Shown here: positions 1 to 64,000 of the stretch, in pieces | How the letters are laid out: each line of letters begins with the position of its first letter | Numbering within the stretch: the first letter of the stretch is position 1 | Source: Candidatus Zixiibacteriota bacterium | GTDB lineage: Bacteria > Zixibacteria > MSB-5A5 > GN15 > FEB-12 | Direction: 5' to 3' | Assembly: GCA_024280215.1 (NCBI GenBank) | Contig: JAJRQO010000022.1 | Coordinates: forward strand, 6,910 to 70,909 | DNA length: 64,000 nt | The notes under the pieces: generated by a model | Told to the model about the DNA's origin: nothing | Database searches by the model: none | Seen by the model: the letters and a program-made list of their open reading frames with translations, nothing else | Translations under genes and position numbers: made by a program

Positions 1-190
1 TCTTCAAGTTGTAATTTCAGACGCAGCTTCAGAAGCAGAGTTAGAATAATTATTATTATCAGTACAGTTATCATATAAATCATATCTCGAATATAGTGAA
101 TGGTTATACTATTGTATATCGGTTTATACGCATGAATTGCTGAAAGGTTTTTTCTCTCATTGACAATACTCATATATTATGACTATTATT

Positions 191-535
191 ACCGACGTTC
201 TGTCGGTTCCTGATCCCACTTTAGTGGGATTGTGAACTGTCAGTAGGGTGGAAATCTTTAGCATTTCCGCCAAATAGAACTAAAGCAGTCATTGCGAGTC
301 CGCCTCGGTGGACGTGGCAATCTCATCTTTTGCTACTCATTCGAACTGCCGAACTCCTCTCCGTTTAACCAGAGTCCAGAAAATTACATACAACAGTAAC
401 TCCTTTCCTGCGGACGAAGGAATCAGAAGAGTAGAAAGTCAGATAATCACGAGATTTGAGCAGAGAAATTACTGAGCATTCCTATCTGTGATATGAAATG
501 TCATTCCCAACTTGATTGGGAATCCAGTTTTTTAC
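191..535. repeat. Cluster of at least five different short stem-loops inside a ~1 kb non-coding stretch (1-1005)
   Basis: Inverted repeats read directly. accgac-N5-gtcggt (191-207). atcccac-N4-gtgggat (213-230). ggtggaaat-N7-atttccgcc (247-271, one G-U). attgc..gtccgcc-tc-ggtggac..gcaat (291-321). attcccaa-N5-ttgggaat followed by a T-run (503-535). No convincing ORF or RBS in the region. Confidence 0.55.
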
Positions 536-1005
536 CATTGCCTTCTAATTCGTTACAAATTCTCTATATTAACTTTACACTTTCTCATTACCCAGCCATA
601 CATGACGAACCTATTTTATTAAAGAGAAAATGCATGTACAAAATCACTACACTTAATATGAGCAAAAATGGCTTTAAGCCATTTATTAAGCCAAAGCCAT
701 TTCTTTGTAACAAACTGCGTCTGTGTTGTTTATAGCGAAAAAAGAGATGAATAAATGAGTATAAAAAGATGTTATATATAGGACTGAACCCATTTGTGTT
801 TCTACAGTTATTATATTTTCATGGTGAAAAGACTGGACCCCATGTCAATCACGTGGAGGGGATGATTGGTTGCTTTGTAGGGAACAGGCTTGCCTGTTAC
901 GAAGTTCTACTCCATAAATGATGAGATAATTTTGTGATTTATTTGATATCTAAAAAATACTATATTGTTACTTAGAATAACTTTGAGAACTAGAAAGAAA
1001 CAAAG

Positions 1006-1341
1006 ATGGCATATGATGAAAAACTTGCTGAACGAGTGAGAGACCTGCTTCACACAAAGCGGGGGTATGTCGAAAAGAAAATGTTTGGTAGTATCTGTTT
1101 TATGATTTATGGCAATATGCTTTGCGGAGTAGTCGACGACAAGTTGATGGTTCGAGTTGGCAAAGAAAAATATCTTGAATTACTCAAGCGAAAATATGCC
1201 GACACGATGGACTTCACGGGCAAGCCGATGAAAGGAATGCTTTATGTATATTCAGGTGGAATCAAAACAAAGAAAAATTTACAATTTTGGCTCGACCAAT
1301 GCTTAGAATTTGTTGAATCATTACCAAAAAAGAAAATCTAA
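1006..1341 (+). CDS. TfoX/Sxy N-terminal domain protein
   Basis: 111 aa. The pattern KKMFGSICFMIYGNMLCGVVDDKLMVRV...FTGKPMKGMLYV is typical of the TfoX_N fold. ATG start follows an A-rich leader. Confidence 0.6.
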   Translation: MAYDEKLAERVRDLLHTKRGYVEKKMFGSICFMIYGNMLCGVVDDKLMVRVGKEKYLELLKRKYADTMDFTGKPMKGMLYVYSGGIKTKKNLQFWLDQCLEFVESLPKKKI

Positions 1342-1437
1342 TTGCTTTCATTATATAATTTCAGTAACTATCTAAATAAGTACCCGTATAAAAATATAAT
1401 AAAGATAAATTTTAATTAATTGTTATAAGGTCTTATA

Positions 1438-2400
1438 ATGAAAGCTATTGTTTATCATAAATATGGTTCTCCTGACGAACTAAAACTTGCCGATATTCCA
1501 AAGCCTGTTCCAAATGATAATCAGGTACTTGTCAAAGTACATTCGGCTTCTGTTAATCCACTTGATTGGCATTTTATGAGAGGCACACCGTTTGTCGTTC
1601 GTTTTATGGGGGCTGGTTTATTTAAACCTGATAAAGGACAACTCGGTGTGGATATCGCTGGCATAGTTGAAGCAGTAGGTAAAAATGTTACCGAGTTTAA
1701 AGTAGGCGATGAGGTTTTTGGAGGAGCTAATATCAATGGGTTTGCCGAGTATGTTTCTATTGTCGATTGTAGGTTAGTGTTAAAACCTGTTAATGTTTCT
1801 TTTGATGATGCTGCTTCGGTACCGATTGCTGCAATCACAGCCCTACAAGCCCTTCGTGATATTGGTAATATTCAATCTGGGCAAAAAATTTTAATCAATG
1901 GTGCTTCAGGTGGTGTCGGTACTTTTGCGGTACAGATTGCGAAATCATATAATGCTGAAGTAACAGGTGTATGTAGCACCAGAAATTTAGATATGGTACG
2001 ATCAATTGGTGCTGATTATGTCATTGACTATACCAAAGATGATTTCACTAAAATGCAAAAAAGGTATGACTTGATTCTTGATAACGTTGCTTTTCACTCA
2101 ATGAGAGTTTACAAGAGGGTACTTAGTCAAAATGGAAGATTTGTAATGGTGGGAGGTTCTATGGCTCTTATGTTAAAGCTTGCACTGTTTGGTTCATTAA
2201 ATTCAATGATTGGGAGTAAGAAATTTAGTGGTATAATGGCTAAAATTTCCAATCAAGATTTACAAGTGATGTCTCAACTTCTTGAATCCAAACAAGTAAA
2301 ACCTGTTATTGATAGAAAATATTCATTAATTGAAGTACCTGACGCTATCCGTTATCTTGAAGAGGGTCATGCTCAAGGAAAAGTGATAATTACAATTTAA
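1438..2400 (+). CDS. NAD(P)-dependent medium-chain dehydrogenase/reductase (quinone oxidoreductase-like)
   Basis: 320 aa. MDR layout with an N-terminal GroES-like part (VLVKVHSASVNPLDW) and Rossmann motif INGASGGVGTFAVQIAK. C-terminal GHAQGKVII. Confidence 0.85.
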   Translation: MKAIVYHKYGSPDELKLADIPKPVPNDNQVLVKVHSASVNPLDWHFMRGTPFVVRFMGAGLFKPDKGQLGVDIAGIVEAVGKNVTEFKVGDEVFGGANINGFAEYVSIVDCRLVLKPVNVSFDDAASVPIAAITALQALRDIGNIQSGQKILINGASGGVGTFAVQIAKSYNAEVTGVCSTRNLDMVRSIGADYVIDYTKDDFTKMQKRYDLILDNVAFHSMRVYKRVLSQNGRFVMVGGSMALMLKLALFGSLNSMIGSKKFSGIMAKISNQDLQVMSQLLESKQVKPVIDRKYSLIEVPDAIRYLEEGHAQGKVIITI

Positions 2401-2410
2401 AAACTTATAA

Positions 2411-4126
2411 TTATTTTAAGTCCATTAATTCCCAAAGAAGTGCTGGGGCAATGGAGCCATACGAAAGCAATTCATCATGGAATGCTTGTAGTGAGAAATC
2501 GGCACTATGTTTGGTTTTATAGGCATCAAGAAGTTTGACAATTTCTGTTTTACCTGTGAGGTATGACATCGGCATAGTTGGATACATTGTATATTTGCGA
2601 ACTTGTTTTTTGATATAATTTTTTCCTGATTCAGAATCAACATCCAATGCTTCATTCATCCAGTCAACACATTCCTGATAAGTGAATTGTCCTGTATGAA
2701 GTTTCATATCGGCAATAATTCGAGCTGCACGAAAACGAATACCACCTAAAATACCCAACCATTGATTATGGTCTTCATCGCCGAAGAGACCTTGTTCATA
2801 CATCATTTGCTCAGAGTACAACGCCCATCCTTCAAGCATCATTGAATTCATTTGCCATTTACGTACTGGGTCGGCATTCATTCCAGCAAGCTGCATTTGT
2901 AAATGATGTCCTGGGAAAGCTTCATGCACGACAGAGCCTTTGAAACCACGACGGTGGACATAGCGATAACGACTTTCAAGCATTTTCCGAGAGAGGTCAT
3001 CAGGGATAGGGCGAACATAAAAATATCCATGTTGTTCTGTGTCAAATGGTCCAGCTGGTTGGTAGGCAATGCCAGCAATCATCGAACGTAAGAATGCTGG
3101 AGTCTCAATGACAGAGACTGGAGCAATGTTTTCTGGGATCGTAACGATTTCATTTTTTTTAAGAAAAATCTTTACCTGTTCTGTTTCCCAATTATAATAA
3201 TTTAAGATGTCTTGTTTGGTGAAGTTGGATGGAACAAACACTGAGTCGATACCATTTTGATGATTTGATTCAACGATTGTTTGATAGGCTTTGTATGCTT
3301 TGTCAGCATCGGCATAGAGTGTTTCACCAATTTTTAAAAGTGAGTCAGATGTATAGTCTAAAAAGTATTCATGCTTCAGTTTGTAGTCTAATCTTTTTTT
3401 GCCTATGGAAAAAGAGTTTTCTGGTCCTGCTTTGATTTCAGAGAGAAAAATAATAAAATTATTGATAGCATCACGTGCCGAGGAAGAAGTTTTTAATATA
3501 TTGTCGGCACGCTCAGGGAATTTGTTCATCAGTTCGCCAGCAACTTCTTTATAAAAATCAATTGCTGTCTCAGCAGATTCTATTGCTGCATCAATATAAA
3601 TTTGTGGTGGGTTTTTTATGTTCTTTTGAGCAGTCGCAAAAAATGTTTTAGCAGATTTCATACGACTAATAAGTGGAACAACTTTTTCAGAGAGAGGAGC
3701 ATGGTTTGAAAGAACAAGATAGTAAATGCCATTGACGGCATCGTCGATATAGAGCTGAGGAGATTTTTTATGCCATGCAATCTGTTTTATGTCAAGAAGT
3801 GCAATGTCGAGATTTGATTTTAAAAGTTTGTAATTTGTTCGTTCATTAACAGAAAGTTTGGCACCTTTGTATTTATAAAGTTTTTTCTGATAGCTATTTA
3901 ATTTCTTAATCATCGCTTTGACTGATTTTTGAGAATAGTCGGTCAAGCGATGGTCGTAGGCATGGATACCCATTTCAGTTGAGCGGACTGGGTAAAAAGA
4001 TTGAATTGATTCTAAAATATTATCACTCAGTTTTTCAAATTTAGTTTTTGTTTGAGCGTTTGTCAATGATGCGATGAGCAGCATGGCAGTTATCGTAAGT
4101 ATAAAAATATTTTTTAATCTAAGCAT
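2411..4126 (-). CDS. DUF885 family secreted protein (HExxH-like metallopeptidase fold)
   Basis: 571 aa. N-terminal signal peptide (LLIASLTNAQT). The characteristic DUF885 motif HEAFPGHHLQ lies near the C-terminal third. Confidence 0.75.
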   Translation of the reverse strand: MLRLKNIFILTITAMLLIASLTNAQTKTKFEKLSDNILESIQSFYPVRSTEMGIHAYDHRLTDYSQKSVKAMIKKLNSYQKKLYKYKGAKLSVNERTNYKLLKSNLDIALLDIKQIAWHKKSPQLYIDDAVNGIYYLVLSNHAPLSEKVVPLISRMKSAKTFFATAQKNIKNPPQIYIDAAIESAETAIDFYKEVAGELMNKFPERADNILKTSSSARDAINNFIIFLSEIKAGPENSFSIGKKRLDYKLKHEYFLDYTSDSLLKIGETLYADADKAYKAYQTIVESNHQNGIDSVFVPSNFTKQDILNYYNWETEQVKIFLKKNEIVTIPENIAPVSVIETPAFLRSMIAGIAYQPAGPFDTEQHGYFYVRPIPDDLSRKMLESRYRYVHRRGFKGSVVHEAFPGHHLQMQLAGMNADPVRKWQMNSMMLEGWALYSEQMMYEQGLFGDEDHNQWLGILGGIRFRAARIIADMKLHTGQFTYQECVDWMNEALDVDSESGKNYIKKQVRKYTMYPTMPMSYLTGKTEIVKLLDAYKTKHSADFSLQAFHDELLSYGSIAPALLWELMDLK

Positions 4127-4187
4127 TCTATCTCCTGTTTAATTTCAAGGCAAAAATGTAATACAATTACATTTGTTATGCAAGTGG

Positions 4188-5603
4188 CTATCTCTTATAA
4201 AACATCGACGCCAATTCGATGTGCATTGTGTGTGGGAACATATCCACAGGTTGTATCTCGGGCAGGTCATAGCCCGAATCGACCAGTTTTTGTGCATCAC
4301 GTGCGAATGTCGCTGGGTTGCACGAAATATAGAGAATTTTTTCAGGATTAAGTGTGATAAGTTGTTTGAGAGCTTTTGGGTTGAGCCCTGCACGAGGAGG
4401 GTCAATAATTGCGACGTTGTAATTATTTTCTTTCATAAAATCAGACTTCAAAAATTCTTTTACAAATCCTTGATAAAATTGAATATTTTTAACGCCATTA
4501 TTTTCAGCATTTAACTTGGCAGCTTCGACCGCATCGGCAACTAATTCCACTCCGACTACTTCTGAGACTTTGTCGGCAAGAAGAATCCCAATGGTACCTG
4601 TACCACAGTAGAGGTCTAATACTTTGTCGTCTGGTTCAGGATTGAGCATGTCAAAGCCCGTTTGGTAGAGTACTTCAGCTTGTAATGAATTAGTTTGGAA
4701 AAATGAATTGGCAGTAATTTTAAAAAGTTTTCCTGATAATTTTTCTTCAATATAGCCAGGTCCATAGAGGGTTGCTTCGGTTTCACCAATGGCGATGTTG
4801 GATTTTTGTCCGTTTTGTGAATGGATAATGGTTGTAATAAATGGAAAGGCTTGGGTGATTTCATTGACAAATTTTTCGACTTCAGGGAAATCACCATAGT
4901 TGGTGACAACATTGACCATCAGTTGATTTGTTTGTTTTGTTTGGCGAAGCATAAAGAAACGAATAAAACCAACATGGTTTTGGACATCGTAGACAGTCAG
5001 ATTATTGTTTTCAATATATGCACGCATCCATTTGACAAGTTCACCGTCAGTCTTTTGGGAGATATGGCATTCGTTTAAGTTGAAAATATCCTGATAAGAA
5101 CCACGACTATGTAAACCAAGGGTGAAACCATCTTCGGTGACATTGGATGAGTATTCCATTTTGTTTCGGTAGTGAAAAACTTCTTTGGAGCCAATGATGT
5201 CAAGAATATTCACATCTTTTAATGCACCAATCCGCTCAATGCAATCGTTTACTTGTTTTTGTTTATATGTTAGTTGGTCTTCGTATTGTAAGTCGAGCCA
5301 TGTACATCCTCCACATTCATGGAAATGTGAACAGACCGCATCGACACGTTTGTCTGATTTTTTTATGATTTTCCGAGTGATGCCATTGAAGTATCGAGCT
5401 TTTGTTCGAGTGATTTCAGCAAGTACGGTTTCTCCTGGGAGACCTCCCTTGAGGAAAATTACTTTGCCGTCGATATGTCCTACCGCTTTTCCGTCAAAGG
5501 CTAAATCGGTTATTTCTACTTCTATTAAATTAGTGTGAGTGGTGTTTGTCATTGTGGGTATGAGTACAGAGTAATTCGGAGTTGTCGCATTCGTGAGTTT
5601 CAA
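4188..5603 (-). CDS. rlmD: 23S rRNA (uracil-C5)-methyltransferase, RumA/RlmD family
   Basis: TRAM-like N-terminus (IEVEITDLAFDGKAVGH). Fe-S cysteine cluster CSHFHECGGCTW. SAM motif LDLYCGTGTIG and C-terminal YISCNPAT. The start is more likely the internal Met at 5552, because 5530-5603 overlaps the upstream gene's end. Confidence 0.85.
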   Translation of the reverse strand: MKLTNATTPNYSVLIPTMTNTTHTNLIEVEITDLAFDGKAVGHIDGKVIFLKGGLPGETVLAEITRTKARYFNGITRKIIKKSDKRVDAVCSHFHECGGCTWLDLQYEDQLTYKQKQVNDCIERIGALKDVNILDIIGSKEVFHYRNKMEYSSNVTEDGFTLGLHSRGSYQDIFNLNECHISQKTDGELVKWMRAYIENNNLTVYDVQNHVGFIRFFMLRQTKQTNQLMVNVVTNYGDFPEVEKFVNEITQAFPFITTIIHSQNGQKSNIAIGETEATLYGPGYIEEKLSGKLFKITANSFFQTNSLQAEVLYQTGFDMLNPEPDDKVLDLYCGTGTIGILLADKVSEVVGVELVADAVEAAKLNAENNGVKNIQFYQGFVKEFLKSDFMKENNYNVAIIDPPRAGLNPKALKQLITLNPEKILYISCNPATFARDAQKLVDSGYDLPEIQPVDMFPHTMHIELASMFYKR

Positions 5604-6462
5604 CTTGAATAGTTCCGTGTCCTATCTTAAATTTTTCTTTTAGCATGGAATTTAATGCTCTTGTTAGTGCAGGAGCGTCAGGTAGATCAGACTCGCCTAC
5701 ACAAATATGGCAAGAGAGGGCAATTTCTTTTGATGAGAGAGACCAGATATGTAAATCGTGCACATCAATAATTTTTTCAAATACCATCATTTCTGTGTGA
5801 ACTTTATCAAAGTCAATTCCTGCAGGTACCGCTTCCAAAAAGACAAGGGTTGCTTCTTTTATAACAGAATAAGATGACCAAAGAATCATAAGAGCAATAA
5901 CAAACGACAAAAAGACATCAATGATATATAAGTCTGTCATTATTATAACAATACCGCCGATGATGACCGCTACCGATGAAAGAGCATCGTATGCCATGTG
6001 TAAAAATGCGGTTTTCATGTTAAGCGATTTCCCTTTTTCAGAATGCAGCAATAATATAGAGACAATATTCCCGATTAAACCAATTACAGAAACAGTCAGA
6101 AACATAACTGGATACTTCAACTCTTGGGGATTGTAAAATCTATCATAAGCCTCAGCCATAATAAAAATAGAGATAACTACCAATGAGACTGCCGAAATAA
6201 AAGCAGTCATTACTTCAATACGTAAATACCCATATGTCGATTTTTTTGTCGCAGGGAGTTCAGAACCTTTGGCACCAAGCCATGCTAAAATAAGAGCAGC
6301 GACATCGGAAAGATTATGGATTGCATCTGAAATGAGAGCTAAATATCCTGAGAGAATACCACCGATAAACTCAGCGATAGTGATTATTAAGTTGAAGATA
6401 ATAGTCCAGAAAAGTTTTTTTCCTGAAACTTGCTGATGGTCGTGTGAGTGTGCCATTGTCAA
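5530..6462 (-). CDS. Cation diffusion facilitator (CDF) family divalent-metal efflux transporter
   Basis: 310 aa. His-rich N- and C-termini, six predicted TM segments, and the CDF signature SDAIHNLSDV / LHMAYDALSS. Confidence 0.85.
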   Translation of the reverse strand: MTMAHSHDHQQVSGKKLFWTIIFNLIITIAEFIGGILSGYLALISDAIHNLSDVAALILAWLGAKGSELPATKKSTYGYLRIEVMTAFISAVSLVVISIFIMAEAYDRFYNPQELKYPVMFLTVSVIGLIGNIVSILLLHSEKGKSLNMKTAFLHMAYDALSSVAVIIGGIVIIMTDLYIIDVFLSFVIALMILWSSYSVIKEATLVFLEAVPAGIDFDKVHTEMMVFEKIIDVHDLHIWSLSSKEIALSCHICVGESDLPDAPALTRALNSMLKEKFKIGHGTIQVETHECDNSELLCTHTHNDKHHSH

Positions 6463-6495
6463 TAATATACGAAATCTAAGTATTGAAAGAAATAA

Positions 6496-6978
6496 CTATT
6501 TTAGCTCTTTTATAAGCAGATTGATTGCTTGCATGTGGTAAGTTTCGTGGTAACCAATTGCTAAAACAGCATCATGAAATGAGTTGAGGGTCATTCCAAA
6601 TGAAACATGGGCGGGTTCATCGTATTGTTTGTCAGCATAGAAGTGTAAGTCTTTTTCTAAGACAGTTATTGATTCTTTTAGTTCAGTTAAAAGTCTTTCA
6701 AATGTAGGAGTTTCAGAATCAAAATTGGCGGGGGAGGAACCTTTGGCAAAATATCCCAAATATTTCTCATCAATGATTGGCATAACGATATTTGAGCGAC
6801 GGTATATAAGAGAAATTTGGGTCGTTAGAATATGACCTGCTTGCCAGAGCAAATTATTAGAAAATTTATCAGGAATCAGAAGCGATTGTTCTTGGCTAAT
6901 ACTTTCAAGAAGAGAAATGTTTTTGTAACGTATGAAAACAAGATTTGAGAAGGCATGTTCGCGAAGTTCTTTTTCCAT
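6496..6978 (-). CDS. DinB-family (DinB_2-like) four-helix-bundle protein
   Basis: 160 aa. Spaced His residues (GHILTT ... HETYHMQ) resemble the DinB metal triad. Confidence 0.55.
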   Translation of the reverse strand: MEKELREHAFSNLVFIRYKNISLLESISQEQSLLIPDKFSNNLLWQAGHILTTQISLIYRRSNIVMPIIDEKYLGYFAKGSSPANFDSETPTFERLLTELKESITVLEKDLHFYADKQYDEPAHVSFGMTLNSFHDAVLAIGYHETYHMQAINLLIKELK

Positions 6979-6980
6979 AA

Positions 6981-7646
6981 TTATCCTTTGATAAGTTTAA
7001 GAGCAAAAAATCCTAAGAATAAAAGCAAAACGAATGCGACTGCTAAGAGATTGAAATATTTGTCAATGAATTCCTGTATTTTATTTCCATACTTTTTGTA
7101 CATCATACCGATAGTTCCAGCTACAGCAAAAAATCGAAGCGGTCTGCTAATAGCTGATGCGACGACAAAAGGAATAAAACTCATTTTGAAAAATCCAGCA
7201 GCGATAGTGAATACTTTATAAGGTATAGGAGTGAAGCCTGCAATACCAACAGCCCACGGACCGACTTGCATGCCAAACATTTCTTTTTCATTAAACCAAT
7301 GATTGGCAACGGTCAGAAGTTCTTCGGGAGTTGTGCCAGAGATTGATGCGGTCATTGACATCATCGTCTCGCCAATCAATTCAAAGGCGTACATGCCTAT
7401 GAAGTAGCCAACGATACCACCAATAACAGAGCCAGCCGAACAGATAAGAGCAAAACGAACCCACTTTTTGTGGTCACCCATACAGAGTGCGATAAGAAGT
7501 GTGTCGGGGGGAATTGGGAAAAATGACGCTTCCGCAAGTGAGAGGAAAAAGAGTGCTGCTTGGGAGTTTTTGGAATGGCTCCATTTGAGAACCCAATCGT
7601 AAAGTGAACGCATCCATCTGAGAGGAGCCAGCAATATATGTAGCAC
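6981..7646 (-). CDS. YqaA/DedA-like (SNARE-associated) membrane protein
   Basis: 221 aa. Motif LAEASFFPIPPDTLL and multiple TM segments. Only 2 nt from the next gene. Confidence 0.7.
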   Translation of the reverse strand: MLHILLAPLRWMRSLYDWVLKWSHSKNSQAALFFLSLAEASFFPIPPDTLLIALCMGDHKKWVRFALICSAGSVIGGIVGYFIGMYAFELIGETMMSMTASISGTTPEELLTVANHWFNEKEMFGMQVGPWAVGIAGFTPIPYKVFTIAAGFFKMSFIPFVVASAISRPLRFFAVAGTIGMMYKKYGNKIQEFIDKYFNLLAVAFVLLLFLGFFALKLIKG

Positions 7647-8981
7647 TTAATCTTCCTTACCGTTTTCTTTGTCGATTGGTTTGTTCTTTAAGAGTTCGAT
7701 TTTTAATCGGGTTAATCTGTTATCTTCTTCTTCTAAGACAACAATTTTAACGTCATTAATGATGACCTCGTAATCTTTTTTAGGTATCGCTCCTACATAG
7801 TCTAAGACTAACCCTGCTATTGTCTCGGCTCTGTCTTCAGGAAGTTTCGAGTTGAGCATTTCATTGATAGCTCCAACCCATACTGACCCTTCTGCGTAGA
7901 CAACATTTTCAGAATGTTTGACCAATGGTTCACGTTCCACGTCGTATTCATCCTGAATTTCACCAACGAGCTCTTCTAATATATCTTCAAGAGTTATAAT
8001 GCCAGCTGTACCACCAAATTCATCTAAGACAATAGCAATGTGTTGTTTCTTCTTTTGGAAAATATTTAAAAGCTTTGAGAGTGGCATAGAGTCAGGGACA
8101 AAAAGAGGGTCTCTCAGTAAGTTTGATAATATGATGAGTTCAGGATTGACTTTGTGTAGAATAATATCTTTGGTGTATAGAACCCCGACAATTTTATCAA
8201 TATTGTCTTCATAAAGAGGATAGCGACTATAACCATTTTGACTAATAGTTTCAAAAATTGATTTTTGTTCAGCATTGATTTCAATTGCCTCAACATCTAT
8301 ACGTGGCGTCATCGCTCGCCTGACAGTCGAATCAGCAAAATCAAAAACTGATTTGATTAATCGTTCTTCGGTTTCATCAAAAACACCTTTTTGTTTCCCA
8401 TCAAAAATCATCTGATTGATTTCATCTTCTGAGACAACAGTTTGTCCATTCGATGTTGAGATACCAAACAGTTTGAGTATGAGAGTTGCTGATTTACTTA
8501 GGGCATTTGAGAAAAAGGATGTGAGTTTAATAAATAGTGTTATAGGTCGTGCAACAAATTGAGCGTAGCGTTCAGGGTTTGAAAGGGCAATATATTTGGG
8601 GACTAACTCCCCAATAACAACAGATACGATTGTAATCAAAATTGCAACGATAGCAACTGAAAAAGTACCTGATGAATTTGAAACATATTCAATAGGAATT
8701 TTAAGTATAATTGCTTCAATAGATTTTACTAATGTTGCTCCACCAAAGACACCTGCTAAGGTTGCAAAGAGGGTGATGCCTACTTGTACGGTTGCTAAGA
8801 ATTTTTCGGGGGTGTTGTGTAGGTCTAAGGCTGCTTTGGCAGATTTAGAACCATCTTCAAGTTTTGAAACAAGTTTACTTTTGCGACTGGCAATTATTGA
8901 GAATTCCGATAGAGCGAAATAGCCATTTGCAATAATTAAACATAAAATTGCAAGGATTTCATAGGTAAGAGTACTCTCCAT
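7647..8981 (-). CDS. CNNM/DUF21-CBS-CorC_HlyC family transporter-associated protein (hemolysin C-like)
   Basis: 444 aa. N-terminal 4-TM DUF21 domain, a CBS pair (VRRAMTPRIDV...), and a CorC/HlyC C-terminal domain. Confidence 0.85.
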   Translation of the reverse strand: MESTLTYEILAILCLIIANGYFALSEFSIIASRKSKLVSKLEDGSKSAKAALDLHNTPEKFLATVQVGITLFATLAGVFGGATLVKSIEAIILKIPIEYVSNSSGTFSVAIVAILITIVSVVIGELVPKYIALSNPERYAQFVARPITLFIKLTSFFSNALSKSATLILKLFGISTSNGQTVVSEDEINQMIFDGKQKGVFDETEERLIKSVFDFADSTVRRAMTPRIDVEAIEINAEQKSIFETISQNGYSRYPLYEDNIDKIVGVLYTKDIILHKVNPELIILSNLLRDPLFVPDSMPLSKLLNIFQKKKQHIAIVLDEFGGTAGIITLEDILEELVGEIQDEYDVEREPLVKHSENVVYAEGSVWVGAINEMLNSKLPEDRAETIAGLVLDYVGAIPKKDYEVIINDVKIVVLEEEDNRLTRLKIELLKNKPIDKENGKED

Positions 8982-9042
8982 TTAGAGAGTCTCCATACAT
9001 GTTGTTCCTGGCAACGGAACAGGTTCAGCTTGTTCGGATGAG

Positions 9043-9918
9043 TTATCCAATATTAGCATATCCTTGATATATAGATTCTTTAGATAGTTTTTTTAGTTTT
9101 TCAATTCGTTCTTCAACAGGGGGATGAGTCGAAAACATCGATTTAAATTTTTTCTTACTGACTGGATTTGCAATCATCAAATGAGCGGTTGCAGGAGTTT
9201 TTTCCAAATCTAACCTAATTGGGGCAGAGTGTAATTTTTTTAATGCTGAGGCTAATTCATTGTAGCGGTTGGTCATTTTTGCTCCGATAGCATCAGCTTT
9301 AAATTCACGACTTCTTGAAATTGCCATCTGAATAACCATCGCCGCCATTGGTGCTACAATTGCCCCTATTATGAGTCCGATAATACCACCACCACGGTTG
9401 TCGTCACGACCGTATCCGCCGAATATCGCACCCCATCGTGCCATGACTGCCATATAACTAATCGCTCCAGCAAATGTGGCGGCGATTGTACCGATAAGCA
9501 TATCTTTATTTTTAATATGAGCGAGTTCATGTCCGATGACACCCTCAAGCTCGGCATCGTTTAGAATTTCTAAAATCCCTTCTGTACAAGCAACTGCGGA
9601 ATGTTCTTCGCTTCGTCCCGTGGCAAATGCGTTTGGTGCTTTTGATGGGACGATGTAGACTTTTGGCATTGGCATCATTGCTTTGGTTGTAATATCTTTG
9701 ACGATGCGATAGAGACGGGAGTTTTCATTCTCGGTGACTTCTTTGGCTTTGTACATTTTCAGAACAACTTTATCGGAAAACCAATAGGTTCCTAAATTCA
9801 TGAGAGCAGCGATAAAGAAAGCTCCAAAGAGACCGATGCGACCTCCGAGAAGAAAGCCAACAGTACCAAAAAGCACGACCAATCCAGTCATGAGTAATGT
9901 AATTTTAAAGTTATTCAA
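9043..9918 (-). CDS. htpX: Zinc metalloprotease HtpX (peptidase M48)
   Basis: 291 aa. HELAHIKNKD (HExxH) between TM segments, plus the C-terminal STHPPVEERI motif typical of HtpX. Confidence 0.85.
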   Translation of the reverse strand: MNNFKITLLMTGLVVLFGTVGFLLGGRIGLFGAFFIAALMNLGTYWFSDKVVLKMYKAKEVTENENSRLYRIVKDITTKAMMPMPKVYIVPSKAPNAFATGRSEEHSAVACTEGILEILNDAELEGVIGHELAHIKNKDMLIGTIAATFAGAISYMAVMARWGAIFGGYGRDDNRGGGIIGLIIGAIVAPMAAMVIQMAISRSREFKADAIGAKMTNRYNELASALKKLHSAPIRLDLEKTPATAHLMIANPVSKKKFKSMFSTHPPVEERIEKLKKLSKESIYQGYANIG

Positions 9919-10062
9919 AATGTATCTATCCTTCGTCTGTATGCCACATTTATTAATCTACACAAATCAATCCTGAGGTCAAGTTTTTATCTTACTATGT
10001 ATAGCGAAATAACTTGAGAAAAGTTCCAAAAACAAGCTTTGATTTGCATGAAAGATGAACGA

Positions 10063-12435
10063 CTATTTTTTTCGTTTACCTCTACCAAATGACATACTTT
10101 CAACAGCAAAGTCATTTTTTTCAATAACCTTTGGTGTTGTCTCAACTTCTTCAATTTTATCGGGTTTCGTCGATGGTTTTGCTGTACTACGTTTGGCTGA
10201 TTTTCGTCCAAATGAAATTTCTGCTTTAGGCTCATCAGATTTTTCAGCGATTACTTCTGTCTGAACAGGTGTGGTCTTGACTTCAACTTTTGGTTGTTTC
10301 GTTTCGACAATAGTATCAGAAGTATCAGACTCAATACTTTCAGTTTTGATAGGTTTGAGTACTTCAGGTGGAGTGATTTTAACAGGTTTCAAAACCTCAG
10401 GTGGCGTGATATTATTACGAGTTGGATTTGATTTGGTCTCTTCAGCAACAAAGTCGATTTTTGTAAACGAATCTTCATTGACAACAGGGCTATCATCCAT
10501 AACAGGTTTTTCAACTTTTGGAGGAGTTGGAGGGGCTTGTAATGATTCTTTTTCCCGCATGAGATTAAGTTGTGCGGCTATTTTAGCACGTTCCCGTTCG
10601 ATAGTATCTTTAGATAATATTGCGGTTGCTTTTGTAATTGCGGTATCTTCATCGGTAGATAGCACTGGTTCATTCATCTTTTCCTCAACCAGTGGAGCTG
10701 GTTGCTCCTTCTTTGCGACATTGCTAAAAGGAAGAGGTGGAACTTCAATTTTATGAATCACTGGCAATGGTGGGACTTCAATCTTATGAATGACAGGTTT
10801 TGGTTTGTCAGTTTTCTTTTGCGTTTTAATAGGAGTAGAAGGTTTTGAAATCTCTTTTTTCGAGCTATGTGATAATTTGGTAGACTTCAATTCTTTTTTT
10901 ACAATTGGTGATTTATGTTTTTTCTGTTCAGATTTAACTGGAGTATTGTTGCTATTACTGTTTTCTGGTTCTGTAAAAGCGTTTGTATCAGGAGAGATCT
11001 GAAATGGTGATTTAGTATTTTTCAGAGGAGTCACTTTTTTAACATGCTCTTTTGTCTTTTTTCTCTCATTTTGTGTTTTAGACTGAGCATCAACTTTGTT
11101 TACTCTTTTTGTACGTGGATGGTCTGACTTATAATTCGATTTTTCATGAGGAGTTCTTGGCTTGTTTTTATTATACGTACGTTTTACTGGAATCGCTGCT
11201 TTGGCAGAGCGAGCAGTTTTAAAATCAAAAGTATTACCGATAACTGCCACACCGACCGCATCAGACCATACATCTACAATAGCACGAATCCGACCAAAGA
11301 GAAAATCAACTAAGACGAGTATACCAAGTCCAGCGGTTACATGGATTGGGAAATTTGCTATATCTAATACAAGGGCTAATATAAATAAGGAAGCATAAGG
11401 AATAAATGAAGTGAATGATGCGATTAAAAAAGAACCACCAATGACAACAAATATTTGTCCTACACTTATTGACAAGCCGTATAGTTGTGCTATAAAAATT
11501 GTTGAAGCGGATAAAAAGAGTGCCGTCCCAGAAGCATTGAACAATGCTCCAAGTGGCAAGACAAAGGAAGATGCTCTTGGATCTACCGATGTTGACTTTA
11601 CACATTCTTCTGTAATTGGGAGAGTTGCTATTGCAGAGTCAGTTGCAAAAACAGTTGCTAAGGCTGGCATCAATGATGTGAAATATTTATATGGAGAAAC
11701 ATTGCCAAACATCTTTGCAATAACAGGTAAAATAACCAAAGCAAAAAATGATAAACCAAAAATTATTGTAATTGAAAATAAAGCAAGTGAGCTAAAAAGC
11801 ATTTGACTGTTTTGCCAGTTTTGAGCAAACAAGGTTCCCACAAGAGAAAAGAGTCCAAGTGGTGCGATATAGAAAATTACAGTAAGAACTTGTGAGAACA
11901 TTTCCTTTAAAGAAAGGAAGAAATCTAAGACAACTCTGTTTTTCTTATCTATATTTGTTAAAACAGTTCCAAGTAGAAAAGCAAAAAGAACAACTGCTAA
12001 AAACTGCATCTCAATCGACGCAGAGAGGAAATTATCAGGAATAAACCGACCGAATAAATTGTTGAATGAGAATGAGCTAAGATGCGGAACGATTTCTTCA
12101 GGGATATGAGCACCGTCTTTGATGCCATTGACTCCAGGTTCAACGACTAATGCAAGAATAACGCCTACTAATGATGCTGTTAATGATGTTGCTACAAAAT
12201 ACAATGATGTTTTACCAAGGGTTCGTTTGATTTTGTCTTTTGAGCCCATGGATGATATTCCTGCGATTATCATAGTAATGGCAAACGGAATAGTGATAAT
12301 TTTTAAACTGTTTAAAAAGAGTTTACCGATAAAAGAAATTGAAAGCATAAAGTCAGGTACAAAATAGCCTAACACTCCACCCAGTATAACTGCTGAGAGT
12401 GTGATAATAAGTAACAGAGGTGATAATTTGTTCAT
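10063..12435 (-). CDS. Dicarboxylate/amino acid:cation symporter (SDF/GltP family) fused to a ~380-aa Lys/Pro/Thr/Glu-rich C-terminal tail
   Basis: The first ~410 aa carry SDF motifs (DSAIATLPIT, FNASGTALF, VDVWSDAVGVAV). The remainder is low-complexity basic sequence with internal 11-aa duplications. Confidence 0.8.
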   Translation of the reverse strand: MNKLSPLLLIITLSAVILGGVLGYFVPDFMLSISFIGKLFLNSLKIITIPFAITMIIAGISSMGSKDKIKRTLGKTSLYFVATSLTASLVGVILALVVEPGVNGIKDGAHIPEEIVPHLSSFSFNNLFGRFIPDNFLSASIEMQFLAVVLFAFLLGTVLTNIDKKNRVVLDFFLSLKEMFSQVLTVIFYIAPLGLFSLVGTLFAQNWQNSQMLFSSLALFSITIIFGLSFFALVILPVIAKMFGNVSPYKYFTSLMPALATVFATDSAIATLPITEECVKSTSVDPRASSFVLPLGALFNASGTALFLSASTIFIAQLYGLSISVGQIFVVIGGSFLIASFTSFIPYASLFILALVLDIANFPIHVTAGLGILVLVDFLFGRIRAIVDVWSDAVGVAVIGNTFDFKTARSAKAAIPVKRTYNKNKPRTPHEKSNYKSDHPRTKRVNKVDAQSKTQNERKKTKEHVKKVTPLKNTKSPFQISPDTNAFTEPENSNSNNTPVKSEQKKHKSPIVKKELKSTKLSHSSKKEISKPSTPIKTQKKTDKPKPVIHKIEVPPLPVIHKIEVPPLPFSNVAKKEQPAPLVEEKMNEPVLSTDEDTAITKATAILSKDTIERERAKIAAQLNLMREKESLQAPPTPPKVEKPVMDDSPVVNEDSFTKIDFVAEETKSNPTRNNITPPEVLKPVKITPPEVLKPIKTESIESDTSDTIVETKQPKVEVKTTPVQTEVIAEKSDEPKAEISFGRKSAKRSTAKPSTKPDKIEEVETTPKVIEKNDFAVESMSFGRGKRKK
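10345..10410 (-). repeat. Tandem 2 x 33-bp in-frame duplication (ITPPEVLKP[VI]K x2) within the transporter tail
   Basis: Units 10345-10377 and 10378-10410, compared directly; they differ at several positions. Confidence 0.85.
10736..10801 (-). repeat. Tandem 2 x 33-bp in-frame duplication (PVIHKIEVPPL x2) within the transporter tail
   Basis: Units 10736-10768 and 10769-10801, compared directly; near-identical. Confidence 0.85.
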
Positions 12436-12878
12436 ACAACCCTACCAATTTTCCGGTCGACTCCATATTGATTAAACCGGTTTTATTTTACTATACGGTT
12501 GCTAAAACTCTTTGAACTTCTATTCTAAAAAGAAAACTATCTTTTTTGTGCCGTCGTTTCTATATTTTATATAAAAAGAGTTTTTCACACCGCAATTAAT
12601 TTTTGTACGAGCAATTCTGTTGGAGTCATTTATTCAATGTTATTTGGTTTTGAATTCTGTCGAAATTTTCAGATCAGATTCTCTGCTCGTATCATACATC
12701 TTATCAAGATAAAAATAGATAGGGATATTCGCAATAACTATTTCATAATATATTGTAAGTTGTTCTAATACGGTAAGATGCGAGTTGCAATATGAAGACG
12801 AATGAATTGCTAAATGGTATCTTTTTAAATACTTTAAACAAGTGATTGATATATTTCTGTTTAAACGTATATTTTGAT

Positions 12879-14210
12879 ATGGATTTATTTCAGAAAAAAG
12901 GAAAATTGACAGCTAAAGATGCTGCACAATATGTCCCCTTAGCAGAGCGGATGAGGCCAACTAATTTTGAACAATTCTTTGGTCAAACAAAGATTATCGG
13001 TGAAGGGACACCTCTTCGCCAGGCTATCGAAACCGACCAGATTTCATCCTTTATCTTTTGGGGGCCACCAGGAACGGGTAAAACAACAATCGCAAAACTG
13101 ATGGCTCAGGCAACAAAAGGGCAGTTTTTGTCATTTTCTGCAGTTATTTCAGGGATTAAAGAACTCAAAGCGGTTTTTTTGAAAGCTGGCGATTATTATA
13201 AACTGTCAGGGCGAAAGACTTATTTGTTTATTGATGAAATCCATCGATTTAATAAAGCTCAACAGGATGCATTTTTACCATATGTTGAAAATGGGGAAAT
13301 TGTACTCATTGGGGCGACGACTGAAAACCCATCTTTTGAAATAAATTCCGCTCTTTTATCAAGAATGAGGGTTTTTGTTTTAGAACGGCTCACAGAAAAA
13401 GAGCTTTCAGATATTATATTGATGGCTCTGAATGATTCAGAGCGAGGTTTAGGGGAGTCATCTCTTACCATTGAAGATGATGCCTTGGCGTTTATAGCTC
13501 AAACTGCCGATGGAGACGCTCGCCGTGGGCTTGTTTTGTTGGATACCGTGGCGAAATTTGTTGGAGAGAAAGCGATGATTACACTTGATTCACTCAAACA
13601 AATACATCAGAAATCATTCGCTCTCTATGATAAAACAGGAGAAGAACATTATAACCTGATTTCAGTTTTGCATAAAACTATCCGAGGTGGTGATCCAGAT
13701 GCTGCTTTGTATTGGTTGGCGAGGATGCTTGATGGGGGTGAGGAACCAAAATATATTATTAGACGGTTAGTGCGTTTTGCTTCTGAAGATATTGGGCTTG
13801 CTGATCCATATGCATTAACTTTGACTCTTGCTGTTAGAGATGCCTATCATTTTCTTGGTTCACCAGAGGGTGAACTTGCTATTGCTCAAGCAGTTGTATA
13901 TATGGCAACGGCTCCAAAATCAAATGCCGTCTACACCGCATTTAAAAAAGCACAAATCGACGCATCCACAAAAGGTTCATTACCAGTTCCTCATGGATTA
14001 CGTAATGCGCCGACATCTTTGATGAAAGATTTAGGCTATGGTAAGAATTATCAATATGCTCATGAATTTGAAGATGGTATCACAAGTCAGGAATATTTCC
14101 CTGATGCATTAGTTGGCAAAAGCTATTACAAGCCTACTAAAAAAGGGCGGGAAAAAACTATTGCTGAATATCTTAAATGGTATAAACAATCTCGTAAAAA
14201 TAAGAAGTAA
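12879..14210 (+). CDS. rarA: Replication-associated recombination protein A (AAA+ ATPase RarA/MgsA)
   Basis: Walker A GPPGTGKTT, Walker B LFIDEIHRFNK, and the MgsA C-terminal region (RGGDPDAALYWLARML, YIIRRL). The ATG at 12879 is preferred over the TTG at 12846. Confidence 0.9.
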   Translation: MDLFQKKGKLTAKDAAQYVPLAERMRPTNFEQFFGQTKIIGEGTPLRQAIETDQISSFIFWGPPGTGKTTIAKLMAQATKGQFLSFSAVISGIKELKAVFLKAGDYYKLSGRKTYLFIDEIHRFNKAQQDAFLPYVENGEIVLIGATTENPSFEINSALLSRMRVFVLERLTEKELSDIILMALNDSERGLGESSLTIEDDALAFIAQTADGDARRGLVLLDTVAKFVGEKAMITLDSLKQIHQKSFALYDKTGEEHYNLISVLHKTIRGGDPDAALYWLARMLDGGEEPKYIIRRLVRFASEDIGLADPYALTLTLAVRDAYHFLGSPEGELAIAQAVVYMATAPKSNAVYTAFKKAQIDASTKGSLPVPHGLRNAPTSLMKDLGYGKNYQYAHEFEDGITSQEYFPDALVGKSYYKPTKKGREKTIAEYLKWYKQSRKNKK

Positions 14211-14367
14211 AAATCTTCTTTTAGATAGTTTTACTGTCTCCTAATTATCTTTTAAATCAAATAATTACAATGAGTTATGAACTAAACTAATCTCTGTTGA
14301 TGCCGATAAATAGAGAGCGGATGAAACTTACTGTAAACTATATGTACATCAATTCTGGTCAAAGATT

Positions 14368-17300
14368 TTGATGGGGAACATGATTTGGTTTGGAATGAAA
14401 CAACAAGAAGATAAATCAGATAAAAAACACCAAAATAGCCATATAAGAGAAGTTCTTCTAATCGGTCTCTTGTGCATAGTTTTATATTATATTTCTACAA
14501 TATATAGTTTACACGACAAACTTGATGCAGTCGTATATACTTATACCTATCTAAATTTTGATGAACTCTTTTATTTTTCTATGTTTATAGTTTTTGGTTT
14601 AGGAATGTTTATTTTTAGGCGTTTCCGAGAGATGCAAGCTCAAACTACAAGCTTATTTTTCTCAAGAATAAAACTTCAAAAGGAAGTCGAAGAACGAAAA
14701 AAAATAGAAGAGTATCTTAGAGTTCAAGAGAATTTTTCAAGAAATATTATACAACTCATCAAAAAATTAGAATATGCTAATTCATATAATGAAATTCTCG
14801 ATGTGACCAAGCAGACACTTCTTGATGTTATGGGATATAAAACAGCTTGGTTCTATCAATTTTCTGAAGATAGGCAAACAGCAGAACTTATTTTTTCAGA
14901 AAAAAATCCTCTCTTTATCAAACAACAAGAAATGTTACAGGTCAATATTTTATCTGATTCATATTATTCTCAAATAGCCAATGCTTCAGAAATCAGTGTT
15001 ATAGATGATGCCATCACAGATGAGTCGACATCTCAAAAATCTTTTATAAAAGATTTGAAAATAAGAACCTTAGTACATATTCCTCTTTTTCTCAGTAATA
15101 AGTCTATTGGACTATTGGGTACAGGTACATTTCGTAGGCAAGGAATTAAGAAACCAAACAAAGTAGAACTTGAGTTTCTGAAAAATTTAAGCGGGCATGT
15201 TGCATTAGCAATTAATCGACTTCAACTTCAAGAAAAAAGAACAGAAGTAGAAGATGCTCTCAAGAATTCAGAAGAAAAATATAGAATTCTCATTGATCAA
15301 TCTGCGGATGCTATTTATTTACACGAAGATGGAAAGTATGAAATTGTCAATAATAAGTTTATAGAACTTTTTGGCATAACCTATGAAGAAGTAATCTCTC
15401 AACAATTTTCTCTATTGAAATATACACACCCTAAATCAATTGCAATGATGAGAGAGAGACGTGACAAAGTTAAAGCAGGTATAGAAGTTCCTAATATTTA
15501 TGAGTTTACCGCACTGACCAAAGAGAAAAAAGAAATTGAAATTGAAGCATCGATTTCTTATATCTACAATGAAGGAAAAATAAAAACCCAAGGTATTTTA
15601 AGAAATATAAGTAAACGAAAAAGGGCTGAAAGTATTCAGTCGACGATATTTCAAATTTCTGAGGCAGCTAATCTCACTGACAATTTAGATGATTTAATTT
15701 CAAGAATTCATTTAATAGTTAAGTCAGTTATGTATGCGGAAAATCTCTTTGTTGAAATTTATGATAAAAATACGGATATGTATACTTCCGTATATTTTGT
15801 CGATCAGTTTGATGAAATAGAAGAAAAAACAATGAGCTTGAAAGGTTCTCTTACTGACTATGTAAGAAGGATTGAAAAAGCAGTAATTATTAATGACACA
15901 CTACATGCCGAACTTGTTAAAGCTGGAGAAGCAAAATATATATTAAAGCCATCCAAAGTATGGATGGGAGCTCCTCTGAAAACTCCATTTGGAGTCATTG
16001 GCGTTATTGCGGTTCAAAGTTATGAAAATCCAAATTTATATACATCTGAAGACCCTGAACTTCTTAATTTAATTTCCGGTCAGATAGCAATAGCGATTGA
16101 AAAGAAAAGAGTAGATGAGGAGAAAGAAAATAATAATAAATTTTTCAAATTGGTTATAGACTCATTATCTAACCCTCTCTATGTAATAAATGCTGATGAT
16201 TACACGGTTGCTATTGCCAATGACGCTGCGAAGCGTATAATTTTTAAGAATGATTCATTTGATAAACATTGTTATCAGTTGATAGGTGGTAATAATCAAC
16301 CGTGCGAAACAAAAAAACATTCATGTTCATTAAAGAATCTTCTACAAGCAAAAAAAGCACTTAAATTTGAACAAACTGTTGTTGATAAAGACAATGTAGA
16401 ATCATTTTATGAAGTTCATTCAGCTCCGATTTATGATGATTCAGGTAAAATTATTCAAATGATTGAAAATTTTGTTGATATTACTGAAAGAAAACGAAAT
16501 GAAAATAAATTGGTTGAACTTGCTGTCTTCCCAGAAGCAAATCCGAATATTGTTTTAAGTCTTAATAGCAAACAAGAAATTACATATATGAATTCTGCGA
16601 CCTCGATTATTTTAGGGGATATAGGGATTTCAAGAGAGAAAATGTCTTTCTGTTTACCTGAAAATTTAAAAGATTTAATTGAGATTATGCTAAAAGAAAA
16701 TTCTGGCATGCAAAATATTCGTGTGAATGTAAATGATCATATCCTTTCATGGTCATTTCACCCAGTAGTTGGACAAGATATTATACATTGTTATGCTAAT
16801 GATATAACTCAGGAAGTTTTACAAACCGAAGAGATCAATAAACTTTCAACTGTTGCTACTCAATCGTCTAATATTGTTATGATAACTAATCTCGATGGTG
16901 TCATCGAGTATGTTAACCCATATTTTACTTTTGTTACTGGTTATGAAAGTGAAGAGGTCGTTGGGGATAAGGCAAGTATTATCAGGTCTGGTGCTACATC
17001 CAAAGAATTATATTCTGATTTATGGAACTCTATTACCAAAGGAATTACTTGGACAGGTAAAATAGAAAACCGTAAAAAGAATGGTGATCTTTACTGGGAA
17101 AGTAAAACAATTTCACCTATTACTAATGAGAATGATGAGACGATTAGTTATATTTCTGTCGGAAGTGATATTACAAATGAGTTAAAAACTCAGCAACAAT
17201 TAATTGAATCAGAAAAACATTCAGCAATAGCAACTCTTGCTGCGGGAGTGGCACATGAATTTAAAAATTATTTAGGTGGAATAATTGGAAATGCATCATT

Positions 17301-18297
17301 TTCTTTGGATGAAATAGATTCAGATGATGGTCTTGAATTAGCTAAAGAAACGTTCGTGAAAATTATTGAAATGGGTGAAAAAGCAAATGATGTTGCTATG
17401 TCTCTGCTAACATTCTCAAAAGCAAAATCAGATGATCGAAAAAAAGAAGATTTGAAAAAAATAATTGAACAGTCGATTAAGTTAGTTGAAAAAGAATTGG
17501 ACACTCTCTCTATTGAAATTGCTACCTACTTTGAAGATATACCAACAGTTGAAATATCGCTATCAAAAATTCAACAACTACTTTTAAATCTCTTTATCAA
17601 CGCCAAACATGCAATAGGACAAAATGGAGTTATTACCATTGCCCTACTTCAAAAAGATGGTTTTGTTGAGATTCGTGTTGGAGATTCGGGTGGTGGTATT
17701 GAAAAAGAACATTGCGATAAAATATTTGATCCATTTTTCTCAACCAAAGGTGTCTGGGGAGAAGATGAGGTAACGGGTACGGGGATGGGACTTTCTATCT
17801 GTCGAAATATTGCTCGAGAACATAATGGGGATTTAACAGTCGATACTGTCTTGGGTGTTGGTTCTGCTTTTACGATTACTTTACCAATAACTCAAAATAT
17901 AGATATTAAACATCAGGTAGTAAAACATACAGACGAAAACTATGTGATTTTCTTTACTCTTAACCATGCTATCGTAAAGTATTACTATGAGGATGTTTGC
18001 AACTCGCATCTTCAATTTCTCTTAATAGACAACTTTGATAAAATGGCTGAATCCATTATCAAAAAGACGGCGTATGTTATATGTGATGCTCGTTTCTCGG
18101 CAAAGCTGGAATTGTATCGCATGGTAGAATTTTGCCTAAAACATAACCAACCATATGTATTAGTAAACTGTGGTACGATGGAATATCAACTGACAGATCT
18201 TTATGAGAATTCTGTCGCTAACTATAAAGAGATTCCTGATTTCTACAAACTTATGACTGATTTTGAATCATCAGTAATTGAATCGAAATCAAATTAA
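14368..18297 (+). CDS. Multi-domain sensor histidine kinase (TM - GAF - PAS - GAF - PAS x3 - HisKA - HATPase_c - degenerate receiver-like tail)
   Basis: 1309 aa. N-terminal TM helices. H-box AGVAHEFKNYLGGI, N-box LLLNLFINAKHA, G-boxes DSGGGI and GTGMGLS. About 130 aa with a receiver-like beta/alpha pattern follow the ATPase domain. Confidence 0.85.
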   Translation: MMGNMIWFGMKQQEDKSDKKHQNSHIREVLLIGLLCIVLYYISTIYSLHDKLDAVVYTYTYLNFDELFYFSMFIVFGLGMFIFRRFREMQAQTTSLFFSRIKLQKEVEERKKIEEYLRVQENFSRNIIQLIKKLEYANSYNEILDVTKQTLLDVMGYKTAWFYQFSEDRQTAELIFSEKNPLFIKQQEMLQVNILSDSYYSQIANASEISVIDDAITDESTSQKSFIKDLKIRTLVHIPLFLSNKSIGLLGTGTFRRQGIKKPNKVELEFLKNLSGHVALAINRLQLQEKRTEVEDALKNSEEKYRILIDQSADAIYLHEDGKYEIVNNKFIELFGITYEEVISQQFSLLKYTHPKSIAMMRERRDKVKAGIEVPNIYEFTALTKEKKEIEIEASISYIYNEGKIKTQGILRNISKRKRAESIQSTIFQISEAANLTDNLDDLISRIHLIVKSVMYAENLFVEIYDKNTDMYTSVYFVDQFDEIEEKTMSLKGSLTDYVRRIEKAVIINDTLHAELVKAGEAKYILKPSKVWMGAPLKTPFGVIGVIAVQSYENPNLYTSEDPELLNLISGQIAIAIEKKRVDEEKENNNKFFKLVIDSLSNPLYVINADDYTVAIANDAAKRIIFKNDSFDKHCYQLIGGNNQPCETKKHSCSLKNLLQAKKALKFEQTVVDKDNVESFYEVHSAPIYDDSGKIIQMIENFVDITERKRNENKLVELAVFPEANPNIVLSLNSKQEITYMNSATSIILGDIGISREKMSFCLPENLKDLIEIMLKENSGMQNIRVNVNDHILSWSFHPVVGQDIIHCYANDITQEVLQTEEINKLSTVATQSSNIVMITNLDGVIEYVNPYFTFVTGYESEEVVGDKASIIRSGATSKELYSDLWNSITKGITWTGKIENRKKNGDLYWESKTISPITNENDETISYISVGSDITNELKTQQQLIESEKHSAIATLAAGVAHEFKNYLGGIIGNASFSLDEIDSDDGLELAKETFVKIIEMGEKANDVAMSLLTFSKAKSDDRKKEDLKKIIEQSIKLVEKELDTLSIEIATYFEDIPTVEISLSKIQQLLLNLFINAKHAIGQNGVITIALLQKDGFVEIRVGDSGGGIEKEHCDKIFDPFFSTKGVWGEDEVTGTGMGLSICRNIAREHNGDLTVDTVLGVGSAFTITLPITQNIDIKHQVVKHTDENYVIFFTLNHAIVKYYYEDVCNSHLQFLLIDNFDKMAESIIKKTAYVICDARFSAKLELYRMVEFCLKHNQPYVLVNCGTMEYQLTDLYENSVANYKEIPDFYKLMTDFESSVIESKSN

Positions 18298-18304
18298 AAC
18301 TACT

Positions 18305-18883
18305 TTAATCTTCTGTCTCTGGAAAAGTTACTTGTTGAGGTACAATATTTTTGATTATCGGGAGAGTCTTTGTTGACATTTTACCAACGAGCTCATTACC
18401 CAAAATTGAGAAACCAGCATTTTGTAAAGAATCAAGGAATGTTTCAGATTTAAATGGTTCTACAAACAATGTTTGTCTCGGTTTGAGAGAGCTATCAAAT
18501 GAATTTTTGTAAGTCAATTCAAGAGTCTTTTGTTGTTTGTATTCGATTTCATCCATGTTGACATGAACAGATAAAATTCCTATCCCATGAGCATCAGCAT
18601 CAAAACATTCTATAATCGAAATAACATAACGATGGTTGGTTGTAAATAGTTTTAAAAGGAATCTGAGCTTTAAGCCATCTTTTGGTATTTTACAATCAAC
18701 AGATGGGTCAGGGAATGATTCTAAGCACTCTTCCCAATTTTCAGCATTGGGATAGGCGGGGAAATCGAATTGAGAGAGCCAATGTAGAAATACATCCTTT
18801 GTTTGAGCAAAATCAAGAGTCTCCTTAAAGGATTCTTTTATCGCTGATTTAATATTTTCAAGCTTTTGCCTTTTGACATTCAT
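18305..18883 (-). CDS. Hypothetical protein (no recognisable domain)
   Basis: 192-aa ORF convergent with the kinase gene. Its composition looks like a real protein, but I recognise no motif. Confidence 0.4.
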   Translation of the reverse strand: MNVKRQKLENIKSAIKESFKETLDFAQTKDVFLHWLSQFDFPAYPNAENWEECLESFPDPSVDCKIPKDGLKLRFLLKLFTTNHRYVISIIECFDADAHGIGILSVHVNMDEIEYKQQKTLELTYKNSFDSSLKPRQTLFVEPFKSETFLDSLQNAGFSILGNELVGKMSTKTLPIIKNIVPQQVTFPETED

Positions 18884-18957
18884 GAAAAAGTACTCCTTTG
18901 AGTTAATATCGAAAGAAAAAGGAATTAACTTAGTTTAGAATTTCAACAATTATGATC

Positions 18958-20445
18958 CTACTTGTTTTGAATTTTTTCTAAAGCTTTTTTCCTGATGTAA
19001 GAATAGTTTCTATTTGAAACAAGATTGGCATTTGCGGCTTTTTGAAAATAGGATTGAGCTTTTTCGTTATCACCAATTTTTTCATATGCCAAAGCCATTC
19101 GATAAATATTAAACGGGTTGTTCTGATTTGATCTTCTGAAATAATCAATAGCTGATTGATACTTACCCTCTTGATAAGCAAGCATAGCATAAAGTTGGTT
19201 TCCTAAACGAACTAAATTTGGATTGTTTTGGCTTGTAGCATATTCGAAAAATTCATCTATCTTATTGTGAGCATTTGTCGATTTATTTTTTATTATATCA
19301 AGAATGGCAAAATTAATTAAGTTGTTCTTAGAAGCATTGTATTGAATCTGAGAGGAAAGGGATGAGTTTTCTATCAGTTCTTGTGAACTTAAAAAACTTT
19401 TTTCAGCATCATTGACCTTATCCATGGCAATATAAAGAAAACCAAGGTTGATAAGTTCATTTACGATTCTAATTGTATCAGCAGAATTTATTGAGAGTTG
19501 TTTCATCTTACCAGTTACCTTGAGTGCTGCTGCTAAGTTTCCTTCATCAATATATGAGACGATGATTCCTTCATAGGCGATTCTTTTTGTAATGTCATTC
19601 GTTGCTGATTTTAAAAGTTTTTGTAATTGGTTGCGTGCTTGTACATGTTCGTTTTTATAATTTAAATTAGAGGCGATTCCTAAATATGAAAAAGTGAAAT
19701 ATGGATTCACCTGCAATGCCTTTTCATAGTTTGCGATAGATTTATCAAACTTGCCCATTTTCAATAATAATTCGCCGTAGGAGTCATAAGGGTTGGGGTC
19801 ATTTGGAATCAGCTTAATATACTTTTCAAACATTTTTTCAGCTTCATTGTAGTTTTGTAAAAAACGATACGCATAACCCAATTGATTATAGACAGGTGAG
19901 TATTTAGGGTTTATTTCAAGAGCTTTTAAATAATACTTAATAGACTTTTCATACTCCTGTGATACAAAATATGTTGTAGCCATAAAATTAAGTACTCGTT
20001 CATCATTTGGATACAGCAATAACAGCTCTTCTAAAAATGAGCGTGTCGCATCGTTTTGATTATTTATTTGAGCTTCAGCAGCAGAAATCCAAATCTGTTC
20101 CCCTTTGGAAACATACTTTTTTAAACTTGTCGCTTTTGCGATATTTGTAAAAAAGTCATTTGGGTTTTGATTGGCAAAAGCAAGACCGATATACGCCATA
20201 GCAAAATTGGAATCAAGAGTGATTGCTTCTTGGAAGTATGTTACTGCTTCAAGTCCTCGAAGTCTGTCAGATAATGAAAGTCCTTTGAGGTAGAGTTTTT
20301 TTGCTTCTTCAGAATTAGTGGTAATGGGGATTTTCTCCAGTTGTGTAGAACAAGAAACAAAAAATATATTTACGATGAAAATAGCAATCAGGAGATATGA
20401 AATTTTATTTCGATAATTCATAAAAACCTCAATGTATGAGTACAC
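18958..20445 (-). CDS. TPR-repeat lipoprotein
   Basis: Signal sequence plus lipobox-like FFVSC. Many 34-aa TPR-like units (..A..Y..AL.I.P.....Y..LG..Y). The probable true start is Met9 (20421). Confidence 0.75.
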   Translation of the reverse strand: MYSYIEVFMNYRNKISYLLIAIFIVNIFFVSCSTQLEKIPITTNSEEAKKLYLKGLSLSDRLRGLEAVTYFQEAITLDSNFAMAYIGLAFANQNPNDFFTNIAKATSLKKYVSKGEQIWISAAEAQINNQNDATRSFLEELLLLYPNDERVLNFMATTYFVSQEYEKSIKYYLKALEINPKYSPVYNQLGYAYRFLQNYNEAEKMFEKYIKLIPNDPNPYDSYGELLLKMGKFDKSIANYEKALQVNPYFTFSYLGIASNLNYKNEHVQARNQLQKLLKSATNDITKRIAYEGIIVSYIDEGNLAAALKVTGKMKQLSINSADTIRIVNELINLGFLYIAMDKVNDAEKSFLSSQELIENSSLSSQIQYNASKNNLINFAILDIIKNKSTNAHNKIDEFFEYATSQNNPNLVRLGNQLYAMLAYQEGKYQSAIDYFRRSNQNNPFNIYRMALAYEKIGDNEKAQSYFQKAANANLVSNRNYSYIRKKALEKIQNK

Positions 20446-20529
20446 TTTATTTTGTCTAACATATATCTGATTAATAGATTATCAAATATAAAAGAACATA
20501 TAATTCTACGATTATTAAAGTAGAGAGTT

Positions 20530-21411
20530 TCAGTTCTTTTTGAGCAATGTTTTGGGAGTTGGAAGTCCCGAAATAATGAGTGCAACAAATATCAGCAATC
20601 CACCAATTGCTCGGTGGGTGATAACTTCTTCGCCGCCTAATGTCCATGCAAAAAGAGCTGCAAAAACAGGTTCTAAAGCAAATATCAGAGAGACCCTTAA
20701 TGGTGTGCGAATCTTTTGAGCAAACATCTGAATCAAAAATGCTGTTAAGGTTGGAAATATAGCTAAAAAGAGAGTTGCCTTCCAAGCATAACTTGTTGAA
20801 ATCTCAAGTGACAGGTCAGCCATTAAGGCATAGGCTAAGCTGATGCTTCCAACTATTAAAAATTGTTGGCAACTGATGACAATCGGATCTAACCCTTGTT
20901 TCATGTATTTGTCAGAGTATAACACATGGAGAGCGTAGGTAACTGCTGCAATAAGGGTGAGTATGTCGCCAAAATTTATATCATTCATTCCTCCCGTGAG
21001 AGTCCAAAGACCAAAAAGTGAAATCACAGAAGCAAGGATTTCCATCTTGTTTGGGTTGATTTTAAAAATGGTCAGCAAAAACAATGGTATAAATGCAACA
21101 AAAAGACCAGTAATAAATCCTGAATTTGATGCAGTCGTATATTGTAATCCGATTGTTTGAGAGACATACAGCAGTGTCAGAATAACAGAAAGAAAAAGAG
21201 CTATTTTAATATCTTTAAAAACAGACTTTTTTTTGAATACCAAATAACCAAGTAAGAGTAGCCCCGCAATTAAAAAACGATAGGCAACCAGCACAATTGG
21301 GTCAATTCCATCAAGAGCATTTTTAACAATAAAAAATGTAGAACCCCAAATTGCTGCCGCGTAAAATAGTCCTGAGTCAGCAAGAATAGCTTTTGATTTG
21401 GTTACTTTCAT
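20530..21411 (-). CDS. EamA/DMT-superfamily transporter
   Basis: 293 aa. Ten predicted TM helices arranged as two EamA-like halves. Confidence 0.85.
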   Translation of the reverse strand: MKVTKSKAILADSGLFYAAAIWGSTFFIVKNALDGIDPIVLVAYRFLIAGLLLLGYLVFKKKSVFKDIKIALFLSVILTLLYVSQTIGLQYTTASNSGFITGLFVAFIPLFLLTIFKINPNKMEILASVISLFGLWTLTGGMNDINFGDILTLIAAVTYALHVLYSDKYMKQGLDPIVISCQQFLIVGSISLAYALMADLSLEISTSYAWKATLFLAIFPTLTAFLIQMFAQKIRTPLRVSLIFALEPVFAALFAWTLGGEEVITHRAIGGLLIFVALIISGLPTPKTLLKKN

Positions 21412-21506
21412 TTTGTTATGGTATTATTTTTAGATAAAATGTCAATAGGAATAAAAAAAGACAGGTTCTGTTTTAGAGACCCGTCTTATAAAATATGGCA
21501 ATTTTA

Positions 21507-22781
21507 TTATACTGTGGCAGACATGCAGAAGTTTTTTAATGATTCTACATTGGAGCTTAAATTAAGCTGCTCCAAATAATCCATATCAACGGCTGACTTG
21601 CTATCTTCTCTGACATTATGTACAATGTCATGATTAAGAGCGTATCCTAAATGAACCGCTGTGAGTACGTTGGTTATTGGTCTTTGTGCTTTTTGTGGTG
21701 TGTAATGCAAAGCGATAGCTTCCAAAATCGAATTTGGTAACCCCCATAAAGATAAAAGATGAGCACCAATTTCGGCATCATTGACTCCAATAATCTGTTT
21801 TTCAGCTTCAAACAATGGGATTTCTTCTCGTTCTGATAATTCAACCGATTGTTTGAATTCAGTTGGAAAGTATGAAAGCATCACCAATTTGCCAATGTCG
21901 TGAAGCATACCAGCCATCAAGGCATCTTCAGTATGTTTTGTCATCAGACCAAATGCGTTGGCAAGATGTCGTGATGAGGTGCCTACTGCTAATGAGTTAT
22001 TATAAATTGATTCAATTGAATAGCCTGAAATCCCAGGGTCTTTAAATAGGTTAAAAACTCCAGCTGTTAAAACCATGCTTTGGATTGTATCGATACCTAA
22101 TAAATTTACTGCATGCAATGGGTTCTCAACATGAGCGGAAAGACCAAAAAATGCGGAATTAACCATGTGTAGAACTTTTGCGGTGATTGAGACATCTTTT
22201 TTTATAATATTCGCAATATTACGTATAGATGGATATTGGCATTGAAGTTCTGTTGTAAGTTGGTTATATATTTCAGGTGGACTCGGAAGATTTGTAATGC
22301 CTGATAATCTTTTATGTAAATCTTTATTTGCTAAGACTCCTTTGAGTCCAAAAGCATTCTCGACAATACTTATAAATTGACTCGGTTTAGTTTCGTTATT
22401 CATGAATTGATGGATATATCCTGCTGATTTGTAGACGATATCTTTATCACTATTTTCAGAATACAAAAATCTAATAATATCTTGATGGTTTTCAGCTATA
22501 AATCTATGCAGGTCAATTCCAGTTCCATCAAGCAAATCCATTGATGAGATTACTAAGTCAACTTGTTTTGAGCTAATAATTGATTTTGCTTTTTCTATTG
22601 AATCTGCTTGAAGGCTGACATAGTCAGCTGAACAGAGTCGATAGTAATCATTGATTTGCTCATTACAATTGACATGGTCGAATACGAACAATATTTTCTC
22701 AGTTGCCATCTTTTTTGTTGTTTCCTTCATGTAGCTATAACCTATAGATTTTACACTGTTATTAGTTGTCCATTTCCCCAA
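21507..22781 (-). CDS. Receiver-like domain + HDOD domain signalling protein
   Basis: N-terminal CheY-like pattern (KILFVFD ... VDLVISSMDLLDGTG). C-terminal HDOD/HD-like region (AGMLHDIGKLVM). The start may instead be an internal Met (22730 or 22709). Confidence 0.75.
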   Translation of the reverse strand: MGKWTTNNSVKSIGYSYMKETTKKMATEKILFVFDHVNCNEQINDYYRLCSADYVSLQADSIEKAKSIISSKQVDLVISSMDLLDGTGIDLHRFIAENHQDIIRFLYSENSDKDIVYKSAGYIHQFMNNETKPSQFISIVENAFGLKGVLANKDLHKRLSGITNLPSPPEIYNQLTTELQCQYPSIRNIANIIKKDVSITAKVLHMVNSAFFGLSAHVENPLHAVNLLGIDTIQSMVLTAGVFNLFKDPGISGYSIESIYNNSLAVGTSSRHLANAFGLMTKHTEDALMAGMLHDIGKLVMLSYFPTEFKQSVELSEREEIPLFEAEKQIIGVNDAEIGAHLLSLWGLPNSILEAIALHYTPQKAQRPITNVLTAVHLGYALNHDIVHNVREDSKSAVDMDYLEQLNLSSNVESLKNFCMSATV

Positions 22782-23072
22782 AGAGAGCAGTTAATATCGT
22801 GCGATTTACTATGTTTTTGTGTTCAGTAAATAATATCGGAATGAGAGAAAATATATTTAGGGCTAAAAAAGTGGAATATATGATACAAGCGTTTGAAGTG
22901 GATAAATAAGATGAATTATCTTCGTAAGTTATTGTTCGCCAATCTATAAGGTGAAAGTAGGCAGTGCATACAATCTTTGAAAGAGCTACATACAAAGGTC
23001 CGAATCAAATGGCAATTTTAAAGTTTTTCTGGAATTACTATTCTGTTAAGACTGACAATTAGGGATATATTT

Positions 23073-24260
23073 TTAATATCCCGATGGAAATGTCTTATCT
23101 TTTTTAAGGCGTTTGATCCATGAGCTGTATCCTTGTTCTTTTACAAATTCTACAACTCTTCTGAAACCCTCACCATAGTCGAGGTCTGGATCTTTAAAGA
23201 GTCTCTCAATGAGAAAAAAAGCATAGTCATCAGGGTATTGCTGCAAAATTAGATAGGCGACATAGTTGCAGCTCCCCTCACAAAAAGGAGCTTCAACATC
23301 TTTAGGACTATGAAGCCCTTGCCAGACATGATTAAACTCATGGGCAATGATTTTAATCATTGATAGTTTTGGTACGCCATTTAGTAAATATATATTTATA
23401 TCTCGCTTGAGTGTAACACCGAAAACATTTTTTTCCTGATAGAAAATGGTAAAGCCTTGTGGATTTGAAATTGTGTAGTTCACTAATTCATCTAATTCAG
23501 TTTTATTTACTAAATGAACTGATACTTTATTGAGAGGAATATCAAGTTGGTATGACTGCAACATTTCATTTACTTCAATAAGTAGTGGTTTGACCTCAGA
23601 GATTTCTGAAATTGCGTCTTCAGCACAGGTAAGACAAATACCTCGTCCATCAATATAGCTAAGTCCTTTTTTTTGGGTAGTGTTGTTGAAATAACCTCCG
23701 CAGTATTCGCATTTTTTGCTGTCCTGTATATGAGACTCATGATAATTATTTTTATATCTATCATATATGTAATCCTCGCTGATTACTTCAGAGCAGAGTG
23801 AACAGCGTAAAGCGACTTTGTTGGTATAGCAGGAATCATGATAGTTTTTATTTTCAAAAGTTATATAACTATCGGTAATATTTGTATTGCAATATGCACA
23901 TGGGAAAAATGAGACAATATCATAGCATTCTTTATGATAACTTTTTTCGTTATAGGTTGTGTATCTGCCGTTTACCTCTTTGTTACAATAGGCACAGTAA
24001 ATTAGGTGAATGATTTGGTAACAACTGTCGTCATAAAATTTTTCGTTTTCAAAATAATAAGTAGAACCTTTGATTCTCGATTGGCACCGTTCACAAATGA
24101 AATGTTTATTGTGAAAATAATAGCCGTTGGCTGATATAGGAGCTTTAATGATTTTTTCAGAACAATAGTGACAGATTTTCTTTTCTGCTGATTGGATTGT
24201 AACAGAGCAGAGGAGAATTAGAAAAAGAGAGTAAAGAATGTAAGCAGATTTTTTGTTCAT
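23073..24260 (-). CDS. Secreted protein with tandem LIM-like zinc fingers and a C-terminal DA1-like HExxH metallopeptidase domain
   Basis: Signal peptide. Five C-x2-C-x16-19-[HC]-x2-[CH] units. Then IAHEFNHVWQG...CEGSCNYVAYL, resembling the DA1-like peptidase core (HEmmHaW...EEGiCqv). Confidence 0.65.
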   Translation of the reverse strand: MNKKSAYILYSLFLILLCSVTIQSAEKKICHYCSEKIIKAPISANGYYFHNKHFICERCQSRIKGSTYYFENEKFYDDSCYQIIHLIYCAYCNKEVNGRYTTYNEKSYHKECYDIVSFFPCAYCNTNITDSYITFENKNYHDSCYTNKVALRCSLCSEVISEDYIYDRYKNNYHESHIQDSKKCEYCGGYFNNTTQKKGLSYIDGRGICLTCAEDAISEISEVKPLLIEVNEMLQSYQLDIPLNKVSVHLVNKTELDELVNYTISNPQGFTIFYQEKNVFGVTLKRDINIYLLNGVPKLSMIKIIAHEFNHVWQGLHSPKDVEAPFCEGSCNYVAYLILQQYPDDYAFFLIERLFKDPDLDYGEGFRRVVEFVKEQGYSSWIKRLKKDKTFPSGY

Positions 24261-24291
24261 ATCTAATTATACAAAATTAAAAGTAATTCTC

Positions 24292-24699
24292 TTATAAAGA
24301 ATTAAGCCAATTTATGAGTCGTGATTTTATTTCATCACGGACTCTTCTGAATTCATCTAATATCTTATCGTCGGTACCAGAAGCATCGGCGGGGTCATCA
24401 AATGGGATATGGACTTTTGCCGTGTTACCTGAAATCATCGGGCAGTTTTCATCGGCGTTGGAGCAGACGGTGATAATATAATCAAACGTGATTTGTTTAT
24501 ATTCATCAATATGGTTTGAAGTATTATTAGAAATATCATAGCCAATTTCAGCCATAACTTTTATGGCATACTTGTTTACTTGTTGAGGTTTTAGTCCTGC
24601 GGAGAATATTTTACCTTGAGAGCCAATCTCTTTTTGTAAGATTGCTTCTGCCATTTGCGAACGACATGAGTTCCCTGTACAAAGAATTAAAACATTCAT
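24292..24699 (-). CDS. arsC: Arsenate reductase, LMW-PTPase (thioredoxin-coupled) type
   Basis: 135 aa. P-loop CTGNSCRSQMAE, plus downstream Cys residues (CSNADENCP) as in the thioredoxin-coupled ArsC family. Confidence 0.85.
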   Translation of the reverse strand: MNVLILCTGNSCRSQMAEAILQKEIGSQGKIFSAGLKPQQVNKYAIKVMAEIGYDISNNTSNHIDEYKQITFDYIITVCSNADENCPMISGNTAKVHIPFDDPADASGTDDKILDEFRRVRDEIKSRLINWLNSL

Positions 24700-24703
24700 C
24701 TCG

Positions 24704-25774
24704 CTATCTTTCTTTTTGAAACCAATGGGTTGTCTTCAGGCAGAACTTCACTAAAAACAACATAAGTGGTACTTCGATAAAAAGTCCAACAACTGTTGCA
24801 ACAGCAGCTCCAGAATTTAATCCAAATAATATAATTGCAGTTGCAATAGCAACTTCAAAATGATTGGATGCACCAATCATTGCCGAGGGGGCAGCATCGG
24901 CATACGAAAGCTTCAATAACTTTGCTCCAAGATATCCAAGAGCAAAGATAAAGAGCGTCTGCACGATAAGAGGAACCGCAATCAATCCAATGTCAATCGG
25001 TTGATTGATTAGTACCTCACCTTTTAAAGTAAAGAGAACTACTAATGTTGTCAGTAGAGCAATAATAGAAACAGGTGTTAATCTATTCAGGAAGACTTTG
25101 TTGAAATAATCTTTACCTTTTTGTTTAATCAGTTTTATTCGTGTAAAATATCCACTTAATAATGGGAGGGCGACATAGACGAGAACTGAAAGGACGATAG
25201 TCTCCCAAGGGATAGGCATTTTATTAGTTGATAATAGAAAGGAACCCAAAGGTGCATATAAAAAGAGCATGACCAATGAGTTGACAGCAACCATGACAAG
25301 GGTTAAGGCATCATTCCCTTTTGCGAGATAGCCCCACATGAGAACCATTGCCGTACAAGGAGCAATGCCGAGCAATATTGCTCCTGAAATATAGGAACGG
25401 TAGAGTTCAACTTCGACACCATTGATTAGTTCTGTCCCGTGAATGAAATCCTTAAAGAGAACCCCCAAAAAAAGATAAGCGAAGAGATACATGCTGAATG
25501 GTTTAATTACCCAGTTGAGAACCAAAGTGAGAATTACAGGTTTTGGGGATTGTAAGGCCGATTTCATTCTACTAAAATCAATTTTGACCATGATTGGAAA
25601 CATCATAAAAAAGAGACAGAGAGCGATTGGAATCGAGACCTCGGCAATTGAATATCTGTTCAACTCAATTGAGATTGTTGGGAAGAAATAACCAATTGTT
25701 GTGCCAATTATAATAGCTAAAAATACCCAACCAGTCAGGTACTTCTCAAAAAGTGATAATTGTTTTGCTGACAT
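24704..25774 (-). CDS. acr3: Arsenite efflux transporter, ACR3 family
   Basis: 356 aa, about 10 TM segments. ACR3-type motifs (GIAPCTAMV, ASNHFEVAIA). Sits between arsR and arsC. Confidence 0.9.
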   Translation of the reverse strand: MSAKQLSLFEKYLTGWVFLAIIIGTTIGYFFPTISIELNRYSIAEVSIPIALCLFFMMFPIMVKIDFSRMKSALQSPKPVILTLVLNWVIKPFSMYLFAYLFLGVLFKDFIHGTELINGVEVELYRSYISGAILLGIAPCTAMVLMWGYLAKGNDALTLVMVAVNSLVMLFLYAPLGSFLLSTNKMPIPWETIVLSVLVYVALPLLSGYFTRIKLIKQKGKDYFNKVFLNRLTPVSIIALLTTLVVLFTLKGEVLINQPIDIGLIAVPLIVQTLFIFALGYLGAKLLKLSYADAAPSAMIGASNHFEVAIATAIILFGLNSGAAVATVVGLFIEVPLMLFLVKFCLKTTHWFQKER

Positions 25775-25803
25775 TATGTATTAATTTCTTTCAAAAAGAA
25801 GAT

Positions 25804-26148
25804 TTATTTACAGTTATTTGTAAGAAAATGAATAGAGAGTTTATCTCTATCTGATTGATAGGGTTGTCGATCTTTAATTTGAAGTAACATAGTATCAAAT
25901 GAGGGGAGGTAGTTGTTGATATCGCCGTTCAAGCGATAATGTACCCATTTACCATCTCGACGGTCAATGACCATTTTGGCTGATTTGAGCTTTGCCATAT
26001 GACGAGAAACCGAGGATTGGGGTAAATCAAGTACTTTCATTACATCGCAGACACAGAGTTCTCTTTCTGTCAATAAAATGACAATTCGGAGCCTGATTTC
26101 TTCAGAAATCGCTTTAAAAAGTTCAAATTCTTGAATTTGAATATTCAT
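25804..26148 (-). CDS. arsR: ArsR/SmtB family metalloregulator
   Basis: 114 aa. As(III)-site motif ELCVCDV and a winged-HTH (QSSVSRHMAKLKSAKMV). Confidence 0.85.
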   Translation of the reverse strand: MNIQIQEFELFKAISEEIRLRIVILLTERELCVCDVMKVLDLPQSSVSRHMAKLKSAKMVIDRRDGKWVHYRLNGDINNYLPSFDTMLLQIKDRQPYQSDRDKLSIHFLTNNCK

Positions 26149-26170
26149 ATATCCGAATATATGGATATAT
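26147..26170. promoter_or_regulatory. Perfect 8-bp inverted repeat (ATATATCC-N8-GGATATAT) overlapping the arsR start codon; candidate operator
   Basis: Read directly: 26147-26154 is the reverse complement of 26163-26170. It lies in the arsR / HMA-gene divergent intergenic region. Confidence 0.3.
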
Positions 26171-26339
26171 ATAAAATATGCAACAGTTTTCTTGTGAAAA
26201 TAGAGGAAAAAAGTAGATATTATCTTGATTATTCTCGAAATATTTGGAACTTGAAGCAGTTTAGGTTTGTTTAAGAGAATATCTACTAAAACAGTCTTCT
26301 TATATGAAAGTGATTGAGAGATAAAATAAAAAACTATTA

Positions 26340-26367
26340 TTGACCAATAGCATAGATTTAGTATATT
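26340..26367 (+). promoter_or_regulatory. Candidate sigma-70-type promoter for the HMA gene (TTGACC-16-TATATT)
   Basis: Hexamers at 26340-26345 and 26362-26367, about 45 nt upstream of the TTG start. An AAGGAG RBS lies at 26399-26404. Confidence 0.3.
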
Positions 26368-26410
26368 ATATGATTATAAACAAACCGAAAACATATTTAA
26401 GGAGTTCATC

Positions 26411-27112
26411 TTGAAAAAAGTATTATCATTAACGATTATGGCATTAGCATTGATTGCTTTTGCTGGTTCAACTGCCACAGCATGCGGCACTTGTTCTGCT
26501 CACGCTGACAAAACAGCTACAAAGACATCTGCCAAGTCTTCTTGTTCATCAAAAACAGGTGCTGACAAAGCATCCTGTTCGTCAAAAACAAATGCCACAA
26601 AAGTTTCTGGTGACAAAGCATCCTGTTCAGCAAGCACAAATGCAATTAAAGCATCTGCATCTTCTGCAGCATGTTCACAAGCCGACATGGAAGCTTGTGC
26701 CAAAAAAATGGGTGTTTCTGTTGAAGAATGCAAAAAAATGTGTTCTGAAAATGGCTCAATGACAATGCAAAAAATTTCTATTGAAGGAATGACTTGTACA
26801 AGTTGTGAAGCTTCTTTGACAAAAGCTATTGAAGGTGTTGCTGGAGTTCAAAAAGTTGTTTCTATTAGTCACAAAGATGGTTCTGCTGTTGTTTGTGTTG
26901 ATAAGAACAATACTTGTTTGACAACATTGACAAAATCAATAACTGACAAAGGTTTTAAAGCAGAAATTATTCCTGCAGTAGCTACTACTGGTGCTACTAC
27001 AATTGCTGCTCCTGGAGCTGATAAAAGTGCATGTGCTAAATCTTGTTCATCTGCTGAAAAAGCAGCCTGTGCTTCTAAAGATGCACCAAAAGATGCTAAA
27101 GATACAAAATAA
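26411..27112 (+). CDS. Secreted Cys-repeat protein with a heavy-metal-associated (HMA) domain
   Basis: Signal peptide. Three degenerate SC-S-x-(K/S)-T repeats: KSSCSSKT, KASCSSKT, KASCSAST. HMA core GMTCTSCEASLTKAIEGVAGV. Cys-rich C-terminus (CAKSCSSAEKAACAS). TTG start with a strong RBS. Confidence 0.7.
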   Translation: MKKVLSLTIMALALIAFAGSTATACGTCSAHADKTATKTSAKSSCSSKTGADKASCSSKTNATKVSGDKASCSASTNAIKASASSAACSQADMEACAKKMGVSVEECKKMCSENGSMTMQKISIEGMTCTSCEASLTKAIEGVAGVQKVVSISHKDGSAVVCVDKNNTCLTTLTKSITDKGFKAEIIPAVATTGATTIAAPGADKSACAKSCSSAEKAACASKDAPKDAKDTK

Positions 27113-27137
27113 CTTAGCTTTCTTACTAAATTTGAAA

Positions 27138-27161
27138 AGCCCGCTACAGCGGGCTTTTTTT
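27138..27161 (+). terminator. Rho-independent terminator
   Basis: agcccgc-taca-gcgggct followed by a T7 run, 26 nt after the HMA gene stop. Confidence 0.8.
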
Positions 27162-27207
27162 ATAAAAAATAATTCAATGCTTTACATTTTGGACAAAATA
27201 AAACTTA

Positions 27208-28182
27208 TTGAAAATTATGCGTATATTCAAACAGATAATAATTCTCAGTCTCTTGCTTATGACCTTTCAAACTGCAAAATCGGCAAAATTTGCTGGTGAA
27301 GCATTTTCAATTGGTGTAGGTGGACGTTCACTTGCCTTAGGTGGTGCAACTATCGCCTCAGGTTTTGATGGAACCGCTGGCTATTGGAACCCATCTGGGA
27401 TGGTGTCGCTTTCTGGAAGAACCGTGACAGCGATGCATGCGGAAACATTTGGCTCACTTTTGAATCATGATTATGTCGCATATATTGATGCTCGTCCAAA
27501 AGAGAACTCGCTTATTCAAGCGTTTGGTTTTTACTTTTATTATTTAGGTGGTGGCGGGATTAAAATAACTCAGCTCAACGAGTTTAATCGACCTGAAATT
27601 TTGAGAGAAGAGTCGCATGGTGATTATTTGCTTGCTGCTTCACTTGCTGGATCGTTGCATGAGAAAATTGATTTTGGACTTACCGCAAAAATTATTTACC
27701 GTGACATTGGCACTGAAACTGGTAAAGGACTTTCAATGGATGCTGGGATTGTCTATCGCTATCATAAACGACTGCATTTTGGACTGATGGTGACAGATAT
27801 CACCACAGGCTTCATACGCTACTCTGGAGAGACTTTTGATTCTGGAGCAAACTCAGAATCTATTTATCCGACGGTCAAGCCAGGGTTGATGCTGAAACAT
27901 TCATTGACAAATTTTACAGGTTCATTTTTTATGAGTTCAGATATTAAATTTGAAAATATAAAATACGCCGCTCAGTATTGGAGCGGACCGATTTCTGTTG
28001 ATACTCATTTTGGGTTAGAACTTGGATACAAAGATGTTCTCTTTGGACGGACTGGCTTTGATATAGGACGGTTTACTGCGGGAGCAGGGTTTAACTTTTC
28101 AAATATCACGATAGATTTCGCATTTTTACAACATGATGACTTAGACGAAACCTATCGTATCTCTGGTGGCTATACTTTTTAG
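27208..28182 (+). CDS. PorV/PorQ-like outer-membrane beta-barrel protein
   Basis: Signal peptide. N-terminal motif GVGGRSLALGGATIASGFDGTAGYWNPSGM as in the PorV/PorQ family. Alternating beta-strand pattern with a C-terminal aromatic residue (GGYTF). The likely start is the ATG at 27217. Confidence 0.55.
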   Translation: MKIMRIFKQIIILSLLLMTFQTAKSAKFAGEAFSIGVGGRSLALGGATIASGFDGTAGYWNPSGMVSLSGRTVTAMHAETFGSLLNHDYVAYIDARPKENSLIQAFGFYFYYLGGGGIKITQLNEFNRPEILREESHGDYLLAASLAGSLHEKIDFGLTAKIIYRDIGTETGKGLSMDAGIVYRYHKRLHFGLMVTDITTGFIRYSGETFDSGANSESIYPTVKPGLMLKHSLTNFTGSFFMSSDIKFENIKYAAQYWSGPISVDTHFGLELGYKDVLFGRTGFDIGRFTAGAGFNFSNITIDFAFLQHDDLDETYRISGGYTF

Positions 28183-28199
28183 CCTTTTAAAGGCTCCTC

Positions 28200-28826
28200 T
28201 TATAAACTGTCATTTTGTGCTGATTTAATTAAATTCGCACCTGCACTATGTTTGATATTCACAACAAACATCCCTCGTAAATCCCCAGCGTTATAATCAA
28301 TTGCTTTATCATCAGGGTATTTTTCTTTGACAGCGATAGCTGCTTTTTTGTCGATGCTCTTTGCATCACCGTGACATTTCAGACAAAGTTTACCAATATA
28401 AATTGGTTTATAAAAGTAGTAATCTTTTTTATTTTCTGAGTCTTTCCATTCATCAAAATATTCTAATTTTTTTAGAGAATCAGCAAAAAGAGACAAAATC
28501 TCAAGTTCATGAACATCGGCAAGATTATCTTGATTTCTTGGTTTGTCGGTTACTCGTTTTATTGAGTATGCTTCACCTAAAAACTTGTCGGTAATTTCAG
28601 GGGCTTTCACTTGGCAGACATTGATAGCATTTTCAAAGCCACCTGCTTTGACACCTTTCATCAGTTCCGATTTGAGGTTTGCCATGAAATTTTTGATAAG
28701 CAACGAAGATGAACTTCGCATGAGTTTTTGTTCGGCGTCTTGTGTTAGTTTTGAAGAATGCTCTTTTTCAGCGGTAGAACATCCAAGTAAAAACAGAGTG
28801 AGGGTAATTATGATAATTTTGTTCAT
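28200..28826 (-). CDS. DUF3365 (Tll0287-like) lipoprotein with a CxxCH motif
   Basis: Lipobox LLGCS. The CLKCHGD motif and the C-terminal GDLRGMFVV are typical of the DUF3365 family. Confidence 0.65.
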   Translation of the reverse strand: MNKIIIITLTLFLLGCSTAEKEHSSKLTQDAEQKLMRSSSSLLIKNFMANLKSELMKGVKAGGFENAINVCQVKAPEITDKFLGEAYSIKRVTDKPRNQDNLADVHELEILSLFADSLKKLEYFDEWKDSENKKDYYFYKPIYIGKLCLKCHGDAKSIDKKAAIAVKEKYPDDKAIDYNAGDLRGMFVVNIKHSAGANLIKSAQNDSL

Positions 28827-28838
28827 TCTATACTCCTT

Positions 28839-31451
28839 TTAAAATTTAAATCCAATATGTAGATATACATTTTCTAAATCTTGATTGACGATGCCATATC
28901 CAAAAGTGAACGGTCCAATAGGAGAATCTAAAGAAAGTGATGCTCCTACAGCGTTTCTGAGATTACGTAGTTTAATTTGGTCGGTGCTGTTATACACTTC
29001 TCCAAGGTCGTAGCGAGCGGTGAAATAGATATTGAGTGGTAGGTTTAACCGTATTTCATTGGAGAAGATAAACATTTTATCACCTGACAATTGGTCTTTG
29101 CGGAACCCCGTAAATGAATTCAGTCCACCCAGATAGAACTGTTCCGATATCGGTAATCCCGAGCGTGATGCTCCCAAGGCAAGATGTGGATGGTAGGTAA
29201 AAGACTTGCTAATTGGAATGTAAGTTTCGTGAGATGTATAAAATTTAGTATACTCAATATCACCACCAACAAATTTCCCCACAAACTCTAAACGAAAAAT
29301 ATGTTTATTGCCCGAGCGTGTGAATGGTAACTGGTCAAAATTTTCAAACAGTGATTCAAATTTTAATTTTCGTAAGCCAAATGTTGTCGTGGTAGAAGTC
29401 TCAGAATCGAACACATCACGTTCTTTTATCGAAAGAGTAGCAGAGACTGTTCCGAGTCGTTCAATTTGTTGTCCGATACCTATTTGAAATCCAGTTGTTT
29501 TTTCGTCATGGTATCCAAGAGGACGATCTTCAAAATTGTATAATTGTCGGAGATATCGAGTATGGAAAATTTTAAACTGTGATGTCAGATAAGTTTTGAA
29601 AATCCTATCAGCTTTAAATGAGAAATAAAAGTTTTGACGGTTTGGTGCATAGCGAGCATGCAGTTTGTATTCAAGTCCTATGCCAGCAAAATTATCATTG
29701 AGCAACTCGATAAATTCTTCCGAATCAAACTCATCATCCCAGTGCCAACCGAACCTTAATCTTTTGCTATGTTTTTCCTTGACCCTGATACGCACTACTA
29801 CGCCATCATCAGAGGGGAGTGCATCAACAGTAACTCTTTCAAACAAATCGGTGCCATAAATATTACGAATTCCCTCAGATGCTAATTCAGTTGAATACGA
29901 TTCATTTTTTTTTAGAGGGAAATATGAACGGACGAACCAATCCTTAGTTGTTGTATTGTCTAAGATATTAATTGATTTTATTATCGCTTCGTCAATCTGA
30001 ACCATTAGAGTTGCATCGGACGAATCGATTGAGACAGATTCGATATTAACTAAATCATAATCGTGGGTCTGATACAATTCAAGGATTTTTTCTAATCCAT
30101 TCTGAATGATTTTAGGAGTTATAGGGGTGTTTTCTATCGTGAATAAATTTGCTAATTCCAAATCTCTGAAAATAGTGTTACCCGAAAATTGAAGTTTGAA
30201 TTTTTTAGCTTGAAAATTTTTGAATCCATCTATACTAATAGCTTTTAAAGCTACTTGTGATGAGTCAGAATTCATGTCATGTAAAGTTGCCGTTAATTTG
30301 AAAAAATTATTTTTGAGCGAAAACTGTTTGAGAATTTTTGTCAGTTTTTCAAGTGTCAATTTTTTATGAAATAATAATTTTTGGATTTTATTCAATTCAG
30401 ACGTTGTCAATGATTTCGAATCGATATTATAAATTTCACAAAAAGAAATTGATTGTGCTTCAGCAAGCATTGCAATGATTTTATCAGCAGCTTTGATTCC
30501 CTCGTAGTATCCGATAGCAATCAGGGTATCTTTTTTTTCAAATTGAGCATTGTGATAGTCATCAATTGGTGGACAAATCACATAGTCTGCTTTTTCAAGC
30601 TGTTCTTGAAGTTTGTCAGCCATCATAATTGAAGTGACCTGATTGGCTATATCTATTGGAGTTATAATCTCGTCTTTTTTAGCAAGTTTACTTGATGTAT
30701 TGATAGCAACAACAAACTGAGATTTCGTGGTGAGTGTTCTTGCTAAATCTACAGGAATCGGGTTAACCATTCCGCCATCCATAAGAATCCTCCCATCGAT
30801 TTCAATCCCAGTAAATGCAAGCGGGAATGCCATCGTTGCTCGCATTGCTTCGGCAATCGACCCATTTTGTAATATTACTTGTTCGCCACTTACAATATCA
30901 GTGCTAACAGTTAGAAATGGAATAGGTAATTTCGAAAAATCGGCATCACACTTGTATAATGCTTTTGTTGTTTGGCGTGTTAAGAGTGAAGTTAATTTTT
31001 GACCTGATGTTAAGGCTTTTGGTAAGACAGGTTTGAATTTATCAAATCGAATTGAGAGCAGATGTTGTTCATTTTCTTCCCGTTTAGTTAAAAACATAGA
31101 ATTGCGAGGAGGAGAATTTGCAAATAGAGTATTGAAATTTAACTCATTGGCAAATTCTTCGATTTCAAGAGGAGTGTAGCCAGAGGCATACAGCCCGCCA
31201 ATAATTCCACCCATTGATGTACCTGCGATACCGACGACTTCGATGTTTTTTTCTTCAAACGCTTTTAGAACACCAATTATGGTCATTCCTCTTGCCCCAC
31301 CACCAGATAAAGCGAGTAGAACTCGGAATTTATTTTCCTGCACATGTGGGTTTTGTCCGTCGAGACCACCAATAACGATTGTTTCATCGGCTAATATTGA
31401 CTGTGACGAAAAGATTATAATTAAATATAGAAAAAAGCTGATAATTTTCAC
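28839..31451 (-). CDS. Patatin-like phospholipase fused to POTRA + Omp85-type beta-barrel (PlpD-like, type Vd architecture)
   Basis: Signal peptide. Patatin motifs GGGARG, GTSMGG (GxSxG) and MDGG (catalytic Asp). The C-terminal ~300 aa are beta-barrel-like and end in HIGFKF. Confidence 0.85.
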   Translation of the reverse strand: MKIISFFLYLIIIFSSQSILADETIVIGGLDGQNPHVQENKFRVLLALSGGGARGMTIIGVLKAFEEKNIEVVGIAGTSMGGIIGGLYASGYTPLEIEEFANELNFNTLFANSPPRNSMFLTKREENEQHLLSIRFDKFKPVLPKALTSGQKLTSLLTRQTTKALYKCDADFSKLPIPFLTVSTDIVSGEQVILQNGSIAEAMRATMAFPLAFTGIEIDGRILMDGGMVNPIPVDLARTLTTKSQFVVAINTSSKLAKKDEIITPIDIANQVTSIMMADKLQEQLEKADYVICPPIDDYHNAQFEKKDTLIAIGYYEGIKAADKIIAMLAEAQSISFCEIYNIDSKSLTTSELNKIQKLLFHKKLTLEKLTKILKQFSLKNNFFKLTATLHDMNSDSSQVALKAISIDGFKNFQAKKFKLQFSGNTIFRDLELANLFTIENTPITPKIIQNGLEKILELYQTHDYDLVNIESVSIDSSDATLMVQIDEAIIKSINILDNTTTKDWFVRSYFPLKKNESYSTELASEGIRNIYGTDLFERVTVDALPSDDGVVVRIRVKEKHSKRLRFGWHWDDEFDSEEFIELLNDNFAGIGLEYKLHARYAPNRQNFYFSFKADRIFKTYLTSQFKIFHTRYLRQLYNFEDRPLGYHDEKTTGFQIGIGQQIERLGTVSATLSIKERDVFDSETSTTTTFGLRKLKFESLFENFDQLPFTRSGNKHIFRLEFVGKFVGGDIEYTKFYTSHETYIPISKSFTYHPHLALGASRSGLPISEQFYLGGLNSFTGFRKDQLSGDKMFIFSNEIRLNLPLNIYFTARYDLGEVYNSTDQIKLRNLRNAVGASLSLDSPIGPFTFGYGIVNQDLENVYLHIGFKF

Positions 31452-31516
31452 TTGCTATACACTCATAAGTTTAACTTCATTAGGGGAAGATACAATTATT
31501 TATAGAGGTTATACAA

Positions 31517-32299
31517 GTGGCAATTACAAGAAATGAATTAAAATTAGTAAAAACTTATTTGACTAAAAAAGGTCGGAAAACTCATAAGAAATTTCTCGCT
31601 GAAGGGGTTCGTCTGCTTGAGGATGCTTTTCGTCATCAGATTAATCCACAGGTCATTTATTATAGTAAATCTCATATAGATGTGAGAATCGAACATCTGC
31701 TGATGAATCTGAAGAAAAAAGAAGTACCTATTACACAAGTTTCGTCAAATGATATAAAACAGCTCTCTGATACAAAGTCTCCACAAGGTGTTGTTGGTGT
31801 ATTTAAAATGTTTGAACAGACCGCCGATGAATCTTTATCACGAAAAATCCGTAAGGTATTATGGTGTGAAAATGTATCAGACCCTGGCAATGTAGGTACT
31901 TTACTTCGTTCGGCTTTGGCATTCGGGTATCAGACAATTTTTGTGAGTGGTGATACGGCTGATATTTATTCTCCAAAAGTAGTCCGTTCTACAATGGGGG
32001 CGATTTTTAAACTGCATATTGTAAAAGATGAGACAAATAATCTTTTTAAACTTGTAGGGAAAAACAACTATAAGTTAGTTGCATCTGAAATGCATGGAAA
32101 ACCGATACATTTTGTAAAAAAACAGATAAAATCTGACCGTTTTGTTTTAGCAGTAGGTTCAGAAGGATTTGGATTATCGGATGAAATAAAAGCAAAAGCA
32201 GATTACTCTGTTCGGATTGACCATCATGATGCGGTTGAATCGCTAAATGTTGCTGTTGCTGGTTCTATTTTGATGAATGATTTACAAAAAGATGGATAG
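31517..32299 (+). CDS. TrmH/SpoU-family RNA 2'-O-methyltransferase (RlmB-like)
   Basis: 260 aa. SpoU motifs NVSDPGNVGTLLRSA, LAVGSEGFGLS and ESLNVAVAGSI. GTG start. Confidence 0.85.
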   Translation: MAITRNELKLVKTYLTKKGRKTHKKFLAEGVRLLEDAFRHQINPQVIYYSKSHIDVRIEHLLMNLKKKEVPITQVSSNDIKQLSDTKSPQGVVGVFKMFEQTADESLSRKIRKVLWCENVSDPGNVGTLLRSALAFGYQTIFVSGDTADIYSPKVVRSTMGAIFKLHIVKDETNNLFKLVGKNNYKLVASEMHGKPIHFVKKQIKSDRFVLAVGSEGFGLSDEIKAKADYSVRIDHHDAVESLNVAVAGSILMNDLQKDG

Positions 32300-32310
32300 A
32301 GGTCTTACAT

Positions 32311-33366
32311 ATGAAATTTAAAATTATCTCTTATCTTATAATAATACTCTTGTGTGTAGGAACTTTATCAGCACAGCAAGTTATACAAGTATCTGATAAT
32401 TTTTACCAGACAAGAGAGATAAAAAAAATTGCAAAGCTTTCTAAAGAAAGTAAAATAAATATTCAGGCTGCGGCTGGATTGACAGGTTCAATAAAAATTG
32501 AGACAACAGAAGAAGATGTTGCTACAATAATATACGTCAAACAGGCGAAGCATAAATCAAAGTCAAAAGCAATTGATTTTATTGATATTATCTCTGTTGA
32601 ATTTGAGTTAACGCACAATGGACTTCGAATTGATTTGAGAGCTCCAAATCCTGCTCCATGGAGTGGTTCTAATTATTCTGGCTCAGTTGAGGTTCTACTT
32701 ACTATACCAGAATTTTGTAATCTTGAATTTGATGCCCAAGCTTTTGATATTGATGCTGAGGGACCATTTGATTCATTCGTCTTACCAGCGTCCTATGGAC
32801 GGATTTATGTAGAAAACGTAGTGAAATCTTTGGAATTGACTGTATCCAATCGGAAAGTTACTGCTCGAAATCTTTCGGGTGATGTTTATATTTCAACTTC
32901 ACATGCTGCTCTACAAGTTGATAAAGTTCATTCTCCACATTCTAAAATTGAGTTAGAAAATGATGGTGGGGATATTAAAGTTGTTGATGTTGTTGGCGAA
33001 TTAGAGATTAGAAATTCGTACGGTCGTATTGATGTGCGGAAATTTCATCCGATGGGGAACTACAATCATATTCGTTCAACAAATGGACCAATAACAATTG
33101 AGGTCTCTGAATTTTCAACTACTAAACTTATTGTCACAAACAGTTATGAAGATATAGAGATTTTGATGCCTGAAGATATTTCTGCGACTTTATCGTTGGC
33201 AGTCGAAGAGGGAAGTAAAATTGAAGTGACCGATTTTTCGACAAAACCTGACTTTATCCAAAAAAACAGACTTACTTTAATTGCTGGAGATGGAGTTGCT
33301 AAGGTTAATAGCTCTATTCGTGGTCATGGAAATATTTATCTAAGAGGTTTTACAAAAGGAGAGTAA
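32311..33366 (+). CDS. DUF4097-like (putative adhesin, beta-helical) secreted protein
   Basis: Signal peptide. Repeated G-x-I-x-V / N-G-x-I strand pattern (GGDIKVV, YGRIDV, NGPITIEV, GHGNIYL). Confidence 0.55.
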   Translation: MKFKIISYLIIILLCVGTLSAQQVIQVSDNFYQTREIKKIAKLSKESKINIQAAAGLTGSIKIETTEEDVATIIYVKQAKHKSKSKAIDFIDIISVEFELTHNGLRIDLRAPNPAPWSGSNYSGSVEVLLTIPEFCNLEFDAQAFDIDAEGPFDSFVLPASYGRIYVENVVKSLELTVSNRKVTARNLSGDVYISTSHAALQVDKVHSPHSKIELENDGGDIKVVDVVGELEIRNSYGRIDVRKFHPMGNYNHIRSTNGPITIEVSEFSTTKLIVTNSYEDIEILMPEDISATLSLAVEEGSKIEVTDFSTKPDFIQKNRLTLIAGDGVAKVNSSIRGHGNIYLRGFTKGE

Positions 33367-33368
33367 TC

Positions 33369-35792
33369 TTGCGTAATACAATATATGTTCTGTTAGCGTT
33401 TTTATTTTTAACTCAAATATCATCTGCCCAAAGATTGGATTTGCCCGAAGAGCTTTTTTACTACCAACCAGCGGCAGCTGTTTTTGGTTCTGAAGCAACA
33501 TGGATAAACCCTGCAGGACTTTCTTTGTACCGAGCATCCGATGCTCAGGTGTTTGCGGAGTTCTACAAAGGTGATTTTGCCAAAAGCTGGGGAACTGTCT
33601 TTACCCGTGATGGATTTGGTATCGCTTATCGAAAAATAAATGTAGAAAATGATACTGACTTTAAAGAGTATCTTTTTTCTGGAGGTATGCAGGTAGGTCA
33701 AGATATGAGTTTTGGACTTTCGTATCAGTACATCAAAGAAGCTCCTGAATTATATAATAAAAAACATCTCTGGAATATCGGTCTGCTCGGAACTTTAAAT
33801 CCTCAATACCGTTGGGGGATAGTTCTCTCAAACCTGAATAATTCAACAATTGATAATATCAAAACAGAAGTTGAGATGCGTTACTCCTTGGCATACAGAC
33901 CGAGTGGTACAAAATTTACTATCGCTGTTGATGCATTTCTTTCTACAAAGACAAAATGGAGAAACGCCGATTTTATCTATAATGCGACATTTAACCCGAT
34001 ACCTGGTTTGTATGTAAACGGTCTTATTGATAGTGAGAAAAATTTTGAAATTGGTTTTCGTGTAAATTTCTTCAAATCATTTATCGGAGCAAGAAGAACA
34101 GCTCATAAAAATGGTCACCACCGAGGAACGACACTTTTCTATGGATCTACTAATAAACGACAAGAATCAATTGTCAAAGAAAAAAAACGAAGACTGCTGA
34201 CAAATATATCGGGACAGCCCAATGAAAACCCGTCGAAACCTTTTATAGGCAGACAACAACAATCATATTTACATCTTTTGACTGATATCTATCGAGCTGC
34301 CGATGATGACTCTATAGATGAGATGATTGTTTCACTCAAAAAACTTTCACTTGGATTTGCTCAAGCGGAAGAACTACGTGCGGCACTCAAAAATTTTAAA
34401 TCTAAAAAAAAAAGAATAATCTGCCATCTTTCGTATCCAAATAATCTTTCCTATTATGTTGCTTCTGTGTGTGACAAAATTATTATTCCTCCAGTTTCAC
34501 AGTTAAGACTTGTTGGGTTAAAAGCAGAGTTGACGTTTTTCGCTGGTACACTTGAGAAGTTAGGTGCAAAAGTTGAGTTATTAAAAATTGGTGACTATAA
34601 AACAGCAGCAGAAACATTCACACAAGAGACCTCCTCGAAAGCCAACAAAGAACAAATCAACAGACTACTTGATAATTTATATGAGCAGTTTGTCGCTGAT
34701 ATTGCTCTTGGTCGTTCTCTTTCTGTTGATAAGGTAAAAAAACTGATTGACCAAGGACCTTTTACAAGTACAGATGCTTTAGATGCTGGACTTGTTGATG
34801 GTGTCGCATATTTGGATGAGTTACAAAATATTGAAGTTCTCCGTGAATATTATCCTGAATTTGAATATAAATCAATTCCAGAAATTACTATTGCTGCCTA
34901 TCATGCTGATACGATTCTCTCTCATTCATGGGAGAAAAAACCAGTCATTGCTGTTATTGTTGCCCAAGGTGAAGTACAACCCGATGGTGCTTCATCGATG
35001 TTTGGTAGTAAGTCCGATGTAACTCCAGCTCTCATGAAAATATCTCTTAGGCAGGCAATGGCAAACCGACAAACAAAAGCGATTCTATTACGAATCAATT
35101 CCCCTGGTGGAGCTGCCTTAGCTGGAGAAGAAATCTATCATGCATTTAACAAAAATTCAGCTGTTCCAATGACCGTTTCAATGGGCAATGTTGCCGCATC
35201 GGGTGGGTACTATTTTGCTATGGCAGGAACAAAACTTTTTGCCAATCGCTCAACGATTACTGGTTCAATTGGAATTTTTGGTGGTAAGGTTGATTTGAGT
35301 GGGTTGCATGAGAAACTTGCATTGAAGAAAGAACTATATTTACGTGGGAAATATGCGGGGATGATGACTACGATGAAACCATTTACAATTGCTGAACGGG
35401 AAAAATATTTTTATCATTTATCAAGTATGTATAGTCACTTTATCGAACTTGTTGCCGAGAACCGTGCTTTACCCGTTGACTCTATTGACAATCTTGGACA
35501 GGGGAGAGTCTGGGTTGGGAGTGAAGCAAATCAAAATGGGTTGATTGATGAAATTGGAGGATTTAAAGATGCGCTTGATTATATTGCTTATAACGAAAAC
35601 TTATCATGCTACAATATAGAAATATATCCTCAGAAAAGACCTTTCATTATTTTGCCTGGAGGTTCACTTTTTTCTTCGATGGCTCATCTTTTTCAATCTG
35701 GTTCGGTTGTTGACTTTGTAGATGAAAAATTAAAACTTTTGAATACTGAGCAATTTTATACTCGAATGCCATTTGATATTTCAATAGAATAA
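33369..35792 (+). CDS. sppA: Signal peptide peptidase SppA (67K, two-domain type) with an extra ~270-aa N-terminal beta-rich PorV/PorQ-like domain
   Basis: The C-terminal ~530 aa show two ClpP/crotonase-like SppA halves (LRINSPGGAALAGE, GNVAASGGYYFAM). The N-terminus has a signal peptide and an EATWINPAGLS motif. Confidence 0.85.
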   Translation: MRNTIYVLLAFLFLTQISSAQRLDLPEELFYYQPAAAVFGSEATWINPAGLSLYRASDAQVFAEFYKGDFAKSWGTVFTRDGFGIAYRKINVENDTDFKEYLFSGGMQVGQDMSFGLSYQYIKEAPELYNKKHLWNIGLLGTLNPQYRWGIVLSNLNNSTIDNIKTEVEMRYSLAYRPSGTKFTIAVDAFLSTKTKWRNADFIYNATFNPIPGLYVNGLIDSEKNFEIGFRVNFFKSFIGARRTAHKNGHHRGTTLFYGSTNKRQESIVKEKKRRLLTNISGQPNENPSKPFIGRQQQSYLHLLTDIYRAADDDSIDEMIVSLKKLSLGFAQAEELRAALKNFKSKKKRIICHLSYPNNLSYYVASVCDKIIIPPVSQLRLVGLKAELTFFAGTLEKLGAKVELLKIGDYKTAAETFTQETSSKANKEQINRLLDNLYEQFVADIALGRSLSVDKVKKLIDQGPFTSTDALDAGLVDGVAYLDELQNIEVLREYYPEFEYKSIPEITIAAYHADTILSHSWEKKPVIAVIVAQGEVQPDGASSMFGSKSDVTPALMKISLRQAMANRQTKAILLRINSPGGAALAGEEIYHAFNKNSAVPMTVSMGNVAASGGYYFAMAGTKLFANRSTITGSIGIFGGKVDLSGLHEKLALKKELYLRGKYAGMMTTMKPFTIAEREKYFYHLSSMYSHFIELVAENRALPVDSIDNLGQGRVWVGSEANQNGLIDEIGGFKDALDYIAYNENLSCYNIEIYPQKRPFIILPGGSLFSSMAHLFQSGSVVDFVDEKLKLLNTEQFYTRMPFDISIE

Positions 35793-35823
35793 AAAAAGCG
35801 AAACCATGATAGTTTCGCTTTTT
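35791..35823. terminator. Bidirectional rho-independent terminator between convergent sppA and the pilX-like gene
   Basis: A7 - agcgaaac - catgata - gtttcgct - T5, read directly. Confidence 0.75.
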
Positions 35824-35842
35824 CGATTGTAGATATTATCGT

Positions 35843-37501
35843 TCAATTCTCATCTTCACCTTGGTAGATGTTAGTGTAACCAATATCAGATTGACTCCAA
35901 CCAGTCCTTTGGAAAATTCTTACAACAGGTGATTCAGGTGGTAGATTGGCAGGGTCATCAAGGTCAGTATCATATTGCCAATTTCTTATTGGCGGAGAGT
36001 AGTATGTACCATTCCATGTAGAATTTGCTTGTTGGGCATACCAAAGGTTTACCATAGAACCTTTCCAATTAAAGCTTTTACCCGACCAAACTTCTAAAAA
36101 ACGCGGGAGATTTTCAAATCCACCATTATAATTTGATGAAGTAGTTTCGATATTACCTGTCATGATTGAGGCATTAACATCTGTGTCTACTGCTATTCGA
36201 TTATTTTTATATAAATTACTCTTTGAATCATCAAAAGCACTTGATAAAAATGTCACTGCATCACCCATGATTGATGCAGGCTTTTTATTTGTTGAATTAA
36301 AATCTCCATAGGTATAGACTGGGTTTTCCGATGCAATCGTTAAAGCATCACCCAGTTCGGCAGCATTATTGATTCTAAGAGCTGGAAAATCTCCATTGTT
36401 ATCAGCAAAGTAAACAACACCATTGTCAGGAGCATATCCTTCACTATATAATAGACCAATATCAAATTCAGTGACATCTACCCATTTTTTATCTCGAGCA
36501 TCATAGAACTGATTGTTCTTTTTTTCAATGATACCTTTAGCCGTCATATCAGCAGTAACATTATTCCACACACCACCGACTAACTGAAAAGCTTCACCAT
36601 CAATAATTTTAAGAGTTGCTTTGTTTTCATATGAATCAGAATTTCCACCATCTTCACGTTCTATTAATTTATGGGCATCATCAGTTCCATTAAGGGGAAC
36701 ATTTAATTTTTCTTGCCCATGAGTAGAATCCTGAACACGACCATTCCAACGTGCAATTGAAGAATCATACCAATGAGAATCATCAGATTCAAGCCAAGCT
36801 GATCCCTCTTTCATACTTATGTAATCTCCTGACCCATCTTTAATCCGAACATCACCTGATGATACTCCCCCAGCACCTTTACGACCATGATGGATATTAC
36901 CAGCAGCAGTCACATAGCTGTCAATATTAAGTGTGTTCCCAGCTTGTAGCCAAAGGGAACCATTAGAATGAACCCTACCCAATAGTGACATGGTTGGTCC
37001 AGGTGCAATTTCTAAATCATTACCATAGAAAACGGCAAACTGAAAAATTGGGACTAATGCTCGTTCAAATGTTTGCGAGAGTTTAACAGATGCATTGTCA
37101 ATTTGACTAACAGCAGTAGCTTGCATGGCGTATGATTTTACTTGTGCATGGAGTCCCGCAAGAGTGCCATTACTTAAAGTTTTAATTTCAACAGGTCCTA
37201 AATCAACTGTCTCATATGAATAGTCTGAACCGTTTATATTGCCAGATCCTTCTGGCATTGTTGTTGTGATTGTACCTACTGAATCAGAGAGGAAATGTAA
37301 TCTTGCCGCAGCAGTTTCAAGTGCGGCTTCAGCAGAATAAAAAGCTTTGCTTTCCTGAAGTTCATTACCAGTTATAGTTACTTCATCATTAGATCTTGAC
37401 ATTGCAGCTAATCCTATAAGTGTAAGCATACCAACCATGATTAAAGCAATAAGAGCAGCAAAACCTTTCTCAGAATTTATTACTTGTGAAAATTTCATCA
37501 T
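35843..37501 (-). CDS. Large PilX-like minor pilin / pilus-tip protein (cassette 1)
   Basis: 552 aa. N-terminus EKGFAALIALIMVGMLTLIGLAAM...AFYSAEAALE matches the PilX_N-type hydrophobic helix. Last gene of the triad. Confidence 0.65.
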   Translation of the reverse strand: MMKFSQVINSEKGFAALIALIMVGMLTLIGLAAMSRSNDEVTITGNELQESKAFYSAEAALETAAARLHFLSDSVGTITTTMPEGSGNINGSDYSYETVDLGPVEIKTLSNGTLAGLHAQVKSYAMQATAVSQIDNASVKLSQTFERALVPIFQFAVFYGNDLEIAPGPTMSLLGRVHSNGSLWLQAGNTLNIDSYVTAAGNIHHGRKGAGGVSSGDVRIKDGSGDYISMKEGSAWLESDDSHWYDSSIARWNGRVQDSTHGQEKLNVPLNGTDDAHKLIEREDGGNSDSYENKATLKIIDGEAFQLVGGVWNNVTADMTAKGIIEKKNNQFYDARDKKWVDVTEFDIGLLYSEGYAPDNGVVYFADNNGDFPALRINNAAELGDALTIASENPVYTYGDFNSTNKKPASIMGDAVTFLSSAFDDSKSNLYKNNRIAVDTDVNASIMTGNIETTSSNYNGGFENLPRFLEVWSGKSFNWKGSMVNLWYAQQANSTWNGTYYSPPIRNWQYDTDLDDPANLPPESPVVRIFQRTGWSQSDIGYTNIYQGEDEN

Positions 37502-37516
37502 ATACCTCTGGCTTTC

Positions 37517-38338
37517 TTAGATTCCAACATTGCGTAAAAATACGGAAGTATTATATGTTCGTTCCCGAAAAACTCGATTTTCATCATTACTACCCTCAGC
37601 ATGAGGGGAATTAGATCGTGCCGACAGCTCGATTAGTACTTCTCTAATATTTTCCGCGATGAGCGGTACATCAACAGTCATACCATTTTTTAATTTATAC
37701 TGAAATTGTAAATCAAAAACATTATCAGCATATATTTGAGGAGTTTGTCCCATGATTTCAATCATCAACTTTGGATGCTCCACATCGGTTGTGTTATCTA
37801 TGTAAAACTTTACTTGAGTCATGGCAAAGACGAGGGCGTTTACATCATATGTTCTTGAAAGTGACATAGTATTATGTTGTAATTGTAATGTTGCTGTTTG
37901 TACTTGAGTAATTTCAAGCCATTCCCCTTTTGCGGAGTCGGCATCAAAAATATAAATCCATTGTCCATTATAAAAACAGGAAATATCTGAACCACATTTT
38001 AATTCTGCCGATGTGTTTGGCGTCGGTGCCGATAAATATGTGTCACAACCTGAATTTTGATATGTCAATACGATAGTATCTGGGTTAGTATCATACGCCT
38101 CGATGCCTTCAAGCCCTAAAGGAAGTTCATAGCCAGCCATACGAATCTGACGCGAAAGTTCATCTAATGACGCTCGGGCGTTTTGTTGTATGTCGGTGAC
38201 ATCATCTTGGATAAGATAGTTCTCATGTTGGTTCACATAAACACCCAATATTGAAGCAGTCACGATACCAGTAATGACAAGTGAAATGAGAGTTTCAAGT
38301 AAGGTGAAACCTTTTGGGTTATCTTTAATTATTTTCAT
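37517..38338 (-). CDS. PilW-like minor pilin (cassette 1)
   Basis: 273 aa. Prepilin class III signal KGFTLLETLISLVITGIV with Glu at +5 after the Gly cleavage site. DIQQNARASLDELSRQIRMAGY is typical of PilW. Confidence 0.75.
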   Translation of the reverse strand: MKIIKDNPKGFTLLETLISLVITGIVTASILGVYVNQHENYLIQDDVTDIQQNARASLDELSRQIRMAGYELPLGLEGIEAYDTNPDTIVLTYQNSGCDTYLSAPTPNTSAELKCGSDISCFYNGQWIYIFDADSAKGEWLEITQVQTATLQLQHNTMSLSRTYDVNALVFAMTQVKFYIDNTTDVEHPKLMIEIMGQTPQIYADNVFDLQFQYKLKNGMTVDVPLIAENIREVLIELSARSNSPHAEGSNDENRVFRERTYNTSVFLRNVGI

Positions 38339-38348
38339 AGTTCACCTC

Positions 38349-38723
38349 TTATAATGAATCTGTTTTAACAAATGATGTTATACTGCTTGAGACTTCATAA
38401 CCTTGTATATTTTGCCATGTTGCGGTAACATCAATTTGTTTGAGATGTTGGGCAGCACTCGATACTGTCCAGGCTCTTGAAATTCCAGCAGTTGTATCAA
38501 AGCCACTAACCGATGAATTCAGATTCGGGACATTTCGTAACTGTTCTAACTTTTCTTGGATAGCTTGTGTGGCAGCAGTATTTTTATTCGACCAGTCATT
38601 ACCATCTAAGGCAACCATCGACATATTGAGAAGCACCAGCAAAGCCATACCTAAAATTATCATGGCTACAAGTACTTCTAAAAGTGAAATACCGTTGTTC
38701 TCATATAATTTTTGTATCTTCAT
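38349..38723 (-). CDS. PilV-like minor pilin (cassette 1)
   Basis: 124 aa. N-terminus NNGISLLEVLVAMIILGMAL (prepilin-type methylation motif). Confidence 0.75.
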   Translation of the reverse strand: MKIQKLYENNGISLLEVLVAMIILGMALLVLLNMSMVALDGNDWSNKNTAATQAIQEKLEQLRNVPNLNSSVSGFDTTAGISRAWTVSSAAQHLKQIDVTATWQNIQGYEVSSSITSFVKTDSL

Positions 38724-39003
38724 TACTATTCCTTTTCCTAATTACTGACATATAGAGTAAATTCCATACCGAATGATAATAAAAAGGCATTCTATATTGG
38801 TATTGTCTCATACTATATTATCGGACAATAAATTAGGGGATCTTAATTAAAAGAGGAGAAGATGGAAAATAGTTTTAATAATCTATTATCTTCAATAAAA
38901 AGTAGTTTAATATCAGAGAGATATAGGAATATTCCCACACACTAACATGAAGTTTTTTTATGTTGAAGATAGAATTTGTCTTGTATCTAAGGTAAATAAT
39001 TAT

Positions 39004-39035
39004 ACAGATAGGGTCTTGGATGTGACCCTATCTGT
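39004..39035 (-). terminator. Strong hairpin (12-bp perfect stem) just downstream of cassette 2; probable terminator or attenuator separating the two cassettes
   Basis: acagatagggtc-ttggatgt-gaccctatctgt, 23 nt after the stop at 39058. The downstream tract on the minus strand is AT-rich but not a clean U-run. Confidence 0.5.
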
Positions 39036-39057
39036 AAGTTGTAAATCAATACAGAAC

Positions 39058-41151
39058 TTATTCAGAGTACCATGAAGTTTGTACCAGCAAAACTTTGGAA
39101 TCATCTTTAATATTTAAAAACGTTTTTAGTCGTTGATCGTAATGTAAGTTTAACCCACCTCCAACTAAAACACCAACATCGGCTGCAACAATTGAACCGT
39201 TAATGGTCATTTTACCTAATGTGTTAGATGCTTTACGAGTTAAAGCAAAAATTGAATTACTTGTATAAATCTGTCCGTCAATTTTGAATTCTTGACCTGA
39301 AGGACGTGCCGCATCGTTTGCCACCCACATTGATTTTAAGTTTTGAGGTGAAATCCAGTTTGAGGTGGTTGACAACGTACTGATAGATGCACCAGACAAA
39401 GCAGGTGTGCCCGCATTCAGTTTAGTTAAAACACTTAAATCATATGAAGATGCATGTTCTTTTACCTGCCAGCTATTTGAGGATGGATCCCAGTAGGTCC
39501 CTTTGGCTTTCCCTTTTTTATCCGTATAGTTTTTATTAAAGATATATACAGGATCACCTTCATTCATCACATAATACCTTGGTTGATAGCTTGGGTCATA
39601 GGTGCCATTTGGAACTAACCCACCATTGGCGTCAGGTAAAAATTCTTGGGTCTTGGTCCATTCACTTCTATTAAACAAAGTCATTTCTGATTGCGTAAAA
39701 GAGAACATTTCTCCTCCACTTAGATTGCCAGGGTCGTTGTCACTTATATTTGTATGATCACCTTTTTTAGGAGTGAGGTAATCACCCACCATTACATTTT
39801 TTCCGGCGGCAATAGAAAGTGCGTTTTGTCGTCCATTGGCTGAAGTACCAAAAGTTCTGTTCCCATTGTTTGTACCATCGGCATAAGTCAAATCGCCTGT
39901 TATATACACATTACCACGAGCATAAATTTGACCAGTACCAATAACTTTTCCTTGAATAACAACATCACCATCAACTGCAATATCACCAGATAAATCAATT
40001 GGGTTTGCATCGGTTCCAACTAAAATAAGGTTGCCTGAATAGGTGCCATTCACAGATGTTTCATTACCTGAACTTGGTAATGCACCAGAGTTGTAAGTTT
40101 GATTAGATTGAACACCATATATAATACCACCTGAAATTCCACCATTAGCACCTATTGCGATTTCGTCAAATTCAGCATCATCAACAATTTTATTCCCGTT
40201 ACCATCTGGAAAAGGAGGAGGGAACTCAGTTGGTAAAATACCATCAGTCATATTTCCTTGTTCAGTAGGATAGTTAAGATAGAGGTTCCCGTTTTGTGGA
40301 AGAGGTGAACCAGTAGCTACAGACAAGTTGACAGATGTTAGTGGCTCTTGAATTTTTCCATCGGATGCATTTATTGCATACCCTTCAACACCAGCACCAG
40401 TTGGAGATAAGTTAGTAATTAAATTACCAGCTTTATCGGTGACATTGCCACGTGTATAAATAGTTCCTGCAACATATGAATCTGCTTTTGTATCACGAAT
40501 TAACATTGATTCTAAAGAAGCAACTTTGACTCTGTCATAGGTGCCTTCTTTTGTAGGGTCAGTATTATACACTCTATCTACATTATCAATTCTTGCATGA
40601 CACATAATACAGTTGATATTATTTGCTAAAATTGCAAATTCAAACCCTTTGAATGCTTCACCTTCAACTCGTAATTGTGCTGAAATAGTATTTTGAGAGC
40701 CATCTAAAGCGCTTCCTGTTGAAGATACAGACAACAAAGTTGTACCTGTAACATCGGTTCTTGTTACCGAAACTTTTTCAACTGATTGTCCTCCACCTAA
40801 GTCAAATGAGCTATAGAGAGTAGAGGTTGTGTTATCTGTAAGCCCGAGATTATCAAGATATTTTTGATAGGTTGCCCGATTCCCTGTTTGTCCAGCTATT
40901 TTTTGAGGGTTTGTTGAACCCCACTCTACATAGTCACTCCACAGCATACTTTTTGCTAAAGCTAATCCTGCTTCAGATGAGTAGAATGCTTTAGTCATAT
41001 TATTTGAATTCGAGGAAATCGAGACATCATCACTTGATACTGAAAACATCGAAAAACTGACTACTGTCATCATCAATAAGAGCATCATAGCGACAAGGAT
41101 TGCCGACCCGTGTTCGTTTTTAATTTTGTTATACATAATCATATTCTCCAA
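39058..41151 (-). CDS. Large PilX-like minor pilin / pilus-tip protein (cassette 2)
   Basis: 697 aa. N-terminus HGSAILVAMMLLLMMTVVSFSMF...AFYSSEAGLALA (PilX_N-like). Beta-helix-like repeats (GDIAVDGDVVIQGKVIGTGQIYARGNVYITGDL). Confidence 0.65.
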   Translation of the reverse strand: MENMIMYNKIKNEHGSAILVAMMLLLMMTVVSFSMFSVSSDDVSISSNSNNMTKAFYSSEAGLALAKSMLWSDYVEWGSTNPQKIAGQTGNRATYQKYLDNLGLTDNTTSTLYSSFDLGGGQSVEKVSVTRTDVTGTTLLSVSSTGSALDGSQNTISAQLRVEGEAFKGFEFAILANNINCIMCHARIDNVDRVYNTDPTKEGTYDRVKVASLESMLIRDTKADSYVAGTIYTRGNVTDKAGNLITNLSPTGAGVEGYAINASDGKIQEPLTSVNLSVATGSPLPQNGNLYLNYPTEQGNMTDGILPTEFPPPFPDGNGNKIVDDAEFDEIAIGANGGISGGIIYGVQSNQTYNSGALPSSGNETSVNGTYSGNLILVGTDANPIDLSGDIAVDGDVVIQGKVIGTGQIYARGNVYITGDLTYADGTNNGNRTFGTSANGRQNALSIAAGKNVMVGDYLTPKKGDHTNISDNDPGNLSGGEMFSFTQSEMTLFNRSEWTKTQEFLPDANGGLVPNGTYDPSYQPRYYVMNEGDPVYIFNKNYTDKKGKAKGTYWDPSSNSWQVKEHASSYDLSVLTKLNAGTPALSGASISTLSTTSNWISPQNLKSMWVANDAARPSGQEFKIDGQIYTSNSIFALTRKASNTLGKMTINGSIVAADVGVLVGGGLNLHYDQRLKTFLNIKDDSKVLLVQTSWYSE

Positions 41152-42000
41152 TTAAAACCTATTATTTCGAATTAAGATATCGGTGCTTAGTGTTCTACGA
41201 CGACGCCCATCATTAGAACGTTTTGCAAGTTTGATATCAACATTAGCTGTATGAGCAGTAAGATTTACATTGACGACATGTACTGTGTCTGTTACTGCTA
41301 CCGTTGAAACAACACTATTATCTGAAAGAGTATATAGCAATTGAAAATCATCGATATTTTCAGCATAGATTTGTGGAAGACCACCATTACTCATTTTCAT
41401 AAAAAGAGGATTGGCAGTATCAGCACTATTTATAAAGTATGTGACTTCTTCCATTGCGAGAAGTTTATCGCCTGGCATTGGGTCAAACTGTAGTGTTTGC
41501 CCTTGATGATAGACTTCCTGCCAACCAGCACCATTATCAGGGACTATTTGTGTAATCGTGAGCCATTCACCCGAATTGGTATTTTGATGCCACAGAAATA
41601 CTGTCATACCAGCACTAAAGGCTGATAGATTATCACTTGTATTAAAGTGAATTGGCGATGTCTGCAGGACTTGAGTTTGTTCACCCACATCAATACTTCC
41701 GTTCATATAAGAATATCTAATGACAAGTGAATCAGGATTTCCATCGTTAGATTCAATTGATAAAAGATTATTTGGAAGATTTGACCCTGCGTTTCTTAAA
41801 GTAGAAGTAAGTTCCTGAATACATGCACGGAGGTTTTGTTGCATATCTGAAACATCATGTTGCACTAACATATTATTATGTTCAGAAACATAAAACTGCA
41901 ATGTTGCAGTAGTTAAAACGCCAGTTAATAAAATAGCAATCAACACTTCAACAAGAGTAAATCCGTTATGTGATTTTAATTTTTTCATAGTATCTTCCAT
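41152..42000 (-). CDS. PilW-like minor pilin (cassette 2)
   Basis: 282 aa. NGFTLVEVLIAILLTGVL prepilin motif. DMQQNLRACIQELTSTLRNAG parallels the cassette-1 PilW. No gap to the next gene. Confidence 0.75.
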   Translation of the reverse strand: MEDTMKKLKSHNGFTLVEVLIAILLTGVLTTATLQFYVSEHNNMLVQHDVSDMQQNLRACIQELTSTLRNAGSNLPNNLLSIESNDGNPDSLVIRYSYMNGSIDVGEQTQVLQTSPIHFNTSDNLSAFSAGMTVFLWHQNTNSGEWLTITQIVPDNGAGWQEVYHQGQTLQFDPMPGDKLLAMEEVTYFINSADTANPLFMKMSNGGLPQIYAENIDDFQLLYTLSDNSVVSTVAVTDTVHVVNVNLTAHTANVDIKLAKRSNDGRRRRTLSTDILIRNNRF

Positions 42001-42004
42001 TATC

Positions 42005-42400
42005 TTATATTTTTGATTTGAAAGTTGAATACTGTACAGTGCGTTGCTGGTTTTGTTTATCTACCCAACCAATATCGACACTAATTTTATATAAACCTGC
42101 TGGAATCATCGCATCAGAAATATCGTCTTCAACAATACGATTGACTAAATAGATTCCTCCAACTGAATCTGTTGTTGAATAAAAAGGGATTTGACCATAA
42201 TCTGATTGGTTGATCAAAACTTCAACTTCTTGTTGAGCAAGTGCATTGGCAACTGTCAGATCATCAGAATATGAGTTGCCATAAATTGAAACTGTTATTA
42301 AAGGAGCGAGTCCTAAAATACCGATTGCAAGTACTATCATACTAATCATAACTTCAAGTAAAGTGATTCCACTTTGATTTTTTAGCTTTATTTTTTTCAT
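42005..42400 (-). CDS. PilV-like minor pilin (cassette 2)
   Basis: 131 aa. QSGITLLEVMISMIVLAIGILGL prepilin motif. Confidence 0.75.
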   Translation of the reverse strand: MKKIKLKNQSGITLLEVMISMIVLAIGILGLAPLITVSIYGNSYSDDLTVANALAQQEVEVLINQSDYGQIPFYSTTDSVGGIYLVNRIVEDDISDAMIPAGLYKISVDIGWVDKQNQQRTVQYSTFKSKI

Positions 42401-42709
42401 ATTATTTCCATTTCCTTTATTATTATTACTTTTTTGTTATGTAAATTTCATACCAACGACGGTAATAATATTGATAATAATAGTTTTCTTTTTCTATTGC
42501 TATGTCGGATAAATGGTTACTTTTGTAACTCGATATATCGTTTAATATTAAATTGATTAGTTTTACCCCTATTTTTTAGAAAAAAGTAGTTTATTTCTGT
42601 GATGTATGGGAAACTTCCTACACCTTTTATGGTTATACATATTAATAATAGACCGATATTTATGGTATCTTATATAAATGACAATTGGGTTAGCTAAGGA
42701 GAGCTATAT

Positions 42710-44362
42710 ATGCTGAATGCATCAGAGATTTTTGTTAAAGCGTTAGAAAATGAGAAAACTGAATACATCTTTGGTGTACCAGGGGAAGAAAATATTGATT
42801 TCTTAGAAGCATTGCGGAAATCAAATATTGAATTCGTGCTTACTCGACATGAACAGGGTGCGGGGTTTATGGCTGATATCTATGGAAGACTCACTGGTAA
42901 AGCGGGTGTCTGTCTTGCAACTATCGGACCTGGCTCGACAAACTTGCTCACTGCTATTGCAGACGCAAATTTAGATAGAGCACCACTGGTTGCTATCACT
43001 GGACAAGCCGATACCAAACGGATGCACAAAGAGTCGCATCAGTTTATCGATATCGTTTCGATGTTTAAACCAGTCACAAAATGGAATACTTCTATAACCA
43101 GACCAGATATTGTTGCTGAAGCAGTTCGCAAAGCGTTCAAAATTGCCGAAGCTGAAAAACCAGGAGCGACACATCTTGAATTTCCTGAAGATGTTGCTAT
43201 CGAAGAATGTAAACGCCCAGAATTTTTTGATGTAAAAAAAGTTCGTCGTCCAGCCCCTGATCATAAAGCGGTCAAAATGGCAATTGAACTTATAAAAAAT
43301 GCCAAGAAGCCTTTGATACTTGCTGGTAATGGAGCGATTCGAAAACGTGCCACAAAACAACTTCGGATACTTTTAGATAAAACAAATATAGCTGTATGTA
43401 ATACTTTTATGGCAAAAGGTGCCGCGGGACATTTGTATGAACATAATTTGCTGACTATTGGACTACAATCAAGAGACCATGTTACCTGTGCATTCGATGA
43501 AGCCGATCTGATTATTTCTGTTGGATACGATATAGTAGAATACTCTCCAGAGTTTTGGAACCCAGATGGTGATAAGAAAATTATCCATATCGATTTTGAT
43601 TCTGCTGAAGTTGACTATTGGTATGACCCCGAAGTTGAAATTGTTGGCGATATTGCATCGACACTTTGGGAAATCAATGAACTAATCGATGATACCTTTC
43701 CAAAAAATATTGGTAAATTTGCTACCAAACATCGCAGAAAAATTTTAAAAGAGATGCATGAATATGATGATGATAAATCATATCCAATAAAACCGCAGAA
43801 AATTCTACATGATATTCGTGAAGTATTGGACGATGAAGATATTCTCATCTCCGATGTTGGTGCTCATAAAATGTGGATTGCCCGTATGTACACTGCTCGT
43901 GAACCGAACACCTGTCTTATCTCAAATGGATTCGCCACGATGGGGATTGCACTTCCAGGTGGTATTGCTGCTCAAATGGTTTTTCCAAAGAGAAAAGTGC
44001 TTACAGTCTCTGGTGATGGTGGATTTCTTATGAATGTGCAGGAACTTGAAACAGCAGTTCGGCTCAAGACTAATACCGTTAATCTTATCTGGACTGATGG
44101 TACCTTTGGACTTATAGAATGGAAACAGAAAAACAAATATGGTCATGCTTTTGGAACAAAATTTAACAACCCCGATTGGGTGAAGATGGCTCAATCATTT
44201 GGAGCGGTTGGTATCAAAGTGAAAAAAGGGGATGACCTTGTCAAAATCCTCAAAAAAGCATTTAAGATGAATAAACCTGTTGTCATAGATGTACCAGTTG
44301 ATTATTCTGAGAATGTAAAACTGACCAAACGTCTTGGACAGCTTGTCTGCCCTATAGGATAA
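42710..44362 (+). CDS. Thiamine-diphosphate-dependent enzyme, acetolactate synthase (catabolic AlsS-like) family
   Basis: 550 aa. TPP_enzyme N, M and C layout. RHEQGAGFMADIYGRLTGKAGVCLATIGPGSTN and the TPP-binding GDGGFLMNVQELET motif. Confidence 0.8.
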   Translation: MLNASEIFVKALENEKTEYIFGVPGEENIDFLEALRKSNIEFVLTRHEQGAGFMADIYGRLTGKAGVCLATIGPGSTNLLTAIADANLDRAPLVAITGQADTKRMHKESHQFIDIVSMFKPVTKWNTSITRPDIVAEAVRKAFKIAEAEKPGATHLEFPEDVAIEECKRPEFFDVKKVRRPAPDHKAVKMAIELIKNAKKPLILAGNGAIRKRATKQLRILLDKTNIAVCNTFMAKGAAGHLYEHNLLTIGLQSRDHVTCAFDEADLIISVGYDIVEYSPEFWNPDGDKKIIHIDFDSAEVDYWYDPEVEIVGDIASTLWEINELIDDTFPKNIGKFATKHRRKILKEMHEYDDDKSYPIKPQKILHDIREVLDDEDILISDVGAHKMWIARMYTAREPNTCLISNGFATMGIALPGGIAAQMVFPKRKVLTVSGDGGFLMNVQELETAVRLKTNTVNLIWTDGTFGLIEWKQKNKYGHAFGTKFNNPDWVKMAQSFGAVGIKVKKGDDLVKILKKAFKMNKPVVIDVPVDYSENVKLTKRLGQLVCPIG

Positions 44363-44372
44363 AGGAATTATC

Positions 44373-45803
44373 ATGGCTAAAAAATATAAAATGTATCTCG
44401 GTGGCAATTGGGTCGACCGAAAAGAAAAAATCGAAGTGCGGTCACCATTCGACAACAAACTTGTCGGTGTCTGTGCGGCAGCATCAAAAGATGACTACAC
44501 CAAAGCAATAGATGCTGCCCAAAAAGCATTTGCGATCACCAGAGAACTGCCATCGTATGCTCGTGAAAAAATCTTACATCAAATTGCAGATGGGCTCGAA
44601 AAAAATATTGAAAAGTTTGCCATTATGATGGTCAAAGAACTTGGTAAGGCTTACAAAGATGCACGAGGTGAAGTCGTTCGTTCGGTTTCTGTTTTCCGTG
44701 TTGCTGCCGAGGAGTCCAAACGTATCGGTGGTGAAATTGTAGACCTTGATTGGTTACCGGGTGCTGAAACAAGGATGGGATTAGTGCGTCGTTTCCCGAT
44801 GGGAGTTATCGCAGGCATATCACCGTTTAACTTTCCTCTCAATCTTGTTGCTCATAAAATCGGACCAGCGATTGCATCGGGTAATACAATAGTTCTCAAA
44901 CCAGCGACATCAACTCCGCTTATTGCTTTGATGCTTGCCGAGATTATTGATAAAACAGATTTACCAAAAGGTGCCGTCTCTATTTTACCAGGTTCCTCAA
45001 AAGAATCAACACCGCTTCTTGATGATGACCGTGTAAAACTTGTTACCTTCACTGGTTCATCACAAGTCGGTTGGTGGATAAAAAATAATTGTGGTACCAA
45101 ACAAGTTGTCTTGGAACTTGGTGGTAACGCAGGCGTTGCTATTGCCGATGATGCCGATTTGGAATTTGCGACTACTCGTCTGCTCTATGGTGGTTTTGCT
45201 TCGGCGGGGCAGTCATGTATTTCGGTGCAACGGATTTATGTGCATGAAAATGTCTATGAAAAATTTCTAAAAATGTTTAAAGCAAAAGTGAAAAAACTCA
45301 AAGTCGGTGACCCAATGAAAAAAGATACCGACATCGGTGCCATGGTTACTGGCAAAGCTGCTGATGAAACTATCGCTACTATCAAAGATGCTGTCAAGCA
45401 GGGTGCCAAGCTTGTCACAGGTGGTAAGAAAAATGGTTCGGTGCTTGAGCCGACAGTTTTGACAAATGTGAATAGTTCGATGGACGTTTGTTCCAAAGAA
45501 GCGTTTGCTCCTCTGGTTGTAGTTGATACTTATAAGAGCTTTAACAAAGTCGTTGATGAAATTAATAATTCTGAGTATGGTCTTCAGGCAGGAATTTTTA
45601 CAAATCGTATGGATGATGTTTTTTATGCCTTCAAAAATATCGAAGCGGGAGGTGTGGTTGTTAATGATATTCCTACTTACCGTGCCGATCATCAACCGTA
45701 TGGTGGTGTCAAAAATTCTGGCTTAGGGCGTGAAGGTATCCGCTATACTATTGAAGATATGACAGAGATAAAAATCCTGTCGATGAACTTCAAAACAAAA
45801 TAG
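44373..45803 (+). CDS. NAD(P)+-dependent aldehyde dehydrogenase (GapN/lactaldehyde-DH-like)
   Basis: 476 aa. Catalytic Glu motif VLELGGNA and catalytic Cys motif AGQSCISVQR. 10 nt after the TPP enzyme gene. Confidence 0.85.
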   Translation: MAKKYKMYLGGNWVDRKEKIEVRSPFDNKLVGVCAAASKDDYTKAIDAAQKAFAITRELPSYAREKILHQIADGLEKNIEKFAIMMVKELGKAYKDARGEVVRSVSVFRVAAEESKRIGGEIVDLDWLPGAETRMGLVRRFPMGVIAGISPFNFPLNLVAHKIGPAIASGNTIVLKPATSTPLIALMLAEIIDKTDLPKGAVSILPGSSKESTPLLDDDRVKLVTFTGSSQVGWWIKNNCGTKQVVLELGGNAGVAIADDADLEFATTRLLYGGFASAGQSCISVQRIYVHENVYEKFLKMFKAKVKKLKVGDPMKKDTDIGAMVTGKAADETIATIKDAVKQGAKLVTGGKKNGSVLEPTVLTNVNSSMDVCSKEAFAPLVVVDTYKSFNKVVDEINNSEYGLQAGIFTNRMDDVFYAFKNIEAGGVVVNDIPTYRADHQPYGGVKNSGLGREGIRYTIEDMTEIKILSMNFKTK

Positions 45804-45860
45804 TGCCATTGACACATACAAAACCATCCCCGTGAAAACGGGGAACCAGTATAATTGTAA

Positions 45861-45888
45861 GGAACAGGCTTGCCTGTTCCTTTTTTTT
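45861..45888 (+). terminator. Rho-independent terminator
   Basis: ggaacagg-cttg-cctgttcc followed by T8. Preceded by a second hairpin, ccccgt-gaaa-acgggg (45822-45837). Confidence 0.8.
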
Positions 45889-45955
45889 ATCGCTTGATAT
45901 ACATCATTCAAAACTGTATAATACGAATAACATATACAAAACCTTGGGAGGTTTT

Positions 45956-46663
45956 ATGCGAATTATTATATTGTTGTTTTTATTAACTTTTCTCTTCACA
46001 CCATTGATGTCAGCCAAAGGAAAGGGTGATATCAGAGTTTATTGTGACAAAGGTTTTAAAATTTCTTTGGACGGAGAATACAAAGGAACAAAAAAAAGGA
46101 AAAAGAAATTTTTATTAATCGAAGATGTATTGAAAGGTGAACATATTCTTGAGTTTATAAAAAAAGGATTTGTTCGTGATACAATACATGTTTTGTTAAA
46201 TAAATCATTATTAAAGATTGATTTAAATAAAATTATTGCTGATAAAAATATAATAGCTATCAAAGCGGTTACAAATTCCTCTAATTCAAATTATGATAGA
46301 GATGAGTATTTTAGAGTGATGCAGTTAGATGTTGATTCGACCGTTCCTATATTTAACGAGACTACAGAGTATTTGATACAAAATGGTGGCGAGTCCATTC
46401 CAAGTATGATTAAATATCTTCGTCCAAAGTACCCTGAGAGTATGATGAAATCTGGTAAAATGGGAACTGTGTCGATTCATGCTTTGGTAGGTTTTGATGG
46501 AAATGTTATAAAAGCAATAGTAGGGAAAAGTTCAAATCACCCAGCACTTGATAATGCCGCAAAATTTGTTGCTAAAAAGAATTTGTTTATTCCAGCTGTT
46601 TTTAAAAATAAACGAATCAATGCTTGGGTAACATATAAAGTTGATTTTAAATTAGTAAACTAA
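45956..46663 (+). CDS. Secreted TonB C-terminal-domain protein
   Basis: Signal peptide MRIIILLFLLTFLFTPLMSA. C-terminal TonB_C-like region (GTVSIHALVGFDGNVIKAIVGKSSNHPALDNAA...WVTYKVDFKL). GGGAGG RBS 4 nt before the ATG at 45956. Confidence 0.65.
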   Translation: MRIIILLFLLTFLFTPLMSAKGKGDIRVYCDKGFKISLDGEYKGTKKRKKKFLLIEDVLKGEHILEFIKKGFVRDTIHVLLNKSLLKIDLNKIIADKNIIAIKAVTNSSNSNYDRDEYFRVMQLDVDSTVPIFNETTEYLIQNGGESIPSMIKYLRPKYPESMMKSGKMGTVSIHALVGFDGNVIKAIVGKSSNHPALDNAAKFVAKKNLFIPAVFKNKRINAWVTYKVDFKLVN

Positions 46664-46672
46664 AGGATTCAT

Positions 46673-46842
46673 GTGCGGATTATAATATTATTACTTTCGA
46701 TGACATTATTTTTTACACCCTTGGTGTCAGCGTCTTCTGATAAAATTCCGAATAATTATAAAAATGAAAATTTTCCAAAACCAATGGAAAGCAAATAGCT
46801 GTTTGGACAGTATACAAAGTTGAATTTACACTTGATAAATAA
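46673..46842 (+). pseudogene. Internally deleted remnant of a paralogue of the preceding TonB_C gene
   Basis: 46673-46798 encodes MRIIILLLSMTLFFTPLVSASSDK...*, compared with parent MRIIILLFLLTFLFTPLMSAKGKG. 46798-46842, in another frame, encodes AVWTVYKVEFTLDK*, compared with parent NAWVTYKVDFKLVN*. Confidence 0.55.
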
Positions 46843-46857
46843 TTATAAGGAACGAAC

Positions 46858-47853
46858 ATGAATATACTTATACTCGGTGGAACGCAGTTTGTCGGGAAAC
46901 ATATCACGACCGCCGCGCTAAAAAATAATCATACTGTTACTCTTTTTAACAGGGGTAAGACAAGCAAAGAACAAATAGACGGTGTAACTTATCTAGTTGG
47001 TGACCGTGATGGAAAGCTTGATGCACTCAAGGGTAAAAAGTTTGATGCTGTCATTGATGTCAACGGCTACCTGCCACGACTTGTCAAAGATACATGTGAA
47101 CTCTTTAAAGATAACATTCCACATTATGTTTTTATCTCAACTATCTCGGTCTATGACCATGGCTTTGGCGAACCGATTGATATTGATTCCCCACTTGCCA
47201 CTCTTGAAGATGAATCAACTGAAGAAATCACAGGTGAAACTTATGGTGGGCTCAAAGTTCTCTGCGAGGATGAAGTCTTAGAAATTTATGAAGATAACGC
47301 CACGATAATTCGTCCTGGCTATATCGTTGGCTCCGATGACCACACCGACCGTTTTGGCTATTGGGTACGCAAAGTAGCAGAGGGGGGAGAGTTGCTTGTA
47401 CTATTCAACGACGACCAACCGATGCAGTTTATCGATGTTCGTGATTTAGCCGAATGGACAATCAAACTGACAGAAAAAAAACAAGCAGGTATTTACAATG
47501 CGATTGGACCAAACGAAAAACTAACTCTTGCCGATTTGCTTGTCAGAATGAAGAAACATTTTGATTCAGATTCTCAGTTTGTAAAAGTCTCTAAAGAATT
47601 TATAGACGAAAACGAAATATCTGTAACAGCCTTTCCGATGCTTTTTTCGTTCAAAGATATTGCTCATTATAATTTTATGGAAATTGACCTACAACCATCA
47701 ATTAGACAAGGACTAACTCATCGCACCCTCGAAGATACCCTCCAAGCGTCTCATGATTATATCAAGTCACAACCAGTCAATTATGAATACAAATGCGGAC
47801 TATCAAATGATCAACATGCAAAACTAATCAAAAAGTGGAAAGACAATAATTAG
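46858..47853 (+). CDS. NAD-dependent epimerase/dehydratase-family (extended SDR) protein
   Basis: 331 aa. N-terminal Rossmann motif ILILGGTQFVGKH and the overall SDR_e pattern. Confidence 0.75.
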   Translation: MNILILGGTQFVGKHITTAALKNNHTVTLFNRGKTSKEQIDGVTYLVGDRDGKLDALKGKKFDAVIDVNGYLPRLVKDTCELFKDNIPHYVFISTISVYDHGFGEPIDIDSPLATLEDESTEEITGETYGGLKVLCEDEVLEIYEDNATIIRPGYIVGSDDHTDRFGYWVRKVAEGGELLVLFNDDQPMQFIDVRDLAEWTIKLTEKKQAGIYNAIGPNEKLTLADLLVRMKKHFDSDSQFVKVSKEFIDENEISVTAFPMLFSFKDIAHYNFMEIDLQPSIRQGLTHRTLEDTLQASHDYIKSQPVNYEYKCGLSNDQHAKLIKKWKDNN

Positions 47854-47909
47854 TAGTAAAACAGTTAATAGCTGTTGACGGTGATTCATAATTCACGTAC
47901 TATGGTGGC

Positions 47910-48284
47910 ATGGAAAAATATCTCAAAGCCCTAACAGTTGTATTCTTGTTTATTGGAGCATTCGGAACTATAACTGGTGCGATTGTATTTATTCATTTTA
48001 AATCATCTTTATTTACTGGTACTTTTATCGCTGATTTTATTAACGATAATGGAATACAGGAAGCCCAAGCTCTACGAAAATTAATAGTTTATGTACCGAT
48101 GTTGGTTGCATCATTAGGACTACATCTGAAACAAAAATGGGGTCGTATCATTGCTATGCTTTGGTCTGTTTTAAATTTTGCTGATTTCCCTGTTGGAACG
48201 GTATTCGGGATTTTCGGTTTATGGGTACTTCTTAAAAAAGAAACGAAGAAGATATTTAAAGTCGAGGAAACTAAGTTTATCTAA
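47910..48284 (+). CDS. Small integral membrane protein (hypothetical)
   Basis: 124 aa with 3-4 predicted TM helices. Abuts the next gene. Confidence 0.45.
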   Translation: MEKYLKALTVVFLFIGAFGTITGAIVFIHFKSSLFTGTFIADFINDNGIQEAQALRKLIVYVPMLVASLGLHLKQKWGRIIAMLWSVLNFADFPVGTVFGIFGLWVLLKKETKKIFKVEETKFI

Positions 48285-48299
48285 TTGAGGTTACTCTTC

Positions 48300-48686
48300 A
48301 TGGATAGAAAATTATACACTTCTGGTTCTCCCTATGAAAAAACATTTGGATTCTCTCGTGCTGTAAAAGTTGGCAATCTTTTAGTGGTGTCAGGGACAGG
48401 ACCAATTGCTCCAGATGGAACAACCGCATCTGTTGGTGATGCTTATGGGCAGGCGATGCGTTGTCTTGAAATTATCAAGAATGCTATTGAAGAAGCAGGT
48501 GGGGAACTTGACAATGTCATCCGTACCCGTATGTATATAACAGATACGTCAGTACAAGATGCTGTTGGTAAAGCCCATGGTGCATATTTTTCCGAAATCA
48601 AACCAGCCGCTACAATGGTTGTGGTCAAAGGGTTAGTACGTGATGATTGGTTTGTCGAAATCGAAGCCGACTGTCTGTTAGAGTAA
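48300..48686 (+). CDS. RidA/YjgF/RutC-family protein
   Basis: YjgF-type pattern (GNLLVVSGTGPIAPDG ... RTRMYITD ... PAATMVVVKGL ... VEIEA). The ATG at 48300 is preferred over the TTG at 48285. Confidence 0.85.
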   Translation: MDRKLYTSGSPYEKTFGFSRAVKVGNLLVVSGTGPIAPDGTTASVGDAYGQAMRCLEIIKNAIEEAGGELDNVIRTRMYITDTSVQDAVGKAHGAYFSEIKPAATMVVVKGLVRDDWFVEIEADCLLE

Positions 48687-48689
48687 AAT

Positions 48690-49118
48690 CTACTTGCTTT
48701 GTATTGGTTGAATCAAACCAAACTTTTCAAGCCTTGCCCGAATTGAACCTATCGAACGCTCCAACACATCAGCAATCTCTTTTACCTCTTTACCACTTTT
48801 ATACATACTGACCAAATTATTATCCTCAGCTTGGTTCCATTTAGCAAAGGCTCTTGGATTAGTCTTTTGCAATTCTTCAATAGATTTAAAAATATTATTT
48901 TTGAAAATAAATTCCATCTTTAATGCAGGAATTATATTTCCATGCATTTTGACCATACTCCCAATTATCTCCTCGGCGACTTTTGCCGACAACATAATAT
49001 CTGCATGAGTCATCTGGGGGTATTTTAGGGTAATCTGTTCATAGGTATACCCATTCCCGATAAGTTTTAGAATATCAGTAATCTTAACATTTGTATCTCT
49101 AATTTGTACATCAGCCAT
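48690..49118 (-). CDS. DUF433-like N-terminal + Myb/HTH-like C-terminal small protein (paralogue B)
   Basis: 142 aa. N-terminus ITDILKLIGNGYTYEQITLKYPQMTHADI (DUF433-like). C-terminus WNQAEDNNLVSMYKSGKEVKEIADVLERSIGSIRARLEKFGL. Confidence 0.5.
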   Translation of the reverse strand: MADVQIRDTNVKITDILKLIGNGYTYEQITLKYPQMTHADIMLSAKVAEEIIGSMVKMHGNIIPALKMEFIFKNNIFKSIEELQKTNPRAFAKWNQAEDNNLVSMYKSGKEVKEIADVLERSIGSIRARLEKFGLIQPIQSK

Positions 49119-49509
49119 TATCTGTTCCTTTATTTATAAGGTTTAAGTATTCGAGTTTTTCTTGTACTCTTATAATATCCTTTCGCATCAACTGAGCAAT
49201 ATTTTCAACTGTTGCTCCAGAAAGATGTAAATTTACTAACTCATGTATTTCATTTGCTGACCATTCAAATCTGACCGAATTTTTTTGGATAGGTTTGATC
49301 CTTTGTATAGTCTCAAGATAACTGTCCAAAATAAGATGATTATGCAGATATAACGAAGCCCGCATCAATAGTTCTCTAATTTCTGACACAGTTATAAAAA
49401 TGTCATCTTTGGCAATATCATCTATTGATTTGCCATGTTTTAGCGCATCAAGTATCTCAAATAAATCAATTTCTGTACTACCAACTTTAATCCAACTTGG
49501 TCGTGTCAT
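49111..49509 (-). CDS. DUF433-like N-terminal + Myb/HTH-like C-terminal small protein (paralogue A)
   Basis: 132 aa with the same two-module layout (IDLFEILDALKHGKSIDDIAKD...; WSANEIHELVNLHLSGATVENIAQLMRKDIIRVQEKLEYLNL). Overlaps paralogue B by 8 nt. Confidence 0.5.
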   Translation of the reverse strand: MTRPSWIKVGSTEIDLFEILDALKHGKSIDDIAKDDIFITVSEIRELLMRASLYLHNHLILDSYLETIQRIKPIQKNSVRFEWSANEIHELVNLHLSGATVENIAQLMRKDIIRVQEKLEYLNLINKGTDNG

Positions 49510-49718
49510 CTTATCTTCCCTTAATAAAAAATAGCCCCCATTTTACTTCATGGGTTCCCCGCCTTCGTTACTAATATCGTACATATGACTGTCAGGGTCT
49601 GTCAGTCTAATTTCAGTTTTTTTCTTTTTTTATTCAAAGACAGGACTTGTCTTTTATCATCTAATCCTATATTTTGTATTAGAAAAGATTATTCTAATAA
49701 CGAAAAACGAGGTTTTGC

Positions 49719-50567
49719 ATGCAATTTGGAGCACATGAATCTATAGCTGGTGGTGTTTTTAATGCCATCGAACGGGGTAAAAAAGCAACTTGTGACACTA
49801 TTCAGATGTTTAACAAGTCAAATTCACAGTGGCGGGCGAAAACTATCACCGAAAAAGAGTTGGAAAAATACTTTTCCGCAATTGATGAATTCGGCGTAAC
49901 CGTCGCAACTTCACACTCAAGCTACCTTATAAATCTTGCCTCTCCAAAAGAAGAGCTGAACGAAAAATCTTTTCATGCCATCAAAGAAGAGATGGAGCGT
50001 TGTGAAATGCTCAAAATTCCAAATCTCGTTTTCCACCCTGGTTCACATGTTGGTGAGGGCGAAGAAGTCGGCATGGATTCAATTGCCAAAAATGTCGTCC
50101 GTCTTTTTGAAGAGCTTCCCGAGTCCGACAATGTGACACTGCTATTTGAAACGACAGCAGGACAAGGCACCAACCTTGGCTATACCTTTGAACAGCTTGG
50201 ATATCTGATTGAAAAATCTGGTTCGCATGACCGTTTGGGTATTTGTTTGGATACCTGTCATATTTTCTCTGCGGGCTATCCTATTTCGGAACCGAAAGAA
50301 TATAAAAAAACGATGAAACAATTTGAAGAGTGTATCGGAATCGACCGTCTTAAAATTATTCATATGAATGATTCAAAAAAAGAGTTTGGTCTCAAAAAAG
50401 ATCGGCACGAAGCAATTGGTAAAGGTTTTATCGGGCTTGAAGCATTCCGAAATATTGTCAATGACAAAAAACTCAAAAACGTCCCGATGATTTTAGAAAC
50501 TCCGAAAGGGGATGAACTGCTTGAGGATATTGAAAACTTGAAACTCTTGCGTTCACTGGTGAAGTAA
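49719..50567 (+). CDS. nfo: Deoxyribonuclease IV (endonuclease IV)
   Basis: 282 aa. Nfo motifs GAHESIAGG, FHPGSH, LLFETTAGQGTNLG, CLDTCH, HMNDSK and ILETP. Confidence 0.9.
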   Translation: MQFGAHESIAGGVFNAIERGKKATCDTIQMFNKSNSQWRAKTITEKELEKYFSAIDEFGVTVATSHSSYLINLASPKEELNEKSFHAIKEEMERCEMLKIPNLVFHPGSHVGEGEEVGMDSIAKNVVRLFEELPESDNVTLLFETTAGQGTNLGYTFEQLGYLIEKSGSHDRLGICLDTCHIFSAGYPISEPKEYKKTMKQFEECIGIDRLKIIHMNDSKKEFGLKKDRHEAIGKGFIGLEAFRNIVNDKKLKNVPMILETPKGDELLEDIENLKLLRSLVK

Positions 50568-50620
50568 GTGGAATATTCTTTATTGAAATAGATAAGAAAC
50601 ACAAATATGAATGGTAAAAT

Positions 50621-50974
50621 ATGAGTAAACTGAATAAAATAAACTATATTGAATTTCCTTCAATAGATTTAGCCAAAACAAAAATTTTTTTCTCAATTGT
50701 ATTTGGATGGGAGTATCAAGATTATGGTCCTGAATATGTCGCTATTTTAAATAATGGTATTGATGCGGGATTTTATAAATCTGATTTGAACTGTAGCACT
50801 TCCAATGGATCAGTACTTGTCGTGATATTTAGTGAAAAGCTTGAAGAAACTGAATTGAAAATTAAAAACGCTGGTGGGCAAATTATTAAAGAGATTTTTG
50901 AATTCCCTGGTGGAAGACGTTTTCATTTTTTAGATATTACTGGAAACGAATTTGCCGTTTGGTCCGATAAGTAA
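50621..50974 (+). CDS. VOC (glyoxalase/bleomycin-resistance) family protein
   Basis: 117 aa. A single beta-alpha-beta-beta-beta pair pattern. The C-terminal GRRFHFLDITGNEFAVWS is typical of VOC proteins. Confidence 0.7.
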   Translation: MSKLNKINYIEFPSIDLAKTKIFFSIVFGWEYQDYGPEYVAILNNGIDAGFYKSDLNCSTSNGSVLVVIFSEKLEETELKIKNAGGQIIKEIFEFPGGRRFHFLDITGNEFAVWSDK

Positions 50975-51043
50975 AAAACGATATTACCTCTGTCTACCCA
51001 GACAGATAGATTGAAACATGTACAAATGGAAGTGAATTACTAG

Positions 51044-51505
51044 ATGAAACATGAACAAGCTGATAGAAAAATTGAACTATCTGCAACTATCAACACATCT
51101 CTTGACAAACTCTGGTACGCATGGACAACCGACGATGGCATCCAAGCATGGCTTGTGGAAAATTCAAAAATTGAACTATCTGTTGGTGGAAATTTTGAAA
51201 TATATTTTTCGATGGATGTTCCCCAAGGGTCACGAGGATCTGAAGAGTGCAAAATTTTAAGTTACGCACCGATGTCGATGCTTTCGTTTTCATGGAACGC
51301 TCCGCCGACTATTCCAACCCTTCGGGCTGATGGCCCATGTACATGGGTTGTTTTGCAATTTGAAAAAACCGATGATGCACATTCAAAAATTTCTCTCACC
51401 CACTACGGTATCAAATCAGGTTCAACAGAATGGGATGAGTACCTTGCTTATTTTGAATCAGCATGGCCACATGTGCTGACTGCTCTCAAAAAACATTTCG
51501 CATAA
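51044..51505 (+). CDS. SRPBCC / AHSA1-like domain protein
   Basis: 153 aa. IELSATINTSLDKLWYAWTTDDGIQAW... is typical of the Aha1_N/SRPBCC START-like fold. Confidence 0.7.
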   Translation: MKHEQADRKIELSATINTSLDKLWYAWTTDDGIQAWLVENSKIELSVGGNFEIYFSMDVPQGSRGSEECKILSYAPMSMLSFSWNAPPTIPTLRADGPCTWVVLQFEKTDDAHSKISLTHYGIKSGSTEWDEYLAYFESAWPHVLTALKKHFA

Positions 51506-51618
51506 TCTGCTATTGTTGATTCTCTTGTTGACCGAGTCGATTTAATCGTCTATTTTAGCTCTATACAATATAATTGGCAGGGAATAAAAATGATAGGTTT
51601 TATAAATAAGTAAACAGC

Positions 51619-54600
51619 ATGGAGGGTGTTATGAGTCAAAAGTTAAAGATTGTAAGTTTGGTATTAGTCTTGGTTGTATTCTGTTTGTCAGCGATTGTTT
51701 CATCAGCTTCAAAAGAACAGGCAGTAAAAAAGAAAATTACCCATTATAAACAAAAGGTCGAAAAATTTGCTGGTGGCGAAGATGAACAACAAATTGGAAC
51801 AGCATCACATTCGACAAAACCAATCTCACAAATAAGCAGAAGTGCATCGTCAGTATCGCCTGGTATTGCTGTTGGTAATACGTGGTATGATTATCAGCAT
51901 AACGGTTCAATAGGACGTATGATTGACTGGGGTAACGATCCGAATTCAAGTGGTCGAGCAATTGTCCATTTTGGATGGATGAAGCTCCCCGGAGCTGCCT
52001 TTGTAGAACGCAACTATGCCTACAACCATTATAATGCCGATTTAGGAGTGTTGGGGATTTCTTCTGATGTACAACCAACAGATGAATATGCTGGTTTTGT
52101 GAATATTGCATCAGCTTATGATGCAAGTGCCTTGATTGGGGGACATAATGACCAAGGTTCTGGAAATCAGACTCATCTTTATTCAGATTTTTCTGCGGGG
52201 TTTGCTTTCTGGAGTGGTACTCGTGTACCTGATTCTGTCGCTGCCTATGGTGCAGTAGCTCATGCAGTCATTTGGCCAAAATTTGCATATCAAGAAGGAA
52301 CAGATACGGTAACTCACGTTATAGCACAAGTATCATCAGCAGGTGCTGGAGACCCTCAAGCAATTTACTATTTTCGTAAAGTTGGCGTGAATCATACGGG
52401 GCTCTGGGATTATCCACCATATATAGTCGACACAATTTTTGACCTTTCTCATGATATCACCGCCTCGAGAACATCTGATAAAGTTGCTATGGTCTGGACT
52501 GCAAATTTGGCATACGAGCCAGGTACAACTGACGGCACTATGAACGCATCGTGTGATACCTGTTCCGATACATCACCATTTTCGCTACAATGGGACAATG
52601 ATATCTATTACCAAATGTCTGATGACCAAGGTCTTACATGGAACCCACGAGTCAATGTCACCAAATCACAATATGGTGAAGCAGGCTTTCGTGCCTATAC
52701 CGATTTATCTTGTCTGATTGATTCCAATGAAGATTTACATATTATTTGGTCAGCGATTCCGTGGGATGCTGATGTTGCTAATACATTTTTAGATTCACAA
52801 TGTCGCTTGTTTCATTATTCCGAAAATGTTCCTTTTATTAGAACTGTGGCAAATGCTGAGTGGGCAACATCTCAACCAAATGGCGACGCTACTTTTGAGT
52901 GCGGTCCGGGTGCTTGGAATATATTTATTTCCAAAATGCAAATTTCTGAATGTGATGGAAAAATGTATGCGATGTGGGTACAGTTTCAAGATTTGCCAAA
53001 TGGTGTCACCGACGATTGCGCCGCACGTGCATCAACAGAATACTCAGGTTCTGCCAATGGTGAACTCTATATCTCGGTTTCATCCGATGGTGGAGCGACA
53101 TGGGATATCGCGCGAAATCTGACAAATTCACGTACCCCAGGATGCGACCCAAATGGTGGTTTTGGCGATTGTGAATCTGACAACTGGGCATCGATGGCGG
53201 AATATGGGAGACAAAATATCGCAGGCGAAGATTGGGGAACTGCTGTGGTAGTCGATCCATCGGGCTCCTATGCGGGTAACTATTACCTTGATATACAATA
53301 TGTACATGATAGAGATGCGGGGGGGATAGTTAAAGGTGAAGGGACATGGCAACTCTCAAATATCAATTGGTTCCGTATGGCTTGCGTAGAACCTGAGCCT
53401 GCACCACAAATTGCTTTTTCACCACAAAATATTGATGCACCAACTTGGACAAAGCCATCTATCGAGTTATCTCTTGATTTGAATATTGAAAATAATGGGA
53501 ACGTCGCATTAACATATTCGATAACTATTGAAGAAGATAATGGAACAGCAGGATGGTTAGCGGTTTCGGGGCTGTCTGGTGCAGTTCCATCAGGACTTTC
53601 AAATCTTGAGGTCGGAACTCTCCATCTCAATAATGGGGGAGTGCAAGCTACTGAAGCAGGGATTACTGGGCGCCTTATTATTAATTCAAACGCTCCTTCT
53701 TCTCCTGACACACTTGAAGTGATTCTATTAGTCCTTGCTGATCATATTTCTCCTTCTCCTCCTGACACAGTGCAAGGTTATTTGTCTCTTGCGGTTAACA
53801 ATACAGGAAACTATGGTAACAGCGGTGACAATAGAATCAATTTAGATTTTGTTACTAATGGTGCCGAATGTGATTCAACCGCATCTGTATACCTCTATGA
53901 TGCCTCTCCTGTTATTTTACAAATTAATGGTTCAGATACATCACTCGCTGGTTCTATATTTGATGATAACTGGTTGTCACCAAACGGTTTTAGACCACAA
54001 GGGAGTCCATCAAATGGTTCCGAAGCGACTTACAATTGGTATACGACGGGAGTATTCTCTACACCAGATTCAACGATTGGGTTTGAGCAAACATTTTATG
54101 CCCCGACCGCATTAGGTGCGAACTATATACTCAAAAAATTAAAAGTCTTTTCATTCGATGGTGCCGCACATGCTGGTCTCAGAATCGGTGATGCTATCGA
54201 CTGGGATATACCATCTGATACGGGTGCATGGAACAAAGCAGCATTTGATGTAACACGTAATTTGATTTATCAAATCGGTGCTGAATTCGATCAACATGAT
54301 ACTCTTGATAACGGTTCTATCAATCCTCAAGGCGATGACTGCGTTGATGCCAACAGACGTTTTGGGGGAATGGCGTTTTTGAAATCTATTCTTAATGGTG
54401 TTGATGGCGATGAATTCCCTCATTCGGCATACACCGCTCGTAATGATTCCTTTGTTTTGCCAAATAGTAACTTTGTTGCGGGAGAACTTTGGGATAACAT
54501 GGGAGCATCTGGTTACAACGTTGAAACTGATGTAGAAGATCAACACATGGTTATGTGTTACGATGACAATTTATCGCTTGGAGCAACAGACACCGTAGAA

Positions 54601-54933
54601 TACTGGATCGCGTTAGTTACGGTACAAGATGGAACTTCAGCCGACATCCAAGCAGCAGCAGATTCTGCTGAAGCATTTTTATATTCAAGATTCTTCTCAT
54701 GTTGTGTTGGAAATCGTGGAAATATTGACGGTGGTCCAGATGATGGTACTGACAGTTCTATTGACATTAGTGATTTGGTTTATATGGTTGCCTATATGTT
54801 TCAAGATGGTCCTGCCCCTCCGTGTTTAGAGGAAGCCGACTGTAATGGTGACGGTGACATTGATATTGCTGATTTAGTCTGTATGGTATCATACATGTTC
54901 CAAAGTGGTTTCAATCCTGCCCCTTGTCCATAG
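51619..54933 (+). CDS. Large secreted BNR/sialidase-like beta-propeller protein with a C-terminal Cys-flanked dockerin-like double EF-hand module
   Basis: Signal peptide. Two canonical BNR motifs (SDDQGLTW, SSDGGATW). C-terminus CCVGNRGNIDGG..IDISDLVYMVAYMF and DCNGDGDIDIADLVCMVSYMF. The probable start is the ATG at 51631 (GGAGGG RBS). Confidence 0.7.
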   Translation: MEGVMSQKLKIVSLVLVLVVFCLSAIVSSASKEQAVKKKITHYKQKVEKFAGGEDEQQIGTASHSTKPISQISRSASSVSPGIAVGNTWYDYQHNGSIGRMIDWGNDPNSSGRAIVHFGWMKLPGAAFVERNYAYNHYNADLGVLGISSDVQPTDEYAGFVNIASAYDASALIGGHNDQGSGNQTHLYSDFSAGFAFWSGTRVPDSVAAYGAVAHAVIWPKFAYQEGTDTVTHVIAQVSSAGAGDPQAIYYFRKVGVNHTGLWDYPPYIVDTIFDLSHDITASRTSDKVAMVWTANLAYEPGTTDGTMNASCDTCSDTSPFSLQWDNDIYYQMSDDQGLTWNPRVNVTKSQYGEAGFRAYTDLSCLIDSNEDLHIIWSAIPWDADVANTFLDSQCRLFHYSENVPFIRTVANAEWATSQPNGDATFECGPGAWNIFISKMQISECDGKMYAMWVQFQDLPNGVTDDCAARASTEYSGSANGELYISVSSDGGATWDIARNLTNSRTPGCDPNGGFGDCESDNWASMAEYGRQNIAGEDWGTAVVVDPSGSYAGNYYLDIQYVHDRDAGGIVKGEGTWQLSNINWFRMACVEPEPAPQIAFSPQNIDAPTWTKPSIELSLDLNIENNGNVALTYSITIEEDNGTAGWLAVSGLSGAVPSGLSNLEVGTLHLNNGGVQATEAGITGRLIINSNAPSSPDTLEVILLVLADHISPSPPDTVQGYLSLAVNNTGNYGNSGDNRINLDFVTNGAECDSTASVYLYDASPVILQINGSDTSLAGSIFDDNWLSPNGFRPQGSPSNGSEATYNWYTTGVFSTPDSTIGFEQTFYAPTALGANYILKKLKVFSFDGAAHAGLRIGDAIDWDIPSDTGAWNKAAFDVTRNLIYQIGAEFDQHDTLDNGSINPQGDDCVDANRRFGGMAFLKSILNGVDGDEFPHSAYTARNDSFVLPNSNFVAGELWDNMGASGYNVETDVEDQHMVMCYDDNLSLGATDTVEYWIALVTVQDGTSADIQAAADSAEAFLYSRFFSCCVGNRGNIDGGPDDGTDSSIDISDLVYMVAYMFQDGPAPPCLEEADCNGDGDIDIADLVCMVSYMFQSGFNPAPCP

Positions 54934-54982
54934 AGATGAAAATTTATAATATGAATTAAAACTACTTATAAGACTTAACCTG

Positions 54983-56614
54983 TTATTTCAGATAACGGGT
55001 TGGGTCGGTTAGTTTGCCATTGACAGCCGAGGCTGCCGCAGTAGCAGGGGAACAAAGATAGATTTCTGAATCATCAGTACTGAGTGATCCAAAGAGATTA
55101 TAATTTGATGTGACCAAAGCACGTTCACCCTTGGCAAGAAGTTTACATCCGCAGTCTAAAGCATTGTGCGAACCTGGGAACAAAATTGTCGCTCCTGCTT
55201 CAACCAATACACGAATTAGCCCTTTTTTGAGTGCTTCCAAATAAACAGATCGCGAACCAGGGTAGACGATCAGTCTACAGTCAGGCGATAAACGTCGTCC
55301 TTTTAGAATCTCTGCTGCAGATCGTAAATCTTCAAAACGTCCGTTATTGGATGTCCCAATTACAATCATATCAACTCTGATATTTTCAAGTTCTGATAAG
55401 TTATTGATTTTATCCTCTTTGCAATTTGCTGCAAGAGGTTTTAAACTCTCTATTTGAAATTGATAGAGATTTTCATATTCAGCATTTTTATCAGCGATGA
55501 TTGGATTATAATGTTCCAAAGTTCTACCCGTCAGGTACCGACGAGTCACCGAATCAAATGGACATATCGCCGAAACAACACCTAATTTTTGTGAGAGATT
55601 ACAAAGGGTGAATCGTTCAGCAATCGACATCTGAGAGATTACATTGCCATAAAATTCAATAGTTTTTCCAGAAAGATTTTCATTGTGCAACTCTTTAAGC
55701 AAATGAAGTGCTATGTCTTTGCCATAAACCCCTCGAGAACGTCGCCCATTGATTTCAATTCGAACTGTCTTTGGTACTTTGATGCTAATTTTTCCCGTTG
55801 ACCAAATTTGAGGAATCAACTTTTCAGGAATTGTTTGAGCATACGATGAAATCGCCCCATGCGAAAGAGTATGTGAATCGGAACCGACTACAAATTGTCC
55901 TGGGAGAATTTTACCACTTTCAAGCATAACTTGATGCGAGCAACCATCGGAGGATTCGAAAAATCCTTTGATACCTTGACGTTTAACAAATTCACGTATT
56001 TGTTTGTCACTCTCTGGAGTTGAACCATTATTTTGAAAATGAGTTCGAGTCAATGAAATAGCTATTTTGTTTGGGTTCCAAACCAAATCGGTATTGGAAT
56101 CTAAAAATGATTGTAGGATTTGAGAACAGTTACCATTTGATAGGACTACATCGGGTTCAATTTCATATTGGTTATCTATTTCAATTGATTCCGTATCAAG
56201 TTGAGTCGCTATTACTTTTTGAATAATAGTTTGTTTATTATAAAGAGAAACTGCTCCAGAGTTGAGTTTTAAACCAGGAAAATTAAGCTCGAGCTGTTCG
56301 AGTTTGAGAAATGCAGGTTTTTCTTTAATATTATATTTACGACGCCAATTATAAAAAGCAGCTTTGGAAATTCCTAACTCCATTCCACACTTATCATCAT
56401 CGCCGTAGCGTTCCCATAAATTCAGTATCTCTTTTTCTGAAAATTTAGGTTGTGAATGTTTGGCGACATTTTTTTTGCGACGCCAGTAGGCAACCAAGTA
56501 TGCAGGAACCCCGCCCAAACGTTCACCAATTTTTTCATCAGTTTTGTATAAACGTTGCAGTTGTATAAGTTCAGACTTTGTAGGAATCTTCTTTTTAGCC
56601 ATGGTAATTATCAA
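54983..56614 (-). CDS. Aconitase/LeuC-fold protein lacking the Fe-S cysteine ligands, with a duplicated N-terminal HTH module
   Basis: Residues ~130-543 align to the 3-isopropylmalate dehydratase large subunit (VVGSDSHT..., VIGTSNNGRFEDLRSAAEI, SPATAAASAVNG). The positions GSCTN and PGCSMC read GTSNN and PGSHNA. Residues 1-100 contain two HTH-like repeats ending in W(R)RRK. The likely start is the ATG at 56602. Confidence 0.75.
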   Translation of the reverse strand: MIITMAKKKIPTKSELIQLQRLYKTDEKIGERLGGVPAYLVAYWRRKKNVAKHSQPKFSEKEILNLWERYGDDDKCGMELGISKAAFYNWRRKYNIKEKPAFLKLEQLELNFPGLKLNSGAVSLYNKQTIIQKVIATQLDTESIEIDNQYEIEPDVVLSNGNCSQILQSFLDSNTDLVWNPNKIAISLTRTHFQNNGSTPESDKQIREFVKRQGIKGFFESSDGCSHQVMLESGKILPGQFVVGSDSHTLSHGAISSYAQTIPEKLIPQIWSTGKISIKVPKTVRIEINGRRSRGVYGKDIALHLLKELHNENLSGKTIEFYGNVISQMSIAERFTLCNLSQKLGVVSAICPFDSVTRRYLTGRTLEHYNPIIADKNAEYENLYQFQIESLKPLAANCKEDKINNLSELENIRVDMIVIGTSNNGRFEDLRSAAEILKGRRLSPDCRLIVYPGSRSVYLEALKKGLIRVLVEAGATILFPGSHNALDCGCKLLAKGERALVTSNYNLFGSLSTDDSEIYLCSPATAAASAVNGKLTDPTRYLK

Positions 56615-57089
56615 ACTCTTTTTTTAACGCTTTGTAACATGGCTCGAGCGGAATCGAAATAACATCTGTTTTGCCAATAACAGGCATAAAATTAGTATCA
56701 CCAATCCAACGAGGCACAACATGCATATGTAAATGTCCTGGAACACCCGCACCAGATGAACGACCGAGGTTCATGCCAATATTAAGCGAGTCAGGTTTGA
56801 AAATCTTTTTGATAAATTTAACTGTCTGTTGAGTCAGAGCCATAAATTCAATCGATTCAGCAACAGTCAATTTTTCTAATTGACCAATATGACGTTTTGG
56901 AATTATGAGTGTATGCCCAGTATTGTATGGGAATTTATTGAGAATAATGATACACTTTTTACCTCGATAGACAATAAGATTTTTCACGCTATCTTTTGTT
57001 TTTAAGCGATTGCAAAAAACACAACCTTTCTCTTTTTTCGAGAGTATAAAGTTAGCCCTCCACGGAGCCCATAATTTATTTTCATCCAT
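56595..57089 (-). CDS. HIT-family nucleotide hydrolase/transferase
   Basis: 164 aa. Histidine triad GHLHMHVVPR, plus the N-terminal WAPWR...CVFC seen in the Ap4A-phosphorylase-like HIT subgroup. Confidence 0.85.
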   Translation of the reverse strand: MDENKLWAPWRANFILSKKEKGCVFCNRLKTKDSVKNLIVYRGKKCIIILNKFPYNTGHTLIIPKRHIGQLEKLTVAESIEFMALTQQTVKFIKKIFKPDSLNIGMNLGRSSGAGVPGHLHMHVVPRWIGDTNFMPVIGKTDVISIPLEPCYKALKKEFDNYHG

Positions 57090-57305
57090 GTGGACAACAT
57101 ACTATAAAAATTGATATTTATCAACCATATATATGGCAGTCTTTTACGACCGCTCGCAACTCATTGAGTGACAACAAAAAACGATTCTTCTGAAGATATT
57201 TTATTTCTCTTGCGAAGGCGATTATTTATCCACATCTTTAACTGTTTACTATAAAGCAGATTAGTTACTTTTATTTCATAAATAACGAATAAAGGAATTA
57301 TATAT

Positions 57306-58178
57306 ATGTCGAAAAAAATATTGGTAGTTGGTGGAACAGGAATGCTTGGAAGACCAGTCGCAGAAAAGTTATCCACATCTGGCTTTGAGGTCACAGTTCT
57401 CTCTACAAATGTGGATAAAGCTCGAGAAAAACTTTCAGATTCAATCGCAATAGAGTATGGTGATGTAACAAATATCGAGTCGCTGAAAAAGCCTATCGAG
57501 GGGAAAGATTTTGTCTACATAAATTTGAGTGCAAAAATAACTGAAGAACTTTACGAGAAAATCGAAATCGGTGGATGTGACAAAATTGCTAAAATTTCTA
57601 AAGAGATGGGAGTTAAACGAATTGGATATATCAGTGGGGCGTCATCGCATGGCGAGAAAAAAGGAATCATTTATTTAGACGGAAAAGTCGAAGCCGAAAA
57701 TAGAATTATCAATTCAGGTGTTCCATATTCGATTTTTCGGGCATCATGGTTCTACGAATCATTACCGAAATTTATCCAACAAGGCAAAGCGATTATTTTG
57801 GGGGACCAACCTGTTGAATTTAGATGGTTGGCAGCATCGGATTTTTCTGCTCAGGTAGTGAATGCATTTTCAAAGGATGAAGCTGCGGACAAATGTTTTT
57901 ACAATGGTGGTCCATCCAAAATGATAATGACTGAAGCGCTGGCTGTATTTTGTTCGATTTGTTATCCCGATTTATCTCCTGAAAAGATGGCGTTTGGAAT
58001 GGCAAAAATGTTTTCAAAACTTCCAGGAATGGAAGTTCTCGACTTGGCTGTTCCATTTTTTGAATACTTTTCCAAAAACGTTGAAAATATAGATACCACC
58101 GAAGCGGATTCTCTTCTTGGTAAAAACAATACAACAGTCGAAGAGTGGTCTCGTCTTTATAAAGAACAAATGAACTAA
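57306..58178 (+). CDS. NmrA-like / NAD(P)H-binding atypical SDR
   Basis: 290 aa. N-terminal ILVVGGTGMLGRPVAEKL Rossmann motif. Confidence 0.75.
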   Translation: MSKKILVVGGTGMLGRPVAEKLSTSGFEVTVLSTNVDKAREKLSDSIAIEYGDVTNIESLKKPIEGKDFVYINLSAKITEELYEKIEIGGCDKIAKISKEMGVKRIGYISGASSHGEKKGIIYLDGKVEAENRIINSGVPYSIFRASWFYESLPKFIQQGKAIILGDQPVEFRWLAASDFSAQVVNAFSKDEAADKCFYNGGPSKMIMTEALAVFCSICYPDLSPEKMAFGMAKMFSKLPGMEVLDLAVPFFEYFSKNVENIDTTEADSLLGKNNTTVEEWSRLYKEQMN

Positions 58179-58186
58179 GAAAGATT

Positions 58187-58738
58187 ATGAAAATAAAACT
58201 CTGCTTGATTCTTATTTTATTAATATCACAATCATCGTTTGCTTTTGATTCCGAGCGTGAAGGTTTTATCATTTCTGCTGGGTTAGGCTTTGCCCCATCT
58301 GCCTCAACACAGATTTCCGATTTCCCAAGTTCACGAGTAAAGACAAATGGATTCGCTCTTTCATTGATGGCAGGTTACGGCTACAATGAAAACACGATGT
58401 TATTGTTCATGCTTGAAGGATTACAATCAAAAGACTCTACTTTTATCTCGCCTGTGGAAACAACTCGACAAGGATTCATGGGAGCAGGAATTCGTTTTTA
58501 TTTTAATGAAATTGGTCAATCTGTCTTTATTACAAGTTGTCTTGGGATTCAAAAATATATGAAGACGGATAGCAATGAAGAATTACATGAGGCTGGGTTA
58601 GGCTATTTGGTAGGCTTTGGCTATGAATTTGCGGAAAGTTTTCAGGTACAGGCAACATTGTCAAGCGGTCAAACTAAAAATTCATTTCCATGGGATCATT
58701 CACAGTTTATCCTAACGGCTTCAATTATTCTCTATTAA
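58187..58738 (+). CDS. Small outer-membrane beta-barrel-like protein (hypothetical)
   Basis: Signal peptide. Alternating hydrophobic beta-strand pattern with Gly/aromatic girdles. C-terminal aromatic residue (IILY). Confidence 0.45.
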   Translation: MKIKLCLILILLISQSSFAFDSEREGFIISAGLGFAPSASTQISDFPSSRVKTNGFALSLMAGYGYNENTMLLFMLEGLQSKDSTFISPVETTRQGFMGAGIRFYFNEIGQSVFITSCLGIQKYMKTDSNEELHEAGLGYLVGFGYEFAESFQVQATLSSGQTKNSFPWDHSQFILTASIILY

Positions 58739-58781
58739 TATTTTTTTGTTGAATATTAAGACTCGTTCTATATTTTTCAAT

Positions 58782-59750
58782 ATGGAAAAGAACCCGCTCC
58801 CACGTCTTGATACAAAAGTAGAAGAACTTCGTAATCATTTACTTCCATTTTGTCGTTTATCTATTGGAGACACGTGGACTGACCCTCAAGGGAAACACCA
58901 TATCGCTTGTGGAGATTCATCAGATAAAAACTTTATCAAACAACTTTTTAATAAAAACCAAGCTGTCTTGGCGGTTCATGACCCTCCATATAACTTAGTT
59001 ATGTTTGAAAAACAATCGGTCGATGAATTTATCGACTGGTCTTACAAATGGATTGAAAATAGCTATGATGTGCTTTCCGAAAATTCTGCTTTGTATATTT
59101 GGCTGGGTGCCGATCAAAATGATAATTTCCAACCTCTGCCACAATTTATGCTGATGATGGGCGAGACCGAATTTAAGTCAAGATCATTTATCACTATGCG
59201 AAACCAACGGGGGTATGGAACGCAAAAAAACTGGATGGCGATTAGACAAGAGTTGCTATACTATACCAAAGGCAACCCTGACTATTCGGTGCAATACACA
59301 GATATTCCAAAAATCCTCAAAGGCTACTATAAAGAAATCGACGGAAAAATGACTGACAATTCAGAACGTGGAAAATCGCCAACAATTCGTTCGGGGAATG
59401 TTTGGGTTGATATTCAGCAGGTTTTTTATCGCATGCAGGAAAATGTCAATGGTTGTTATGGGCAGAAACCGCTCAAAGCAATTGAACGGATTATAGAAGC
59501 ATCATCCAATGAAAACGACTTAATAACCGATTTTTTCTCGCACTCAGGTACAACTGTTATGGCGGCAGAGTTGACAAATCGTAAATGTATCACAATTGAC
59601 ATCGACCCGATTTTTGCTGAAATTTCGATTCGTCGTATAGAATATTTTAGAAAAACTGGTAAGACAGGATGGCAGGCATCGAACCCATTTGCCAAAGAAC
59701 TCTCAAAATTAAATAAGAATCAATTAGAAGAAATCGGCATCATAGTGTAA
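58782..59750 (+). CDS. DNA methyltransferase, beta-class N6-adenine/N4-cytosine type (solitary)
   Basis: Motif IV DPPYN (VHDPPYNLV) precedes motif I (DFFSHSGTTVMAAE), i.e. the beta permutation. No nuclease gene is adjacent. The ATG at 58782 is preferred over the TTG at 58746. Confidence 0.8.
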   Translation: MEKNPLPRLDTKVEELRNHLLPFCRLSIGDTWTDPQGKHHIACGDSSDKNFIKQLFNKNQAVLAVHDPPYNLVMFEKQSVDEFIDWSYKWIENSYDVLSENSALYIWLGADQNDNFQPLPQFMLMMGETEFKSRSFITMRNQRGYGTQKNWMAIRQELLYYTKGNPDYSVQYTDIPKILKGYYKEIDGKMTDNSERGKSPTIRSGNVWVDIQQVFYRMQENVNGCYGQKPLKAIERIIEASSNENDLITDFFSHSGTTVMAAELTNRKCITIDIDPIFAEISIRRIEYFRKTGKTGWQASNPFAKELSKLNKNQLEEIGIIV

Positions 59751-59974
59751 AATTCCTATTGACATTAAAAATAAATGCTCTATCTTGGCTCGCTAAGAAA
59801 TAAGACGAACTATAAAATTAAGAATAAGAAAATGTATCAAAAAAACCTTTTCCAGATTATAGATTTATCCACGTATAAGCAGATGTTTAGTTTACGACAT
59901 ACTGATATGGATATTTATATGCAAAATCAGGAAAGGCAAAAATAAGCAAATAGTTAGAAACTAATAAATTATAA

Positions 59975-60007
59975 AGAGCCTTTCCAAGTGGAGAGGCTCT
60001 TTTTTTT
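59975..60007 (+). terminator. Rho-independent terminator in the MTase-marC intergenic region
   Basis: agagcctttcc-aagt-ggagaggctct (one mismatch) followed by T7. Confidence 0.7.
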
Positions 60008-60034
60008 GTACCCATAATTTTAAAGGAGTATGTT

Positions 60035-60169
60035 ATGAAGAATTCAATGCAAAATTTAAATATAGTTGTCCAAAGTTCTGTTAAGATGGTGGATAATGCC
60101 CATAAATCTACATGTTATATTGCAATTGATTCAACAATTGAACTTTCATCAGATGAAGAAGGTGGTTGA
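60035..60169 (+). CDS. Small ORF (44 aa) with a strong Shine-Dalgarno, ending at the marC start
   Basis: AAAGGAG lies 7 nt upstream of the ATG at 60035. The TGA at 60167-60169 overlaps the TTG/ATG start region of the next gene. Below the ORF-track size cutoff. No homology recognised. Confidence 0.35.
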   Translation: MKNSMQNLNIVVQSSVKMVDNAHKSTCYIAIDSTIELSSDEEGG

Positions 60170-60810
60170 CGATGACATCAAATATCTTTGAGTTTGCTGC
60201 TTTAAGTTTTGTTTCATTGATAACTATGTTAAATCCTGTTAGTACGATTCCGATTTTTGTATCGATGACCTCGGAACTTACCCATCGTGAGTCCAAAAAT
60301 ATCGCCATTCGGGCGTCGATAGTTGCTTTGATTGCCTTGCTGTTTTTTGCTATTGCTGGGAAACTTGTTTTTGAATTTTTCTCAATTTCTATTGATAGTC
60401 TACGAGTTGTAGGTGGTATGATTTTCTTTTTAGTCGGCTATGAAATGTTTCATGCACGAATTCCAAAAATGAAATATGAAGAAGAGATGGAAGATGAAGA
60501 CGTGCAGGATCAGGCAATCACACCTATTGGTATTCCTTTAATTTGTGGTCCTGGTTCAATAACTACGGTTATGTTGCTAATGAATCAGTCTGATACTATT
60601 TTATATAAATCGGTACTTTTTGGAATAATTATCGTTTCTATTGGTATCACGATGCTTTTGTTAATCAGCTCAAAAAAAATTCTACAAGTTATTGGAAACA
60701 CTGGTAAAAAAGTCCTGATGCGAATTATGGGACTACTTGTGATGGTTATTGCCGTTGATTTATTTTTTAATGGAGTGAAACCGATTCTCAAAGAAATATT
60801 TTGTCAATAA
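60166..60810 (+). CDS. MarC-family (UPF0056) integral membrane protein
   Basis: 214 aa, six TM segments. Motifs MLNPVSTIPIF and ITPIGIPLICGPGSITT are typical of the MarC family. The start may be the ATG at 60172. Confidence 0.8.
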   Translation: MTMTSNIFEFAALSFVSLITMLNPVSTIPIFVSMTSELTHRESKNIAIRASIVALIALLFFAIAGKLVFEFFSISIDSLRVVGGMIFFLVGYEMFHARIPKMKYEEEMEDEDVQDQAITPIGIPLICGPGSITTVMLLMNQSDTILYKSVLFGIIIVSIGITMLLLISSKKILQVIGNTGKKVLMRIMGLLVMVIAVDLFFNGVKPILKEIFCQ

Positions 60811-60848
60811 TTAATAGGTCGTGATTTTGTAAAATTTCGTTAAAGAAA

Positions 60849-60874
60849 GGCAGGTCTCGGTTCGGAGACCTGCC
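60849..60874 (-). terminator. 10-bp perfect hairpin between convergent marC and the VOC gene
   Basis: ggcaggtctc-ggttcg-gagacctgcc. On the minus strand it is followed by TTTCTTTA. Confidence 0.55.
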
Positions 60875-60885
60875 AAAATTAGATT

Positions 60886-61269
60886 TTATTCTTTTGGAAA
60901 TGTAATCAATCCAACAGTAGCACCTGTTGGGTCAGCAATAATTGTGAATCTGCCAACATTTGGAATATCATTTGGTGGGCAAAGCACTTTACCGCCAAGA
61001 CCTTCAACTTTGGAAGCTAAATCATCGACATCTTCAACAGTGATGTATGACATCCAGTGAGAAGGAACATCGCCCATTTCAGGCATACGAGCCATCATAC
61101 CGCCAGCATCATTGCCGTCCGCTTTCCATAAGGTATAAGGCATTCCGCCAGGCATTGTGGCTTTTTCCCATCCGATAAGTGAGGTATAAAAATCACCCGC
61201 TTTTTCAACATCATTAGTGATAAGTTCATTCCAGCAGAAAGTTCCATTTTTTGGTGCTTCTTTAGCCAT
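60886..61269 (-). CDS. VOC (glyoxalase-like) family protein
   Basis: 127 aa. FCWNELITNDVEKAGDFYTSLIGW ... HWMSYITVEDVD ... GRFTIIADPTGATVGLI. Confidence 0.8.
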   Translation of the reverse strand: MAKEAPKNGTFCWNELITNDVEKAGDFYTSLIGWEKATMPGGMPYTLWKADGNDAGGMMARMPEMGDVPSHWMSYITVEDVDDLASKVEGLGGKVLCPPNDIPNVGRFTIIADPTGATVGLITFPKE

Positions 61270-61364
61270 TGCTAGCTCCTAAAATTAAATAGATTAAAAT
61301 TGTCTTTAATTATATGTTCTTATACGTCAGTATGCGATAATTTGTTGCATATGTATATCACATT

Positions 61365-61628
61365 TTACAAGAAATAGTAAAGTAATGCCGCAAGTGCGGT
61401 GAGAATAAATGACATTGTGAGCAACAACTGAATTGATTTTTTAATGATAAATAATATCAAGACTGCGGCGAGAATTCCTATTACACCATGACTCAGAGCT
61501 GTTTCAACTGATAGAAAAACAAAGGAAAGAAGAGATTCTGCGGCAGGTTGGGCATACGAAAAATGTGCGATACCAGTAAATGTCGTCATAGCAAGAGCTA
61601 AGAGAATAAATGCGATTATTTTTAACAT
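61365..61628 (-). CDS. Small membrane protein (hypothetical)
   Basis: 87 aa with three predicted TM helices. 3 nt downstream of the preceding gene. Confidence 0.4.
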   Translation of the reverse strand: MLKIIAFILLALAMTTFTGIAHFSYAQPAAESLLSFVFLSVETALSHGVIGILAAVLILFIIKKSIQLLLTMSFILTALAALLYYFL

Positions 61629-61631
61629 GGT

Positions 61632-62138
61632 TTAGCTCTTTTCTTTTATCTCGTATATAAAGTCATGATAATTACCGTCAATGATTCTGTTTCTTGGTAT
61701 CAGATATGCCATAGCAGAATCAATAAAAACAAATGTATAGCTGTCGATTGTTTCTACATGTTCAATTTTTGAAATCTCAGTTGAATTTTGACCTAACTCT
61801 ATTTTATCAATGATCAAGTTATTTGCAATTGTCAGCTCATGCGTTCCAAAAAGATTTTGATGCTTTTCATCTTCAAACGATTCGATAACCTTTTTAATAT
61901 ATTTTTTCTTATGATAAAATGGAAGATAAATTAGCCAACAAATTCCAAGAAGTCCCCACACATATATAAGTTCATTGGTCGTTTCGACATACCGAATCAA
62001 AGCACCGAATAACAAAAGTGTTGGCACCGAAAAATAATAAGTTTTTTTCAGATGCTCTTTCACTGTTGGTGATTTTTGATAAATCAGTTTTGCGTATGCG
62101 GAAATATCTTTTATCGATGTCGTGTATGATATTTTCAT
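61632..62138 (-). CDS. YcxB-like membrane protein
   Basis: 168 aa. Two central TM helices followed by a small beta-rich domain ending in AYLIPRNRI, as in YcxB-like proteins. Abuts lpxH. Confidence 0.45.
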   Translation of the reverse strand: MKISYTTSIKDISAYAKLIYQKSPTVKEHLKKTYYFSVPTLLLFGALIRYVETTNELIYVWGLLGICWLIYLPFYHKKKYIKKVIESFEDEKHQNLFGTHELTIANNLIIDKIELGQNSTEISKIEHVETIDSYTFVFIDSAMAYLIPRNRIIDGNYHDFIYEIKEKS

Positions 62139-62864
62139 TTAAGACTCAACAAGATATTTAAGTTCAATTTTATTGTTTTTAATTTTGACATACGAAAAAT
62201 GATTAATAAAATCACCGCTATTTACATAAGTCCCAGATTTAAATTCTTTAAAGACAGGAAGATGTAAATGCCCTATGGTGACGATATCATAACCATCTTG
62301 TAATTTTTTCTCCGCATAGTTTTCATAATCTAATTTAAATGGGTGGTCTTGTCTGGCGTTGTATTCTCGTGATGAACCTGAAATACGTTTTGCTAATGAA
62401 AAAGCGAAATCAGGGGGTAGTTGCCGATAGAGCCAAATGCATAATTTGTTACGAAAAACTTTTTTTAAAAAGTGATAGCCTTTATCAGACGGGGAGAGTC
62501 CGTCACCATGTATCAGATGTAATTTTTGGTTTTCATATTTCAAATCTAAATAGTCTTGATGTACATCAATTTTTATTTGTGATGAGAAAAAATCATGCAT
62601 CCAAAAGTCATGATTACCACTTATATAGTCGACTTTGATGCCTTTTAAAATCAATTCATATATCATATACAAAACTGGGAATTGGTCTTTTGGCATAACA
62701 TGTTTGTACTCAAACCAAAAGTCAAAAAGGTCGCCGAGAATAATCAATCGGTCGCCATCCTCTTTGATCATAGCAAAAAGTTCAGCTATTTTATTCTGTT
62801 TTTCGATTTCTTTCTCAGGTGGTCCCGACCCAAGATGTACATCTGAGAAAATATACAATGCCAT
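62139..62864 (-). CDS. lpxH: UDP-2,3-diacylglucosamine diphosphatase (LpxH family)
   Basis: Calcineurin-like metallophosphoesterase motifs in LpxH order: SDVHLG, LGDLFDFW, GNHD, HGD, GHLH. Confidence 0.8.
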   Translation of the reverse strand: MALYIFSDVHLGSGPPEKEIEKQNKIAELFAMIKEDGDRLIILGDLFDFWFEYKHVMPKDQFPVLYMIYELILKGIKVDYISGNHDFWMHDFFSSQIKIDVHQDYLDLKYENQKLHLIHGDGLSPSDKGYHFLKKVFRNKLCIWLYRQLPPDFAFSLAKRISGSSREYNARQDHPFKLDYENYAEKKLQDGYDIVTIGHLHLPVFKEFKSGTYVNSGDFINHFSYVKIKNNKIELKYLVES

Positions 62865-62893
62865 ATAATATGCCTTTAGAAAAAAGGTATCAG

Positions 62894-64000
62894 TTACGAT
62901 ACCTTTTCAATTTTTTCAGTCATTGAATCATAAAATGCAGTTGTCATCTGAGCAAGGGGTAAACTTATTGTATCATTGATAGTGAGTTCTGTTCCACCGA
63001 CAGTTCCAATTTGCCTACATGCGACACCTGCTGATTTAAAATGTTCAGCAAGTTTATCAGCATCTGATACCGAACAAGAAATTACGATTCTTGAAAGTGT
63101 TTCGCCAAAGAGAAGAGCATCGACGCGGATTGAGTCATCAAGTTTTATCGTAGCACCAATTTTGTCGTCTTCATTTGAGATACAACATTCAGCGATAGCA
63201 GTTGCAAGTCCACCTTCGGAACAATCATGTGCCGAATTGATTAGTCCATTACGAATAGCGGTAAGCAAGGCGTCCTGCATTTTTTTCTCAGCATCTAAAT
63301 CAAGTTCTGGCACATCACCTTTAGTTACGTTATAAATCGTATGTAGGTATTCCGAGGCACCCAATTCTTCTTTATTCTCACCAAGCATAAAGATAGCATC
63401 ACCATTATTCTTAAACCATTGAGTTGTGATATGGTCAAGATGTTCGATAAGTCCTATCATTCCAATTGTCGGAGTTGGGAAAACTGCACGGTCAGGGTCT
63501 TCGTTGTAGAATGATACATTACCACCTGTTACAGGAGTGTTGAAGACTCTACAGGCATCACCCATTCCACCGATTGCTTCGGTGAAACCATAGTAGATTT
63601 CAGGTTTGTACGGGTTACCAAAGTTAAGGCAGTTAGTGATTGCCAGTGGTTGTCCGCCTGAGCAAACGATATTGCGAGCAGCTTCGGTAACTGCGGCTTG
63701 TCCGCCACGACGAGGGTTGACATAACAGTATCGGGCGTTGCAGTCAGTTGTCATCGCTAAAGCTTTATCGGTTTTGCGAAGACGAAGCACAGCCGCATCG
63801 GAGCCAGGTCCTACTGCGGTGTTTGTACGAACCATTGAATCGTATTGGTCATAGACCCAACTTTTACGACAGATGTTTGGTGAGGCAAGCATAGTCAGAA
63901 GGGTGTCATTCCAGTCACGGTCTAAACTGTAATCATCAAGATTTATTTTTACGATTTCATCCATATAGGTAGGACGTTTTGTCTCACGTTTGTAAATCGG
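62894..64000 (-). CDS. purL: Phosphoribosylformylglycinamidine synthase subunit PurL (3' portion; the 5' end lies beyond the window)
   Basis: AIR-synthase-related C-terminal repeat of PurL (AMTTDCN, NCLNFGNP, SAHDCSEGGLA). The frame stays open from 63965 to the window edge (..PIYKRETKRPTYMDE..). Confidence 0.9.
   Translation of the reverse strand, partial: PIYKRETKRPTYMDEIVKINLDDYSLDRDWNDTLLTMLASPNICRKSWVYDQYDSMVRTNTAVGPGSDAAVLRLRKTDKALAMTTDCNARYCYVNPRRGGQAAVTEAARNIVCSGGQPLAITNCLNFGNPYKPEIYYGFTEAIGGMGDACRVFNTPVTGGNVSFYNEDPDRAVFPTPTIGMIGLIEHLDHITTQWFKNNGDAIFMLGENKEELGASEYLHTIYNVTKGDVPELDLDAEKKMQDALLTAIRNGLINSAHDCSEGGLATAIAECCISNEDDKIGATIKLDDSIRVDALLFGETLSRIVISCSVSDADKLAEHFKSAGVACRQIGTVGGTELTINDTISLPLAQMTTAFYDSMTEKIEKVS

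Follow-up and report, generated by a model that had tools for sequence, protein, structure and literature searches.

A predicted exported zinc metallopeptidase of the bacterial LIM/DA1-like family encoded downstream of an arsR-acr3-arsC block

Plant DA1 peptidases control organ and seed size, and the core formed by their LIM-like unit and their peptidase is thought to be of bacterial origin. In plant DA1/DAR proteins such as Arabidopsis DA1, a LIM domain is followed by a LIM-like unit and then by an HExxH...EG peptidase, the LIM-like unit consisting of four CxxC/H pairs placed immediately ahead of the peptidase (Dong et al. 2017, PMC5322733). This unit is required for peptidase activity, as judged from the C274Y substitution, and the same article places the LIM-like and peptidase unit as ancient in bacteria (PMC5322733). 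That article also credits Burroughs, Iyer and Aravind (2011) with the computational description of bacterial peptidases that combine LIM or LIM-like fingers with a DA1 peptidase. No experimental study of any bacterial member of the family was found in the literature searched.

The gene described here lies in a 64,000-nucleotide stretch of DNA, called the window, and its features are collected in Table 1. The ORF reported at this place by the first-pass annotation does exist on the minus strand, opening with an ATG whose A is at position 24260 and encoding 395 amino acids; the identical protein was recovered as P0001 in the homologue search. We propose, with a probability of about 0.78, that its product is a Sec-exported zinc metallopeptidase, periplasmic or associated with the envelope, which belongs to the bacterial LIM/DA1-like family, and that the position of the gene next to the ars genes is incidental. 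Judging from the sequence, the product is most likely a periplasmic gluzincin-type protease in which the LIM array would bind substrates or regulate activity. An NCBIfam scan of the protein gave no meaningful match, and an Rfam search of positions 20000-28500 returned a sole, sub-threshold match to Yfr8 (E=0.077) inside the coding sequence, which was taken as chance.

Table 1. Features of the peptidase gene and of the adjoining ars genes (positions in the window; residues of the 395-aa protein)
Feature	Position	Strand	Basis
Complete gene with stop codon, for a predicted exported LIM / DA1-like peptidase of 395 aa	23073..24260	(-)	ORF; Pfam LIM and DA1-like above cutoffs
Predicted Sec-type signal peptide, residues 1-25	24186..24260	(-)	direct reading; similar N-termini in relatives
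Canonical LIM domain, residues 30-83 (ZnA; ZnB)	24012..24173	(-)	Pfam LIM profile match
Half-LIM finger ZnC, residues 89-112, optional unit	23925..23996	(-)	LIM profile positions 1-27 only
Half-LIM finger ZnD, residues 121-144	23829..23900	(-)	first half of LIM profile only
LIM-like double finger ZnE+ZnF, residues 153-212, adjoining the peptidase N-terminally	23625..23804	(-)	weak full-length LIM match
DA1-like zinc metallopeptidase domain, residues 215-395	23076..23618	(-)	PF12315 match; AlphaFold model
HEFNH (H307, E308, H311), predicted two zinc ligands and catalytic base	23328..23342	(-)	conservation; M1 alignment
E328 (in CEGSC), predicted third zinc ligand	23277..23279	(-)	conservation; alignment with M1 NEG motif
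arsC-to-peptidase spacer, 31 nt	24261..24291	(-)	arsC stop ends at 24292, ATG at 24260
TATAAT hexamer, candidate -10 box, exactly 5 nt upstream of the ATG (-11..-6)	24266..24271	(-)	alignment
arsC, LMW-phosphatase type	24292-24699	(-)	Pfam LMWPc
acr3	24704-25774	(-)	Pfam SBF
arsR, with ELCVCDV As(III)-binding motif	25804-26148	(-)	Pfam HTH_5; motif read from translation

Direct reading of the translation revealed six four-ligand zinc-knuckle units, where five Cys/His units had been counted previously: ZnA (C30/C33/H50/H53), ZnB (C56/C59/D77/C80), ZnC (C89/C92/H109/C112), ZnD (C121/C124/H141/C144), ZnE (C153/C156/H174/H177) and ZnF (C184/C187/C209/C212). The CERC motif, earlier listed on its own, is present and in fact opens ZnB, whose third ligand is D77. 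The full protein matched the Pfam LIM profile (PF00412) with E=3e-16 and 59.8 bits for a cutoff of 22.9, and residues 30-82/83 scanned alone scored 38.9 bits over profile positions 1-55 of 58. The LIM-type double-finger spacing that the first-pass annotation had attributed to the array holds for residues 30-80, which satisfy the eight-ligand LIM pattern applied here (C-x2-C-x16-23-H-x2-C/H-x2-C-x2-C-x16-21-C-x2-C/H/D, with a 2-residue spacer between fingers) and in which F54 and I55 form the ZnA-ZnB spacer. It does not extend to ZnC and ZnD, which are single fingers, nor to ZnE+ZnF, which are divergent: the spacers of the remaining units are of 8, 8, 8 and 6 residues, the 6-residue one joining ZnE to ZnF, and residues 153-212 alone scored 18.3 bits, under the Pfam LIM cutoff. 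On this sequence evidence, ZnC, ZnD and ZnE+ZnF are half-LIM and LIM-like units and not canonical LIM domains.

The ligands of these units were followed in 163 aligned relatives. Each ligand column holds only C, H or D, bar 1-4 outliers, and swaps among these three residues occur at positions 53, 77, 141 and 174; the seventh LIM ligand, D77 here, is H, D or C in relatives. ZnD is found in every relative with its ligands conserved in 158-163 of the 163, the ZnF cysteines are invariant (163/163), and ZnE+ZnF as a whole is near-invariant and laid out as four CxxC/H pairs (C153-x2-C156, H174-x2-H177, C184-x2-C187, C209-x2-C212). ZnC is aligned in only 42 of the 163 relatives, among them all seven ars-linked lineages, and is absent from P0008-P0010. 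The conservation of the ligand columns and of H307, E308, H311 and E328 in these relatives rules out a chance origin of the zinc and catalytic motifs, and ligand conservation together with the C/H/D swaps indirectly supports the binding of two zinc ions per predicted LIM domain.

The full-length AlphaFold model (pLDDT 88.9) was compared by Foldseek with the PDB and matched, with a probability of 1.0, the solved LIM domains of PINCH, TES, LMO2/4, Isl1 and Lhx3. The best agreement of this predicted model was with PINCH1 LIM4-5 (E=4e-8), and single LIM domains superimposed with TM 0.7-0.77 and rmsd 1.6-2.3 A. The predicted structure thus has the LIM fold of two treble-clef-type zinc modules, and the profile match and this comparison bear out the LIM assignment made earlier. 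A sequence profile search of the PDB likewise retrieved PINCH and paxillin LIM domains (E ~1e-14; PINCH1 LIM4-5, E=1.7e-14). The eukaryotic tandem-LIM adaptors PINCH, paxillin and FHL therefore resemble the array in finger sequence and fold, and the "four and a half LIM" protein FHL shares with it single half-LIM fingers beside full LIM domains. By contrast, these adaptors are cytoplasmic or nuclear scaffolds without an enzyme domain, whereas the present fingers are joined to a protease and follow a predicted export signal, and except in the first pair they are separated by 6-8 residues instead of 2.

The C-terminal half carries the motifs IAHEFNHVWQG and CEGSCNY, in which E328 lies 17 residues past H311. 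Their resemblance to the DA1 core, pointed out by the first-pass annotation, is borne out by the DA1-like profile PF12315 (E=1.8e-8; 34.5 bits for a cutoff of 25), a partial match of about 60 positions which spans residues 282-340 and profile positions 73-132 of 213; the isolated domain scored 36.9 bits. The DA1-like profile also matched 24 of 24 aligned homologues (best E=2.3e-17) and the LIM profile 23 of 24. H307, E308 and H311 are conserved in 161-162 of 163 relatives, position 328 is E in 161 and G329 is kept in 162. The model of the peptidase domain is confident (pLDDT 95.3, pTM 0.91) and predicts a beta-sheet subdomain, an HExxH helix, a Glu helix and a helical C-terminal part. The same order of beta-sheet, HExxH helix and Glu helix is found in M1 aminopeptidases, whose HExxHxW...xEG core also aligns with this protein: HEFNH falls on HELAH and E328 on the NEG Glu ligand of IAHELAHQW...LNEGFA in IRAP and aminopeptidase N, in a weak alignment (E=0.03) of about 50 residues. 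It differs from M1 enzymes by its HExxH-x16-E spacing (x18 in M1) and by its size, the domain having about 180 amino acids and no M1 accessory domains. Foldseek comparison of the isolated domain with the PDB gave no significant match to a solved fold; IrrE/PprI (the best, E=0.06), TTHA0227 and thimet oligopeptidase, all zincins, were rejected as fold relatives because the matches are too weak. Since the domain has no solved structural relative, this small, confidently modelled bacterial version would be a good target for a first DA1-family structure.

An exhaustive profile search retrieved 517 clusters at 50% identity (E<=1e-30), with relatives encoded in 156 species genomes of several phyla and named at NCBI, among others, "protein DA1" or "LIM domain-containing protein"; Melioribacter roseus also has a homologue (L053). 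The pairing of LIM fingers with a DA1-like peptidase in a bacterium is no surprise, having been known since 2011 (Burroughs et al., as cited in PMC5322733), and the gene is not new in kind, the family, the domain fusion and the bacterial distribution being already on record. By sequence, two branches can be told apart in the family: an exported one (Zixibacteria, Ignavibacteria, Marinimicrobia), which includes the window protein, and a cytoplasmic "EEG" branch of Chloroflexi, which of the two most resembles plant DA1. The Chloroflexi "protein DA1" sequences (Roseiflexus, Ktedonobacteria, Anaerolineae, Tengunoibacter) were found by the same profile (E<1e-77) and have the three C-terminal finger units as well as the catalytic residues in common with the window protein. 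They differ from it in beginning at M-x-x-C-x-x-C without a signal peptide (99 of 114 hits) and in their plant-like EEG motif, the window protein belonging to the branch with export signals (130 of 172 relatives).

Compared with plant DA1 itself, which was not among the best 120 matches listed in the homologue search, the window protein has the same order of LIM domain, LIM-like unit of four pairs and peptidase. It has two additional half-LIM fingers, and its Glu ligand lies in CEGSC where plants and Chloroflexi have EEGxCQ. No UIM family was found among its Pfam matches at E<=0.1, and the N-terminal place is occupied by the predicted signal peptide; UIM motifs and ubiquitylation-based activation are a trait of the plant subfamily and not of the PF12315 domain. 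As it has neither UIM motifs nor a ubiquitin system, its activation must differ from that of plant DA1, and the signal peptide indicates that, unlike plant DA1, it probably works outside the cytoplasm. By analogy with the C274Y result in DA1, residues 153-212 may be needed here for regulation or for structure.

That the protein is secreted, as claimed at first, is supported by signal-peptide features conserved in relatives. Its N-terminus, MNKKSAYILYSLFLILLCSVTIQSA|EKK, is laid out in n, h and c regions like a Sec signal peptide, with cleavage predicted before E26, and a heuristic reading separates an n-region MNKK, an h-region SAYILYSLFLILLCSVTI of 17 residues inside a 21-residue uncharged stretch, and a c-region QSA|E with the small residue A at -1. 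In relatives, the net charge averages +1.6 in the n-region versus +0.4 after the hydrophobic stretch; the uncharged stretch, of median length 19 aa (122 relatives), commonly ends in A, G or S, the first CxxC following within about 4 residues of its end. Lipobox-like LxxC variants, which imply export, occur in some relatives (P0020, P0042). Cys-rich zinc fingers are unusual in the oxidising periplasm. Since most bacterial members found carry export signals, LIM-type Cys/His fingers apparently work in this unusual setting. It should be noted that the residue at -3 of the predicted cleavage site is Q, which is atypical, and that Lys occupies +2 and +3.

In the reading that we prefer, the fingers would bind zinc after export and cleavage of the signal peptide. 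The array may then act as an arm that recruits substrates by binding peptides or proteins or, alternatively, may gate the active site in the manner of the LIM-like unit of plant DA1. H307, H311 and E328 would hold the catalytic zinc and E308 would activate water, the cleavage targets being presumably envelope or periplasmic proteins. About seven zinc ions per protein would be expected, six of them structural and one catalytic. Such a protein adds little conceptually; its modest points of interest are the periplasmic fingers, the structure target and the hypothesis on arsenic considered below.

Given the Q at -3 and the Lys residues at +2 and +3, the hydrophobic segment could instead remain as an uncleaved anchor tethering the protease to the inner membrane, with the protease facing the periplasm or, in a reversed topology, the cytoplasm. 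The length of the h-region and of the uncharged stretch around it would suit an anchor, the family does have a cytoplasmic branch without a signal, and the reversed variant would place the zinc fingers in the cytoplasm, where such fingers normally fold; the abstract of Burroughs et al. (2011) reportedly speaks of "membrane-associated peptidases". We nevertheless regard an anchor as unlikely, as the median 19-aa stretch with its A, G or S end and its nearby CxxC has the layout usual in cleaved signal peptides, an N-in, C-out topology is favoured by the charge bias, and the lipobox-like variants imply export. A recent acquisition of the gene from a eukaryote is exceedingly improbable: eukaryotic proteins are the most familiar carriers of LIM and DA1, and among solved structures animal LIM proteins come closest, but the predicted bacterial signal peptide, the lack of UIM motifs, the depth of the bacterial family (517 clusters, deeply diverged, and relatives in genomes of several phyla) and its placement as ancient in bacteria (PMC5322733) all argue otherwise. 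The GC content of the gene (0.338) fits that of its neighbours (0.32-0.40) and of the window (0.363), and a recent horizontal transfer was rejected on this ground and on the depth of the family.

The remaining alternative concerns the arsR-acr3-arsC block (24292..26148, minus strand), which lies upstream of the peptidase gene on the same strand. The 31-nt gap reported from the arsC stop to the start codon was confirmed (24292 versus 24260), and no terminator-like hairpin was found on the minus strand of the spacer. The arrangement arsR-acr3-arsC-LIMpep recurs, its gap measuring 24-31 nt, in each of the seven lineages at >=40% identity, including two with different downstream genes (L084, L086). 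At the ars-linked loci the whole block from a Patatin-Omp85 gene through the peptidase gene is syntenic, so that the adjacency is explainable by inheritance, and a second exported Cys-rich protein, with an HMA domain, is divergently transcribed from arsR at all syntenic loci. Elsewhere in the family, ars genes within 8 kb are absent at 79 of 80 other genome loci (present at one), and the linkage is absent at P0008, P0011 and P0013, P0008 being the nearest relative outside the seven-lineage group (39% identity). Clustering of neighbouring genes at 80 loci revealed no conserved partner; with no neighbour family recurring in more than 9 of the 80, a family-wide operon was rejected. The ars position has thus been passed down within a single group of seven related lineages and does not characterise the family, and the first-pass annotation was right to allow that the link may be coincidental.

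Within that group the peptidase gene might still be a functional fourth ars gene, co-transcribed under ArsR, with fingers that would bind periplasmic As(III) or sense it, serving as a sink or, through zinc displacement by As(III), toggling the peptidase. As(III) attacks C3H and C4 zinc fingers, and at least 3 Cys are present in 4 of the 6 sites. The same strand, short gap and hairpin-free spacer, the junction common to the seven lineages, the As(III)-binding CVC motif of ArsR, the divergent HMA-domain protein, and the presence of the optional ZnC in every ars-linked protein (42/163 relatives overall, and missing from P0008-P0010) all speak for this reading. We find it quite unlikely, because the finger ligands have the same composition in ars-linked and unlinked relatives, nearly all other loci, including that of P0008, lack ars genes or a recurrent neighbour, synteny extends over the whole block, and a TATAAT-like box, conserved 5 nt ahead of the ATG, hints at a promoter distinct from that of the ars genes. 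It is similarly very doubtful, on present evidence, that a six-finger exported LIM peptidase was recruited to arsenic handling in these lineages, expressed with or alongside arsR-acr3-arsC and the HMA protein, its Cys3/Cys4 fingers capturing or sensing periplasmic As(III) and zinc displacement switching the protease. Were this recruitment true, the protein would be an arsenite-responsive extracytoplasmic protease and would show for the first time LIM fingers functioning outside the cytoplasm; the strictly conserved junction makes this arsenite hypothesis cheap to test.

It should also be noted that a junction so strict in seven lineages, two of them with different downstream genes, could be a sign of a functional connection. 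Transcription from the ars promoter might read through into the peptidase gene. The candidate -10 box suggests that the gene has its own promoter, which would yield a transcript with no or almost no leader. This -10-only box came from the alignment; the sigma-70 scan flagged no promoter for the gene, as there is no -35 match. At the same offset, at least 5 of 6 matches to TATAAT are found in 7/7 ars-linked lineages and in none of 51 other ORFs of the window, and among other family loci only 2 of 73 carry a TATAAT-like box there, TATAAC in both cases.

The assignment of the peptidase gene product to the LIM and DA1-like families, proposed in the first-pass annotation, was borne out by HMM search, as both Pfam profiles matched significantly (LIM, E=3e-16, 59.8 bits against a cutoff of 22.9; DA1-like, E=1.8e-8, 34.5 bits against a cutoff of 25). 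Among aligned homologues, the DA1-like profile matched 24/24 and the LIM profile 23/24, and the family profile retrieved the PINCH and paxillin LIM domains among solved structures (E ~1e-14). The features described for the ORF were all present, including the HEFNH and CEGSC peptidase motif and the 31-nt gap to arsC, whose stop codon ends at 24292, the ATG being at 24260. Regarding the fingers, direct reading of the Cys/His positions gave six four-ligand zinc units (ZnA to ZnF); the fingers reported earlier stand, but not their count of five plus an isolated CERC, which is the start of ZnB, with D77 as third ligand. A unit-by-unit Pfam scan identified a full LIM domain at residues 30-82 (profile positions 1-55 of 58), whereas the matches of residues 89-112 and 121-144 stop halfway through the profile, which makes each a half-LIM single finger. 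Residues 153-212, with four CxxC/H pairs immediately N-terminal to the peptidase, are a LIM-like pair that matches the profile over its full length but weakly (18.3 bits, under the cutoff); they correspond to the DA1 'LIM-like' region, which is common to plant DA1 and Roseiflexus proteins and needed for DA1 activity (Dong et al., PMC5322733).

Features of the peptidase, its gene and neighbouring genes (window coordinates unless a genome locus, L, is named; residue numbers are those of the window protein; zinc ligands read from Cys/His positions)
Feature	Position	Strand	Details
LIM/DA1-like peptidase ORF	23073-24260	-	ATG start, 395 aa
ZnA	C30/C33/H50/H53		
ZnB	C56/C59/D77/C80		
ZnC	C89/C92/H109/C112		
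ZnD	C121/C124/H141/C144		
ZnE	C153/C156/H174/H177		
ZnF	C184/C187/C209/C212		
HEFNH	H307, E308, H311		C-terminal half
CEGSC	E328		C-terminal half
F-P-x-G-Y end	23073-23090 (residues 390-395)	-	
Response-regulator/HDOD/HD-domain gene	21507-22781	-	just downstream of peptidase gene
AT-rich near-palindrome	26149-26200	-	just 5' of arsR start codon
Exported HMA protein	26411-27112	+	233 aa, divergent from arsR
Signal-peptide protein	27208-28182	+	324 aa
Tll0287-like gene	28200-28826		
Patatin-like phospholipase + POTRA + Omp85/ShlB-type outer-membrane barrel fusion	28839-31451	-	870 aa
63-aa ORF	L084 7164-7355; L088 1686-1877	-	
ROCO-type protein	L090 6101-8575	-	824 aa

Conservation was counted in 163 aligned relatives, where the ligand columns contain essentially C, H or D alone. 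All relatives have ZnD, ZnE and ZnF, and the four cysteines of ZnF never vary (163/163); finger number differs, ZnC being aligned in only 42/163 and ZnB in ~111/163. Ligand identity toggles at positions 53 (H/C), 77 (H/D/C), 141 (H/C/D) and 174 (H/C), which fits metal sites rather than disulfides. As H307, E308, H311 and E328 are kept in 161-162/163, the enzyme is probably active; W313, G329 and the YGxGFR motif (Y362, G363, G365, R367) are also near-invariant. The F-P-x-G-Y end is kept in close relatives, with P392 in 115/163 sequences and Y or F as last residue where the column is aligned, unlike the RRLPD/G terminus of the cytoplasmic Chloroflexi branch. A conserved free tail of this kind might serve the protease as an autoinhibitory plug or as a signal for sorting.

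For the full-length protein, the AlphaFold model (pLDDT 88.9, pTM 0.67) matched solved LIM proteins in Foldseek with probability 1.0 (PINCH1 LIM4-5, E=4e-8; single LIM domains, TM 0.7-0.77, rmsd 1.6-2.3 A), and the predicted fingers therefore have the zinc-knuckle fold. Modelled alone (pLDDT 95.3, pTM 0.91), the peptidase domain comprises a small beta-sheet subdomain, a long HExxH helix, another helix bearing E328 and a C-terminal part made of helices. Foldseek found no significant relative of this domain among solved structures, the best matches being weak zincins (IrrE/PprI, E=0.06; TTHA0227; thimet oligopeptidase); it is of mild interest that no DA1-family peptidase structure has been solved. 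In sequence, the residues around the active site show a weak alignment (E=0.03) to the HExxHxW...xEG core of M1 aminopeptidases, which supports a predicted gluzincin-type site in which H307, H311 and E328 are the ligands and E308 the catalytic base. From the domain anatomy and plant DA1, the protein would most likely be a periplasmic or envelope gluzincin-type endopeptidase, whose zinc-finger arm may serve to hold protein substrates or to control access to the active site.

The proposed signal peptide agrees with the N-terminus MNKKSAYILYSLFLILLCSVTIQSA, followed by EKK, which combines a charged n-region with a hydrophobic core of 17 residues and has a small residue at -1; caveats are an atypical Q at -3 and KK at +2/+3 of the predicted cleavage site. 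Signal-peptide-like N-termini occur in 130 of the 172 best proteins, and another 34 start directly at M-x-x-CxxC. The uncharged stretch, measured in 122 relatives, is 19 residues long at the median; its last residue is often A, G or S, and the first CxxC follows about four residues later. Mean net charge is +1.6 in the n-region versus +0.4 in the ten residues past the stretch. Together with a lipobox-like LxxC in a few relatives (e.g. LLGC in homologue P0020, LSSC in P0042), these properties favour Sec export and an extracytoplasmic catalytic part; there is no twin-arginine motif. Cys-rich LIM fingers working outside the cytoplasm would be of mild interest.

A word-indexed search yielded 11 homologues, or 26 with the alignment as query, and an exhaustive profile search 517 clusters at 50% identity (E<=1e-30). 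The species-level scan detected a relative in 156 genomes, mostly of Zixibacteria, Ignavibacteria/Melioribacteraceae, Marinimicrobia, Krumholzibacteria, Calditrichota and Sericytochromatia. A profile from versions without signal peptide matched 617 proteins at E<=1e-10; among the 120 matches listed, named proteins are mainly from Chloroflexi (Ktedonobacteria, Anaerolineae, Tengunoibacter tsumagoiensis), many bearing the NCBI name 'protein DA1'. This branch shares the EEG motif of plant DA1 (110 sequences), whereas the exported branch has a variable xEG. Both the family and its spread among bacteria are thus on record in databases and have been described in print (Burroughs, Iyer and Aravind 2011, as cited in PMC5322733); the window protein adds a new, so far unannotated member to the exported branch of this known family. 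Its native GC content (0.338 versus 0.363 for the window) argues against recent transfer.

Upstream lies a genuine ars set, encoding ArsR (ELCVCDV motif), Acr3 and an LMW-phosphatase-type ArsC. The earlier caution that this link may be coincidental proved justified family-wide, since only 1/80 genome loci, that of the closest relative (L001), has ars genes within 8 kb, and the most frequent neighbour family reaches only 9/80. The order arsR-acr3-arsC-peptidase, with a gap of 24-31 nt and a divergent HMA gene, is nevertheless strict in 7/7 lineages at >=40% identity (the window and, as protein/locus, P0002/L082, P0003/L001, P0004/L081, P0005/L086, P0006/L088 and P0007/L084), a point of mild interest, and absent from the next relatives P0008 (39% identity), P0011 and P0013. 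The junction is kept even in L084 and L086, where the downstream genes are different and the peptidase is just 40% identical to the window protein, versus 75% for Acr3. The block from the patatin-POTRA-Omp85 gene to the peptidase gene is syntenic, so that inheritance can explain the adjacency; a functional link specific to the seven lineages is possible. An arsenite-responsive role for the zinc fingers seems improbable.

All seven lineages carry a TATAAT-like hexamer (TATAAT, TATACT or TATTAT; >=5/6 matches) exactly 5 nt before the ATG, in spacers that have otherwise diverged. None of the 51 other window ORFs has one at that offset, and only 2/73 other family loci do, both TATAAC. On the simplest reading, the hexamer is a candidate -10 element, with a transcription start at or beside the ATG and a leaderless or nearly leaderless mRNA; the peptidase gene would then be served by a promoter of its own that overlaps the arsC 3' end. 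No -35 match was found for this candidate promoter. Read-through from the ars promoter is possible because no terminator-like hairpin separates arsC from the peptidase gene. An Rfam search of the peptidase/ars region found nothing.

The HMA protein has a signal peptide, a low-complexity Cys/Ser/Lys-rich region with 'KASCSSKT'-like repeats, a canonical HMA domain (GMTCTSC) and a Cys-rich tail. Its gene lies opposite arsR in all syntenic loci (L081, L082, L084, L086) and so may share an ArsR-controlled intergenic region, in which the near-palindrome atatatatccatatat is a candidate ArsR operator. The 324-aa protein, 64-96% identical in all syntenic loci, has only a sub-threshold DUF5723 match (21 bits against a cutoff of 26.8); the pattern of its sequence suggests an outer-membrane beta-barrel. 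The patatin-POTRA-Omp85 gene, beside the Tll0287-like gene, also bounds the block in L081, L084 and L086. The response-regulator/HDOD/HD gene directly follows the peptidase gene in the window, L001, L081 and L082, and is one gene more distant in L086; the TTG start given for the window ORF (424 aa) probably lies upstream of the true one, as its homologues are 403-407 aa long. An HDOD gene also adjoins the peptidase gene divergently in four Ignavibacteria/Melioribacteraceae loci (L064, L072, L077, L079), and this proximity may reflect two separate synteny cases or a weak functional association. An opposite-strand 63-aa ORF without Pfam match overlaps the peptidase gene 3' end by 4 nt in the P0006 and P0007 lineages. 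A bacterial ROCO-type protein gene (LRR, Ras/Roc, COR-A, COR-B) adjoins that of the ars-unlinked P0013.

Follow-up and report, generated by a model that had tools for sequence, protein, structure and literature searches.

Two adjacent, anciently diverged minor-pilin trios with predicted ComZ-type large subunits in a Candidatus Zixiibacteriota bacterium

Gene organization of the locus

The window analyzed here is a 64-kb stretch (64,000 nucleotides) of the genome of a Candidatus Zixiibacteriota bacterium (GCA_024280215.1, JAJRQO010000022.1:6910-70909), and positions are counted from its first nucleotide. Two V-W-X gene trios of six intact ORFs lie on its minus strand, i.e., set A (42400-39058) and set B (38723-35843). 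In set A, V_A (42005..42400; 131 aa) is a GspI/PilV-like minor pilin with Glu5 and the leader MKKIKLKNQSG/ITLLE (the slash marks the predicted cleavage position), W_A (41152..42000; 282 aa; leader ...SHNG/FTLVE) is the middle minor pilin in the PilW/GspJ position, and X_A (39058..41151; 697 aa; ...NEHG/SAILV) is a ComZ-like putative tip pilin without Glu5. The start codon of X_A is TTG, and the identical protein in the database is called as 692 aa instead of 697 aa. Set B comprises the GspI/PilV-like V_B (38349..38723; 124 aa; leader MKIQKLYENNG/ISLLE), the middle minor pilin W_B (37517..38338; 273 aa; leader ...NPKG/FTLLE), and the ComZ-like putative tip pilin X_B (35843..37501; 552 aa; ...SEKG/FAALI), which has neither Glu5 nor cysteine. 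The ORF map agrees exactly with a preliminary description of this DNA in the coordinates, sizes, and strand of the six ORFs, in the gaps of 0-15 nt within each cassette, and in the 334-bp spacer between them. That description had noted no disruption, and all six ORFs are indeed full length relative to their homologues. All six encoded proteins are acidic.

Both cassettes are followed by a terminator-like hairpin on the minus strand. The one after X_A (39003..39036) lies 21 nt past the stop codon and consists of a perfect 13-bp stem, where 12 bp had been reported for the same hairpin, and an 8-nt loop, followed by the terminator-like tail TAATTATTTA. The hairpin after X_B (35792..35824) has 15 pairs followed by a T-run. 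The inter-cassette spacer (38724..39057, minus strand, 334 bp) is the presumed promoter region of set B, and promoter-like hexamers in it are not above shuffled-sequence frequency. The presumed promoter region of set A is the 309-bp divergent intergenic region 5' of it (42401..42709), which set A has in common with a plus-strand TPP-enzyme gene and which contains one weak promoter-like site on the minus strand (42451-42422). An Rfam search of the spacer and of this region gave no family match.

The statement that no other pilus genes occur nearby proved true of the whole window. Apart from a spurious match at 3099, a six-frame prepilin-leader scan of the 64 kb found only the six cassette proteins, and Pfam scans of the non-cassette ORFs of at least 110 aa, leaving out shadow ORFs nested in longer genes, matched no pilus or T2SS family. 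FimU, PilY1, and PilE, already listed as missing in the preliminary description, were thus detected by neither the leader scan nor the Pfam scans of the window, and the assembly machinery and a major pilin are likewise absent from the 64 kb. The window contains no FimT/FimU/GspH-type fourth core pilin either; a gene for one could lie in another part of the genome.

Prepilin features and family assignment

In both sets, V and W carry a cleavable prepilin leader and Glu5, and all four proteins score above the curated cut-off of the N_methyl family (PF07963, 21.2 bits), with 31.1 bits for V_A, 28.4 for W_A, 23.0 for V_B, and 28.5 for W_B. X_A and X_B, as read from their sequences, have Gly at position -1 and a hydrophobic helix without Glu5. 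Their PilX_N scores (PF14341; 22.0 and 23.9 bits, respectively) fall slightly below the cut-off of 25.5, and most of their homologues carry PilX_N as a precomputed annotation. The Pfam and NCBIfam profile scans back the earlier assignment of the genes to PilV/PilW/PilX-type minor pilins, as well as the prepilin cleavage/methylation motifs proposed for V and W.

The PilV model TIGR02523 gives 39.3 bits for V_A and 32.7 for V_B, both under its cut-off of 52.2, while the GspI model TIGR01707 is approached by V_B only (41.2 bits over the full length, cut-off 44.35). W_A and W_B have no match to the Pfam models PilW and T2SSJ and give weak GspH/GspJ matches, the best GspJ score being 12.8 bits (cut-off 64.85). 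The GspK model matches the X proteins with 26.3 and 19.1 bits, at the N-terminus only and against a cut-off of 130. Besides, X_B has a local match to the HpsA model NF038301 (57.3 bits vs a cut-off of 400, best stretch residues 146-196), which has no match in X_A, and the Pfam and NCBIfam scans detected no catalytic family in the X proteins. The locus does not qualify as a classical fimU-pilVWXY1E operon, with PilY1, FimU, and PilE missing, PilV under the cut-off, and PilW unmatched in Pfam.

Predicted structure of the X proteins

The AF2 models of the X proteins have a pLDDT of 92.9 and a pTM of 0.87 (X_A) and a pLDDT of 85.4 and a pTM of 0.81 (X_B). When compared with the PDB by Foldseek (matches counted as significant at E ≤ 0.001), the X_A model had a single significant match, a 6qvi chain, i.e., ComZ (E 1e-5, probability 1.00), and the only significant matches of the X_B model were two chains of the same entry (best E 2.8e-10, probability 1.00). 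These matches are local structural alignments and not rigid-body fits, the global superposition on ComZ being poor (TM 0.19-0.31, rmsd 15-18 Å). ComZ is also the sole match of the X_A family profile among PDB sequences (E 0.04, marginal), and it is matched marginally by the X_B family profile (E 0.59). Both models begin with a long alpha-1 helix, followed by a sheet of four strands, numerous short strands of the solenoid, and a single long strand at the C-terminus, an order that agrees with the published descriptions of ComZ and cyanobacterial PilX. The models suggest that X_A and X_B are ComZ-type proteins, resembling a pilin fold in which a large beta-solenoid is inserted ahead of the final beta-strand.

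The proposal that the oversized PilX-like proteins are beta-solenoid tip subunits is strengthened by both models matching only ComZ, a tip pilin of Thermus. Their further interpretation as tip adhesins stands as far as the tip subunit is concerned, but the part of a fast-evolving adhesin is disfavored since X is no less conserved than V and W. This conservation (60-70% identity across the phylum) argues for a conserved ligand or a role as a structural plug.

A conserved CxxCH site in X_A

The sole two cysteines of X_A, C181 and C184, form with H185 the motif CIMCH (40597..40611, minus strand; from the translation), which sits where the beta-solenoid begins. Among the 120 X_A homologues listed, 118 have exactly one CxxCH and the other two are N-terminally truncated fragments, and among 137 further representatives of the family, 124 show C-C-H in the corresponding alignment columns, 3 are full-length proteins lacking both cysteines, and the other 10 are fragments. 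A single CxxCH is thus present in 242 of the 245 family sequences covering the site, often with their only two cysteines, and the three exceptions are full-length proteins that have lost both. C181, C184, and H185 are invariant in an alignment of 73 sequences. On the other hand, none of the 120 listed proteins of the X_B family has a CxxCH. The near-invariance of the motif does not appear in the preliminary description.

From general pilin topology, the motif would be periplasmic before assembly, as it is C-terminal to the pilin transmembrane helix. Its pattern suggests that the A-type cap has a candidate covalent haem or metal site at the pilus tip. Candidate distal ligands in X_A are only partly conserved (H566 88%, M648 81%, and M301 75%), and the Pfam and NCBIfam scans of X_A matched no cytochrome family. 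We found no description in the literature of a CxxCH haem-attachment-type motif in a pilin, and the site in the A-type cap is a new element of the locus.

Paralogy and genomic context of the two sets

W_A and W_B align over their full length in BLASTP (~31-32% identity, E 9e-47). In the V and X pairs, BLASTP recognizes only the N-terminal ~60 residues, so that the clear relatedness claimed for all the pairs applies in full to W alone. For X, homology past the N-terminal helix is apparent only by profile-profile comparison (304 columns, probability 97.5%, E 5e-12). V_A is 30% identical to V_B but 58-60% identical to A-type V proteins encoded at unlinked loci in other genomes, W_A shares 44-48% identity with A-type W proteins elsewhere, and W_B shares 49-52% with the W proteins of two related loci (L001 and L002). 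The X_A family comprises 294 clusters (at 50% identity) at E ≤ 1e-30, with 31-66% identity across phyla, and X_B has over 1000 homologues, of which the 120 listed are 60-86% identical along the whole protein. Members of each set are nearer to orthologues in distant genomes than to the adjacent paralogue. Judged by these identities, the two sets are ancient paralogues and not the product of a local duplication; the paralogy had been described as old, and the sets form orthologous groups rather than recent copies.

Throughout Zixibacteria, set B occupies one and the same syntenic slot on its own, distant genomes included (e.g., V_B orthologues in L001 and L002), while set A usually occurs alone at other loci. 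In some genomes the two are adjacent, in both orders. The view of the tandem as the same unit duplicated in place must consequently be abandoned, as A and B sets are usually unlinked and their order varies; the layout is a lineage-specific juxtaposition of sets that are usually apart. V, W, and X together are the sole recurrent unit over 78 related loci, and an extra pilin of ~198 aa lies beside the trio in only six of these. At one locus in the Planctomycetota (L020), an A trio follows a T2SSE/MshEN ATPase and c-di-GMP enzymes on the same strand.

Comparison with known systems

The closest described system is the paired core minor-pilin sets of cyanobacteria. Cyanobacterial genomes have two anciently diverged sets of FimT-PilW-PilV-PilX, one Com-type and one EPS-type, in which the PilV and PilX subfamilies of each set co-occur (Schuergers et al., bioRxiv 2026, 10.64898/2026.02.12.705559). 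Their PilX always has a ComZ-like beta-solenoid and is proposed to replace PilY1, which is absent, and the sets are variably linked and prime distinct competence and motility filaments on one machine (10.64898/2026.02.12.705559). HpsA is PilX-EPS in this scheme (10.64898/2026.02.12.705559). The present families belong to other phyla (Zixibacteria, Hydrogenedentota, Planctomycetota, and Methylomirabilales), and neither cassette has a FimT-family member in the leader scan of the 64 kb, whereas the cyanobacterial sets have four members. Besides, X_B resembles HpsA only locally (57 bits vs the cut-off of 400), only PilV and PilX are deeply split according to the preprint while here W also falls into two subfamilies, and X_A has the CxxCH site.

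ComZ of Thermus thermophilus (PDB 6QVI), a protein of ~550 aa whose GspK-like pilin domain has a triangular beta-solenoid inserted, binds the neighboring GspI-like PilA2 and DNA, and a tip-pilin position has been argued for it (PMC6561018). Its gene lies among those of small GspI-like minor pilins, and the X_A and X_B trios likewise include a GspI-like V gene. However, the sequence similarity of X to ComZ is marginal, the global TM-score is low, and ComZ aligns with X_A only outside the CxxCH region. The Thermus locus consists of four pilA genes and comZ, the major pilin included, while the trios here are free-standing. DNA binding by X_A and X_B as in ComZ is putative, by analogy.

The GspI-GspJ-GspK pseudopilus tip complex of type II secretion (PDB 3CI0, as cited in PMC6561018) has the same order of small, medium, and large subunits, and GspK, like X, is a large subunit without Glu5 that caps the filament. 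V_B additionally approaches the GspI cut-off. On the other hand, gspH/G and the remaining genes of a T2SS operon are absent here, and the GspJ and GspK models are unmatched past the N-terminal helix. The GspK insertion is alpha-helical. It is unlike the beta-solenoid of ComZ, and only the pilin domain superposes on ComZ (PMC6561018).

In the proteobacterial and myxobacterial T4aP priming modules (FimU-PilV-PilW-PilX-PilY1-PilE), a minor-pilin complex also primes assembly and remains at the tip, but these modules have four minor pilins, a separate PilY1 adhesin, and a small PilX, while PilY1, FimU, and PilE are missing here. Myxococcus xanthus has multiple alternative minor-pilin/PilY1 sets per genome, and its c-type cytochrome TfcP is functionally linked to a tip complex (PMC8833165). 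TfcP is a separate periplasmic protein and not a pilin, whereas the CxxCH here is within the tip pilin itself.

Interpretation of the two sets

We consider it likely that the two trios are core minor-pilin sets, each with its own transcript, of a type IV filament machine whose other genes lie outside the locus. Gene structure, the prepilin motifs, which subunits have Glu5, the match to the ComZ-type fold, the orthology and synteny of the sets, and their separate terminators are shown here; the trimer, its place at the tip, its priming role, the replacement of PilY1, and a division of function between the sets are inferred.

The trios could instead be GspI/J/K-type pseudopilus tip complexes of a T2SS, with the solenoid caps as substrate-contacting pistons and not surface-pilus tips. 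The full-length GspI score of V_B, just below the cut-off, is in line with this, as are the GspK match at the N-terminus of both X proteins, the weak GspH/GspJ matches of W, a homologous middle pilin with a weak T2SSJ match at another locus (L006), and the ATPase beside the L020 trio, from a family common to T2SS and T4P; ComZ and PilA2 also have pilin domains whose nearest structural counterparts are GspK and GspI (PMC6561018). However, neither in the window nor at 86 related loci do the trios have gspC-M genes beside them, the GspK match is limited to the N-terminal helix (26 bits vs 130), and neither X model significantly matches GspK in the PDB, where ComZ alone is matched. ComZ and cyanobacterial PilX, the only proteins with the architecture of X to have been characterized, both come from type IV pili, and a ~60 Å wide cap has been discussed as a pilus tip (PMC6561018). 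This alternative, already raised in the preliminary description, is weakened by the GspI, GspJ, and GspK scores under their cut-offs and the lack of adjacent gsp genes, and we regard it as improbable. Smaller still is the chance that X is an envelope-anchored beta-solenoid enzyme or binder (a polysaccharide lyase/hydrolase or HpsA-like protein) with the pilin helix as a mere membrane anchor. Polysaccharide-active enzymes typically have beta-solenoids (PMC6561018), X_B has a local motif in common with HpsA, which is needed for hormogonium polysaccharide secretion, and the acidity of the six proteins has no obvious fit to DNA binding. Yet in every phylum examined the X gene comes strictly together with the genes of two bona fide prepilins, X has a leader with Gly at -1 and, as is typical of tip pilins, a helix without Glu5, its whole-chain structural match is a pilin, and Pfam and NCBIfam detect no catalytic family in it; HpsA itself is now classed as a PilX subfamily of the priming complex (10.64898/2026.02.12.705559).

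That one cassette is a redundant, decaying duplicate, and the tandem arrangement functionally meaningless, would be brought to mind by the closest relative (L007/L010), in which both X genes are called in two pieces (49+515 aa and 129+417 aa). An unrelated neighbor gene, 351 aa long in the window, is also split in L007 (220+108 aa), which suggests assembly frameshifts and not decay. The six ORFs of the window are intact and full length, the members of each set are nearer to distant orthologues than to their neighboring paralogue, and the conservation of both families across phyla (60-70% identity for X_B, 31-66% for X_A) argues strongly against decay, which is hardly to be expected.

In the favored reading of two minor-pilin sets serving one type IV filament machine, the motor, platform, secretin, and major pilin would be encoded elsewhere in the genome. 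A prepilin peptidase would process V (small, GspI/PilV-like), W (mid-sized), and X (large, without Glu5, in the PilX/GspK position), and the N-terminal helices of the three would hold them together in a trimeric cap, which would prime assembly of the filament and then remain at the tip. The bulky inserted beta-solenoid would restrict X to the very tip of the filament, where it may plug the filament in place of the missing PilY1 and display a binding surface. Set B may be the ancestral, near-universal set of the phylum, and set A a second one, of ancient divergence, in which the solenoid differs and bears the CxxCH site. The cell would thus be able to mount two different tips on one machine. 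Two priming/tip complexes on a single machine, as proposed in the preliminary description, have a direct experimental precedent in cyanobacteria (10.64898/2026.02.12.705559).

Organization of the two minor-pilin cassettes

Two sets of three genes lie on the minus strand of the window, and the ORF map returned exactly the coordinates that the preliminary description had given for all six. Set A comprises V_A, a GspI/PilV-like minor pilin (42400-42005, 131 aa), W_A, a middle pilin at the PilW/GspJ position (42000-41152, 282 aa), and X_A, a large ComZ-like tip pilin or cap (41151-39058, 697 aa). Set B consists of the corresponding V_B (38723-38349, 124 aa), W_B (38338-37517, 273 aa), and X_B (37501-35843, 552 aa). 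Genes within a cassette are separated by 0-15 nt, and the cassettes by a spacer of 334 bp. A hairpin with a 13-bp perfect stem and a terminator-like tail is present 21 nt past the X_A stop codon (39003-39036, minus strand), and a second terminator-like hairpin follows X_B (35824-35792, minus strand), so that each set looks like a transcription unit of its own. An Rfam scan of 35700-42800 revealed no riboswitch or other regulatory RNA (e.g., c-di-GMP) above chance upstream of either cassette, and its miRNA matches were the X_A hairpin itself. Sigma-70-like promoter sites were no more frequent in the leader regions than in shuffled sequence, and thus no promoter is claimed.

The earlier statement that no other pilus genes occur nearby holds for the full 64 kb, by both Pfam and a six-frame motif scan. 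Among the remaining ORFs of 110 aa or more outside the cassettes (shadow ORFs nested in longer genes excepted), Pfam recognized no pilus or secretion family, and the motif scan of the 64-kb window found no prepilin leader beyond those of the six cassette proteins. The flanking genes are of the housekeeping type, encoding SppA, a SpoU methylase, a patatin-Omp85 protein, a TPP enzyme, and an aldehyde dehydrogenase.

Three other genes of the window were also observed. A TfoX_N domain (47 bits, cut-off 30.1) is encoded by a 111-aa ORF at 1006-1341 (plus strand), at a distance of 35 kb from the cassettes. In some bacteria, competence pili are regulated by TfoX/Sxy proteins, and any link of this ORF to the cassettes would be hypothetical. 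A 395-aa protein (23073-24260, minus strand) combines a DA1-like peptidase region with two LIM domains, which is typical of eukaryotes (plant DA1) and unusual in a bacterial genome. A 1104-aa protein (51619-54933, plus strand), unrelated to the cassettes, gave only weak BNR, dockerin, and BACON-like matches and may be secreted and glycan-binding or glycan-degrading.

Family assignment and predicted structure of the caps

All four V and W proteins scored above the Pfam N_methyl cut-off, and each has a leader ending in Gly, followed by [FI]-[ST]-L-[LV]-E. In X_A and X_B, the residue at -1 is also Gly and a hydrophobic helix is present, but Glu5 is lacking, as would be expected of a GspK/PilX-type tip subunit. 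Their PilX_N scores were 22.0 (X_A) and 23.9 bits (X_B) against a cut-off of 25.5, and this domain is annotated in most X homologues. With the NCBIfam models, V_B reached 41.2 bits over the full length of GspI (cut-off 44.35), V_A matched the PilV N-terminus, the GspK match of X_A and X_B was confined to the N-terminus, and W_A and W_B had no PilW or GspJ match past the N-terminal helix. This mixed pattern is typical of divergent minor pilins. Searches of PDB sequences with the V and W profiles gave matches limited to the N-terminal helix of other pilins, and single X_A and X_B sequences gave chance matches alone (flagellin, carbonic anhydrase; E ~0.05). An unexpected local match to cyanobacterial HpsA was found in X_B (57 bits, residues 146-196).

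AlphaFold2 models were built from alignments of 73 sequences for X_A (pLDDT 92.9, pTM 0.87) and 71 sequences for X_B (pLDDT 85.4, pTM 0.81). Both begin with a long N-terminal helix and a four-strand sheet; many short strands follow in a long run, and the chain ends in a single long C-terminal strand. When compared with the PDB using Foldseek, each model had a single significant entry, ComZ of Thermus thermophilus (6QVI), with E-values of 2.8e-10 for X_B and 1e-5 for X_A and a probability of 1.00 for both. Global TM-scores against ComZ were low (0.19-0.31), and hence the resemblance lies in architecture and local structure and does not amount to a rigid-body superposition. ComZ was also the sole match of the X_A family profile among PDB sequences (E 0.04), spanning the pilin core from alpha1C to the sheet, and a marginal match of the X_B family profile. 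ComZ has a GspK-like pilin domain into which a triangular beta-solenoid is inserted. It binds DNA and the neighbouring GspI-like PilA2, and a position at the pilus tip has been argued for it on steric grounds (PMC6561018).

Distribution and origin of the two cassettes

Relatives of X_A occur in 207 of 185,579 species-representative genomes, and an exhaustive profile search yielded 294 clusters (50% identity) at E<=1e-30. The 78 loci listed all derive from uncultured, metagenome-derived assemblies, assigned to Zixibacteriota, Hydrogenedentota, Planctomycetota, Methylomirabilales, and a few others. Clustering of all ORFs at these 78 A-type loci identified V+W+X as the sole recurrent unit, with no recurrent motor, platform, secretin, cytochrome, or ccm/cytochrome-maturation genes. 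A PilB/GspE-type ATPase signature was present at only one of 86 loci, in a Planctomycetota MAG (JAJDCN010000090.1, 3486-12109 of locus L020). There, an A-type trio lies directly downstream, on the same strand, of genes for an MshEN protein, a T2SSE/MshEN ATPase, a REC-GGDEF-HD-GYP protein, and an HD-GYP/HDOD protein, a gene order that physically ties the A family to a type IV filament motor and c-di-GMP signalling. At a further locus (L008), an HD-GYP gene adjoins the A trio.

The X_B family is larger, with more than 1000 homologues, the best 120 of which are 60-86% identical over their full length and mostly labelled Zixibacteria. In distant relatives (L001, which is on a 2.26-Mb contig; L002; and L003), a lone B-type trio occupies the slot used in the window, bordered by aldehyde dehydrogenase or TPP enzyme genes and by SppA, DUF, SpoU, and patatin-Omp85 genes; on this synteny, set B is the ancestral resident of the slot, and its behaviour in the phylum is that of a core housekeeping gene. 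The block syntenic with the B-type trio in these Zixibacteria (28839-31451, minus strand, and 31517-35792, plus strand, in the window) includes a patatin-POTRA-Omp85 fusion, a Tll0287-like protein, the SpoU methylase, a 351-aa protein with no Pfam match, and an 807-aa SppA.

The relationship between the sets differs by gene. W_A and W_B align over their full length (32% identity, E 9e-47, BLASTP), and the V and X pairs show BLASTP similarity only over the first ~60 residues. In a profile-profile comparison of the X_A and X_B families, however, the alignment spans 304 columns (E 5e-12, probability 97.5%), covering the helix and the pilin sheet and reaching into the beginning of the solenoid, showing that the two caps are homologous and very old paralogues. 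V_A shares 58-60% and W_A 44-48% identity with A-type proteins in other genomes, against only 30-31% with V_B and W_B, and set B is likewise closer to its orthologues in other genomes than to the adjacent set A. Elsewhere, the A-type trio occurs by itself at unrelated loci (L004/L013, L008, L009). In a Methylomirabilales locus (L006/L021) and a Hydrogenedentota locus (L005), an A-type X homologue directly follows other pilin genes. The A-then-B tandem in the B slot is common only to the window and its closest relative (L007/L010), and two loci (L018, L019) have the reverse order. This orthology matrix and synteny reject a recent in-place duplication and indicate that the tandem is a derived juxtaposition of two ancient modules. 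In the closest relative (L007, GCA_024278935.1), both X genes (9467-11548 and 13110-14773) are called in two pieces, as is an unrelated neighbour gene, and assembly frameshift errors rather than pseudogenisation are the most likely cause.

The caps are at least as conserved as V and W in the same genome pairs, the identities being 66% (X_B), 52% (W), and 60% (V) to L001, and 61% (X_A), 44% (W), and 60% (V) to L004. This disfavours a variable, rapidly evolving adhesin and argues for a conserved ligand or structural role of X.

A conserved CxxCH motif in the A-type cap

X_A has exactly two cysteines, C181 and C184, within NINCIMCHARID, where they form the CxxCH motif CIMCH with H185 (40597-40611, minus strand). 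These three residues are among just 33 invariant columns of an X_A alignment with a mean column identity of 34%. Exactly one CxxCH occurs at the equivalent position in 118 of the 120 listed homologues, the other two being N-terminally truncated fragments, and its cysteines are the sole ones in 47 of those listed. A further 137 representatives included 124 with C-C-H at the aligned columns, 10 fragments, and 3 full-length proteins that have lost the two cysteines together, so that 242 of 245 X_A-family sequences covering the site retain the motif. None of the 120 X_B-family proteins listed contains it; in the profile alignment, the position corresponds to NDLEIAPGP of X_B.

In a high-confidence region of the model, the motif lies at the mouth of the solenoid, on a short helical turn flanked by two strands. 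Covalent haem c is canonically attached at CxxCH, and the motif of X_A may be a haem-c or metal site. Other than attaching haem, it could form a CxxC disulfide next to a His or a metal site of the Cys2-His-plus-carboxylate kind. Partly conserved candidate distal ligands are H566 (88%), M648 (81%), and M301 (75%), and neither Pfam nor NCBIfam recognized a cytochrome domain in X_A. The globular part of a pilin is periplasmic before assembly, and thus Ccm or Ccs haem-attachment systems could reach the motif; haem would then be loaded onto it in the periplasm, before assembly of the X_A subunit. We tentatively propose, as a possibility rather than the favoured outcome, that the A-type caps are pilus-tip pilins with a covalent c-type haem at this site. 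If true, a retractable type IV filament would carry a redox-active or gas-/redox-sensing cofactor at its extreme tip, and pili would be linked in a new way to electron transfer, contact with minerals, or the sensing of redox state.

A gene for a secreted HEAT_2-repeat protein of ~308 aa follows the X_A homologue by ~+18 nt in Hydrogenedentota and Planctomycetota, in L005 (12388-13308) and in 35 of the 78 loci (e.g., 12230-13156 in L053); the window does not have it. HEAT-repeat E/F-type lyases attach bilins to cysteines, and a link between this neighbour and the CxxCH of X_A is conceivable, although purely speculative.

We found no literature report of a haem- or CxxCH-bearing pilin, or of Zixibacteria pilus machinery. 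The nearest is TfcP of Myxococcus, a periplasmic cytochrome c that is a protein separate from the pilins and supports PilY1 (PMC8833165). A haem-bearing cap would differ both from this protein and from cytochrome nanowires.

Two probable ComZ-type core sets and their implications

Taken together, the locus probably encodes two ComZ-type core minor-pilin sets for filament tip and priming, with the type IV filament machine encoded elsewhere. Assignment of the trios to a type II secretion system is unlikely, since gsp neighbours are absent from the window and the related loci and the significant PDB fold match is exclusive to ComZ. That the X proteins are envelope-anchored enzymes outside any filament is given a low probability, and that one cassette is a decaying duplicate a very low one.

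The closest system described so far is that of cyanobacteria, whose pilin families form two core sets, Com-type and EPS-type, each with FimT, PilW, PilV, and PilX (preprint 2026, 10.64898/2026.02.12.705559). Every cyanobacterial PilX carries a ComZ-like beta-solenoid as an insertion between its last two strands, and one of the PilX subfamilies shares homology with HpsA. There is no PilY1, whose plug function the solenoid is proposed to replace, and the two sets prime distinct filaments, for competence and for motility, on one machine (10.64898/2026.02.12.705559). The sets in the window appear to follow the same logic in another phylum. This likeness is essentially what the preliminary description had hypothesized, namely that two alternative priming or tip complexes could give one pilus machine two specificities.

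Thermus and cyanobacteria already provide examples of the architecture; what is new is the phyla in which it occurs, its free-standing format of three genes, and a cap family that bears a CxxCH. Our results extend a tip design with ComZ/beta-solenoid PilX and no PilY1, so far seen in Thermus and very recently in cyanobacteria, to several uncultured phyla, which suggests a widespread, ancient alternative to the proteobacterial PilY1 design, and "two core sets, one machine" is probably no cyanobacterial peculiarity. In annotation, about 1000 proteins that now carry the label "PilX N-terminal domain" or "hypothetical" can be moved to two families of ComZ-like tip pilins. If the haem is confirmed, the A-type family would provide a cofactor-bearing pilus tip, relevant to sediment and subsurface bacteria that sense or exchange electrons with their surroundings.

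Follow-up and report, generated by a model that had tools for sequence, protein, structure and literature searches.

The window, the whole stretch of 64,000 nucleotides that was analysed, carries on its reverse strand a HIT-family gene followed by a gene for a 539-residue protein, in which two HTH repeats (the head) are joined to an aconitase-superfamily domain (the body). The features are collected in Table 1. The window's list of open reading frames contained 54983..56614 (-) and, for the HIT gene, 56595..57089 (-). The TTG at 56614 is a mechanical ORF start only, and the N-termini of orthologues agree with a start at ATG 56602, so that the coding part is 54986-56602 (-) and the protein starts MAKKKIPTK. 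Residues are numbered from this ATG (Ser418 here is Ser422 in the original prediction). The ATG and its 8-nt overlap with the stop of the upstream HIT gene had been predicted earlier and were found in the sequence. A mis-called start or a merged ORF was ruled out as the origin of the N-terminal extension, since more than 200 full-length orthologues have the same architecture of about 540 aa, with starts overlapping the HIT stop. A 100% identical protein is already public (P0001). The sequence observations of the original prediction were confirmed in all details that could be checked.

Table 1. Features of the HIT/HTH-aconitase locus (positions in the window; residues counted from ATG 56602).
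Feature	Position	Strand	Remarks or basis
Promoter-like site, TTGATA-17 nt-TATGTT	57096..57124	(-)	Pattern scan
HIT-family gene, Ap4A-phosphorylase/ATP-adenylyltransferase type, first of operon	56595..57089	(-)	164 aa; HIT profile, 3ano match
Translational-coupling junction, 8-nt overlap of HIT stop TAA (56597-56595) and downstream ATG, ccATGGCTAA	56595..56602	(-)	Sequence
HTHx2/pseudo-HacA-LeuC gene	54983..56602	(-)	539 aa; stop codon 54983-54985
HTH repeat 1, residues 8-46, TKSELIQLQRLYKTDEKIGERLGGVPAYLVAYWRRKKNV	56465..56581	(-)	Internal repeat, AF2, homology to HTH_23 tandem-repeat proteins
HTH repeat 2, residues 55-92, SEKEILNLWERYGDDDKCGMELGISKAAFYNWRRKYNI	56327..56440	(-)	Internal repeat, AF2, HTH_23 homology; weak Pfam matches
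Head tail, residues 94-110, EKPAFLKLEQLELNFPG, short amphipathic helix	56273..56323	(-)	Invariant columns in orthologue alignment
Aconitase-superfamily body, HacA/LeuC large-subunit type, residues 124-539	54986..56233	(-)	Profile, PDB-sequence and fold matches
Ser418 codon, first cluster-Cys position (GSCTNGR to GTSNNGR)	55349..55351	(-)	HacA alignment
Ser478 to Ala481, second and third cluster-Cys positions (PGCGPC to PGSHNA)	55160..55171	(-)	HacA and aconitase alignments

The head (residues 1-110) consists of two HTH_23-type three-helix repeats and a tail, and is separated from the body by a variable linker (residues 111-123, 46% identity). The AF2 helices lie at residues 9-19, 22-28 and 34-43 in repeat 1, at 56-66, 69-76 and 80-89 in repeat 2 and at 97-106 in the tail, with pLDDT <50 over residues 101-117; a model of the N-terminal part only gave two three-helix bundles with pLDDT >90. 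Local alignment of the internal repeat scored 56, against 21.3 +/- 4.0 for shuffled sequences, and none of 2000 shuffles reached 56. Direct Pfam matches were sub-threshold (HTH_Tnp_1 at 0.016, HTH_23 at 0.18 over residues 75-94). Searching with the head using phmmer gave matches, the best at 5e-23, to proteins in which this repeat occurs 2-11 times over, and these proteins score Pfam HTH_23 at 1e-18 to 2e-60. The duplicated HTH-like N-terminal module of the original prediction is thus upheld by the significance of the repeat, by HTH_23-type homology and by the two predicted bundles. Among structures, the head comes closest to the DNA-binding domains of Mos1 and of phage transposases, which are bipartite HTH domains; since a flexible link connects the two HTHs, the fold matches stay weak (E 0.002-0.07, TM about 0.3). 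Tc1/mariner (Mos1) and IS-type transposases, the paired domain and HTH_23/HTH_Tnp_1 proteins likewise have two three-helix HTHs with a basic linker, but the window protein lacks a transposase catalytic domain, its head is far more conserved than the HTHs of mobile elements, and its gene is single-copy, chromosomal and in conserved synteny. PF28406, pre-computed on some homologues, was rejected as a name for the head, as it is AcnX_3rd and belongs to the aconitase body.

The original prediction had aligned the rest of the protein with the large subunit of 3-isopropylmalate/homoaconitate dehydratase, and this full-length homology was recovered in both sequence and fold. The Pfam Aconitase profile matched at E=1.1e-62, NCBIfam PRK00402 (LeuC/HacA large subunit) matched over model positions 1-414 of 415 with 357.9 bits, below its cutoff of 385, and the sequence of PDB 4kp2 (HacA) matched at E=1e-71 with about 33% identity. 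The AF2 model (pLDDT 84.3) gave target-normalised TM scores of 0.88-0.90 against 4kp2 and 4kp1. HacA MJ1003 and IPMI MJ0499 (4kp2, 4kp1; PRK00402, TIGR01343) share the three-domain fold throughout and many structural motifs with the body. Unlike them, the window protein lacks the Cys ligands, the Asp-His dyad, the substrate arginines and a small subunit, carries an extra HTH head of 120 residues and reaches none of the NCBIfam enzyme cutoffs; it descends from these large subunits and is no functional member of the group. The chain terminates where domain 3 ends, with no equivalent of domain 4 or LeuD. No LeuD-like gene was detected by Pfam scans among the ten neighbouring ORFs in the window, as the original prediction had it, nor among the neighbours in the annotated homologous loci examined.

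In the HacA alignment the three [4Fe-4S] Cys ligands fall on Ser418, Ser478 and Ala481 and the substrate motif TTNRNFKGR reads TSNYNLFGS, with Tyr and Ser at the R447 and R452 equivalents; both substitutions had been noticed earlier. The catalytic Asp-His dyad (fDHnvp), which the earlier reading missed, is gone as well, DH reading T-R. Of the catalytic and substrate residues only DSH is retained (NRNfkGR reads NYNlfGS). The GSDSHT motif is present in the window protein as predicted, together with HQ and NGR motifs, but it is confined to near relatives.

Proteins of this architecture form one orthologue group that spans Zixibacteria and is present in 189 species genomes, so that the HTH fusion extends across the phylum. 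Among 227 distinct members, Cys occupies the first ligand column in 87 (G, L, A, S or E otherwise), the second in 57 and the third in 51; counted by ligand Cys, 98 members (43%) retain none, 81 a single one, 30 two and 18 (8%) all three, and the DH dyad is kept in only 11. Few columns of the alignment vary as much as those of the cluster, the catalytic residues and the substrate site. Pseudoenzyme status is therefore supported at the level of the family, beyond this one genome. Mean pairwise identity is 87% in the head and 49% in the body. Some orthologues have deletions in domain 1, and in divergent members parts of the body are deleted and Pfam Aconitase is barely scored, with the head still about 60% identical. 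Synonymous codons vary equally in the two parts (identity 0.43 in the head vs 0.38 in the body), so the constraint acts on the protein, and a nucleotide-level element behind the invariant N-terminal coding region was rejected. Since the former active-site positions are hypervariable, the head is conserved and the ligand Cys are mostly lost, the body appears to be a non-catalytic scaffold or regulatory domain. Transcription-factor DNA-binding domains are not usually as conserved as the head, which is 87% identical over 106 residues.

The HIT protein matched Pfam HIT at 3.4e-21 with an intact histidine triad (HLHMHVVPR), the NCBIfam ATP adenylyltransferase model at 4.3e-44 (150 bits, below the cutoff of 290) and PDB 3ano (M. 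tuberculosis Ap4A phosphorylase, Rv2613c) at 2e-34. It belongs to the Ap4A-phosphorylase branch of the HIT superfamily, with a predicted enzymatic role. It shares with Rv2613c the HxHxHxx triad and the region of the N-terminal W-x-P-x-R motif, but is shorter (164 aa vs 218 aa in the crystallised chain) and scores under the NCBIfam equivalog cutoff; in the Zixibacteria loci examined it is encoded next to the HTH-protein gene. The linkage and coupling noted in the original prediction proved general. In each of the 83 related loci the HIT gene (53-80% identity) is the immediate upstream neighbour, and stop and start overlap in nearly all of them; with the window included (n=84), the junction is a 4-nt ATGA overlap in 61, a 37-nt overlap in 11 and another short overlap in 10.

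The promoter-like site stops 6 nt before the HIT ATG (57089), so a leaderless or near-leaderless bicistronic mRNA is predicted. Its geometry is kept over 79 related loci, with -35 TTTG at -37, -10 TATNNT at -14 to -9 and an A-tract at -55. K-mer enrichment and positional profiling over these 79 loci recovered no conserved operator-like motif upstream of the HIT gene beyond the -35, the -10 and the A-tract; an autoregulatory operator was thus rejected there, and autoregulation is unsupported. A search for further conserved neighbours besides the HIT gene gave no more than partial synteny, with a DNA methylase in 36 of 81 loci, an OMP beta-barrel gene in 31 and an NmrA-like gene in 13. Peroxiredoxin genes adjoin the locus in some genomes, though not in the window. 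Rfam and tRNA scans of the window were empty.

With a double HTH head, a lost iron-sulfur site and a constant upstream HIT gene, the protein resembles a regulator, so far undescribed, that arose from a dead enzyme. The explanation that we favour, at about even odds, is a DNA-binding regulator made of the HTH head and the dead enzyme body, produced together with the HIT enzyme and probably acting with it. The head would be a bipartite module of two HTH_23/transposase-type repeats and a basic linker, held under extreme purifying selection; its predicted pI is 9.7, vs 7.2 for the body. The body would descend from a homoaconitase/isopropylmalate-isomerase large subunit that gave up its cluster ligands, dyad, substrate arginines and small-subunit partner; it would catalyse nothing, and its fold would persist as a scaffold through which the protein oligomerises, binds partners or is controlled allosterically. 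Translation from a leaderless bicistronic mRNA, coupled to that of an Ap4A-phosphorylase-type HIT enzyme, would yield both proteins in fixed proportion. The two would most likely serve one pathway, possibly one in which transcriptional control is tied to dinucleoside-polyphosphate or adenylyl-nucleotide metabolism. The head may also bind a target other than DNA, instead or as well; RNA polymerase, RNA and the HIT protein are examples.

In a rival division of labour, the HTH/pseudo-aconitase protein would not chiefly be a transcription factor. It would be a nucleic-acid-binding targeting subunit by which the HIT nucleotidyl-transferase/hydrolase is guided to DNA or RNA, the body serving as a dock for the HIT dimer in place of a LeuD-type partner. 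Removal of Np4N caps or of 5'-adenylates would be example tasks, and the pair would amount to a split version of aprataxin, in which one chain carries both the HIT domain and a zinc finger that binds DNA. HIT enzymes in other systems do act on nucleic-acid ends. Obligatory adjacency with overlapping stop and start, and a predicted leaderless bicistronic layout by which both proteins would be made in a set ratio, are consistent with such a complex; so is a body that has preserved its fold and lost its pocket, as a scaffold for protein-protein contacts would, and that has family-conserved basic residues (R354, R355, K460 and R464) absent from HacA/IPMI. Against it, no (Rosetta-stone) protein in which HIT is fused to a member of this HTH/aconitase-fold family occurs among the matches, and the HIT protein is an ordinary member of a widespread Ap4A-phosphorylase branch that acts on free dinucleotides. 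On balance we consider the targeting role unlikely. A more specific proposal is less probable again: that the HIT protein took the place of the lost LeuD-type partner, giving either a DNA/RNA-tethered nucleotidyl-transferase/hydrolase complex specific to Zixibacteria (split, aprataxin-like) or an Ap4A-responsive regulator, with graded loss of the Fe-S cofactor within one orthologue group, whose members would range from cluster-bearing to cluster-free.

The original prediction was a transcription factor that senses a ligand: a small molecule, which may be a nucleotide that the HIT protein synthesises or breaks down, would occupy the former aconitase cleft and thereby control how the head binds DNA. 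An HTH joined to an enzyme-derived domain is a common transcription-factor design, a few cleft residues are fairly conserved (D151, H223/Q224, D242, R422 and T498), and the HIT coupling fits. The HTH module proved real and the pseudoenzyme state family-wide, but sensing through the old pocket is weakened by the site itself: cluster and substrate columns are hypervariable next to a nearly invariant head and an invariant HIT partner, domain 1 is partly deleted in some orthologues, and GSDSHT does not extend past near relatives. A conserved ligand at the old active site is for these reasons unlikely, as is the ancestral pocket as a sensor; a new binding site elsewhere on the aconitase fold is possible. 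The model as first put forward thus seems doubtful. Known enzyme-derived effector regulators, such as MocR/GabR (HTH and aminotransferase fold), NrtR (Nudix-like domain and wHTH) and RpiR (HTH and SIS), resemble the window protein in carrying a DNA-binding HTH, predicted here, on a dead or repurposed enzyme fold. In those regulators the former active site binds the effector and for that reason stays conserved, whereas in the window family it is the least conserved part.

A surviving Fe-S hydro-lyase, that is, a divergent LeuC/HacA using C334, C347, C484, C486, C442 and C517 as ligands with a small subunit encoded elsewhere, is very improbable: the full-length fold with its GSDSHT, HQ and NGR motifs, a DCGC motif 3-5 residues after the old ligand site and the canonical Cys triad in 18 of 227 relatives speak for it, but C484 and C486 are found only in relatives at least 83% identical, the family-conserved C347, C442 and C517 swap to L, I, V or A elsewhere, as buried residues and not metal ligands do, the dyad and both substrate arginines are gone, the loci examined have no LeuD neighbour, and all NCBIfam enzyme scores are under their cutoffs. 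Other Cys residues at the cluster site, which the original prediction had named as part of one finding that would overturn it, were thus ruled out by conservation pattern.

Cluster-less aconitase-superfamily proteins (IRP1, bacterial apo-aconitases) bind RNA, and IRP2 is a recognised non-catalytic member of the superfamily; the window protein would share with the IRPs and apo-aconitases a regulatory, nucleic-acid-related role. An IRP1-like RNA binder, with the cluster-free fold clamping an RNA stem-loop and the basic N-terminal module helping, is nevertheless hardly to be expected: IRP1 and IRP2 do appear among the structural matches, but at a distance (sequence E about 1e-10; query-normalised TM 0.35-0.57), the window has no Rfam element, and IRP1 requires domain 4 and an opened four-domain cleft, with domains 3 and 4 parting to hold an IRE stem-loop. 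The IRPs bind RNA through the four-domain fold and keep their Cys ligands; the window protein has a separate HTH, no domain 4 and a likely DNA target by prediction. The parallel to IRP1 drawn in the original prediction holds as an analogy only.

If the regulator reading is right, this would be the first HTH DNA-binding protein whose non-catalytic part is an aconitase-superfamily domain, and it would widen the list of enzyme folds recycled into regulators, with a conservation pattern reversed relative to the usual enzyme-derived ones in that the ancestral pocket is not the conserved part. Full-text literature searches returned no account of this HTH/aconitase-fold family and no transcription factor with an enzyme-derived effector domain of aconitase fold. 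A core function in Zixibacteria is probable because the gene pair is universal in the loci of this uncultured phylum (83 of 83), and the strict coupling to an Ap4A-phosphorylase-type HIT protein offers a way into the relation between dinucleoside polyphosphates and gene regulation. Hundreds of public entries name these proteins "3-isopropylmalate dehydratase large subunit" or "aconitase family protein". The first label is probably wrong, and such annotation can falsely credit Zixibacteria genomes with a step of the leucine or lysine pathway. The members grade from near-canonical (three Cys, DH, CHQ) to fully decayed, a natural experiment of cofactor loss in progress, and the 8% with all three Cys could still hold a cluster.

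The 539-aa minus-strand product in the window is a fusion of a duplicated helix-turn-helix (HTH) head and a dead HacA-type body whose catalytic site has been lost. No description of such a family was found in full-text literature searches. The start was placed at the ATG at 56602 because the N-termini of orthologues, M-(A/S)-x-(K/R)-K-I-P-T-K, agree with it and not with the TTG of the listed ORF; residues are counted from this ATG, and numbers in the original prediction are higher by 4.

Features of the window and of related loci (positions for L-numbered loci are those of the locus)
Feature	Position	Strand	Remark
HIT ORF	56595-57089	minus	164 aa, overlaps next ORF
Aconitase-like ORF, as given by ORF lister	54983-56614	minus	TTG start at 56614
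Promoter-like TTGATA-17 nt-TATGTT	57096-57124	minus	ends 6 nt before HIT ATG
Palindrome CCATATATATGG	57125-57136		perfect, 12 nt
Hairpin	54972-55006		16-bp stem
N6/N4 DNA methyltransferase	58746-59750	plus	Pfam 1.7e-31
Convergent ORF	51619-54933	plus	1104 aa
Peroxiredoxin gene, L001	7727-9134
Peroxiredoxin gene, L002	7665-8369
Family gene, L072 and L052	about 6001-7620		in each locus

The Pfam Aconitase match of the protein had E=1.1e-62, and residues 124-534 were aligned to positions 1-414 of 415 in NCBIfam PRK00402, the aconitase/IPM dehydratase large-subunit family (357.9 bits, slightly lower than the curated cutoff of 385); none of the enzyme-specific NCBIfam equivalog models was reached, all by wide margins. 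The closest solved structures were the Methanocaldococcus jannaschii homoaconitase (1e-71) and IPM-isomerase (2e-65) large subunits, against which an AlphaFold2 model (mean pLDDT 84.3, 25-sequence alignment as input) gave a target-normalised TM of 0.88-0.90 and E of about 1e-43. The aconitase-like body is genuine and complete, and the proposed alignment along the LeuC/homoaconitase large subunit is borne out by all of these comparisons. Residue-by-residue alignments to HacA and mitochondrial aconitase likewise confirmed that all three 4Fe-4S ligand cysteines are substituted, with GSCTNGR reading GTSNNGR (Ser418) and PGCGPC reading PGSHNA (Ser478, Ala481), that the substrate-binding TTNRNFKGR (TSNRNFEGR in the original prediction) reads TSNYNLFGS, with both substrate arginines missing, and that GSDSHT is kept. 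The HQ and NGR motifs are intact as well. The N...E of tlcNMaiEmG has become N...K, and the Asp-His dyad of fDHnvp reads lTRthf, a change that had not been predicted. The expected absence of an adjacent small subunit held, as no LeuD/Aconitase_C gene was found near the gene in the window or in those homologous loci for which genes had been called. By descent, the body is part of the HacA/LeuC branch within the aconitase superfamily, but three of the four defining functional features are absent, so it should not carry an IPM or homoaconitate dehydratase annotation.

The two halves of the head were aligned with a score of 56, against 21.3 +/- 4.0 in shuffles (observed score reached in 0/2000), and a model of residues 1-118 contained two three-helix bundles (helices 9-19, 22-28, and 34-43, then 56-66, 69-76, and 80-89), both with pLDDT >90, followed by a helix at 97-106 and a disordered segment. 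When 1.84 billion representative proteins were searched exhaustively and without a profile, using the head alone, 132 matches were returned, and those outside its own family were proteins of 2-11 tandem copies of one ~48-residue unit (consensus ...LxxLQxxYxTDxxIAxxLGVSxxTVxxWRKKxGIP...), which matched Pfam HTH_23 at 1e-18 to 2e-60 and also transposase, resolvase, and Cro-type HTH families. Together, these results uphold the predicted duplicated HTH-like repeats; direct Pfam HTH matches on the window protein were sub-threshold. Six metagenomic proteins (P0150, P0160, P0161, P0164, P0171, and P0185) consist of nearly nothing besides such HTH_23-type repeats, and their repeat is the unit present twice in the window protein. 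The top Foldseek analogues were Myb repeats and, from the Mos1 mariner transposase, the bipartite HTH DNA-binding domain (probability 0.90, E=0.067), with further matches to phage transposases, homing-endonuclease-type HTH tandems, and GcrA-like proteins (best E=0.0024); the TM scores were low, which would be expected because the two units are flexibly linked. The pI is 9.7 (basic) for the head and 7.2 (neutral) for the body. From the internal repeat, HTH_23 homology, predicted fold, and basic pI, we infer on good grounds that the head binds DNA.

The HIT protein retains its HLHMHVVPR triad and matched Pfam HIT (3.4e-21), the NCBIfam ATP adenylyltransferase model (4.3e-44, under cutoff), and the Mycobacterium tuberculosis Ap4A phosphorylase structure 3ano (2e-34). 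The window junction reads ...TAC CAT GGC TAA, with ATG GCT AAA in the second frame, giving the 8-nt overlap of ATG and HIT stop that had been proposed. A same-strand HIT gene lies directly upstream in 83/83 related loci (identity 53-80%), and among 84 junctions, window included, the overlap was 4 nt (ATGA) in 61, 37 nt in 11, and otherwise short (1-11 nt) in 10, with a 1-2-nt gap in two and no start assignable in one. The linkage therefore holds in homologues, with overlap in almost all, and co-expression with the Ap4A-phosphorylase-type enzyme appears obligatory and translationally coupled. The position of the promoter-like site points to an mRNA that is bicistronic and leaderless, or nearly so, in which the second gene would be translated via coupling. 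Most of 79 loci have a fixed geometry 5' of the HIT gene (A-tract near -55, TTTG at -37, TATNNT at -14 to -9, and CT preceding the ATG), which suggests that this leaderless mRNA is conserved. Besides these promoter features, no operator-like conserved motif was found upstream of the HIT gene in the 79 loci. The palindrome CCATATATATGG adjoins the -35 element of the promoter-like site; it is no operator of the whole family, since among the relatives only the closest, L004, showed a similar sequence.

The chances are about even that the protein is a regulator that binds DNA, has a non-catalytic body, and is functionally tied to HIT. The head would bind DNA in bipartite fashion, the basic linker probably sitting in the minor groove in the style of paired and Tc1-mariner domains; the body would serve as a folded scaffold in oligomerisation, in partner binding, or in allosteric control, and the protein and the HIT enzyme would cooperate. 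A more specific variant, in which the protein serves a HIT complex as its nucleic-acid-targeting subunit, is considerably less probable.

The database search gave 968 relatives, the best 120 of which had 536-554 aa, at least 98% query coverage, and 50-85% identity; named members among these 120 were mostly Zixibacteria or GN15 MAGs, with few under other labels. A relative was encoded in 189 GTDB genomes (one genome per species), including MAGs labelled Ignavibacteriales, Calditrichota, and Deferrimicrobium, at odds with Zixibacteria; every family member stems from a metagenome-assembled genome. Conservation is phylum-wide and strongest on the head: mean pairwise identity was 87% for residues 5-110 versus 49% for the body in 25 spread members, and 81% versus 46% across 79 loci. 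Codon identity where amino acids were identical was about equal (head 0.43, body 0.38; 79 loci), which places the constraint at the protein level and rules out an embedded nucleotide element as its cause. The more divergent Zixibacteria proteins P0132 and P0136 carry deletions in domain 1 and are barely detected by Pfam Aconitase; their heads are still ~60% identical.

Among 227 distinct members, 98 keep none of the ligand cysteines, 81 one, 30 two, and 18 three, the DH dyad is present in only 11, and the alignment columns equivalent to S166, H167, R447, and R452 rank with the most variable ones. Judged from these alignments, the family as a whole has a pseudoenzyme body whose ancestral pocket is apparently under relaxed selection, which argues against a conserved ligand at the old site. 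Ligand sensing in that pocket, as the original prediction had it, is accordingly unlikely, the cluster and substrate positions being hypervariable. Family-conserved C347, C442, and C517 are replaced by L/I/V/A in other members, as is typical of buried residues and not of metal ligands; C484 and C486, suggested as substitute cluster ligands, are confined to the closest relatives. Proteins P0115 and P0117 and locus L072 are near-canonical at several motifs, and with 18 three-Cys members the orthologue group forms a graded series from possible cluster binder to fully cluster-less; for the window protein, with its ligands substituted, a still-active Fe-S enzyme is highly improbable. Near-canonical DH, CHQ, GSCTNGR, and PGCGxC motifs occur in few members; examples of cysteine-keeping or near-canonical members are P0115, P0117, P0101, P0098, L072, and L052.

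MocR/GabR, NrtR, and RpiR are HTH regulators with enzyme-derived domains, a logic that the window family shares, but it is set apart because its old active site is not conserved. The proposed echo of IRP1 stands in that the protein, like IRP1 and IRP2, would be a regulatory offshoot of the aconitase superfamily; the resemblance goes no further, and an IRP1-like RNA binder is very improbable.

The N6/N4 DNA methylase, OMP beta-barrel, and NmrA-like genes nearby show partial synteny only. The methyltransferase gene and the HIT operon lie no more than a few kb apart in 36/81 related loci, and no restriction-enzyme partner was found among the scanned neighbouring ORFs. In several other genomes of Zixibacteria, but not in the window, the aconitase-like gene is followed directly by peroxiredoxin (AhpC-TSA/Redoxin) genes. 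The long hairpin between the aconitase-like gene and the convergent ORF overlaps the final codons of the former and may be a bidirectional terminator. The convergent ORF had no Pfam matches at E<=1e-4; its product has a signal-like hydrophobic stretch at the N-terminus and, at its other end, two copies of a Cys/Asp-rich, dockerin-like segment (..DISDLVYMVAYMFQDG.. / ..DIADLVCMVSYMFQSG..).
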